A stretch of 36,334 bases of DNA from a virus (IMGVR_UViG_3300048880_000020:1-36334), one strand, 5' to 3'; shown: positions 1-36,334, counted from the first letter of the stretch. The notes: generated by a model from the letters alone, not told the origin. A program made the numbers and translations.

Positions 1-1591
1 CCAGAGCAGCCACTCGTGCCTGTAGGTCTGCGATATTGGCGTCTTGGATGTCCTGATCGTCACCCTTAGCCAGCATCTTGGCATCGAAGTCTGCAATATA
101 ATCAACAGCAGACTGGGACTGGAACTTGATGCCTGCGATCTGCGCTGCAAGACCAGATACAGTCAAGTCGTCTGCCAACTGTATGTCTCCTACTAGTGTG
201 TTCAACTCCTGCACGGCTTTGATGACGGGTGCCAGCAAGTCTACATAGTTCAGGTTCCTGACGCCATCCTCCCCCACAGTAACCAAACTGTTGGGAACTC
301 CCTGAGTCTCACAGAGTTCCTCAACATCCTGTGCCACTATCCCCCATCGGACGGTTCCGGGGTTATCCCTAAAGGTGTAGGACTGAGGCATCAACCCAGT
401 GACAAAGTTGAGGCCGGGAACTGCACCAAAGTCTTGCTTTAAGTCTCGGTCTGATAGACCACTCTGAGACTGGTAGTACAGAGTAACGCAGTACACTCCT
501 GACCATCTATAGGAGTAAGCGCCACTAGTCCAAGCGTTGTTCGTATTAGGCCAGTGAGACGCCATGATTAGTGAGGAATACAGATACTGATCGTCCCACC
601 TGCCTGAGGCTGGGTAAACGGGTGGGTTGGGTCCACCATACCCCCACGGATCTGAGTACAAATAGTGTGCTGGCTTAGTGGCACCTGAGGCTGGGTGGGT
701 AAACGTCCTGACCTTCGGCCACTGATCGTTAATCGTGATCGTGCCGTTGCTGTGGGACAGGCTGATCTCAGCATCACTGGATACGTTTATCGCTACCGTA
801 TCTGACTCACCAATGCTCTCAGTACTCCCCGCAACCGTGAGACTCCATGATGTAGAACCCGTCAGGTCAACTCCACCACCAGCGTCATCATAGATGGCTG
901 ATATACCAGAGTGGGTGGCGTCGGCGGTGAACATGGCACCGACGATGTCCTGTACTTCTTCTTCAGTGGTGCCACCACCGCTAGCGGACCCAAGGTTGGT
1001 CCACGTTGTGGCATCCGTCTTCACGTAGATTCTGGTCTGCCCCGCAGCCTCGGTCAGACTAGAGTCGATGCGGATCTCACCGATAGTACCCACAGCAGAA
1101 CCGGGCGTGGACGCGACTACCGTGGGATTAGCCTGCGGGAGAATGGTCACACGCTTATCAACAATGGCATCAGCGTTGATGTCTGTGTCACCGGAAGCGT
1201 AGTAGACAGCAGCCAGAAGCATGTTGGTGGTGCTGTCGAAGTCAGGGAACCGGGCGTTTGAGGCACTCTCCCCGTTATTCCCAGTGGTGCCCTGTAGGGC
1301 GTACACACTGAAGACTTCCCCTGATTTCTGTACCAGAACCAGAACGAACTTGGAGTTACCCGTAGCCGGAGCAGACAGCGAGAGGACGGTGTCTGCTGTG
1401 ATGCTAAAGTACTCACCGTTGAGAAAACCGCTCACCGCAGCAGCGGTTACAGTATTAGTAGCACTGTTTGTTACAGCACCACCACTCAACACTCCCGACT
1501 TCTGGTAACCGAGGGACTGGAAGTCGCCCTTGTCTGGTTCTGCCTGATCGGCGTCAGTTGTGTCTGGCCGGTTAGGGATCGTAAAGGACAT
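1..1591 (-). CDS. Fibre/spike protein with C-terminal peptidase S74 (intramolecular chaperone) domain; 3'-partial, absent from the ORF track
   Basis: Manual translation from ATG at 1591 (MSFTIPNRPD..., GAGG upstream) stays open to the window edge. It contains RWSGVYC...SDRDLKQD...WGIVAQDVEE...LNYVDLLAPVIKAVQEL and ends at the edge as ...DLQARVAAL, matching the S74 chaperone pattern. Confidence 0.85.
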   Translation of the reverse strand, partial: MSFTIPNRPDTTDADQAEPDKGDFQSLGYQKSGVLSGGAVTNSATNTVTAAAVSGFLNGEYFSITADTVLSLSAPATGNSKFVLVLVQKSGEVFSVYALQGTTGNNGESASNARFPDFDSTTNMLLAAVYYASGDTDINADAIVDKRVTILPQANPTVVASTPGSAVGTIGEIRIDSSLTEAAGQTRIYVKTDATTWTNLGSASGGGTTEEEVQDIVGAMFTADATHSGISAIYDDAGGGVDLTGSTSWSLTVAGSTESIGESDTVAINVSSDAEISLSHSNGTITINDQWPKVRTFTHPASGATKPAHYLYSDPWGYGGPNPPVYPASGRWDDQYLYSSLIMASHWPNTNNAWTSGAYSYRWSGVYCVTLYYQSQSGLSDRDLKQDFGAVPGLNFVTGLMPQSYTFRDNPGTVRWGIVAQDVEELCETQGVPNSLVTVGEDGVRNLNYVDLLAPVIKAVQELNTLVGDIQLADDLTVSGLAAQIAGIKFQSQSAVDYIADFDAKMLAKGDDQDIQDANIADLQARVAAL

Positions 1592-1599
1592 GCCCTACC

Positions 1600-1932
1600 T
1601 CATGCGAGAGTATCGTAGATGTTTCCGCTCCCACGCAGGTAGTTGTACAAGTCTGGCGGGAGGTCGTAGGACTCCCCATCGGTAAAGTCGTAGGACTGGC
1701 CCGAGAAGTACATGCGCCAAGTTCCCTTGATGCGGGCACGCTTCGTCTCAGCCTCTACGGTAACGGTTTCTGCAACCACCTCTGCTACCGGCTCCTCCTC
1801 AATAACTGGAGTTGCCTTCTTGGCAACTGGAGTTGCCTTCTTGGTGCGGGGGGGCTTCACCGAGAACTTGTCCATAGTTGTTTTCGGTGGTGTCTTTGAT
1901 GTTGCTTCTTCTACTTCGATTTCATCAGCCAT
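1600..1932 (-). CDS. Hypothetical protein following the major capsid gene (possibly head-associated)
   Basis: 110-aa ORF with AAAGG upstream, an acidic/KKATPV low-complexity N-terminus and an aromatic C-terminal domain. Function is suggested by position only. Confidence 0.7.
   Translation of the reverse strand: MADEIEVEEATSKTPPKTTMDKFSVKPPRTKKATPVAKKATPVIEEEPVAEVVAETVTVEAETKRARIKGTWRMYFSGQSYDFTDGESYDLPPDLYNYLRGSGNIYDTLA
1804..1844. repeat. 21-bp-period tandem duplication (KKATPV x2)
   Basis: aactggagttgccttcttgg occurs at 1804-1823 and 1825-1844. Confidence 0.9.
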
Positions 1933-1962
1933 GTTGTGTTAAACCTTTCCGACGGGCGTATG

Positions 1963-2010
1963 TGTGTGTAGCAGGGGGGCGGGGCTCGTAGACCCCAACC
2001 CCCCACACAC
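1963..2010 (-). terminator. GC-rich stem-loop downstream of the major capsid gene (possible terminator/attenuator without U-tract)
   Basis: Minus strand reads GGGGGGTTGGGGT-CTACGA-GCCCCGCCCCCC flanked by GTGTGT/ACACAC, in the intergenic gap after the capsid stop. Confidence 0.45.
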
Positions 2011-2017
2011 TATAGCA
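2009..2017 (-). promoter_or_regulatory. Extended -10 element TGCTATAGT
   Basis: TGn-TAnnnT in the intergenic gap upstream of 1600..1932. Confidence 0.45.
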
Positions 2018-2025
2018 AATCGCAA

Positions 2026-3135
2026 CTAAGCGATTGCACCACCAAGGGTGTTGATGATGACTCGGGACTCACTGGTGATGACACCAAAGCCCCAGATGGC
2101 ATACCAAGCGAGGCCGTGCTCACGACCGAAGTCGATCACGCCACCATCGCGCAACTCAACCGGCAGGGCAATAGCCTGCCCGAAGGCGTTGTCACCGATC
2201 ATAACGGCGTTGTAAGCGTTGGCGTTCTCCTGAAGGCCAGAGGTGCCAGCGTCGGTATCCAACCCGGTGAGGGCTCCGAGAGCCGAACCTGCGGCAGTAC
2301 CATCAAGGCCCTTAGAAACCTGAGTGGTTTCAATGAAGACCACGTCGTACAGGCGACCGATCTCACCAAGCATGAAGTTACCGGGGGCGGCATACTTCGT
2401 TACCTCAATGAACTCGGGCCAGTCACGTAGGGAGCGGCTCTGCGACGGGTGAACGAAGCAGACGTAGGTGTCGCCCAGTCGCGGAATGTTCTCCGCAGCG
2501 AGGGTCTCAACCGCATCCTTGATAGTCGTGGGGGATAGGTACCCCGGTGCAGCAGCCGTACCAATGGTGCCACCATCGTATGGTGAAACCGTGGTGCGAG
2601 CACCAGAAGCCTTGGTCCGACCGAAGGTGATCGACGGAGCAACCGCTGACCCACCACCGAACGGGATACCGGCCTTGTACAGGGTGTTACGTGCTTCAAT
2701 GTCCATCGACTGAGCCATGTGACGGCCAAGGAGACGGGACGACGACGCCATAACGTCATCGAATGAAGCGTTGAGCAGCAACTCAGTAACTGAAATAGCC
2801 TGACCACGCTCAGAAACAACAATCTGGATCTGGCTGGCCGAAAGGGCCGAAGGCTCCATACGGGTACCTTCCGTCAGTGTCGCACCAGTGTTCTGGTCGA
2901 CTCCGAGGTTGGTGTAGCGCATGAAGTTGACGGTGAGACCCGGCATGACGCCAAGTTCCGTCTTTTTGACAGCGAACTGCTCAAAGCGAAGTACAGGCAT
3001 AGCCTGAAACAAGATTTCCTTGCTCCAGATAGTCTGAATCGCTGGGGTCAGCGCTGTATCTGACGAGTAGCCGGTTAGCGAAGACTGGTCAGCAGCCGTC
3101 GTAATCGAACCACCCGACGGTGCGGGTAGGGCCAT
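2026..3135 (-). CDS. Major capsid protein, N4-gp56 family
   Basis: 369 aa with AIQTIWSKEILFQAMPVLRFEQFAVKK, LTEG, YVCFVHP, GEIGRLYDVVFIET and DFGREHGLAWYAIWG. GGAGGA RBS; lies downstream of portal and scaffold. Confidence 0.9.
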   Translation of the reverse strand: MALPAPSGGSITTAADQSSLTGYSSDTALTPAIQTIWSKEILFQAMPVLRFEQFAVKKTELGVMPGLTVNFMRYTNLGVDQNTGATLTEGTRMEPSALSASQIQIVVSERGQAISVTELLLNASFDDVMASSSRLLGRHMAQSMDIEARNTLYKAGIPFGGGSAVAPSITFGRTKASGARTTVSPYDGGTIGTAAAPGYLSPTTIKDAVETLAAENIPRLGDTYVCFVHPSQSRSLRDWPEFIEVTKYAAPGNFMLGEIGRLYDVVFIETTQVSKGLDGTAAGSALGALTGLDTDAGTSGLQENANAYNAVMIGDNAFGQAIALPVELRDGGVIDFGREHGLAWYAIWGFGVITSESRVIINTLGGAIA

Positions 3136-3173
3136 TGGGTATTCCTCCGTTAGGGGACTATGTTTTTATGTTG

Positions 3174-4010
3174 TTAAAAGCGACCTTGTGAGGGTCGCGC
3201 CTTTAGGAGCCTGTCCCGCATTTGCATGTACTGTTCCATCGGCATATCACGGATGTCCTCCGCTGACAATGTCTGCTGCTCCGTCTGAGTTTCCATTGGC
3301 CCAACAGGGGGAGCCGTTACCGGCGACCCCCGCAGACCACTCGGTTGAGCGGTCTGCTGGATTGATTCCAGTATAGCACTACTACGTTCCCTTAGTACCG
3401 CTATAGAGTTATCAATCTCTTCTTCGGTAGTACCGGAGGCGAGATCCCGAAGTTCAGGGATGATGTACTCCTCTTCTTCGGACATACGTCGTCCGAGATA
3501 AGTCTCCAGTTCACGGTACCGTCGTTCCTTCTCCAACATCGCATCCTGAGTGGCACGCTCCTCTTCGATCTTGGCGAGGCGTCCTTCCCACTCCGTCTCC
3601 ACGCTCTTCAACTTCTCATCGAACTCGGTCTCGCGCTTAATGATTAGATCCTTGGCGCTCAGTTCGTCCTCTTCGCGCCTCCTGAGGGCATCGGACTCAG
3701 CCTTAGCCAAACGTGCGGCCTCTGACCTGTTCTCGTCACTCTCAACATTAAGAATGTTCAGTTGGTCTTCAAGTGTCTTGACTCGTCCATCGGAGTCCTC
3801 AAGCCGCTTGTACAACTTGTCTTTCTCCTGAGTACGAATACGCTCTACATCCTCTTCAGTGAATGTGCGAGCAGATACTGACTCTTCGGTACCCACTGCA
3901 AAGGCAGTTTCAGTAACCTCAGTATTGTCAGTAACTTCCTGACTGGGGGGCAACACTACTAGCCCAGCGAGGGCTTCAGGCGCAGTGGTGTCCGTGGGTG
4001 TCTTAGCCAT
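3174..4010 (-). CDS. Capsid scaffolding protein
   Basis: 278-aa acidic coiled coil with FTEEDVERIR and C-terminal IRDMPMEQYMQMR; lies between portal and capsid genes. Confidence 0.8.
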   Translation of the reverse strand: MAKTPTDTTAPEALAGLVVLPPSQEVTDNTEVTETAFAVGTEESVSARTFTEEDVERIRTQEKDKLYKRLEDSDGRVKTLEDQLNILNVESDENRSEAARLAKAESDALRRREEDELSAKDLIIKRETEFDEKLKSVETEWEGRLAKIEEERATQDAMLEKERRYRELETYLGRRMSEEEEYIIPELRDLASGTTEEEIDNSIAVLRERSSAILESIQQTAQPSGLRGSPVTAPPVGPMETQTEQQTLSAEDIRDMPMEQYMQMRDRLLKARPSQGRF

Positions 4011-4059
4011 AACTATTCTCCATATCTGATTTGGCGAGTAATAACTAGAGTAATGCTAC

Positions 4060-5730
4060 TTATGTTTCTTCTTCTGAGGGAATACGGCGCTGGGCGAACC
4101 TCGCCCCGTATGCCCGCTGTATCAAGTTGTCTAACAATCCTGCGTCCGCACCGGGGGCAGCAACGCCGGGGAGTGGCCCACCGTCTCCTCCGGTAGACGC
4201 TCCGCCGGGAGGCTGTGCCCCTTCGGGGGGTATCATTCCAGTGGCGGCAAAAACGGCCTGCATGATCTGGGCGTTGAACATCTCCAACGTGCCAGAGTCC
4301 ATAGCATCTTCCATCTGCTCCTCAAACACCTCTGCCATCTTCTCGTTCGGGAACTCTTCCCCGAGAATCTTGAGTGCCCCACGCTTAGACTCAAGACCAA
4401 GAGCAAGTTTGGCTTGGATTTCGTTCAAGGAAATCAGTACGTCAACTGGCAATGGATCGGGCCAGTGGACAGTAGTTGCATAGGTGAGAGGGTCTGTGGG
4501 ATCAAGTTCAATAGCGTTATCCTTCTCTGGCATTTCAGAGACGGAAGCATCGAACACCAGCAACTGAGGCTCAAAGATAGCAGCAGTACGGATAACCAGT
4601 TCATTGACCTTCTGTAAGCCCCTAGTGAAGTGTACCTTCTTCATGGTATAGCGATTCATCATGGGCTGGTACTGAATAGCCAGTGCGACGCCGCTGGTAT
4701 TGGAAATGGGCTGGGTCTGACCAAGTGCAGTTTCAGGAACACCAGTTAGTTCGTGCATCGTGCGCTTGATGTGCTGGATATACTCAAGCGCACCTGCCAT
4801 CTCCCCCTTGGATTCAAGGTTGAAGACGTTGCTATCCTTGGGCAACCCAGCCCAAACCTTCTTAGGCCCTCTTTCCAACTGACTCGCCTTGGCTCCAGTG
4901 ATGATGGTCACCGGGGCGGCGTGGTAGTTGATGATGTCTGACACTTCAGCCATCTTCTCGTTCAACTCTCGGTTGAGCGGAATGATGTCCCAGATGTCAC
5001 TCTGTCCCCACGGGGAGGACGAAATGGTGGTATTAGGAATGTGAACGACAGGAATGTGCCCAATGGCATTGGGATAGGTGTCCACCAACTCGTCGTTGAT
5101 ATACTGCTCCACGGTCTCGTCGGTGATGATCTCGGTGAACGTATAGACCTGACGAGTACCCTCTGAAGCCGTCCCCCAGAACCGGTACTTCAACTTAAAG
5201 CGAAGCAGGCGGGTCCTGTCGTGGGGATGGTATTCGGGGAAGCAGTGGGCTGGGTTAAGGGGGAGAATGCGAATCTTACCCGTAATAGGAATCCCTATGG
5301 GGTCCATGTAGGGCTCCTCATAGGCCACCTTGACGAAGCAATCCCCAGTGACAGATGCCAACTGGCCCATCTCCCACAGGGTGTGTTCCTTGTTGTTGTG
5401 CTGTTCCCACACCTTGTTGAGGAGGTGGGGGATAATAGCGTTGTTCTGTTCCGGGGTGCGGAACTGTACGGCCTTGCCAAAGCAGAAGTTAGTGATGTAG
5501 TCCGACATGGTGCGGACATAGTTCAGATAGAACTGGGACTCACCGAACTCTCGGCGGTACGCCCAGTGATGTCCGAGGTACCACGCCCACGCTGCTGAAT
5601 AGCGGTTCAGGCGTGGGCCGTGGACCTCAAACTCCTCATCGGCCAGTTCAACTAGGCCGAGCGGTGAGATTGCAACCGTTAGATCACTAGCCGAGGCCCT
5701 ATAGGACGGAGACCAGAAATCAACAGCCAT
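4060..5730 (-). CDS. Portal protein (SPP1 gp6-like)
   Basis: 556 aa with NYVRTMSDY, ASVTGDCFVKV, IPVVHIPN...WGQSDI, SNTSGVALAIQYQP and VHWPDPLP; head-module position. Confidence 0.88.
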   Translation of the reverse strand: MAVDFWSPSYRASASDLTVAISPLGLVELADEEFEVHGPRLNRYSAAWAWYLGHHWAYRREFGESQFYLNYVRTMSDYITNFCFGKAVQFRTPEQNNAIIPHLLNKVWEQHNNKEHTLWEMGQLASVTGDCFVKVAYEEPYMDPIGIPITGKIRILPLNPAHCFPEYHPHDRTRLLRFKLKYRFWGTASEGTRQVYTFTEIITDETVEQYINDELVDTYPNAIGHIPVVHIPNTTISSSPWGQSDIWDIIPLNRELNEKMAEVSDIINYHAAPVTIITGAKASQLERGPKKVWAGLPKDSNVFNLESKGEMAGALEYIQHIKRTMHELTGVPETALGQTQPISNTSGVALAIQYQPMMNRYTMKKVHFTRGLQKVNELVIRTAAIFEPQLLVFDASVSEMPEKDNAIELDPTDPLTYATTVHWPDPLPVDVLISLNEIQAKLALGLESKRGALKILGEEFPNEKMAEVFEEQMEDAMDSGTLEMFNAQIMQAVFAATGMIPPEGAQPPGGASTGGDGGPLPGVAAPGADAGLLDNLIQRAYGARFAQRRIPSEEET

Positions 5731-5764
5731 AAAGGATCACACCTGAGGTAAGACTACGTAGCAA

Positions 5765-5802
5765 CTACTCAATACTATACACCATTTGTGGTGTCTGAGT
5801 AG
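5765..5802. other. Imperfect inverted repeat between holin and portal genes
   Basis: CTACTCA...ACACCA-tttg-TGGTGT...TGAGTAG; overlaps a minus-strand TATAGT (-10-like) element. Confidence 0.35.
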
Positions 5803-5803
5803 G

Positions 5804-6010
5804 TCAGTCGGCCAATGAGGCCGTGCCCTTGGTCCCCAACTTGGAGGCCAACGAACCCTTCAGTACCGAGATGGCTGCGGCAACACCTGCACCGGCCATC
5901 ATCTTCCACTGATCGACGCCGAGGTCGAACATGGAGTTGGAGGTCATGGCTCCAAGTGAAGCCTGTACGAATGTAGCAACAACTCGCTCTACTAGATCCT
6001 TCGTAATCAT
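5804..6010 (-). CDS. Holin, r1t-like actinophage family
   Basis: ERVVATFVQA...AGVAAAISVLKGS with two hydrophobic segments. ATG at 6010 preferred over TTG at 6019. Confidence 0.75.
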   Translation of the reverse strand: MITKDLVERVVATFVQASLGAMTSNSMFDLGVDQWKMMAGAGVAAAISVLKGSLASKLGTKGTASLAD

Positions 6011-6102
6011 ATGCAACAATCCTTGATCGGAAATAGGACTTGCTTTCCCATAGGGTCAGCGTGTACATTGTACATGACCCCGAAGAACCAAGGAGAGAAA
6101 CC

Positions 6103-6351
6103 ATGCCCGGAACGGAAAGTACGGTAGTGACCGATCCCCTAAAAACCTACCCTGATCAGGCACTTATCGCCAAGATCACGGCTGACCTGACCAGCCAGTT
6201 TCAGTACGGATGGCTGGAACACTACTTTGAGGTGTTCCTCACCGAGACGCTGGAGAAGTTGGTCGTTGACCACCACAAGGCCCTCAAGGGGATCGCTGAA
6301 GAACTGACTTCGGATGTGCTGGTCTACCTGACCAACAACAAGTTGATCTAA
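6103..6351 (+). CDS. Hypothetical protein (isolated plus-strand gene)
   Basis: ATG at 6103 preceded by AGGAG; 82-aa helical protein filling the gap between minus-strand genes. Confidence 0.6.
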   Translation: MPGTESTVVTDPLKTYPDQALIAKITADLTSQFQYGWLEHYFEVFLTETLEKLVVDHHKALKGIAEELTSDVLVYLTNNKLI

Positions 6352-6935
6352 GTACCGCCGAACATCCAGCCACGCTGGTTGTCAGACTCGCGCTCCACAA
6401 TAGGCTGGTCGGTGTCTAGGGGGTCTCTGCTGCTCTCCCACCGATCAGCCTCGCCCTCTGCAAGCACATGCCCCGGAGCAATGTTTACCGGGTGATTGGG
6501 GTTGTACTCAGTGGAGAAGTCTGAGCGTTGGAACGAAGCGATCTGATTGTTCTCTTTCGCAAAGGTGCGTGAATCACTAAACCCCTGTGGACCTTCAGGG
6601 AACTTACGGGATACATCCAAGTAAGCCTCTCCCGTTTCACTCCAGCCCCCAACTAATGAGTTAACTCCAGTTAGGGCATCCAAGTTGGCCGGTGAGTTGA
6701 TGTACGTAGACACCTGCTCCTTGCCGAATGACTCAAGGGCGTGCTTCTTCTCGTAGCCCTCATGCGAAACGAACACACCCTCCTCAGGGCGCTCTCCGGT
6801 GCGGGGATCAACCGATAGCCCCCCCACCTCGTGCATCTCCCGAACGACCTCGTCTGGGTTGATGCGCTCATAGACCGCTGGCCCACTCATGTCCACCGGG
6901 TCATTGGTGGTCGTGTCAGTGGGGGTATCAGGCAT
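6348..6935 (-). CDS. Hypothetical phage protein
   Basis: Start moved to ATG 6935, which removes the overlap and sits 5 nt after TGGTACACT. Contains GGW...AYLDVS...NQIASF; function unknown. Confidence 0.65.
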   Translation of the reverse strand: MPDTPTDTTTNDPVDMSGPAVYERINPDEVVREMHEVGGLSVDPRTGERPEEGVFVSHEGYEKKHALESFGKEQVSTYINSPANLDALTGVNSLVGGWSETGEAYLDVSRKFPEGPQGFSDSRTFAKENNQIASFQRSDFSTEYNPNHPVNIAPGHVLAEGEADRWESSRDPLDTDQPIVERESDNQRGWMFGGT

Positions 6936-6940
6936 ACCCA

Positions 6941-6949
6941 AGTGTACCA
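6941..6949 (-). promoter_or_regulatory. Extended -10 element TGGTACACT, probably leaderless
   Basis: 5 nt upstream of ATG 6935; no SD sequence. Confidence 0.55.
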
Positions 6950-8104
6950 CTATCGGCAGTACTCCTTGCCCCTGTACATGGCCCAACCATCACGAATCGT
7001 CACCATCTCAAGGTTGAACTTGCCGTCCCCCTCCTCGTACTGAACCACGCAGAGGCCCTGTTGCCAGTTCTCGTGCCTCTTTAAGGGCCTACCGTCTAGG
7101 TCGGTACCCCCCTTGGTGGATGGCACCGCTCCGTCAATGCGAGCCAAGCAGCCGGGTGACGCTGCGACGACAGTCCTAGGACCGTCATAGTCTTCCCGAG
7201 TCATCTCTGCCCACTCACGACGATGGATATGTCCGTAGAGTACCGATACCTTCTCACGGTTCAGGTAGGCATGAGCGGTACTGCCATTAGACCTCACCAT
7301 GTCGCCGTGGATGACCTTGATGTGCTCATTGATCCACACACAGGAAGCGGGGTAACCAGCAAGGTACTCAATGTCGAAGTCGTCCAGCCTGCACAGGCTG
7401 GGGACACTTAGAACCGGCCAACTTTCGGGGCGAGAGCCGACACGGATACCGAAGGCTGCGGCAGCGTTGTCCAACATGAAGTTGGTCAACCGCTCTTCGT
7501 GGTTGCCCGCCAGCCATTTGATCTCTGCTCCGGGGGCTGCGACACGCAAGGCTGCACATATCTCGGTCGCCCGGTCCACCGACGCCTGTGTGGTCTGCTG
7601 GAAGGCCGGGGACAGACGATACTTACCCAACTCGGGGAGGTCCAGATTATCCCCAACCAACACCAGCAACTCAGGCTTGATGTCGGAGACCATCGCCACA
7701 GCCAACGCTATGGCCTCCTCGTCGTGAGTTCCCTCCAGTTCCCCCTCCTTGTTTCGGAAGTACCCGATCTGCATGTCGGGGAGAACTACACAGGTCTTTA
7801 ACGCCGCCGTCTTCTTCTTCTTGGGGGTAACACCCTTGGGAAGTTTGATTGTGGGTCCGGGTTGGATGACGGGCCACTCCGGGCCTGTTTCCCACGACGG
7901 AGAAATCTGGATACCAACCAGATCATGTATCTGAGCCTCACCCTCGGCGTCCTTCGTTAGAGACTGGTACAGGGACACCTTCTTGATGTCCCCGATCTCC
8001 TCTAAGTCTATATTATGCCGATCCAGTAGGTCAGCCAGTTTGCCTAGGGCCTGCCTAGGTGGCCCCTTGCCCAAGCGCTTGGAGAGTTCGCTGGCCGTAC
8101 TCAC
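6950..8104 (-). CDS. Calcineurin-like metallophosphoesterase
   Basis: Ordered motifs PDMQ, GDNLD, GNHE, IHGD and GHIH; GTGA coupling to the upstream gene. Confidence 0.85.
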   Translation of the reverse strand: MSTASELSKRLGKGPPRQALGKLADLLDRHNIDLEEIGDIKKVSLYQSLTKDAEGEAQIHDLVGIQISPSWETGPEWPVIQPGPTIKLPKGVTPKKKKTAALKTCVVLPDMQIGYFRNKEGELEGTHDEEAIALAVAMVSDIKPELLVLVGDNLDLPELGKYRLSPAFQQTTQASVDRATEICAALRVAAPGAEIKWLAGNHEERLTNFMLDNAAAAFGIRVGSRPESWPVLSVPSLCRLDDFDIEYLAGYPASCVWINEHIKVIHGDMVRSNGSTAHAYLNREKVSVLYGHIHRREWAEMTREDYDGPRTVVAASPGCLARIDGAVPSTKGGTDLDGRPLKRHENWQQGLCVVQYEEGDGKFNLEMVTIRDGWAMYRGKEYCR

Positions 8105-8397
8105 TTGGCCTCACCAGAGGCGTAGCAACCACACGACTCTCGCAAATGACGTTGAATCGTTGCTGCCGAGATGCTGTACCCCTGACTGGTAAGCACCGTC
8201 GCCAGCCATGCTGTGGAATAGACCTTACGCTGTCCGTTATTGAGGTCAGCGCGGATCTTATCCAACGCCTTATTCAGGGCTACCTGCTCTTCCTCCTCCA
8301 GCCCCTCGCTGACACGAGCAAACAGGCAGTTACGTGGTCGTGGGCTCCGAAGAGGTGTCTCTAGGGCCTCCACAAGGGTCACGGGCTGTGCGTCCAT
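8101..8397 (-). CDS. Small hypothetical protein with HTH-like segment and C/H motif
   Basis: N-terminal Cys plus C-terminal ISAATIQRHLRESCGC; AAGGAG RBS; coupled to the phosphoesterase. Confidence 0.65.
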   Translation of the reverse strand: MDAQPVTLVEALETPLRSPRPRNCLFARVSEGLEEEEQVALNKALDKIRADLNNGQRKVYSTAWLATVLTSQGYSISAATIQRHLRESCGCYASGEAK

Positions 8398-8460
8398 CAA
8401 AGCAAGTACTCCTTCTGCTACTACTCATGTTACACGACACAACACCTTCAGGTGAGCACT

Positions 8461-8721
8461 TCACTTCTTGGCAGGTGCCTTCTTCTGGCGTGTTTGCCGC
8501 TTGGGGGTCTTATGCCACTCCAAGTGGTCGGTCAGGATCTCGCCATTCTTATCCACAGACCCCTTGATTACCTCAAGAGCACGGGAGAGGCCGGTAAGTT
8601 TGTTGGCGACCACGGCGTGGTCCCGGCGGTTCTCTCTGCGAAGGCTACGTAGAAGTATTCCCAGTACACCAAAGGTGCCGGTGATCAGTGCCGCCACAAT
8701 GAGTCCCCATGCTTCGGTCAT
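8461..8721 (-). CDS. Small single-pass membrane protein
   Basis: N-terminal TM segment (WGLIVAALITGTFGVLGILL), coiled coil, DHLEWH and a basic tail; ATGA overlap with the upstream gene. Confidence 0.7.
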   Translation of the reverse strand: MTEAWGLIVAALITGTFGVLGILLRSLRRENRRDHAVVANKLTGLSRALEVIKGSVDKNGEILTDHLEWHKTPKRQTRQKKAPAKK

Positions 8722-9950
8722 CCCTCACCAGCCTGTTCTCGGGCCTCAGTCCAAGACACTTCCTGAGCCATCACCGCTGGCATAGCGATGTTCTCTCCAA
8801 ACTGGTTGAACGAAATAGGCCCCATCTTGGCGGCGGCACGTCTGGTAGCCATGTTCTGAACGGCATGGATCACATCATCCTCAATAATGTTCCCCACCGT
8901 ACCAATGTCCTTCTTAGTAATACCTAGGTCTCCCTTGTACAGTTTTGAAGGGTCCATAGGGGAGCCCTTGTCCACTATTCTCTTGGCGGGCGAACGCAGC
9001 CTTCCTTGCTTACCCGTATATGCCATGCGCTGACCAGTGCTAATGCCTTGCATCCACGTATCTTCAGCAGTAGTTCTGTCAGGTGACATCATGGATTCTC
9101 GTGAATAACCCCCCGGTTCAGCCTTGTCAAACATCAACATGCCTTGGTTGGGGTCACCGTGAACTAAGTGATGGGCGACCCCCATATAATCCAAGTGTTC
9201 AGGCGTATCAGGTGGAGCATCTCTAATACTCAACTGGTACGACTTTGCTTTGCCACGACGGTTAACTTCGTCGGGAGGTACCTCACCACGAAGGGCTCCT
9301 ATTGCCCTTCCCATATTCTGAACGGTGCTGCCACCAATGTTAGTTGTAGCCAACTGGTCAGTAGTGGCGTCAGCCACGGTTAACCGCTGTCCGGGGGTAG
9401 TGCCTGCTCGGTCATAGGTCTCGGGTTCAAACTCAGCCTTGACCTGTACTTCTAACTGCTCAGAACCTAACGCAGAATGAATACTCCTAAGGGCGGGAAT
9501 CTCATCTTTTTTGGGGTCAGATAAGGGACTCAGTCCTGCTGAAGCCGCAGACGCCACGTCCATGTCTGTTCCGGGGGCTGCATCACGGACATCTCTGTGG
9601 TGCTCAAAGTACCAGCCAGCCCCTTGTAGGGTCGTACCCGCTTCCCGAGAGCGTTCAGCACCGGACCTGATCAAGTCCATCTTGCGATTAGCCATCCGCT
9701 CAACCGACCACGGGATGTCCTTGACAACCGGGGCTATGTCTTTAAGGGCCATCTCCCGGCGAGCAGCCTTGAGCCTTGTACCGGGCGTACTGCTAGTCTT
9801 TAGTTTAGCCGCCGCTGCGGTTGCAATCGAAGAGTCTACGCGATCCGTCACAGTCGCCCCATACTCTCGCATGGAGTCCCGTGCTTTCTTAAGACTCTTT
9901 TTGGGGAGATCCTCGGCCATCAGAGGATACTCGTCGTCCCTCCAGACCAT
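8718..9950 (-). CDS. Hypothetical protein, possibly DUF7178-like (HhH glycosylase-like fold)
   Basis: 410 aa with GGAGG RBS; motif series GAGWY...AGLSP...KAKSY...AEDTWM...AQEVSW. Family assignment is tentative. Confidence 0.5.
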   Translation of the reverse strand: MVWRDDEYPLMAEDLPKKSLKKARDSMREYGATVTDRVDSSIATAAAAKLKTSSTPGTRLKAARREMALKDIAPVVKDIPWSVERMANRKMDLIRSGAERSREAGTTLQGAGWYFEHHRDVRDAAPGTDMDVASAASAGLSPLSDPKKDEIPALRSIHSALGSEQLEVQVKAEFEPETYDRAGTTPGQRLTVADATTDQLATTNIGGSTVQNMGRAIGALRGEVPPDEVNRRGKAKSYQLSIRDAPPDTPEHLDYMGVAHHLVHGDPNQGMLMFDKAEPGGYSRESMMSPDRTTAEDTWMQGISTGQRMAYTGKQGRLRSPAKRIVDKGSPMDPSKLYKGDLGITKKDIGTVGNIIEDDVIHAVQNMATRRAAAKMGPISFNQFGENIAMPAVMAQEVSWTEAREQAGEG

Positions 9951-9977
9951 GATCTACCTCCCCGGTGTCAGAGAGGA

Positions 9978-10409
9978 TCAGTCGTTGACGCGAACTGCGC
10001 TCGGTCGGTTCATGTGTGCGCCAGAGTTGAAGGAACGCTCAAACTTGGGCATTCCATCTCCGGCCACGACACCCTGAACGAACTCTCCAAGGACCGACGG
10101 GGCCTCAATCCAAGAGGCGGAGCCGACGTGGGCACGCTCTGCCATCGTCTGCTCGGCGGGCTTGTAGAACATCGCCGGGTTGTTGTGGTTAGCACGACCG
10201 GGGGCCGAGGAAACGTCCACCTGAGAACCGATGGCGAAGTCGTTGGGGACATCAGTATCGGTAGCGACACCCTCCTCAAACCGAAGCGGTCCACGCTGCA
10301 TCGGAACGTCGGGGCCGATAACACGCTCAAACCCGTGGCTACCGACCTCGGGTCCGCGTTCAGGGAACTGCGCTGCGGGAGCGACTGTTGGGTTTGCTAC
10401 ATTAGCCAT
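9978..10409 (-). CDS. Hypothetical protein (GPLRFEEGVATDTDVP motif), possibly virion-associated
   Basis: 143-aa ORF with GGAGG RBS and upstream TGGTATTAT, directly after TerL. Confidence 0.7.
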   Translation of the reverse strand: MANVANPTVAPAAQFPERGPEVGSHGFERVIGPDVPMQRGPLRFEEGVATDTDVPNDFAIGSQVDVSSAPGRANHNNPAMFYKPAEQTMAERAHVGSASWIEAPSVLGEFVQGVVAGDGMPKFERSFNSGAHMNRPSAVRVND

Positions 10410-10447
10410 GAAATCCTCCGGGGAATACGGGTAGGTACCTGACCTCT

Positions 10448-10456
10448 ATAATACCA
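10448..10456 (-). promoter_or_regulatory. Extended -10 element TGGTATTAT
   Basis: Immediately after the terL stop, upstream of 9978..10409. Confidence 0.55.
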
Positions 10457-12034
10457 CTAAACGAAGAATGGATTTTCAGCAACGGACACAGTTGGCATAA
10501 CATCGTGTACTGTGAGACAACAGGCCAAGGCTAGGCTGTCAGGGTAATCATCGAAGGCCCCCCGCTCTTCAGGGGCTTCAGCAAGCAGGTATGGTCCTCT
10601 GTTGATCCGCTCTAGGTCCACCATCTGCTGGTTAAACTTCTTCCAACGACGGGTCCTCTTAGCCTTTGAGTGACCCGGAATGACCAGTTGGTCTCGCTGA
10701 ATCAACTCGGTTAGGTGGACCCATCGCTCATTCTGTGCCTTTGAATCTGAGGAAAGCCCCAGCACTTCGATGTCTGGCAGAAGCAGGGCCAGACGCTCGG
10801 ACACGGCTCCCCCCACGCCTTGGGCGTCAATCCCGACACGCAGAACGTCATAGTTACGCACGAAGTCCACGATCTTAAAGTACTGAGATTCCCAGTCCGT
10901 ATCATGTATTTCCAGCCAGTTCAGGACCCGATGCTCAAAGAACCCCAGCCCATCGGGGTGATCCCAGTCAACCCACACAGCCGTGGCGACTGTGGAATCG
11001 TTGGACCGAGCCACGTCGATGCCAATGACAATGGGAGTACGCCACCACTCTGGAACCAGTTGCATGGAGGTGTCATACAGACGGTCCAGACGCTCCTCAG
11101 TGACGAACATCCCCTTCTCAAGCATCCAGTGGTTGAGGTAGGACATGCGAAACTCGTCTGAGTCCTCCCCAATACGCACCTTCTCTTTTCTAATGAACTT
11201 GCCGTAGTTCTCGTTGTACTTAGCCGCTACGGTCCAGTCATACTCAAAGTGGGCCGTGCGTTGCCCACGCTTCTTGTTGATGTCCCGACGTTTATTAAAC
11301 TGAATCATCTTGTAGAAGTACGACTTGGTACGGGTAGCAGTACCAGTTAGAGCAATGGTGCCGTTGTTGAACGCCAACATGGGCTTGATGGACTTGGCAA
11401 TCACAAACTCGTCGGCTCCCTGCGCCTCATCCACAACAGCGAAGTGGTACGTCTTAGACTCAATCTTGGCCTTGGGGTTACAAGTCTGCATCCGACAGAG
11501 TGACCCAGAGTTCTTCAGCGAGACAATCTTGCCCTTACCGCGTGCTCCACCTGACGAAGCCTTGTCGTCAATCTCCGGGTCAAGCAGGAACTCCAAAGCA
11601 TGATCACTGGTTAGCCGGGAAACAATACGACTAAACACGGTGTCAGCCTGATCTTCAGTAGGAGCAAACACCCCGCACCAGAACCCCTTGCTGAACTTGG
11701 ACAGCCACACGGGATAAATCTTGGACAGTTTGGGAAGAATAACCATCATGGAGGCAATGACGTTGGACAACACCTCTGACTTACCACTCTGGCGGGTGGC
11801 TATGAGGGTCAGTTCTTCACCGTCTCCGACAACAACAGACTCAATGAACCTGTAGGCTATGGGAATCTGATAGGGGAAGAACTCTACACCACAGAACTCC
11901 TCTGTGAACAGTACTAACTTCTTAACCAACTCAGAAACAAACTCCGTAGACGCTTCATCCAGTTCGATGTCAATGTCCAACTCGGGGATGTCATCAAAGC
12001 CTACCTGTTCCTCAGTATCGGTAGCGACACTCAT
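10457..12034 (-). CDS. terL: Terminase large subunit
   Basis: PYQ adenine motif, Walker A (ATRQSGKS), Walker B (VVDEAQ), GTA motif, and RNase-H-like nuclease motifs IGIDVA and DDYPDSLALA. Confidence 0.93.
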   Translation of the reverse strand: MSVATDTEEQVGFDDIPELDIDIELDEASTEFVSELVKKLVLFTEEFCGVEFFPYQIPIAYRFIESVVVGDGEELTLIATRQSGKSEVLSNVIASMMVILPKLSKIYPVWLSKFSKGFWCGVFAPTEDQADTVFSRIVSRLTSDHALEFLLDPEIDDKASSGGARGKGKIVSLKNSGSLCRMQTCNPKAKIESKTYHFAVVDEAQGADEFVIAKSIKPMLAFNNGTIALTGTATRTKSYFYKMIQFNKRRDINKKRGQRTAHFEYDWTVAAKYNENYGKFIRKEKVRIGEDSDEFRMSYLNHWMLEKGMFVTEERLDRLYDTSMQLVPEWWRTPIVIGIDVARSNDSTVATAVWVDWDHPDGLGFFEHRVLNWLEIHDTDWESQYFKIVDFVRNYDVLRVGIDAQGVGGAVSERLALLLPDIEVLGLSSDSKAQNERWVHLTELIQRDQLVIPGHSKAKRTRRWKKFNQQMVDLERINRGPYLLAEAPEERGAFDDYPDSLALACCLTVHDVMPTVSVAENPFFV

Positions 12035-12267
12035 TAGTCCCGCTCCGCTAGTTCATCCCACATAGCGGCAAGCATCTCTACTCGGGCGGTAACATCGTCA
12101 CCACCATAGGAGTGGTGACGCCACCTATCAAACGCCTCACCAAGGTGCATGATCTCTAGGTCCATCCAGTCCCTCAGATCCGACGTGCTCATCTTGGTAA
12201 CACGAGAAGGACGATCAAAGGTCGCAACGGCATGGGTCTTACTGTCACCCCAAAACTTCAGTGCCAC
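12034..12267 (-). CDS. Hypothetical protein coupled to terL
   Basis: GTG start with AAGGAG; TAATG overlap with terL. A TerS role is not supported by any motif. Confidence 0.65.
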   Translation of the reverse strand: MALKFWGDSKTHAVATFDRPSRVTKMSTSDLRDWMDLEIMHLGEAFDRWRHHSYGGDDVTARVEMLAAMWDELAERD

Positions 12268-12671
12268 TCTCTAATCTCCTTTGGTTTACTGGGAAGTCTC
12301 CTACCCACCAACGAGTGGAGTAGGCCCTCTTCCTTTGTGTAGTGCTCAGAAGTCTTGCAGACCCCGACCTGAAAGGTCCGATACGGGACCACAGCCTGAA
12401 TCCCACGACCAGTCCTCCACGGGTAGTCGGTTTCCCTCATAAAGGAACTCTGTATCCCGATCTTCTTTACGGTCGTCTGGCGTGTCAACCAGTACACAGG
12501 ACCCACCCCTTGTACTAAGTCCAGTGTGTTTCTCAGTACTAGCCACCAACAGATCATACCAGCCACACCAGTGCTGAGGAGCCACCACCCTCGCATAAAG
12601 GGAAGTGCAGGGAGTAGCAAGGCCCCCAGAGCCAGAGGGGAGTACCCTAGGACCCTACTTCTTAAGTTCAT
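12258..12671 (-). CDS. Hypothetical membrane protein
   Basis: Two N-terminal hydrophobic segments; tiles with neighbouring genes. Confidence 0.6.
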   Translation of the reverse strand: MNLRSRVLGYSPLALGALLLPALPFMRGWWLLSTGVAGMICWWLVLRNTLDLVQGVGPVYWLTRQTTVKKIGIQSSFMRETDYPWRTGRGIQAVVPYRTFQVGVCKTSEHYTKEEGLLHSLVGRRLPSKPKEIREWH

Positions 12672-12732
12672 ACCACCCCAACAGCGCTACGATCCCAGCG
12701 CAGAACAAGGCTGCCATACTGAACCAGTACAT
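12655..12732 (-). CDS. Candidate 25-aa hydrophobic peptide (MYWFSMAALFCAGIVALLGWYELKK)
   Basis: ATG overlaps the KTSC-gene stop (TGATG) and the ORF fills the intergenic gap; one TM-like stretch followed by KK. Confidence 0.4.
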   Translation of the reverse strand: MYWFSMAALFCAGIVALLGWYELKK

Positions 12733-13256
12733 CAGTTAAAGAACACACCAGCCTCATCGTTACTACCTACCTTGGTGTACGGGTAATGGTTCAAGGTACT
12801 GTTAACAAACTTCCCCCTAGACACCCCTTGTCCGGTCATGGATGCGTACACAGCGAAGGGTATGCTGTCATAACGGTACTGGTCCCCGCGCTTGATAAAG
12901 CGCATGAAGATAGTGCCCAGCCCAGCGTCAGTCATGTCGTTGGGGTCGTTGGGCACGTAGCGATACCACGCTACACGGGTACTGTTGAAGTCAACCCCGT
13001 TTACCTGTGGTGCGATAAACCCAGTTGGTTGCTCTTCTTCAGGGCCGAGTTCCTGTCGCTCCTTCTCCCGCTCAATGGAGAACGAGTAGGTAGCAGATCC
13101 TGCCTGCTGTCTGTCGGCTGTCGTGGGCTCGTCACGAGCATCGAAGTGTTGCGGATCAAGAGGTCCAGCCGTAGAAACTGAGGACTTGAACTCTTCAGTC
13201 AGGTAACTGTCAAAGCCCTTCCAGTTGGGACCTAGGCCCCCCTTATTCCTCGGCAT
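12732..13256 (-). CDS. KTSC-domain protein
   Basis: C-terminal STRVAWYRY...IFMRF...YRYDSIPFAVY...SRGKFVN..L..YPY matches the KTSC pattern. Confidence 0.7.
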   Translation of the reverse strand: MPRNKGGLGPNWKGFDSYLTEEFKSSVSTAGPLDPQHFDARDEPTTADRQQAGSATYSFSIEREKERQELGPEEEQPTGFIAPQVNGVDFNSTRVAWYRYVPNDPNDMTDAGLGTIFMRFIKRGDQYRYDSIPFAVYASMTGQGVSRGKFVNSTLNHYPYTKVGSNDEAGVFFN

Positions 13257-13413
13257 CCTCGGTAGACTCCTCGTCCTGTGTCTCAGACATAGCGGCCCGA
13301 AGTTCAGTTACCATCGCTGCCAGCACGACGTTCTCGCCCTGCATAGCGTTCAACCGGCTCTGAAGTTCGTTGATGACGGTCTGGGGGTTGAGTTGAATGT
13401 TGTCTGCGTCCAC
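13243..13413 (-). CDS. 56-aa coiled-coil hypothetical protein (absent from the ORF track)
   Basis: GTG start with AAGGAG RBS; translates MDADNIQLNPQTVINELQSRLNAMQGENVVLAAMVTELRAAMSETQDEESTEDAEE and fills the gap. Confidence 0.7.
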   Translation of the reverse strand: MDADNIQLNPQTVINELQSRLNAMQGENVVLAAMVTELRAAMSETQDEESTEDAEE

Positions 13414-13449
13414 TGGTGCTCCTTGACCTGTACTGTTGGATACCTTTCT

Positions 13450-13458
13450 AGTGTATCA
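13450..13458 (-). promoter_or_regulatory. Extended -10 element TGATACACT
   Basis: Uses the upstream gene's TGA stop as the TGn; precedes 13243..13413. Confidence 0.5.
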
Positions 13459-14265
13459 GGTGCCCTCTAACTCATCAGCCAGTTCCCTCAACCTATCTGA
13501 TACGGAGGGAGCGGTAACGACAATAGTTTCAGATTCCTCGGTTTCCTTGGCAGCCACTTCCTTCTCAGCAATCATCTTAGCGATGGCGTCCCAGTCGATG
13601 CCGGGGGCGGCAATATCAACGCCGAGGTTCTCCAACTTGTAGTCCGAAATGTCCCATGCCATGTTCTCAGGAGACACGGCTGGGCCTCCGTAGTAGGCAT
13701 CCAACCACGCCCATGTGACAGCGGTCTTGTCGGTGACTACGAGATTGTGGCGGACCCACTCACCTCCGTCCAACCGGGCACGGATAAAGCCTTCATCAAA
13801 GTCGGCCTCACACTCAAATAGAACAGCAGGACCGCCGATGGTGAGTTGTCCGACCTTAACCGAATCGCCCCACCGTGGAACCTGACCCAGATGATAGAAG
13901 TACATGCCGATGGGCATGTATCCGTCCTTGGACTTACCAAACCATGTGCGGAACGAGAAACCATCAGGGTTGGGCTGCCTGTTGCCGTGCCCGTAGGACT
14001 GGCCCCTCTTGTTCTTGTAGCGTAGGTCAGCGAACCCCAGTGTCTTTCCCGTACTGTGGGAGTTCCAGTTGCCAAGCGCCCTGACCATGTAGGACACCTT
14101 CACATGGCGACAGGGAGGCACCTCCTTGTAGAGGGCGCATCCATAATGGTTGCCCTCACGGAACATCAGTCGTAGCGAGTCGCCACTCACATAGGCGTTC
14201 TTGATGTCGCCCTTCCACGAGTCTTGCCATCCTTCTTTAAAGGTTTCATGTACTAAGACAGTCAT
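13456..14265 (-). CDS. Polysaccharide lyase family 14-like beta-jelly-roll protein
   Basis: VSYMVR...STGKTLGF...GFSFRTWF...MYFYH resembles the PL14 pattern (Y.v.F / GKLPG / FS.R.mW / Y.Y). ATG at 14265 with AAGGAG. Confidence 0.5.
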   Translation of the reverse strand: MTVLVHETFKEGWQDSWKGDIKNAYVSGDSLRLMFREGNHYGCALYKEVPPCRHVKVSYMVRALGNWNSHSTGKTLGFADLRYKNKRGQSYGHGNRQPNPDGFSFRTWFGKSKDGYMPIGMYFYHLGQVPRWGDSVKVGQLTIGGPAVLFECEADFDEGFIRARLDGGEWVRHNLVVTDKTAVTWAWLDAYYGGPAVSPENMAWDISDYKLENLGVDIAAPGIDWDAIAKMIAEKEVAAKETEESETIVVTAPSVSDRLRELADELEGT

Positions 14266-14284
14266 CACTTCTCCTTCTACCTCT

Positions 14285-14293
14285 ATTCTACCA
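14285..14293 (-). promoter_or_regulatory. Extended -10 element TGGTAGAAT
   Basis: Between the lipoprotein stop and the RBS of the lyase-like gene. Confidence 0.55.
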
Positions 14294-17200
14294 TTACTCG
14301 TCCTCTTCAATGGTTAGTCTGTACCACCCGGCGTTCGCGTTGTTGTAGACCGAAGCGCGCACCACATAGTCGCCCACAGGCATGTTCGTGCGAACGATGC
14401 GGCTGTCCCACTGGTCGCTCACGTTGTCGATGACTGGAACGCCATTGGAGCAGGCTCCTCCGGTGTTGCAGTAGGTGATGGTCGGGGTTTCGTCCACATC
14501 CACGGCGCTGCTGGGAGGGTTGACGCAAGTGTTCCCGCAGTCGTTCCCACCATCATCGTCTAGTTCGATGAGGGTGCCAACCGTGATCTCGCTTTCGTCT
14601 GCCGAATGGTCTCCCTCGTCAGAGTCGTTGTCATTGTTTAGATAGATGTACGGGTCGGCAGCCTCGTTACTTGTATTGAACTGGGCACGGGTCAGATTTG
14701 TTTCAGCGTCGATACGGACACTGGTTATCTCGTCCAAAGAGAACTGAATCATGTCGTGGTCGTTGCGGCTAGAGGATTGCACGATGCACCAGTCCCCCAT
14801 GCCTCGCCAGCCGCCCTCGGCGCAGCCTTCCTCGGTGCCTACGGTCGCTGTTGTCGTAGACGCTGACGTGTAGGGATCACCCGTGGTGACCGTTGTTTCG
14901 TTGTCGTTCCATGTCCTCTGGGTGGAGCAACCACTCTGTGTCCCATCTATGAAGATGCAGGACACAAAGTCAGTTCCTGTACGAGCCACCACAGTGGTCG
15001 TATCAACATGGGTCGTCGTAACCGTTGTAGCGGTCGTGGTGTCAAGGTGCCAGTGTCCGTCGTTGCTGTTGTGGGTCAGGATTCCCGACTCGGTGGCAGC
15101 AGTTGCCGTGCCCGTCTGGGCGGTGGATGTGGACGTGGAGATCGTTTCCTGCAATGCCACGGCAGCATTCGTCGTCGTGTAGGTCGGTACGTAGACCGGT
15201 GCCACGTACACCACCACGATCTCTTCCTCTAGTACAAAGTCGGGAAGTTCCTCACCGGCTACCTCTGCGCTTACTTCCCCCGATTCCACAGCCTCCGTAA
15301 AGCCCGTCCAGTTGATGAACCCTTCAGGGACTTCCCCCCAGTCTTCGTAGTATCCGGGGTTGTTGGCTTGGTCATAGTCTTCCCACGACCCGTATCCACC
15401 GGGAGCGTCCGCACAGGCCGATGTGCCCCGGCAGCCGTCGTAGGGGTCCCAACTGGGCTCTGGTTCCGGCTCTTCCACTGGGGGTTCTTCCCACGGATCG
15501 ACCTCATACGCAGGTTCTTCTTCCGGTTCTGGTTCTTCTTCAACCGGTTCTGGCGCTGGATCTTCTTCAGTTTCAGCAGGGACCTCCGGCCACTCTTCGT
15601 CCCCTTCTTCAGTTTCCTGTTCTTCTTCATCTACTTCCTGTTCTATCTCGGGCTCCTCCCACCCTAACCCTTCTTCGTCGTCATCCCACGGACCCTCTTC
15701 GCACTCGTCACACCACTCAGCATCTTCAGGCCAGAACTCCTCTTCCCAGTCATCCCATTCCTCCTCGGTGTCTAGCCAGAACTCCTCTTCCCACTCTTCC
15801 TCATCTACCTCTAAGAACTCCTCCTCCCACTCTTCCCACGTTGTGGGGAAGGGCTCTTCTTCTTCCCACTCTTCCTCCTCCCAGTACTCGTCAATCCCCA
15901 TCTCTTCTACGAACTCAAAGACTTCCTCTAGTTCTATTTCTTCGTTGAAGAACTCTAGGAACTCCTCCTCCTCGGCCTCAAACCACTCCTCGTCATAAGC
16001 CACCTCTTCCCACTGTTCATCCTCCCAGTACTCAGCGTCCACGCTAAGTATGACCGCCACCAAATCGAAGTCATTGTCCGTCTCCAACGGTTCCCAGTCA
16101 CCTATTTCCTCAATCTCTTCGACATACGTTTCCCCGAGAACCTCATCCAAGCGATCCTCGGCTACGGCTTGGAAGTACTCGGCGTCAGAAGCGACCCATG
16201 CTTCGATCTCCTCTTCCTCCTGCACCACCTCTGCCAGCACCTCGTCGTAGGTGATCTCTATTTGGACAGGTTGCATTACCGGTTCTGGGATAGGGCTATC
16301 TGGATCATCCGGTGAGGGTGTAGCCATCTCCACACGGTAAACAGACACGTCCACCGACACCTCAGCCAGCGCCTCACCCTGCTCGTCCTGAATAAACAGT
16401 TCCAGAATCTCAGGCTCGTCGGTACTTACCTCCTCTGCGAACACCAGTTCGATCTGCTGCCCCTCATTCAGTTCCACTTCAACCACCAGAGCGTCGATGG
16501 CAATGGCAACCGTGGCTTCCTCAATCTCCGCAACCTCCACTGCCTCCTCGGAGAACGAGAGGAGGGACTGAGCCTCTTCTTCCACGGCGACTTCTTCCAC
16601 CGGAGCCTCTACCACCGTGGCTTCAATCTGAACTGCCTTCTCTTCGTTAAGAACCAGCAACGAGAACTTCTGAGTGGCTTCCTCGGGTGCCTCTTCAACT
16701 GCCTGCTCCGGGGTGGGAACGTCAATCTCTTCAACGTCGGCGGTGAACGCCTCCACGTCCGGTGGGAGGAACACCAGCACCGGGTCAGACGTTGAAGGCC
16801 CTGAGATCAGATAGCGGTAGGTGGCACCGGGGATCTCATTGACAAAGCCTCCGTCGTAATACCCCAATCTTTGACCACTCTCCGTGACAATCTTGAGGCT
16901 CATTTGCTTGCTTCCAGAGGCGGCAACCGTAAGCAGGGTTCCTGATTTGGTCGTCCCTTCCTGTGGACAGAACCCACAAGTGAATGGACCACCACGGACA
17001 CTCATGGGGGTCAACTCCATAGTGCCCGTGCCACCAGACCACGCTGAGGCTTCCTCGGTGGGGTTCGTCGCTGCTAGGGCATACACCCAACCGTCCTCAT
17101 CTACGTCTATCCATCGCTCTGAGGTGGGCCAGTTGCTGTCGTAAACGTAGATGCGGTATCCGGTCTGGACCTGCACCACCCGGTACGGCGTGAGAGCGTG

Positions 17201-17977
17201 TCCACCGTGCTCGGAGTAGATGCCTAGAGTGAAACCGGTGTGGTTGTTACCAGCCTCAGACTCAGCGAAGTCATACAGCAGGACTTCAGCCAGTTGTTTG
17301 GGGGACATCTCCAGATAGGCGGACGCCTCCTGCTGAACCTCCACAGCGAACTGAGTGACATACCAGTAGGCAATCTCGGACAGCAGCGCCGGGTCGGCCT
17401 GCACCAACTGGGCTACGGTGTCGGTCCCTTGAAAGGATGCCAACGTCTTCAGGTCCCCTGCCAAGCGGAGACTGAGAACGGCTAGGCCCTCACAAAGTCC
17501 TCCACGCATGGACCTATTGGCCTGTGAGATCAACTGGAGAATCACCGGATAGGGCGTACACCGGTTGTCTGTCACCTCAGAGCAGACCTGATCGTCTCCG
17601 TACAGGCGGCGGGCCATGTTGACTGTCAGGTCAGCAGGGGCTTCACCCCCACCGAAGTTCTCAAAGGAGAACGAGTCATCCTCTGGGGTGAACGAAAGGG
17701 CGTGTCCTACCGGGGTGGGTTCTGGTATGGGGCTATCTTCCACCACCTGTGGGGTGGTAGTGGTGGGGCTAGTAAGGGCTGAGGTGGTAGTAGGGGGTAG
17801 GGGTACCGTAGTGGTAGGGGGTATAGGGCTATCTGGGACCGTCGTAGGGGGGGTAGTAGTGGTCTCTACCACTTCTGGGAGTAGTGTAGAAGTACTAACT
17901 TCTTCTGAAACCCCGCCGGAAGAACACCCTGCAAAGAAGAGTGCCCCGGCAGTGAGTACCGCCGAGAAACGCCTCAC
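14294..17977 (-). CDS. Large acidic lipoprotein: lipobox, P/T linker, putative Cys-His-Asp domain, E/W/D-rich tract, PPC-like C-terminal domain
   Basis: MRRFSAVLTAGALFFAG-C signal peptide II; GGLCEG, GGHA and YDSN motifs; C-terminal DPYIYL...DDDGG...DSRI...GDYVV...YRLTI. Confidence 0.75.
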   Translation of the reverse strand: MRRFSAVLTAGALFFAGCSSGGVSEEVSTSTLLPEVVETTTTPPTTVPDSPIPPTTTVPLPPTTTSALTSPTTTTPQVVEDSPIPEPTPVGHALSFTPEDDSFSFENFGGGEAPADLTVNMARRLYGDDQVCSEVTDNRCTPYPVILQLISQANRSMRGGLCEGLAVLSLRLAGDLKTLASFQGTDTVAQLVQADPALLSEIAYWYVTQFAVEVQQEASAYLEMSPKQLAEVLLYDFAESEAGNNHTGFTLGIYSEHGGHALTPYRVVQVQTGYRIYVYDSNWPTSERWIDVDEDGWVYALAATNPTEEASAWSGGTGTMELTPMSVRGGPFTCGFCPQEGTTKSGTLLTVAASGSKQMSLKIVTESGQRLGYYDGGFVNEIPGATYRYLISGPSTSDPVLVFLPPDVEAFTADVEEIDVPTPEQAVEEAPEEATQKFSLLVLNEEKAVQIEATVVEAPVEEVAVEEEAQSLLSFSEEAVEVAEIEEATVAIAIDALVVEVELNEGQQIELVFAEEVSTDEPEILELFIQDEQGEALAEVSVDVSVYRVEMATPSPDDPDSPIPEPVMQPVQIEITYDEVLAEVVQEEEEIEAWVASDAEYFQAVAEDRLDEVLGETYVEEIEEIGDWEPLETDNDFDLVAVILSVDAEYWEDEQWEEVAYDEEWFEAEEEEFLEFFNEEIELEEVFEFVEEMGIDEYWEEEEWEEEEPFPTTWEEWEEEFLEVDEEEWEEEFWLDTEEEWDDWEEEFWPEDAEWCDECEEGPWDDDEEGLGWEEPEIEQEVDEEEQETEEGDEEWPEVPAETEEDPAPEPVEEEPEPEEEPAYEVDPWEEPPVEEPEPEPSWDPYDGCRGTSACADAPGGYGSWEDYDQANNPGYYEDWGEVPEGFINWTGFTEAVESGEVSAEVAGEELPDFVLEEEIVVVYVAPVYVPTYTTTNAAVALQETISTSTSTAQTGTATAATESGILTHNSNDGHWHLDTTTATTVTTTHVDTTTVVARTGTDFVSCIFIDGTQSGCSTQRTWNDNETTVTTGDPYTSASTTTATVGTEEGCAEGGWRGMGDWCIVQSSSRNDHDMIQFSLDEITSVRIDAETNLTRAQFNTSNEAADPYIYLNNDNDSDEGDHSADESEITVGTLIELDDDGGNDCGNTCVNPPSSAVDVDETPTITYCNTGGACSNGVPVIDNVSDQWDSRIVRTNMPVGDYVVRASVYNNANAGWYRLTIEEDE

Positions 17978-18402
17978 TGTCGTTGCTTACGCCTATTCTG
18001 ATACCAGAATAGCAAGCCCAGTATTACTAGGATACCCATAGCCACTAGGATTGCCGTCAGAGAGCCACCGGGGGCGTCTGAGGGGTTCAGAGACCAGTTC
18101 TTAGACCCACCCCCCAGAAGGTCTCCCTCGGCCTTCAGATCGGCTACAGCGGCCTCTAACTGGTCAACCTGATACTGGAGGGCAGCCTCGTCCGAAGATG
18201 AGTCCCACAGGAAGCCGAAGGCCCCGGTGATAGCAGCCGGTAGGCCCAGAACATAGGCGATGTTGTCCTTGACCTTATCAAGCAAGGACTGTGCTGACTT
18301 TAACTGTTTACCTGCTGATGCCTTTGGTGCTGGGCCGGGAAGGTCTTGGAGGACCTCGTCAATCTTTTGTTTAGCGGTTTGTAGGGATTCTTGGTGACCC
18401 AT
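17974..18402 (-). CDS. Membrane protein with two hydrophobic segments
   Basis: Internal TM, short coiled coil, then C-terminal TM and basic tail (RRKQRQ); GTGA-coupled to the lipoprotein gene. Confidence 0.7.
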   Translation of the reverse strand: MGHQESLQTAKQKIDEVLQDLPGPAPKASAGKQLKSAQSLLDKVKDNIAYVLGLPAAITGAFGFLWDSSSDEAALQYQVDQLEAAVADLKAEGDLLGGGSKNWSLNPSDAPGGSLTAILVAMGILVILGLLFWYQNRRKQRQ

Positions 18403-18436
18403 CGGACACCCCCTCAATCGCTAGGTTTGTACTCCT

Positions 18437-18459
18437 ATCGTACCACGGTGTGGTATCCT
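18437..18459. promoter_or_regulatory. Back-to-back divergent extended -10 elements
   Basis: TGGTACGAT on minus (18445-18437) and TGGTATCCT on plus (18451-18459), exactly at the strand switch. Confidence 0.6.
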
Positions 18460-18491
18460 TAGTGTGTAGTCAGGACGCCAAAGGACCGCTA

Positions 18492-18740
18492 ATGGACTTC
18501 GCATACGAAATCCCCTCTGCCACCAAAGTGGTCATATTGGGGAGGGTCATCACAGAACTAGAGCAGGAAATCTTTGAACTCTGCAACCGGCAGGGCATAG
18601 ATGTTTCCACTGTCGGTGCCGATTACGCTGCCCCAGCCGAGTTGGAAGGTGGCGACGGCACCGAGTACAGCATGGAACGGCGTCTCGTGAGTCTGAACAC
18701 ACGTTGCATCGCCGCCAAGGCCGCTAAAGCAGCCCTCTAG
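18492..18740 (+). CDS. Small helical protein (paralog 1 of 3)
   Basis: ATG 18492 with AAGGA; contains LEQEIFELCNRQGID. Confidence 0.75.
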   Translation: MDFAYEIPSATKVVILGRVITELEQEIFELCNRQGIDVSTVGADYAAPAELEGGDGTEYSMERRLVSLNTRCIAAKAAKAAL

Positions 18741-18742
18741 TC

Positions 18743-18952
18743 ATGGCGCTCACCACAGCACAGGTGACCGCAGCCAAAGCGGAAGCCAAAGAGTACTTGG
18801 AGTACTCCACGCAGGTTCTCTGCCTCGCATTGGGGGTAGACCCCGCTGCCGTCACCGCTTCCTACACCAACCCAGAGGCCAGCGGTACTGAGTTCTACAT
18901 CGCACACGAGTGCCTCAGGAAGCAGTTGGCCGCACTCGGCGCACTGGCATAG
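18743..18952 (+). CDS. Small helical protein (paralog 2 of 3)
   Basis: 2 nt after the previous stop; contains LEYSTQVLCLALGVD. Confidence 0.75.
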   Translation: MALTTAQVTAAKAEAKEYLEYSTQVLCLALGVDPAAVTASYTNPEASGTEFYIAHECLRKQLAALGALA

Positions 18953-18954
18953 CC

Positions 18955-19197
18955 ATGCCTGACACGGACCAGCAAGACATCGCCAAAGCGGCAGGGAAAG
19001 TTATCCTGTCTGAGCGCATCTTTGACGCCCCTGACGCCACCGAGGGCGACAGCCCTATCGGGTTGTGGCGAGACAACGAAGAAATCCAGTGGAACCCGGA
19101 CCTCGCTGGCTGGGAATACCCATCAGATGGGGCAATGTTCTTCTGTAACCGACTTGATCAAGGTGCGGCCCTACAACAGTTCACCGCAAGGGACTAG
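18955..19197 (+). CDS. Hypothetical protein (80 aa, Trp-rich core)
   Basis: ATG 18955 is 2 nt after the previous stop; tiles the operon. Confidence 0.7.
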   Translation: MPDTDQQDIAKAAGKVILSERIFDAPDATEGDSPIGLWRDNEEIQWNPDLAGWEYPSDGAMFFCNRLDQGAALQQFTARD

Positions 19198-19199
19198 TT

Positions 19200-19505
19200 A
19201 TGCCTTACTCAGCCGCAGATGACCTCACCCAGATTGAGTCTGACCTTGCGAACCTGCTGTTCAGCATTGGTTTGGACTGGGCCGACATCGGCACTATCAC
19301 GATTGATTCCATCCTTGATCGCATCAGGGACAACTACACGATGCAGCCCATGAACATCACCACCCCAGTTGGACGAGGTGAGGCTGGTGGGGCCTACGGG
19401 GTCACCATCGGTGCCGAAGACCACATCAAGACTCAGCATCGGTTGCTGGCACGGATGGCGCGCCAACTGTGGTACAGGCGAAACCTAGCCTTGGGGGTTT
19501 CGTAA
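19200..19505 (+). CDS. Small helical protein (probable paralog 3 of 3)
   Basis: 2 nt after the previous stop; contains IESDLANLLFSIGLD. Confidence 0.7.
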   Translation: MPYSAADDLTQIESDLANLLFSIGLDWADIGTITIDSILDRIRDNYTMQPMNITTPVGRGEAGGAYGVTIGAEDHIKTQHRLLARMARQLWYRRNLALGVS

Positions 19506-20260
19506 TGGCGCATCAGTGGTTTGAGACCAACAAGGTTGTCATGGAACTGAGCAGGGTCGGGGCTTCCTCGTCCAGCCACAACTTGAACTGGAACTCCCAT
19601 TCTGAGGACTTCACCAATGCGGTAGTTGCCCACCATGCGGCAATGAACTCTGACCGGAGAGCCACGGCTATCGGTAATGACCTTGAACTTCACTGGTGGA
19701 CAATGCTCAACAGCAAGGTTGCAGGGTGGGATGCCAACGTGTTCGCATCCGAACTCCGCTTCGTCCTCTTCCAAGAACTAGCCCAAGCAACCAACTACCT
19801 GCTTGCGCTCGCCCAGCCCTCAGAGTGGTTGGTCGAAACGATGAATGACCGCTCCAAGAACGTGACTGTTGTCAACAATGAGTGGCTCTACAACTTTGAG
19901 CAGTTCTTCCTCACTATCCCAGAGATCGCCGCCTACGCGGACACCCAGTACAGCACCGTTGCCGTCCAAGACGTTCTCGCGGGGACAGGTGCGGGCACTT
20001 ACGACTTCATCCAGATCCGCATGAAGGACGTACTGGGAACCAGTACGAAGAAACTAGACGCCTACCTGTCAATGCTTTCGGTAGGCGGGCTGATGCAGAT
20101 TGAGGACTCTGGGTCCTACGGGTCCCTCTATGGCAACCACGCTCAACTGGTGTGGCACCCCTACGCCAAACTGAACCGGCACCTAGTGGCCCAAGACAAC
20201 TTGACTGTCTTCCACCTTGCCACGGATGATGGAACCACCGTCATCAGACGAGACTCGTAA
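19505..20260 (+). CDS. Class I SAM-methyltransferase-like protein, divergent
   Basis: TAATG-coupled. LLALAQP..., YDFIQI, YLSMLSVGGLMQIED and terminal GTTVIRR resemble O-methyltransferase elements, but no glycine-rich motif I is evident. Confidence 0.45.
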   Translation: MAHQWFETNKVVMELSRVGASSSSHNLNWNSHSEDFTNAVVAHHAAMNSDRRATAIGNDLELHWWTMLNSKVAGWDANVFASELRFVLFQELAQATNYLLALAQPSEWLVETMNDRSKNVTVVNNEWLYNFEQFFLTIPEIAAYADTQYSTVAVQDVLAGTGAGTYDFIQIRMKDVLGTSTKKLDAYLSMLSVGGLMQIEDSGSYGSLYGNHAQLVWHPYAKLNRHLVAQDNLTVFHLATDDGTTVIRRDS

Positions 20261-20261
20261 C

Positions 20262-20270
20262 TGCTAACCT
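20262..20270 (+). promoter_or_regulatory. Extended -10 element TGCTAACCT, probably leaderless
   Basis: 6 nt upstream of ATG 20277. Confidence 0.5.
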
Positions 20271-20276
20271 AGAGGC

Positions 20277-21293
20277 ATGTCTCAGACTGACCTTGAGGGC
20301 TGTATCTGGCCGCAGATCCACGTCACTGACGCAGACTGTGAAGTCATCGACGGTTTGGAGTACGAGGATCTAGGCAACGGCGTTATCGTTTTCCGCAATG
20401 TTGTCCAAGTGGATCAGAAGCCTCTCTTTGAATACATTGACGAGTACGCCGTCCACTCCACACCGGGCGTCTACCTCAAGGAGTTTGAGGGTAAGAGTTG
20501 GTGCGAAGACCGGGTCGGGAACAGGATGCCGGTAGAGAACTACTACCAGAACCCTTACCGACTAGGTGGCTTCGGTGACAGCAAACCGGTCATGGAGTCA
20601 ACCCCACCAGCGATGAGGGACTTCTTCTTCCACAACGAACACCAGATTTATATGTGTTTGATGAAGTACATCGACATCTACACCCATGTTCTGAACTCTA
20701 TGTGGTGGAGGTTCCGAGGCAATGTCCTTAAGTACTACAAGGGTGGGCGTATCGGGATGCACAGTGACAACGACACCAGTTACAAGAGCAAAGACGGCCA
20801 ACGGATAGAAACCGACCGGCCCGAAGCCATCTACCAAGTCCTTTCCACCATCACCTACTACAACGACTGTGTAGACACTGAAGAGGAACTAGACGGAACC
20901 AACTTCACAGGCGGGGAAATGTGGTTCCCCTACTTAGACAACCTCACGTACAAGCCAAGAACGGGAGACATCCTGTTCTTCCCCGCCAACTACGTAGGCA
21001 CCCACGGGGTACACGAAATCACTGGCGGTATTCGTTACGACTACCAGTCCGTCTTCGGGCAAGGCCAACACAAGGACCAGCCTTCTCCGTTGATCCCGAT
21101 TTACGAAACCAACCATCCCCCGTGGTGCCAGCCAACGTACCTCCCGTGGCTCCACCAAGACTGGGAGCGCTTCTCTAAATCTGAATACTCCAGATGGAGC
21201 GGACAGCACCCACCCAACAGTGAGATCAACCCCTTGAACCGGCCCCCTGAGGCGAAACCAATCGGACCCGTAATGCGATATGACGAACTTTGA
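20277..21293 (+). CDS. 2OG-Fe(II) oxygenase, prolyl-4-hydroxylase-like (1)
   Basis: LKY..GG.IGMHSD, YYND, GGEMWFP, GDILFFP, THGV and GIRY give HxD...H...R. Confidence 0.88.
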   Translation: MSQTDLEGCIWPQIHVTDADCEVIDGLEYEDLGNGVIVFRNVVQVDQKPLFEYIDEYAVHSTPGVYLKEFEGKSWCEDRVGNRMPVENYYQNPYRLGGFGDSKPVMESTPPAMRDFFFHNEHQIYMCLMKYIDIYTHVLNSMWWRFRGNVLKYYKGGRIGMHSDNDTSYKSKDGQRIETDRPEAIYQVLSTITYYNDCVDTEEELDGTNFTGGEMWFPYLDNLTYKPRTGDILFFPANYVGTHGVHEITGGIRYDYQSVFGQGQHKDQPSPLIPIYETNHPPWCQPTYLPWLHQDWERFSKSEYSRWSGQHPPNSEINPLNRPPEAKPIGPVMRYDEL

Positions 21294-22104
21294 TGCCAGC
21301 ACTCCAGAGATAACTCCAGAAGTAGTAGGCGAGTTACTCCAATACGAGGCGCACCATCTAGGCGGCGGCGTAGTTCACTTCCCCAGCGTTGTTCCTGTCC
21401 CACCAAACCTCCTGCACTGGATCGACCAGAGGGAAGAGGCGGCAACGGCCACACGGTGGACCTACGAAACTGATGCAGACGGGAACACCTACGCTCTAAA
21501 CGAAGATAGAAACCAGTTCCAACTGTACGACGTGGGCGAATCCCCCGTTCGGGTGCATGACCTTGATGGCGGGGAAACCCTCCAACTGTTTGAGGACACC
21601 CTGTATAAATGCGCTCTCAGGTACATCCACATCTTCCCACTGGTCCTAGGGACCCTGTGGTGGCGTTGCAGAGGCCACTTCCTCAAGTATGGCACCGGCT
21701 ATTACATGGGAGTCCACAACGACAACAACACCACATACCGTGTGAGTCAGGGCGAGCGCACCATCCCCCACAGTCAGGTCGCAGCAAGACAGACGATAGC
21801 CCTAGTAGTAACACTCAACGAGGGGTACACAGGTGGGACCTTCAGGTTCCCGTACCTAGACATTGAACTGACTACCAAGACCGGCGACATCCTTATCTTC
21901 CCCGCCAACTTCATGGGTTCCCACGAGGTCACTCCAGTGCTGGAAGGCGACAGGTACTCCTATCTGGAGTTCTACTCCCAAGGGAGTTCCCACCCGGAGA
22001 TAGGCATAGACGTGTCAGAACCAGAGAACCTCAATGCTTGGTACCCGCCACACTGGCTTAACAACATCTTCGACGACTACGCCAAGGTGTCAGCGAGAGA
22101 TTAG
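21280..22104 (+). CDS. 2OG-Fe(II) oxygenase, prolyl-4-hydroxylase-like (2)
   Basis: LKY...MGVHND, LNEGYTGGTFRFP, GDILIFP, SHEVTPVLEGDRY. Confidence 0.88.
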   Translation: MTNFDASTPEITPEVVGELLQYEAHHLGGGVVHFPSVVPVPPNLLHWIDQREEAATATRWTYETDADGNTYALNEDRNQFQLYDVGESPVRVHDLDGGETLQLFEDTLYKCALRYIHIFPLVLGTLWWRCRGHFLKYGTGYYMGVHNDNNTTYRVSQGERTIPHSQVAARQTIALVVTLNEGYTGGTFRFPYLDIELTTKTGDILIFPANFMGSHEVTPVLEGDRYSYLEFYSQGSSHPEIGIDVSEPENLNAWYPPHWLNNIFDDYAKVSARD

Positions 22105-22923
22105 CGGGGGAACCCAGTGCCTGTCGTTGATTGGACCTTCTAACCAAGCGTCCACATGGCCTCTATGTCCTGACGCAGGAGTGCCCTGACAGTAGAACTG
22201 TAAGTAGGAGATGCGCTCCCCCGCAGTAACCGTCTTCACCCCGTGTGCCCCTGTGTAACTGGAGGGGTACATAGCGACCGACCCCGGCCCCAACTTACGG
22301 GTAACCCCAGCGTGTGGGAAGAACAACTCGCCACCCTCACATTCGTCCTTTAACACGATGGCGGTTGTGACGACATTGTGAATGGGAAACTCGGTAACAG
22401 GTCGATCTCCCTCACCAGAGTCCAACCCGAGATTCCACTCATCGTTGCCCCTCTCGTAGTTCTGATCCGAGTGTGGGCCTAGGTTCATACCGGGACCATA
22501 TATGGCGACATGACTCGGGGTTCGCCACCAAATGGAGGTACGGACCTCAGGATACAGACGCATGTACACACGCAGACACTCAGCCAGTAGAGCGTCTATG
22601 CGCTCTACGAAGGCCAAGTCTTCCTCGTTGGCCCCGTGCTTCAACCCCACCAACCGACCGGGAGACTGCATGAACTGCTCTGGAGTGAACTTGTAGCCCC
22701 CGCGATTGATGTAGTTCCCATCTTCGTCAATGATGTATTCCTCGTGCATGTCCGTCCGAACCCGACGGTCGACATACTCCTCAGGTTCCTGTTGCTGCCT
22801 ACGTAGGACCCACCCGTCCAACCACTCTTGGTCTAGTTCAGGTTGGAGGGCATCAGGGAATATGACTAGCCCACAGCCGTGTTGCTCTGGGTCAGTGAGA
22901 TGGGGGCTAACCGGAATACGCAT
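22090..22923 (-). CDS. 2OG-Fe(II) oxygenase, prolyl-4-hydroxylase-like (3)
   Basis: IY.PG..LGPHSD, EGGELFFP, AHGVKTVTAGER. Confidence 0.87.
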   Translation of the reverse strand: MRIPVSPHLTDPEQHGCGLVIFPDALQPELDQEWLDGWVLRRQQQEPEEYVDRRVRTDMHEEYIIDEDGNYINRGGYKFTPEQFMQSPGRLVGLKHGANEEDLAFVERIDALLAECLRVYMRLYPEVRTSIWWRTPSHVAIYGPGMNLGPHSDQNYERGNDEWNLGLDSGEGDRPVTEFPIHNVVTTAIVLKDECEGGELFFPHAGVTRKLGPGSVAMYPSSYTGAHGVKTVTAGERISYLQFYCQGTPASGHRGHVDAWLEGPINDRHWVPPLISR

Positions 22924-23626
22924 CAGTCCACGCCTTGTCTATCCGAGAATACATCTCTGGATTAGGGGGAGCGTTGTCGATGATGAGACGCCGCTTGTAG
23001 TCCTTGGCGTCCTCTGGCGCTATCTCTCCAATGAAGGGGAACACCGCAGGGTCCAGCATGTCCACGATTGTCTGGGACTTGTCGCCGCTCATGTACAAGA
23101 AGCGCACCTCTTGATTTGTGTCAGGGCTATCTACGTTGGGGCCACGAGGGGGGTGGTCTGGCCTATCGGGGCGCAGCGTGCCGGGTGAAGGAGGGTACCC
23201 ATAGATGGCAGCAGACACGAAATCGGCCCCCGCTGCTTCAACGTAGGTTGCCATGCCACGTTCCCACCGGGACTCGGATGGGTCATCAAGGATCGTGTTG
23301 CAGTCAACGTAGATTCCCGTGAACCCTGCCTTCATTACTTCCTCCGCCACGGGGAACTGGGCATCCTCTTGCGGGGTGTCCTTCTGGAAGACAGCAAAGA
23401 CCCCCCGCCCATCACAGATAGACACGACCACGTCAGCGTGCCACACCATCTCTTGGATGCTTCCAACGTCCTCAAACCCGGCTGTTTGCGCTCGGTTGCG
23501 TGTCCGATTGGACCGCCCTTCCGTAGCACAAATCACCGTGTGCCCGTTTGCTGCAAAGGCTTTGCCTAGGGTCAAGCCCATCGTGCCGGGGTGCAGTAGA
23601 CCTACTTTAACTGGGGGGGAAGTCAA
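22907..23626 (-). CDS. NAD(P)-binding oxidoreductase (6PGDH/3-hydroxyisobutyrate dehydrogenase-like N-terminal domain)
   Basis: KVGLLHPGTMG...GRSNRTRNRA..AG, ADVVVSIC, IYVDCN, FVSAAIYGYPP. TTG start with AAGGA upstream. Confidence 0.75.
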   Translation of the reverse strand: MTSPPVKVGLLHPGTMGLTLGKAFAANGHTVICATEGRSNRTRNRAQTAGFEDVGSIQEMVWHADVVVSICDGRGVFAVFQKDTPQEDAQFPVAEEVMKAGFTGIYVDCNTILDDPSESRWERGMATYVEAAGADFVSAAIYGYPPSPGTLRPDRPDHPPRGPNVDSPDTNQEVRFLYMSGDKSQTIVDMLDPAVFPFIGEIAPEDAKDYKRRLIIDNAPPNPEMYSRIDKAWTDAYSG

Positions 23627-24443
23627 GGCTGTAACCGTCCTTCATGTATATGTTTGTGGCCGTCTTAGCCAACTCTGGTTCTTCTCTTGGGTCCACGACG
23701 TTCTCACGCACGTCTGGGTTGGGGGTACCCTGACAGTACCACCCTAAGTAAGTGTAGCGAATGCCTGCCCCCACAGGTTTCACCTCGTGGGCAGCAACGT
23801 AGTTGGAAGGAAAGAACAGAATGTCTCCCTTGCGGGGCTTGTACGTAATCCCCAAGTACTTAAAGTGGTGGTGCCCGTCAGTGAAGTTGGTGCCATCCAA
23901 CTCATCCTCGGAGTCCACACAGTCGTTCAGGTAGGCCACGACGGAAACCACATTTCTGGTTGCCAGTTGGTCCACCGGGTGGGGCTTGCCGTACTCGTAG
24001 TCAGTACTGACATCAGAATGCTTGCCTAGGTATACCCCCGGAGGGTAAGCCACCAGATGGCTCTTGATCTTCCACCAAATGCACTTCCCTGCCAAGGGGA
24101 ACTTGTGGAGGTAATCCCACAGGCAGGCATCTCGGGCAGTTTCAATCATGTCCAAGGCTGTAACCACCTCGGGGCGTGGGTTCTGATGCACGGCTGACCC
24201 ACGCCACGGCATCCTGTCCACGGCGCTCTTAGAGAAGTAGTAACCGCTGCGGTTGATGTACCCCTCCTCCCCTGAGAGTGGGTCAACACCGGGGGTGTAC
24301 ATACCAGCACGCTCTTCAGCGAGCGTCGTCTGGCAGAAGTCTCTCATCCAGTCCCAGTCAAGGGTGAATGCCCCATCGTAGAGAACAACCCCACCGCCTA
24401 GGTGGTCCCCGGTCTTCACGACTCGTGAGATGGGACTAACCAA
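23607..24443 (-). CDS. 2OG-Fe(II) oxygenase, prolyl-4-hydroxylase-like (4)
   Basis: AY.PG.YLGKHSD, YLND, GDILFFPS, AHEVKPVGAGIRY. Confidence 0.88.
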   Translation of the reverse strand: MVSPISRVVKTGDHLGGGVVLYDGAFTLDWDWMRDFCQTTLAEERAGMYTPGVDPLSGEEGYINRSGYYFSKSAVDRMPWRGSAVHQNPRPEVVTALDMIETARDACLWDYLHKFPLAGKCIWWKIKSHLVAYPPGVYLGKHSDVSTDYEYGKPHPVDQLATRNVVSVVAYLNDCVDSEDELDGTNFTDGHHHFKYLGITYKPRKGDILFFPSNYVAAHEVKPVGAGIRYTYLGWYCQGTPNPDVRENVVDPREEPELAKTATNIYMKDGYSLDFPPS

Positions 24444-25234
24444 GCGTCTTCGTGGCCTCCGTGGTACGCCGCCCGATCAAACACCCTTTGACCCTGCTCA
24501 AACCCATCGCTTACCGCATGGGCGAAACGAATGCCGTTGAATATCACCATGTCCCCCTCCAGCCATGAGTACCACCGTTGGTACTCTGGTAGGTACATGA
24601 AGTCCTGAATCCATTGGTTCACAGCAGCAATGTCGCCCGTGGACAGGTCAGGACAGGTTTCAGGGTCCAACCGGTACGGAGGCGTGGTGGTATTGGCATA
24701 CCCCTGAGCGTGTACAACCATCTTGCCAGACATCGGATCTTCCATGAACAGCAGGTGGGGGTGCTGGAGGGTCGGTTCAGGGATGTATGAAACCTGCTCC
24801 TCCAACATGCGTGCGTCCTTCAGGGACTCTTTCCACTCAGCAGGCATCACGTTGTAGCACTCGTGCATATCCACAAAGCCTGTCTGCCCACCCGGCCACT
24901 CTGTGGGCTCGTGAGGCACTTTAAAGGTGTGCATGTTGAGGGCGATTACCTGTGGCAGATGTTCCTTGTAGGTGTCTTCCATGTGCCAAGCCAGAAAGAG
25001 CCCGCCAGACAGGATGGCTGGGTTCTCTACGGCCTGACGAAACCTCGTGCCATGATCTACGTCTTGGGCAACCGGGCTATCGTCCATGCCCAACGCTTGT
25101 GTTACTTCAGTGAACTCGTCACGGATCAGCCCTATCTGACGAAATGCTATGCACCCCTCCGCCAACAGGGCGTCTGTGTACTTAGCAGGGGCTGCGATGA
25201 TTTCCTCTTTAGTGACTCCATTAAACTCAATCAT
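24416..25234 (-). CDS. TauD/TfdA-family 2OG-Fe(II) dioxygenase
   Basis: EGCIAFRQ, WHMED, GGQTGFVDM..CY, HPH, W.EGDMVIFN...AH, RVFDR. Confidence 0.8.
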   Translation of the reverse strand: MIEFNGVTKEEIIAAPAKYTDALLAEGCIAFRQIGLIRDEFTEVTQALGMDDSPVAQDVDHGTRFRQAVENPAILSGGLFLAWHMEDTYKEHLPQVIALNMHTFKVPHEPTEWPGGQTGFVDMHECYNVMPAEWKESLKDARMLEEQVSYIPEPTLQHPHLLFMEDPMSGKMVVHAQGYANTTTPPYRLDPETCPDLSTGDIAAVNQWIQDFMYLPEYQRWYSWLEGDMVIFNGIRFAHAVSDGFEQGQRVFDRAAYHGGHEDAWLVPSHES

Positions 25235-25868
25235 CCCAGTACCTCAAATGCTCTTCGCGGTCGTATAACATTTGTATACTCTCCAAAGTCTTAGATACCA
25301 GTTCTTCTCGGTCGGAGTCGCTCTCCATGTGGTGCATGGATGCGTACAGCACATCTAGTACGCCCTGCAACAGCACGTCCACTGGTGGGGGCTCGGTGAA
25401 CTGGGAAGCCATGTACAGGTGGCCCCAGTCCAGCGGCCTGTCCTCCACCTCAGGGTAGTTTCTCCAGTCAGGGTAGTGCCACCCGTTACCTATATGTCGA
25501 AGTTCTATCGGAGTGTTTATGACCTCTGCTAGTGCCTCTTCACGAGACAGCACGTCCTCACCGTTAAACAATACCCACGCTAGCGAACCGTTGCGGTTGA
25601 ACACCAAGGCCCTGCTGTTCAGGTACTGCTTATGGTATGGGGCTATCTTGGCTGCCCTCAGGGAGCCACTATGGGTTGCTATGGACGAGAACCCCTCTAG
25701 GTGGGCCAGCCTTTCACACAACTCAGCCAAATCTGATGGCAAGTGGCGTGAGAAGTTGTTGTAGCCGACCAGTAGAACCTGCCCCTCGTAAGGCTTGAAC
25801 AGGGGGTCCCCATAAATCCCTCGCGTGTGCGTCCACGGGATGTGATCCCCCTCCTTCATGTGGATCAT
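25227..25868 (-). CDS. Hypothetical protein within the oxygenase cluster
   Basis: 213-aa ORF overlapping both neighbours by a few nt; no motif recognised. Confidence 0.7.
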   Translation of the reverse strand: MIHMKEGDHIPWTHTRGIYGDPLFKPYEGQVLLVGYNNFSRHLPSDLAELCERLAHLEGFSSIATHSGSLRAAKIAPYHKQYLNSRALVFNRNGSLAWVLFNGEDVLSREEALAEVINTPIELRHIGNGWHYPDWRNYPEVEDRPLDWGHLYMASQFTEPPPVDVLLQGVLDVLYASMHHMESDSDREELVSKTLESIQMLYDREEHLRYWDD

Positions 25869-26587
25869 TCGGGCACGTCCAGTATCACGGCACGGTCGGC
25901 CTTGGGTCCGATGCGCTCACCCTTCTCATCCAACCCAGTCCTGATACTCCCCATCCAAGTCCACGGCTGCTCTTGGTTCTGCTTCATCTTGGCTTCCCCA
26001 TACACCTGACGGGCCTTCATCTGCTCAGGCTTGTCCCAGTAGTTCTCCACTTCTAACTCAACCTCAGATAGCAGGTTGTCGTAGTACACCTGAAAGAACA
26101 TGAACGGCATCCCCTTGGGGAAGATCACCGGGGTGTCCTGCTTCGTGATCTTCCAGTTCATGTTCCACTCATCAGGCCACCAGTGCGTGGGGATGGTCGC
26201 CGTCAGGGGCACCGCCCCATCCACAAAGTAGTTAGGGGACCCTGAGATCCAAGTACTAACCCCCGGTGGGGTGCGGACGGACCACCCAGTCTCAAACGAC
26301 ATGATCCCGATGATGCTGGGAGTAACAACTGTTCTGGTGTACTCGTGGCCGTCCGTAGTATGTGTCATCTTCTCACCCGACAGCACTCGTGGTACCGTGT
26401 TACCCCCGTCCCATTGGACTACCACGTCCTGCTGTAACTGCATCTCCCAACCGTGAGTGTTGGCAGTCGTCATCGGCAGGCACTTATAGGCGTGCTTGTT
26501 GTAGGTGTCGTCCATCCAGTCTCTCCGTGGGCGGGACTGTGCAATCACGGGTGGATTCTGGTGGGTGCGGGTCAGAGTCACTTTCAC
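25865..26587 (-). CDS. DUF6065-like protein
   Basis: RDWMD...HAYKCLPMTTANTHGW, RTPPG...SGSPNYF, T.WWP...MNWKIT, FPKGMPF. Confidence 0.7.
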   Translation of the reverse strand: MKVTLTRTHQNPPVIAQSRPRRDWMDDTYNKHAYKCLPMTTANTHGWEMQLQQDVVVQWDGGNTVPRVLSGEKMTHTTDGHEYTRTVVTPSIIGIMSFETGWSVRTPPGVSTWISGSPNYFVDGAVPLTATIPTHWWPDEWNMNWKITKQDTPVIFPKGMPFMFFQVYYDNLLSEVELEVENYWDKPEQMKARQVYGEAKMKQNQEQPWTWMGSIRTGLDEKGERIGPKADRAVILDVPE

Positions 26588-27255
26588 AATGTGGTGATCT
26601 GGCCGCTAGCCACCGAAGGCGTCGGGGGGGCTTCGTCCTGATGGTTGCGGTCGTTGTAGTCGTACATCGTGACCGCCGAATACTTGGTGCCCTTCGTCAC
26701 CGGCAGAGAAGCGTGGGCATAAACGAAGGTCGACGGGTGTACCAACACGTCACCGAACTCGGGCAAGAAGTTCATGTTCTGGTAGGGCATGTGAAGCGCA
26801 CCGCCCTCATAACCATCATTGATGTAACCAATAGCAGAGACGGTTGCAGAGTAAGAGAACCCGTGGTCTGCATGGACAGCAAAGTGCTGACCTTCCCGGT
26901 ACCTGACGAAGTTCGTTGCCTCCTCAAACTCCAACTGCAAGTTGTAGAGCCTTGAGTAGTGTTCCACACACTCCCGTACCCCTGTGATTACCTCTTCGTA
27001 GACCTTGGCCGCTTCCGCAAACCCGGTCGGGCAGGTCTCAAGATCAGAAGCCCGCATCTTGAAGTCGGAACAATCCCGGTAGTCGGGCATCTCTTCCATG
27101 TCCCCAACGAGGGCCTTCTTCCACGAGTAGTACGCATCTTCACTGCCCCCGATACAGCCTTCCAACCTCTCAACAAAGTTGGAATCGTCAGGCCACACAT
27201 GCTTGAAGAGGGCGATACCTGATGCGGGATGACCGCAATACCCTGCGTATTCCAC
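26584..27255 (-). CDS. 2OG-Fe(II) oxygenase, prolyl-4-hydroxylase-like (5)
   Basis: VRYREGQHFAVHAD, YINDGYEGG, YAHASLPVTKGTKY; GTG start with AGGAG. Confidence 0.88.
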   Translation of the reverse strand: MEYAGYCGHPASGIALFKHVWPDDSNFVERLEGCIGGSEDAYYSWKKALVGDMEEMPDYRDCSDFKMRASDLETCPTGFAEAAKVYEEVITGVRECVEHYSRLYNLQLEFEEATNFVRYREGQHFAVHADHGFSYSATVSAIGYINDGYEGGALHMPYQNMNFLPEFGDVLVHPSTFVYAHASLPVTKGTKYSAVTMYDYNDRNHQDEAPPTPSVASGQITTL

Positions 27256-27256
27256 G

Positions 27257-27889
27257 TTATTCTCCTGTATCAGTAACGGTGTAGAACGACGGTGTGGTCC
27301 ACCGTACTCCTGAGGTCACGGGTTTGACTCCGTGTAGGTAGTGGACATCACCGGGGTGCGCCACCACCATACCCGGTTCTATCTCCAGTTCTATGCCATG
27401 CTCCGGGTAGTAGAACTGCCCACCCTCAAAGTCCCCGTTCCAGTAGATGATTGAGTTTAGGTCATACGTCGGGAACGGGTTAGGACTGCCGTCGTTGAGT
27501 TGCTTGTCGGCGTGGGGGGACTGCTCACAACCGGGAAGCCATCGGATAAGGACCGGGGGTCGGCTGGAGACGGTAACCCCGAACTTGTCTTCAAGGGCTG
27601 ATCGCATCTTATAGATGTACCTGTCGATCAAGCCGTAGACGAACGGAGCGGTCCTCTTGAGGATGTCTCCACTGCACATGCGATCCCACCAGTACGAGGC
27701 GTCATAAATGCACTCTCCCTCCTCGTTGTACTCAGTCTCTCGGGGGTTCGACCACTCTTTGATGAGTGGCATGAACGCCTGCATGATCTCCAGATCAGGG
27801 GGGCTGACGAAGTCACGGAGAACCACGATATTGTCAGAGGTGGTCCCAAAGTAACCCGGCCCGGTCAATGACTCTTCCACAGTCAGCAT
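27257..27889 (-). CDS. 2OG-Fe(II) oxygenase, prolyl-4-hydroxylase-like (6)
   Basis: IRWLPG..QSPHAD, YWNGDFEGGQFYYP, YLHGVKPVTSGVRW. Confidence 0.88.
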   Translation of the reverse strand: MLTVEESLTGPGYFGTTSDNIVVLRDFVSPPDLEIMQAFMPLIKEWSNPRETEYNEEGECIYDASYWWDRMCSGDILKRTAPFVYGLIDRYIYKMRSALEDKFGVTVSSRPPVLIRWLPGCEQSPHADKQLNDGSPNPFPTYDLNSIIYWNGDFEGGQFYYPEHGIELEIEPGMVVAHPGDVHYLHGVKPVTSGVRWTTPSFYTVTDTGE

Positions 27890-27898
27890 CCTAGCAGA

Positions 27899-28846
27899 CT
27901 ACACCAAGGCGGTGATGTCCTCCAGCAGGTCATCACGTTGCTTGGCGATCATCGCAGCCTGAGTTGGAGTAGGCCAGCCCAGACCCCACGCATTCATTGG
28001 GTCTACATACGTCGCCTTGTAGTGCTCCCACATCTCGGCTGGGATCAGGTCAACGTCGTGCATCCCTCGGGGCATGTCATACCGGGTGCCGTCTGGCTGA
28101 AACTTAGCGAAAGGTACCCCAGTGGCAGGGTCCACCATGTCTACGTAGATCCCATGCTCGTCTATCTCACCAGACAGAAAGCCATTGTGGTACCGGCGCA
28201 CCACCGTTCCAGTTCGGTCCACAAGGAACTTCTCCATGTGACCGGGGACCGGTCCCCACCCCGGCTTGGTCACATCTGCGTATTTGATTTTCGGGTCCTC
28301 GGCCCAATCGTTATTCTCCCGATGGTGAGGCATACCGTTCGCCTCCAGCGGGATCTTGTCTCCTTCGGTTATCTTGAACCAGAACGGGTGTGGTTCCTGC
28401 TCTTTAACTGAACCTCTAGCCCATGTGGGGTCGTACATGCGCCAATCTTTGTCGTACCGGGCGTTGGTCAACTCGGAGAACTGGTAGGTCACCCCGAACT
28501 CTTCACGTCCGTACCGTTCGGCCACCTGACCGGGTGTCAACTCCTCGCCAGTCTCCTCTTTCAACTTGCAGGCATACGCTTCCAGCCCCTCTCCGAACTC
28601 AGGGAGGTTGTGTCGTGGGAAGTCGTCTACCACGACGATTACTACATTGAAGTCCTCGTCAGGGAAAGACTCGTGTATCTCCTGCAACACCTCGTGTTGG
28701 GTGATGTTCCCACACCCGGCAGCACAGTTGGCGAACAGGGTCACCTTGCCCTTGAACTGCTCTAAGAAGTCTTCTGCCCCATCGGCATGGCTCATACGGA
28801 AGTCGTAGAGCGACTGGTCCAGCGTAAGCGGTTCTACGGTAGTCAT
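27899..28846 (-). CDS. Glutathione-peroxidase-like (thioredoxin-fold) protein, divergent
   Basis: LEQFKGKVTLFANCAAGCG...QHEVLQEIHE, FGVTYQF, HPFW and EKFLVDRTGTVVRRY align by eye with the GPx/BtuE consensus. Confidence 0.75.
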   Translation of the reverse strand: MTTVEPLTLDQSLYDFRMSHADGAEDFLEQFKGKVTLFANCAAGCGNITQHEVLQEIHESFPDEDFNVVIVVVDDFPRHNLPEFGEGLEAYACKLKEETGEELTPGQVAERYGREEFGVTYQFSELTNARYDKDWRMYDPTWARGSVKEQEPHPFWFKITEGDKIPLEANGMPHHRENNDWAEDPKIKYADVTKPGWGPVPGHMEKFLVDRTGTVVRRYHNGFLSGEIDEHGIYVDMVDPATGVPFAKFQPDGTRYDMPRGMHDVDLIPAEMWEHYKATYVDPMNAWGLGWPTPTQAAMIAKQRDDLLEDITALV

Positions 28847-28848
28847 GC

Positions 28849-29601
28849 CTAGATTTTACCATCTGCTTGTTTCTGGTGCCACCGATACATCCTCTTACGT
28901 CGGAATGTCTCAAAGCCACCCCAGCCTACGCCCCGGTTCTTAATCATCGGGAACATCCGAGCGTCCCCCATAGTAACTGTTTTTACCTTTCCTGTATTAC
29001 TCCTCTTGAACGGGATCAAGTGATACACCGGAGTTCCAGCCGGAATGATGAACTCCTCGTCAGTTAGCACACGGAAGGTCAAGTTCACCCTATGGAAGTA
29101 GTCCGTGTTCACCACTGTCGGCAGTACCTGATACCGGCTATCTGGCTCATACAGAACCGGCAAAGCCAACAGAGAATAGCCGGGAGCAGTTTTGTACAGA
29201 AACGGTGACCTCAAATCTGGGCACCCAGCATGTTCCATTGGGGTGTCCTCCATCATCGGGCAGCCCTGCACCGCTTCCCGTGGAAACTGTGTCGTAGTGA
29301 AGAAGGGATCAGCCATCGCTGCGGCTACACCACCCCCCTCTGTCGGATGCACCTTCACATCTCCCCAAAGAGGGACAGTGATGCCTAGAGAAAGGAAGTC
29401 CTGTATCCCCTTACAGTTTTTAATGCTGACCTCAACCTTGGGTGCCCTCTTGAACCACTCAGGCCAACCCGTTGAGTTCCGAAACGGAGGGTGCTCCAAC
29501 AGACGGTCATCCTTAGGTATCACCAGTATCTCATCGGGCTTGACCTTGGGCCAGTCCCCATAGAACCGCATCTTGTCAACCCCGGTTACACGCTTGTCCA
29601 T
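28849..29601 (-). CDS. DUF6065-related protein (second copy, different subfamily)
   Basis: PEWFK...SIKNCKGIQDFLSLGITVPLWGD, KTAPGYSLL, VVNTDYF, IPAGTPVYHLIPFKR. Confidence 0.55.
   Translation of the reverse strand: MDKRVTGVDKMRFYGDWPKVKPDEILVIPKDDRLLEHPPFRNSTGWPEWFKRAPKVEVSIKNCKGIQDFLSLGITVPLWGDVKVHPTEGGGVAAAMADPFFTTTQFPREAVQGCPMMEDTPMEHAGCPDLRSPFLYKTAPGYSLLALPVLYEPDSRYQVLPTVVNTDYFHRVNLTFRVLTDEEFIIPAGTPVYHLIPFKRSNTGKVKTVTMGDARMFPMIKNRGVGWGGFETFRRKRMYRWHQKQADGKI
28853..28861 (-). promoter_or_regulatory. Extended -10 element TGGTAAAAT, probably leaderless
   Basis: 6 nt upstream of ATG 28846; no clear SD sequence. Confidence 0.55.
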
Positions 29602-29610
29602 TCTCCCAGT

Positions 29611-30048
29611 CTACTCAAAGTGGGGAGGGAAGTGTGGCGGGAAGTGTGGCGGGAAGAACGGTGGGAAGAATGGCGGGAAGAATGGCGGGAAATGGGGTGG
29701 GAAGAACGGTGGGAAGAATGGCGGGAAGAACGGTGGGAAGTGTGGCGGGAAGTGTGGCGGGAAGAACGGTGGGAAGTGGGGAGGAAAGTGAGGTGGGAAG
29801 TGGGGAGGGAAATACGGGCTGTAGTAGACGTAAGCGATGTCTTCCTTGAGCGGGTAAACCGTTCCCGCAGCAGGAGTCTGAGAAGCAACAGTGTTCTCTA
29901 CCTGCGACCCAGTAGCGTTAGTAGTGCTGGTTGATCCCTTGTCGAACCCGGCAGACGTAATCTGAGAGTCGGCGTTAGTGGTCGTCTGCCCAACGATGTT
30001 GGGGACATCGTCCTTTCTAGGACCAGTTCTACCTTCGGTTTCAGCCAT
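29611..30048 (-). CDS. PASTA-domain protein with a C-terminal (PP[H/F]F)16 tail
   Basis: VPNIVGQT...A...I..AGF...NTVASQTPAAGT matches the PASTA pattern. Residues 81-144 are 16 tetrapeptide repeats. No signal peptide; starts 2 nt after the fibre-gene stop. Confidence 0.85.
   Translation of the reverse strand: MAETEGRTGPRKDDVPNIVGQTTTNADSQITSAGFDKGSTSTTNATGSQVENTVASQTPAAGTVYPLKEDIAYVYYSPYFPPHFPPHFPPHFPPFFPPHFPPHFPPFFPPFFPPFFPPHFPPFFPPFFPPFFPPHFPPHFPPHFE
29617..29808 (-). repeat. 12-bp-period coding tandem repeat, 16 units (9 PPHF, 7 PPFF)
   Basis: Plus-strand units such as gaagtgtggcgg, gaagaacggtgg and gaagaatggcgg. Differences are synonymous in the minus frame except the His/Phe switch. Confidence 0.95.
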
Positions 30049-30050
30049 TC

Positions 30051-33050
30051 TTATGCCTCAAGGTCTCCGACGAGAACCCACTCATCTGTATCAATCTTAA
30101 TACAAGTTACCGATGAATACTGCGCCCTCAACTTTAGGCCCGGTGTATAACGCAATGTTACACCAGATCCAGCAGCCATTGTGATTTCGCCAGCACCCAA
30201 ACCAATAACCTGAATCTGTGTACCAACAGCGAAAGCGACACCACTGTTTGGTGGAACCGTGACAGTCTGCGCCGATCCGTTGTTCATGGTCACATACTTG
30301 CCACGGTCACCAGCCACAAAGGTGTAAGTGGTACCAGTCTGTGTTTCACGGGCGAGGTTGTAAATGACGTTACCCGTGACATCCAGAGCATTGGCGTCAA
30401 GGACGGCTCGCTCGGTACCGGCAACATCGAACCTGATCTTGTCCTCATCTGAGGACTCTTCGACCTGAATCTTCGTATCGCCGTCAGCATCAGAAACAGA
30501 GTCGCTGCTGAGAGCGCCCAGTTCTGTCTGGACGTAAGCCGTGGTGGCAACCTGTGTGGTGTTCGTATCTGCCGCCGCAGTCGGAGCAGCCGGAACACCA
30601 GTAAGGGTCGGTGAGGCTAGGGGAGCGTAGTCGCCAACCTCTGTCATCACGAATGCGGTAGTGGCGACCTTGGTTGAACTGTCATTCGCAGACTGAGTTG
30701 TAGCGATAACTCCATCGGCCAGAACAACGGTAGCCGCAAGAGCATTCTTGGACAGTTGAATGACACCGTCTATGTAGACGCTCTTGCCAGTAGCGAGGGC
30801 GACGTGCTCAGAGGATGTCCAAGCGTCTGTGGCGTTCACCCAGTTCCACGTCTTATCCGAGGCACCCTTCAGGGTAATGCCACCACCATCAGCGGTGGTG
30901 TCACTTGGGGAAGCAACAGACCCGATTTCGATGTTCTTGTCATCAACGGTGAGTGTTGTTGAGTTAACAGTAGTAGTGGTTCCGTTGACGGTCAGATCAC
31001 CGACGATGGTGACCACGCCAGTAGCCCCAATCGACATGCGCTCCGTACCAGCGGTATCGAAACGGATGATGTCCTCGTCAGACCCTTCCTCAACTTGGAT
31101 CTTGGTGTCGCCATCGGCATCAGTGATTGAGTCACTGCTTAGGGCAGCCAACTCAGTCTGAACATAGGCGGTCGTGGCAACCTGTGTGGTATTGGTATCC
31201 GCTGCCGCCGTTGGAGCAGCAGGAACACCAGTGAACGTCGGAGAGGCCAAATAGGCGACCGTGCCACTAGCGTCTTGGAATGTGACCGTCCTATCCGCTG
31301 TGGGGTCCGTGACCGTAAGAGTGGTCTCAAAGTCATTCGCCGTTGCGCCCTCAACAACAATGGACGCACCAGACACGTTGACCAACGGGGTTGTAAGGGA
31401 GGTTGTGATAGTGACAGCGTTAGGGAGACCAACAGTCACGGCTGCCGTCTCTGAGCCGGAGCCAGAAACATCAACCTCGTTGGCGGTGCCCGCAACGGTA
31501 GCGACGTAGTTACCAGAGGTGTGTGTCCCAAGGGTTGCTGCGACCGTTAGGTCTACCGCTCCGTCCCCGGCGTCATCATAGGCGGCTGTTAGGCCGACGT
31601 GAGTACCGTTCGTGACAATCTGGGCACCCGTGATGTCTTGGACGTTCTCTGTGATAAGGGCAAGATCAATGGCCCCATCGCCAGCGTCGTCATACGTCGC
31701 GGTGATGCCCGTATGGGAACCGTTGGTAGCCAACTGAGCGCCAGAAATGTCCTGAACATTCTCCGTGACGAGAGCCAAGTCGATAGCGCCATCACCGGCA
31801 TCATCGTAAGCAGCGGTGATGCCGGTATGGGTGCCATTGGTAGCGAGTTGTGCGCCAGAGACATCCTGAACAGCCTCAGCGAAGTCTGTGACTGCCGTAG
31901 AGGGAATGGCGATGGTCGTATTAGAGGCGGCTGTCAAACGACCGTAGGTGTCAACCGTGTAGCCGGGGGCCTGCGTAGCACTCCCATAAGAAGCGGCAGA
32001 AACCCCTGAAGCAGTAAGTGTCAAGTCGATAGCACCATCGCCACCGTCGTCGTAAGAGGCAGATATTCCTGTGTGCGAGCCGTTAGTCGCAACCTGTGCG
32101 CCTGATACGTCCTGCACTGCTTCTGTGAAGTCCGTGACGGCAGTAGATGGGATGGCGATTGTAGTATTTGACGCTGTTGTCAGGTGTCCCGTTGCATCAA
32201 CAGTGTATCCGGGGACCTGAGTGGCGCTGCCATAAGAGGCAGCCGAAACACCAGAAGCATCGTGGTTAATAGTGTTACCAGTAATCGTTAGTTCCGTACC
32301 GGCGGTAAACGCCTGTGTACCAGTGAACTGCGTGAACGTGATGGAGTGGGTTCCAACAGTGTGCGGGTCAGACGTGGAGGTGACCACAAAGCCTTGACCG
32401 GCATTTGTAGACCCAGCCAGCACATACACAGACTCACCAGATTTGATCTGACCAGTCGGAGTTCCATCGAAGTCATCGACGCGGGTCAGGAGCCAAACGG
32501 CTGAACCCGAAGCACCCTGAGCGGTCACATCATAAATACCGTTCTGAGCAGCGGTTGACTGATCCTGTACAAGAACACGATCACCAGTGGTGGCGTTCAC
32601 CCCATCGACAACAAGACGAACCTGTGTTGATGTGGTTAGAGTCGCCCCGACACCAGAAGAGCCATTGCTGTAAGACGGTGTGTTGGGCAGAGCCGCCACC
32701 GAAGCCAGTTTGACCGCTTCATGCCAGTTAACGATGCTTTCCTGAGCAGCCCACGATACGCCGCCAGCAGCGGCACTGTCAGCAACAAGCATCTGGCCGT
32801 TAGTTCCTACTGTAAGTATTCCGGGCGTGTTGTCTGCCGTGCCAACAATGAGATCGCCCTTGGCATCAATCAGATGCTTGCTGATGTCCCCCAAACCGCC
32901 ATAACCAAGAGAGGTCCATGCGGTTGATCCGTCGCCAATCTTGTACTTCTCGTTATCGGATTCATACCCGATTTCCCCGACAGCCATCGTGGGGTTATTA
33001 GAAGTCCAGTTCGCTGCCGTGTCTCTGCGAAATTGAATGATTGCTGCCAT
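30051..33050 (-). CDS. Long tail/virion fibre protein (999 aa)
   Basis: N-terminal IQFRRDTAANW..NP..GEIG...KIGDG (Mtd-N/hyaluronidase-type anchor), AKGDLIVGT, GDRVLVQDQ...NGIY, SPTFTGVPAAPTA...TQVATTAYV and DADGDTKIQVEE modules. Confidence 0.85.
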   Translation of the reverse strand: MAAIIQFRRDTAANWTSNNPTMAVGEIGYESDNEKYKIGDGSTAWTSLGYGGLGDISKHLIDAKGDLIVGTADNTPGILTVGTNGQMLVADSAAAGGVSWAAQESIVNWHEAVKLASVAALPNTPSYSNGSSGVGATLTTSTQVRLVVDGVNATTGDRVLVQDQSTAAQNGIYDVTAQGASGSAVWLLTRVDDFDGTPTGQIKSGESVYVLAGSTNAGQGFVVTSTSDPHTVGTHSITFTQFTGTQAFTAGTELTITGNTINHDASGVSAASYGSATQVPGYTVDATGHLTTASNTTIAIPSTAVTDFTEAVQDVSGAQVATNGSHTGISASYDDGGDGAIDLTLTASGVSAASYGSATQAPGYTVDTYGRLTAASNTTIAIPSTAVTDFAEAVQDVSGAQLATNGTHTGITAAYDDAGDGAIDLALVTENVQDISGAQLATNGSHTGITATYDDAGDGAIDLALITENVQDITGAQIVTNGTHVGLTAAYDDAGDGAVDLTVAATLGTHTSGNYVATVAGTANEVDVSGSGSETAAVTVGLPNAVTITTSLTTPLVNVSGASIVVEGATANDFETTLTVTDPTADRTVTFQDASGTVAYLASPTFTGVPAAPTAAADTNTTQVATTAYVQTELAALSSDSITDADGDTKIQVEEGSDEDIIRFDTAGTERMSIGATGVVTIVGDLTVNGTTTTVNSTTLTVDDKNIEIGSVASPSDTTADGGGITLKGASDKTWNWVNATDAWTSSEHVALATGKSVYIDGVIQLSKNALAATVVLADGVIATTQSANDSSTKVATTAFVMTEVGDYAPLASPTLTGVPAAPTAAADTNTTQVATTAYVQTELGALSSDSVSDADGDTKIQVEESSDEDKIRFDVAGTERAVLDANALDVTGNVIYNLARETQTGTTYTFVAGDRGKYVTMNNGSAQTVTVPPNSGVAFAVGTQIQVIGLGAGEITMAAGSGVTLRYTPGLKLRAQYSSVTCIKIDTDEWVLVGDLEA
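31548..32260 (-). repeat. Internal fibre repeats: four ExVQDxxGAQxxTNGxHxGxxAxYDDxGDGAxDL units and two ASGVSAASYGSATQxPGYTVD units
   Basis: Read directly from the translation; boundaries approximate. Confidence 0.85.
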
Positions 33051-33059
33051 AACTATCCC

Positions 33060-33494
33060 CTAGTTCCCTGTGGAATCATTGCCATCAGCGTTGATGTGAT
33101 AACGAACCCAAGCCTGAGAAGTTCCACCATCAGCGACCGTGGTTGACTGCGAAACGACTTCTGTCCATGCTCCACTGGACCTGTAATAGAACTGATTGTT
33201 TGTTGTGTCTATCGCAATGGTCCCATCAGCAGAAGTAGCCGAAGGCGCTCCATCAGTGGTCAGATTGATTACACCAGCAACAGCCTGAAAGGAATCATCA
33301 GTCTTAAGAGCGTTCGCAGCGGAGCGGTAAAGGGTGACATCGCCAGCGGCGGAGCCTGTCCCCCATGTGACCTTGCCACCAGCGTCGACAGAAATGCGGG
33401 CGTTGGAGTCTCCGGCTACCTTGGTTCGGAGTGCCTCAGACGACGCTGCCGCTAAATCGTCAATAGATATAACTGTCTTGAATGATCTCGCCAC
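33060..33494 (-). CDS. Small fibre-associated structural protein
   Basis: GKVTWGTGS..DVTLYRSAA and GTIAIDTTNNQFYYRSSGAW are fibre-type beta motifs; operon context. Confidence 0.6.
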   Translation of the reverse strand: MARSFKTVISIDDLAAASSEALRTKVAGDSNARISVDAGGKVTWGTGSAAGDVTLYRSAANALKTDDSFQAVAGVINLTTDGAPSATSADGTIAIDTTNNQFYYRSSGAWTEVVSQSTTVADGGTSQAWVRYHINADGNDSTGN

Positions 33495-33534
33495 GGCCTC
33501 AACCGTTTCCTATGTAGTGGTCAACCCCTCAGGG

Positions 33535-34659
33535 TTAGCCTATGATTACGACCTTGTAAGCGTTGGACGCTGGTGCAGAAGCGAAGGTCAGGGTCACTGC
33601 GTTGGTGCTTGTTCGATCCACGTCGCAGATAACCGTTTCCTTAGTAGAAGCGCCATAAACCTCAACCACAACATCGTCTGTACCGAGACTGTGTGTCACG
33701 GCGATTGCAGTAGCACTACCGTCACCAATCGTCGCTGTCACCTTTGAGGGAGCGCCGAGGTTGGTACGGGCGGCTGCTGCGGTAGAGGCCCCGGTACCAC
33801 CGTGAGCGACAGCAACGTCTGTTGCCTCCCACACACCAGTCCCGATTGTGCCTAGGGCCGTTAGGGACGAAGTGACAACGCTCGTCCCCAACGTGGTGGC
33901 ACTGAGGACCGATACATTATTGACCTTGTAATCTGTGCTGGTCGCAATATTGACGTGCTGGTTGAAGTCCCACGAATCAGTGGAGTTTGTCCAGATGATT
34001 GTCTTGTCGGTTGCGCCCTTGAGAGTGATACCCCCACCGTTAGCCGTGGTATCCGAGGGTGTAGTGACCGAACCGAGTTCAAGGTTCTTGTCGTCCACGG
34101 TCATCGTGGTTGAGTTGACCGTAGTGGTGGTACCGCTAACAGTCAGATTACCAGCGATGGTCACGTCGTCTGGCAGACCAATCGTTAGGGTGCCAGCGCC
34201 GTCGTTATAGGCAACATTGACCTCATTCGCTGTTCCTGCGACCATTCCCCCGACAACATCCTGAGCAGCCTCAGTGAAGTCGGTAACAGCAGCAGCAGCA
34301 ATGGCGATGTTGGTGTTGGCAGCAGCCGTTAAACGGCCCTGAGCATCAACAGTGAACGTGGCTACCGCAGAGGCTGAACCATATGCAGCCGCAGTAACGG
34401 CTGTGTTAGCGATGTTTACGGTAATATCGCCGCTAGTACCCCCACCAGAAAGTCCCGTCCCGGCAACAACAGACGTTATATCGCCTTCAGCGAGATTCAG
34501 CCAACTAGCGGCTAGGTAGACGTTTAGAGAGTTAGTAGAGGTGTCGTAGTAAATCTGCCCAGAAACCGGGCTGGAGGGGGCCGAGGCGAGGTTCTGAATA
34601 CGGGCATTCTGAAGTTCGTTCTTGTTCAGATCAAGATTGGTTACGAACAGCATAGCCAT
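33535..34659 (-). CDS. Fibre protein (374 aa)
   Basis: NLDLNKNELQNA..QNL..APSSP..GQIYYDT, AGTGLSGGG, VAHGGTGASTAAAARTNLG and C-terminal THSLGTDDVVVEVY; shares blocks with the 999-aa fibre. Confidence 0.8.
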   Translation of the reverse strand: MAMLFVTNLDLNKNELQNARIQNLASAPSSPVSGQIYYDTSTNSLNVYLAASWLNLAEGDITSVVAGTGLSGGGTSGDITVNIANTAVTAAAYGSASAVATFTVDAQGRLTAAANTNIAIAAAAVTDFTEAAQDVVGGMVAGTANEVNVAYNDGAGTLTIGLPDDVTIAGNLTVSGTTTTVNSTTMTVDDKNLELGSVTTPSDTTANGGGITLKGATDKTIIWTNSTDSWDFNQHVNIATSTDYKVNNVSVLSATTLGTSVVTSSLTALGTIGTGVWEATDVAVAHGGTGASTAAAARTNLGAPSKVTATIGDGSATAIAVTHSLGTDDVVVEVYGASTKETVICDVDRTSTNAVTLTFASAPASNAYKVVIIG

Positions 34660-34671
34660 CGTTGACGACCC

Positions 34672-35082
34672 CTAAGAGATGTATGCCTTCCCGGCGAAGG
34701 CACTAGTAAATGATACCACGATTTGATCTACGCTAGAGTAGGTGACAGTACCCATAACGATAGTTCCAGCGCTGTCCACAATGGACACGCCGCCGGGTTC
34801 GTACCCCAAGTTGTGGTTGATCGTCCACGTAGAAGCAGCACTGCCTTGAGTGTGCTTATACCGGCCCCCTAACGGGAGAGTGAGGTTAAGAACCTGCGAA
34901 GGAGCGATACCTGTCATCGTCGCCGCCGCTGTTTCCCCAGAGGCCACTGTCCCGATTACCAGAGTGTTGGGAGGACCGGGCTTACCGGGGGTCGAAACAG
35001 TGACTACATCAGCAGCAGACTCGGTGACAGAGGTTGCCGTCTTAGTCTTGGTGACTACAACAGTTTCGGAGTTATGGGGCAT
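34672..35082 (-). CDS. Small fibre/adaptor protein
   Basis: GKPGPP..LVIGTV...LNLTLP neck followed by HTQGSAASTWTINHNLG...FAGKAYIS domain. Confidence 0.7.
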   Translation of the reverse strand: MPHNSETVVVTKTKTATSVTESAADVVTVSTPGKPGPPNTLVIGTVASGETAAATMTGIAPSQVLNLTLPLGGRYKHTQGSAASTWTINHNLGYEPGGVSIVDSAGTIVMGTVTYSSVDQIVVSFTSAFAGKAYIS

Positions 35083-35084
35083 GA

Positions 35085-35816
35085 CTAGTACGGATTACTT
35101 GATGTTGCGGCCTCAACTACCAATGTACCTGCGGCCAGTACATCCCAGTCTCCCTCGGTGTCCTGTATAAAGAGATCGTAAGAATACGACCCTGAGGCAA
35201 TATCATTCTTGTCAGAGATGTGCAGGTCCAACGTAGTTCCAGAGCCCTCTACTCCGGGGGTTATGTACCCACGAGTATTTGCTGGAGAGAGGGCGATGAC
35301 GGTGGCTTCTGCGGGCTTGGTGGCATACCACCTCAGGTCCAGCGCCGTGACACCAGCGGAAGTCTTGGCCTGCATGTAGGCCGATTGGACAACCTGAACA
35401 ACGTCGTCAGCGTTCTTCCAAGTGAAGGTCCGATAGAAGTCTGTTTTCTGTGTGTACCTGAGTTCCAAGGCTTTGATGTCCTCCTCCGGGGTGATCCTGT
35501 CAACAGACGAGACGTTGACCAGCCCTTTGCTGACCTGCTTTTCGACATCTGCCCCATACAGTTTACACGTTGCGAATACGTCGTATGCGAGTTCTCCCGT
35601 AGGGAGATCCTTGGTCTGAGCAGCGGTGAGCGACAATGACACGCCATTCTCACCAGTAACTGCTGCCGTAACTTCCATTACTGACGTAGTACTCGTCTGA
35701 ATGTACGCACGGGCAGTGGATGGGGTTACAACCCGATGGGACCTGCGATCCTTGATGATGAGCAGCCGCTCCCACGGCATACCCCGGACAATGTCGTAGT
35801 TGACGTACCAGACCAT
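35085..35816 (-). CDS. Structural adaptor with two tandem beta-sandwich domains (LtfC/BppU-like, tentative)
   Basis: Two similar halves ending ...LSLTAAQT..L......YDV...KG.V.V and ...LHIS......YSYDL....LAAGTLVVE. Confidence 0.55.
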   Translation of the reverse strand: MVWYVNYDIVRGMPWERLLIIKDRRSHRVVTPSTARAYIQTSTTSVMEVTAAVTGENGVSLSLTAAQTKDLPTGELAYDVFATCKLYGADVEKQVSKGLVNVSSVDRITPEEDIKALELRYTQKTDFYRTFTWKNADDVVQVVQSAYMQAKTSAGVTALDLRWYATKPAEATVIALSPANTRGYITPGVEGSGTTLDLHISDKNDIASGSYSYDLFIQDTEGDWDVLAAGTLVVEAATSSNPY

Positions 35817-35822
35817 AGTATT

Positions 35823-35831
35823 AGTTTATCA
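35823..35831 (-). promoter_or_regulatory. Extended -10 element TGATAAACT, probably leaderless
   Basis: 6 nt upstream of ATG 35816; overlaps the upstream TGA stop. Confidence 0.55.
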
Positions 35832-36320
35832 CTCCCCTAGCGTCTCGTTCATGTCTTCAATGGCTCGGGCTTGGCGGTCTTCCACTGGGTTAGAGCGGTC
35901 GAAGGGATCGGGCTCGTCATAGTTAGGGCCACGGACATTCTGATCCTCGTAATCAAACTCGTCTCCGGGCAGACCACTGTGGGTGTCTCCTACCCACTCG
36001 CCACCCCCAGAGGGGTCAGCGAGGAAGTAGCCTTCGTCGGCGTCATCAAAGGGTTGGGGCTCATCTCGGAGTATGCTGGCAATCTCGGTGCCAGTCCTAC
36101 CGTGACCGCCCCCGTGGGACGCTAGACGGTTTACTAGGTTGTCGACATGAACCCGTCCGAGTTCGGAGAGTTCGTTGGTACGGTTGCCGTAGCGCTCTCG
36201 TCCTTGCCTATTGTCATAGATACTCTGGGCCACTCTCGGGTCCGGGCTGATGTTGCCACCGCGTGGCCGGTAAGCCGCTGTCCAGAGAGCATCAAACTGG
36301 GGGCTGGTAGGTTCTGGCAT
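35829..36320 (-). CDS. Hypothetical acidic protein
   Basis: 163-aa ORF tiling upstream of the structural genes; no motif recognised. Confidence 0.6.
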   Translation of the reverse strand: MPEPTSPQFDALWTAAYRPRGGNISPDPRVAQSIYDNRQGRERYGNRTNELSELGRVHVDNLVNRLASHGGGHGRTGTEIASILRDEPQPFDDADEGYFLADPSGGGEWVGDTHSGLPGDEFDYEDQNVRGPNYDEPDPFDRSNPVEDRQARAIEDMNETLGE

Positions 36321-36334
36321 TATCTCATCACCTG

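What the first reader, a model, noticed from the sequence alone, without database searches (positions are those of the whole stretch)
19505..30048. Candidate new system: phage hydroxylase array beside a dedicated Pro/His/Phe-repeat substrate
Seen: directly downstream of a protein with 16 PP[H/F]F repeats lie six P4H-like 2OG-Fe(II) oxygenases with intact HxD...H triads, a TauD-like enzyme, two DUF6065-like proteins, a GPx-like protein, an NAD(P)-binding protein and an MTase-like protein, tightly packed. Known: P4H-fold enzymes hydroxylate Pro-rich polyproline-II substrates, and aquatic phages often carry unexplained 2OG-oxygenase arrays near fibre genes. Inference: this is a precursor-plus-tailoring (RiPP-like) cassette that modifies Pro, His or Phe of the repeat, probably on a fibre-associated protein. 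No protease, transporter or glycosyltransferase is evident in the cluster, which favours a modified protein over a released peptide. Novelty is unverified.
Basis: partly seen in the sequence, partly recalled or inferred. Interest (0 to 1): 0.9.

Follow-up and report, generated by a model that had tools for sequence, protein, structure and literature searches.

The report
Phage fibre-tip repeat with collagen-type hydroxylases
An uncultured phage, likely of actinobacteria, encodes right behind its tail-fibre gene a small protein ending in 16 Pro-Pro-(His/Phe)-Phe units, followed by a bank of iron oxygenases that nearly always travels with such repeats in related phages and likely hydroxylates them, which would give a testable substrate for long-unexplained phage oxygenase arrays.

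Summary
The repeat (16 units, synonymous codons vary) sits on a PASTA domain directly behind the fibre gene. All six oxygenases keep HxD...H...R/K. The cluster is two convergent arms and extends to 18492.

Linkage is strong: 30 of 31 distinct enzyme lineages with enough upstream DNA carry a repeat; 44 of 61 repeat loci carry the core trio (27257, 26584, DUF6065). Close relatives lack both and have Gly-rich fibre-tip genes there. The two core oxygenases best match prolyl 3- and prolyl 4-hydroxylases. DUF6065 has a dUTPase fold and, in 13 of 17 longer homologues, a cupin/JmjC partner domain.

Best reading (0.5): the cassette hydroxylates the Pro-Pro of a fibre-tip protein; it is not a RiPP.

Against: no chemistry is shown; one lineage keeps intact enzymes without a repeat; 13 of 61 repeat loci lack the core; His/Tyr content tracks enzymes only by descent; PBCV-1 virions showed no hydroxyproline.

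The array type is in print (Iyer 2010); the repeat pairing was not found in my searches. This scan reported the same system before on other genomes.

The parts
30051..33050 (-). Tail-fibre-like protein (999 aa); its C-terminal domain is the one that precedes repeat genes
   Evidence: Mtd_N E 1.7e-12; phrog_7032 tail fiber E 2.9e-18; this C-terminal domain is followed by a PPxF gene in 108 of 143 distinct cases in a set biased towards such loci
29611..30048 (-). PASTA-(PP[HF]F)16 protein, candidate substrate and fibre-tip component
   Evidence: 53 related viral loci
29857..30009 (-). PASTA domain (residues 14-64)
   Evidence: PF03793 E 1.6e-6, over cut-off
29617..29808 (-). 16 Pro-Pro-(His/Phe)-Phe units
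   Evidence: count and codon variation
28849..29601 (-). DUF6065 paralogue with the conserved Cys (accessory)
   Evidence: phrog_7084 E 2.5e-23; Cys aligns with DUF6065 Cys36; fold not modelled
27899..28846 (-). Glutathione-peroxidase-like protein, Cys retained at the GPx catalytic position (by eye)
   Evidence: PF00255 E 4.5e-8; NF007900 E 7.6e-11, far below cut-off; family alignment
27257..27889 (-). Core oxygenase 1, closest solved relative prolyl 3-hydroxylase 1
   Evidence: invariant H126 D128 H186 R196 in 45 sequences; profile vs PDB best 8k0e E 2.4e-8
26584..27255 (-). Core oxygenase 2, closest solved relative the bacterial prolyl 4-hydroxylase of PDB 3itq/5hv0
   Evidence: invariant H128 D130 H181 K191 in 46 sequences; profile vs PDB best E 1.1e-7
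25865..26587 (-). Core DUF6065 protein: dUTPase fold, invariant Cys36, dUTPase motifs not evident
   Evidence: PF19541 E 1.8e-42; model pLDDT 88; Foldseek and VIA Z 10.5, rmsd 5.8, 129 aligned
25227..25868 (-). Unknown protein, fused behind a TauD domain in relatives
   Evidence: no family hit; atlas best 0.77; 12 relatives, 6 of them 518-598 aa with the match at the C-terminus; TauD on L120:10532-12118
24416..25234 (-). TauD-like 2OG dioxygenase
   Evidence: PF02668 E 1.6e-17; HxE84 and H242 region; no PDB sequence hit at E 0.01
23607..24443 (-). 2OG-Fe(II) oxygenase (frequent accessory)
   Evidence: PF13640 E 1.7e-10; triad intact
22907..23626 (-). Rossmann-like NAD(P)-binding protein (weak call)
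   Evidence: PF03807 E 7.6e-4, under cut-off; relatives give similar weak hits
22090..22923 (-). 2OG-Fe(II) oxygenase, last gene of the - arm
   Evidence: PF13640 E 3e-6; triad intact
21280..22104 (+). 2OG-Fe(II) oxygenase, last gene of the + arm
   Evidence: PF13640 E 5.9e-10; Tet_JBP E 1.9e-4 well under cut-off; triad intact
20277..21293 (+). 2OG-Fe(II) oxygenase
   Evidence: PF13640 E 7.9e-5; triad intact
19505..20260 (+). O-methyltransferase-fold protein (CCoAOMT/COMT/TrmR-like) without an evident SAM-binding Gly motif
   Evidence: model pLDDT 86.7; Foldseek best 5kva E 1.5e-8, 5zw3 E 2.0e-8; family alignment
19200..19505 (+). Small conserved ORF (101 aa), function unknown
   Evidence: homologues in cassette loci
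18955..19197 (+). Small ORF, homologues in a few cassette loci
   Evidence: cluster 40; start read
18743..18952 (+). Small conserved ORF (69 aa), the commonest of the four
   Evidence: cluster in 58 non-deduplicated loci; alignment of 31
18492..18740 (+). Small ORF, first of the + arm; resembles the other small ORFs by eye
17974..18417 (-). Conserved flanking gene outside the cassette; marks its boundary
   Evidence: follows fibre modules directly in cassette-free relatives L224, L486-L491

Best explanation
This is a swappable tail-fibre cassette in which a PASTA domain carrying a Pro-Pro-x-Phe tail follows the fibre gene, and a linked core of two prolyl-hydroxylase-like oxygenases plus DUF6065 likely hydroxylates the prolines of that tail. 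Shown: anatomy, intact metal ligands, two-way linkage, presence/absence as a block, nearest solved relatives. Inferred: the repeat protein docks on the fibre's C-terminal domain as a tip component. Inferred: 26584-27255 (Lys at the 2OG site, as in P4H; recalled) 4-hydroxylates one Pro and 27257-27889 (P3H-like) hydroxylates the neighbour, as on collagen Pro-Hyp (recalled). Inferred: DUF6065 acts as a non-dUTPase partner and the GPx-like protein handles peroxide from uncoupled turnover. The variable outer enzymes (four more oxygenases, TauD, Rossmann, MTase fold) would add lineage-specific tailoring or act on other fibre proteins; that part has no direct support. The product would be a modified virion protein that tunes adsorption or stability, not a released peptide.
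For: Enzyme to repeat: 30 of 31 clusters (90% identity) of the 26584 orthologue with at least 6.5 kb upstream carry a repeat, from 148 loci in 53 clusters. Repeat to enzyme: 44 of 61 pattern-found loci with at least 5 kb downstream hold all three core genes. The link persists across different gene orders and carrier domains. About 1200 stored stretches in a 2.9-million-contig collection match the pattern (tool estimate). Block presence/absence: L486-L491 (flank gene 91-95% identical) show neither repeat nor core in the DNA held; L486, L488 and L490, read gene by gene, carry Gly-rich modules; L224 joins fibre and flank gene directly. Best PDB matches are P3H1 (E 2.4e-8) and bacterial P4H (E 1.1e-7). 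The 26584 orthologue lies directly upstream of DUF6065 in 107 of 132 cases and within 2.5 kb in 22 more. 13 of 17 longer DUF6065 homologues also carry PF13621 (a JmjC-type cupin, name recalled) and 2 of 17 a sulfotransferase. The x position is Phe, Tyr or His in 2485 of 2657 units.
Against: No chemistry is shown. One lineage (L164, L167-L171) keeps the full array with intact ligands beside Gly-rich fibre genes and has no PPxF or similar repeat in a 105-kb record that is about 50% complete. 13 of 61 repeat loci have none of the core within the flanks; in five such records only one held DUF6065. His content tracks TauD (24 of 25 against 11 of 34) but along one clade split: 3 changes, independent pairs not significant; no His-specific oxygenase family appeared in the third lineage. 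PDB matches are weak and cover the catalytic core only; PiuC/PKHD and lysyl hydroxylase also score. For PBCV-1, attempts to detect hydroxyproline in virions failed (PMC7019647, passage). Linkage could reflect co-transfer of neighbours. Virion location of the repeat protein is inferred from gene order only.
Confidence: 0.5

Rival explanations
1. The array is a general fibre-maturation kit: it modifies or helps fold other fibre or tip proteins, and the PPxF tail is an unmodified polyproline stalk that merely sits in the same swappable module.
For: Intact array beside Gly-rich tips without a repeat. Repeats without the core, several lying between two folded domains like a linker. A second small array (two oxygenases, Trp halogenase, DUF6065 paralogue) lies upstream of the fibre genes in L201-L207.
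Against: Gly-rich modules in the window's closest relatives come without the array. The repeat is terminal, within 12 residues of the C-terminus, in 130 of 177 distinct tails. The repeat-less case is a single lineage of 31.
Confidence: 0.24
2. The enzymes make a small amino-acid- or lipid-derived metabolite in the infected cell, as Iyer et al. proposed for the Syn9 array; the repeat is a bystander.
For: PMC2938197 (section 12 read) proposes this. Relatives add carbamoyltransferase, thioesterase, WS/DGAT, P450, Trp halogenase, SDR and sulfotransferase genes. TauD and O-MTase folds usually act on small molecules (recalled).
Against: No scaffold-building synthetase appeared among the 83 plus 30 neighbours scanned. 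The core matches peptidyl hydroxylases. Position is fixed behind the fibre gene.
Confidence: 0.13
3. The cassette modifies nucleotides, DNA or RNA (oxidised, O-methylated bases).
For: Two dUTPase-fold-type proteins. The tRNA methyltransferase TrmR is the second Foldseek hit of the MTase-fold protein. Weak Tet_JBP hit on 21280 (E 1.9e-4).
Against: dUTPase motifs are not evident in DUF6065 and the SAM motif is not evident in the MTase fold (by eye against recalled motifs). Tet_JBP score 21 against cut-off 34.9. The cassette lies among tail genes and varies with the fibre tip.
Confidence: 0.07
4. A loose island of auxiliary genes with unrelated roles, linked only by descent in a hypervariable region.
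For: Outer genes vary widely in number, order and strand. Complete relatives have a few more such oxygenases elsewhere.
Against: The core trio and its adjacency persist across distant lineages and rearrangements, and it is lost as a block.
Confidence: 0.06

Closest known systems
Tandem dioxygenase array of Synechococcus phage Syn9 (Iyer et al. 2010, PMC2938197; passages and section 12 read, supplements not read)
   Same: Many tandem 2OG-Fe(II) oxygenases plus a dUTPase-fold protein with a conserved cysteine; Trp halogenases occur in some relatives.
   Different: No substrate was named for the phage array in what I read; a metabolite was proposed. Here a repeat protein is linked. No JmjC gene or halogenase in this window. 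DUF6065 found no match among annotated phages, so identity with their protein rests on fold and Cys only.
Bacterial hydroxylase/sulfotransferase operons with collagen-like or tail-collar proteins as proposed substrates (same paper)
   Same: Idea that co-encoded repeat or tail proteins are substrates of linked 2OG hydroxylases.
   Different: Different enzyme families and a Gly-X-Y repeat; bacterial; no sulfotransferase in this window.
Chlorovirus PBCV-1 prolyl 4-hydroxylase (PDB 5c5t; review PMC7019647, passages read)
   Same: Viral P4H-fold enzyme that hydroxylates Pro-containing peptides; 5c5t scores E 0.0096 against the 26584 profile.
   Different: One enzyme in an algal virus; hydroxyproline was not detected in virions. 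Here an array with an adjacent aromatic Pro-Pro repeat in a bacteriophage.
Collagen prolyl 3- and 4-hydroxylases (PDB 8k0e, 3itq/5hv0)
   Same: Best solved matches of the two core oxygenases; metal ligands intact.
   Different: Similarity is limited to the catalytic core; the repeat has no Gly-X-Y; activity untested.
Gp38 fibre-tip adhesins of Straboviridae (PMC12032242, abstract read)
   Same: Separate small gene behind the fibre gene; the Gly-rich alternatives in relatives recall gp38's glycine-rich motifs (recalled).
   Different: No sequence relation tested; PASTA/FN3 plus PPxF instead; gp38 has no linked oxygenases that I know of.

Membership tests
RiPP cluster | Short precursor with leader (or follower) peptide and core | tested here: not met
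   N-terminus is a PASTA domain, FN3 arrays up to about 700 aa in relatives
RiPP cluster | Protease or transporter releasing a product | tested here: not met
   none among window genes or the recurrent neighbours scanned; Hint-like ends on 5 of 177 tails by pattern only
RiPP cluster | Co-encoded enzymes modify the ribosomal product | not testable with these tools
   linkage only
2OG-Fe(II) oxygenase, PF13640 | Profile hit and HxD...H...R/K | tested here: met
   six hits, four over cut-off; ligands aligned
Peptidyl prolyl 4-/3-hydroxylase | Nearest solved relatives are prolyl hydroxylases | tested here: met
   (E 2.4e-8 and 1.1e-7; core only)
Peptidyl prolyl 4-/3-hydroxylase | Hydroxylates peptidyl proline | not testable with these tools
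   needs assay
Syn9-type tandem dioxygenase array | Tandem classical 2OG oxygenases of several families | tested here: met
   six PF13640 plus TauD
Syn9-type tandem dioxygenase array | dUTPase-fold protein with conserved Cys | tested here: met
   direct homology to the Syn9 protein not shown
Syn9-type tandem dioxygenase array | JmjC gene and Trp halogenases | tested here: not met
   no such hit in the window; halogenase in L205
dUTPase | Fold | tested here: met
   VIA Z 10.5, rmsd 5.8, 129 aligned
dUTPase | Catalytic motifs | tested here: not met
   no dUTPase profile hit; motifs not evident by eye (motifs recalled)
Class I SAM-dependent O-methyltransferase | Fold | tested here: met
   Foldseek E 1.5e-8, TMq 0.5-0.58
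Class I SAM-dependent O-methyltransferase | Gly-rich SAM-binding motif I | tested here: not met
   not evident in 16 displayed rows of the 31-sequence alignment
TET/JBP DNA-modifying system | Tet_JBP domain over cut-off | tested here: not met
   21.2 bits against 34.9
PASTA domain | Profile over cut-off | tested here: met
   28.4 bits against 23.2; ligand binding untested
Gp38-like tip adhesin | Binds the fibre tip and the host receptor | not tested
   gene order only

The most novel reading that the evidence does not exclude
A phage-encoded, collagen-like maturation line: a P4H-type and a P3H-type enzyme convert each Pro-Pro pair, and the outer oxygenases add beta-hydroxy-His/Phe (or catechols), turning the tail into a densely oxidised metal-binding or adhesive rod on the virion. 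This would be a widespread multi-enzyme oxidative modification of phage particles and the first assigned role for DUF6065.
Probability: 0.15. Interest if true: 0.9.

Novelty: new variant of a known kind. Interest (0 to 1): 0.65.

Why it matters
Tandem 2OG-oxygenase arrays in aquatic phages were described in 2010 without a substrate (PMC2938197) and are often filed as auxiliary metabolic genes. This cassette names a candidate substrate, a minimal three-gene core and a natural negative (close relatives without the cassette), so one co-expression and mass-spectrometry experiment can test it. If true, phages mature their own fibre tips with collagen-type chemistry, many such genes are assembly genes rather than host-metabolism genes, and the enzymes are new peptide hydroxylases.

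Tried and rejected
Residue-enzyme covariation as proof of substrate: raw associations are strong but follow one clade split and G+C content; His and Tyr codons differ by one base; independent pairs cannot reach significance. An apparent His-specific oxygenase in the third lineage proved to be the closest relative of one in His-free loci.

DNA-level repeat function: rejected, codons vary synonymously.

Cellular origin: of 48 stretches in bacterial/archaeal genomes, only L248, L258, L265/L280, L268 and L270 carry long phage-type repeats with cassette genes, all on MAG contigs; these look like binned phage DNA (inference).

Glycosylation as the next step: PF00534 in 0 of 5 and PF00535 in 2 of 5 related records, neither in complete G013 and G014; only two families tested.

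Identity of 25227-25868: unresolved. TauD has no PDB sequence hit. Promoter/terminator scan at chance level. No RNA holder was listed. One small-ORF entry (18956-19194) was out of frame and is disregarded; searches cover that ORF.

Paper searches with no hit: DUF6065; phage/RiPP/oxygenase/proline-rich repeat; phage/tail fiber/hydroxylation terms; repeat words; CGG frameshift terms. Most subscription papers are not in the library.
Full report
Context. The window is a tailed-phage fragment with major capsid, portal and terminase genes. The capsid protein is 59-60% identical to those of Streptomyces phages pSt2308 and BRock, and 4 of 5 related records, including all 3 that are at least 90% complete (137-268 kb), encode WhiB. 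The host is therefore likely an actinobacterium (inference).

Observation. The protein at 29611-30048 has a PASTA domain (E 1.6e-6) and 16 PP[HF]F units whose codons vary synonymously, so the repeat is kept at protein level. It starts 2 nt after the 999-aa fibre gene. Downstream on the same strand are a DUF6065 paralogue, a GPx-like protein, two oxygenases, DUF6065, an unknown, TauD, an oxygenase, a Rossmann-like protein and another oxygenase. A + strand arm of four small ORFs, an MTase-fold protein and two oxygenases converges on it. All six PF13640 proteins keep HxD...H...R/K. The cassette runs from 18492 to 30048.

Linkage. A search with the repeat protein gave 53 viral loci, most followed by the same enzymes. 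Searching from the enzymes (best 80 of 326 and best 80 of 99 hits), 25 of 25 and 27 of 29 loci with at least 8 kb upstream carry a repeat; these sets overlap. After clustering at 90% identity, 30 of 31 clusters with at least 6.5 kb upstream carry it; 22 of 53 clusters were dropped for lack of flank. A pattern scan independent of the PASTA domain covered 7 of 64 parts of the collection and fetched flanks for 80 of 122 stretches. Of these 80, 7 failed my repeat filter and 12 had under 5 kb downstream; of the other 61, 44 hold all three core genes, 4 hold one or two and 13 hold none. The core is 27257, 26584 and DUF6065; all else varies. Carriers of the repeat range from PASTA to FN3 arrays, some with Cys-rich or Hint-like ends seen by eye.

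Block behaviour. Among 31 loci found with the upstream structural gene 33060, six that read through show repeat and enzymes, three end in or just after the repeat, six show neither, and the rest are truncated or unclear (L202 read with its overlap L058). Among 15 loci found with the downstream flank gene, the six closest (91-95%) show neither; three of them read gene by gene carry Gly-rich modules (phrog_2295) behind fibre genes. The fibre's C-terminal domain is followed by a PPxF gene in 108 of 143 distinct cases, a Gly-rich gene in 5 and something else in 30; the set is biased towards repeat loci. I infer that the repeat protein is a swappable fibre-tip component, comparable in position to gp38 adhesins (PMC12032242, abstract).

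Enzymes. Profiles of the two core oxygenases match P3H1 best (E 2.4e-8) and a bacterial P4H best (E 1.1e-7); lysyl hydroxylase and PiuC score lower. The second has an invariant Lys where P4H binds 2OG (motif recalled). DUF6065 models well as a dUTPase fold with an invariant Cys and no evident dUTPase motifs. It follows the P4H-like gene directly in 107 of 132 cases, and 13 of 17 longer homologues carry a JmjC-type cupin domain (family name recalled). The 19505 protein has a catechol-O-methyltransferase-like fold but no evident SAM motif, so it may be inactive.

Against. One lineage keeps the array with intact ligands and has no Pro-aromatic repeat in 105 kb of an incomplete record. Thirteen repeat loci lack the core nearby; of five repeat records without a nearby core, searched whole, one held DUF6065, beside a second, variant repeat. 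Repeat composition follows enzyme content only along the tree. For the nearest viral precedent, hydroxyproline was not detected in virions (PMC7019647, passage). No binding or activity was computed.

Mechanism. Most likely (0.5), the core hydroxylates Pro-Pro in the tail of a fibre-tip protein during assembly, with 4- then 3-type chemistry by analogy to collagen. Rivals: general fibre-maturation kit with an unmodified stalk (0.24), small metabolite (0.13), nucleic acid or nucleotide (0.07), loose island (0.06).

Known versus new. Iyer et al. (PMC2938197; passages and section 12 read; supplements not read and may bear on family identity) described the Syn9 array with a dUTPase-fold cysteine protein and proposed metabolites, and separately proposed collagen-like or tail-collar proteins as substrates in bacterial operons. 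The PPxF repeat and DUF6065 were not found in five searches (one search gave two listings, not read). Searches were seen as listings, apart from the three papers named. RiPP membership fails on leader and release. Earlier notes of this scan report the same pairing on other genomes; one led me to the Iyer paper. Verdict: new variant of a known kind, interest 0.65, because it makes a long-open question directly testable while the chemistry is unshown.

Noticed in passing
L015, L017, L018, L021, L029, L031, L044, L046, L149, L154, L156, L161, L172, L175, L177 and others (repeat genes); L151 about 2330; L174 about 6977 and 8278: In an AT-rich lineage the repeat gene changes frame by +1 at an in-frame CGG, at different positions in different sub-lineages; reading CGGN as one Gly step opens 37 of 48 non-deduplicated repeat genes tested, 9 are open without it, 2 had no start under my rule. 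In-frame CGG is 0-2 per 1100-2700 codons in intact genes there; three more shifts near a CGG appeared, two in L174. Suggests +1 recoding at CGG. The window itself uses CGG normally (37 in frame).
   Followed up: partly
L201, L203, L205-L207, upstream of the fibre genes (L205:3641-7202): A second small array: two oxygenases, a tryptophan halogenase (E 2.4e-97) and a DUF6065 paralogue, close to the Syn9 description.
   Followed up: no
window 18492-19505: Four small ORFs that resemble each other by eye (helix, LG[IV]D-like turn, helix) and travel with the cassette; no family hit.
   Followed up: partly
window 14294-17977: 1227-aa protein with a lipoprotein-like signal (by eye), a Pro/Thr linker and a very acidic Glu/Trp-rich tract; no Pfam or PHROG hit; conserved next to the 17974 gene in relatives.
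   Followed up: no
L290, L305, L330, L347, L351, L355: Repeat proteins ending in a Hint-like domain (by eye), suggesting self-cleavage after the repeat.
   Followed up: no
L169:11539-14083, L022:7799-9280, L008:12920-13498: Phage-borne WS/DGAT acyltransferase and cytochrome P450, carbamoyltransferase, and 4HBT thioesterase inside related arrays.
   Followed up: no
L486, L488, L490: Closest relatives carry two or three tandem fibre plus Gly-rich-tip modules at the site of the cassette.
   Followed up: partly
L295:4966-9089, L302: A repeat protein followed by a different set: DUF6171, two DUF6065 paralogues, sulfotransferase, Asp/Asn beta-hydroxylase and methyltransferase.
   Followed up: no
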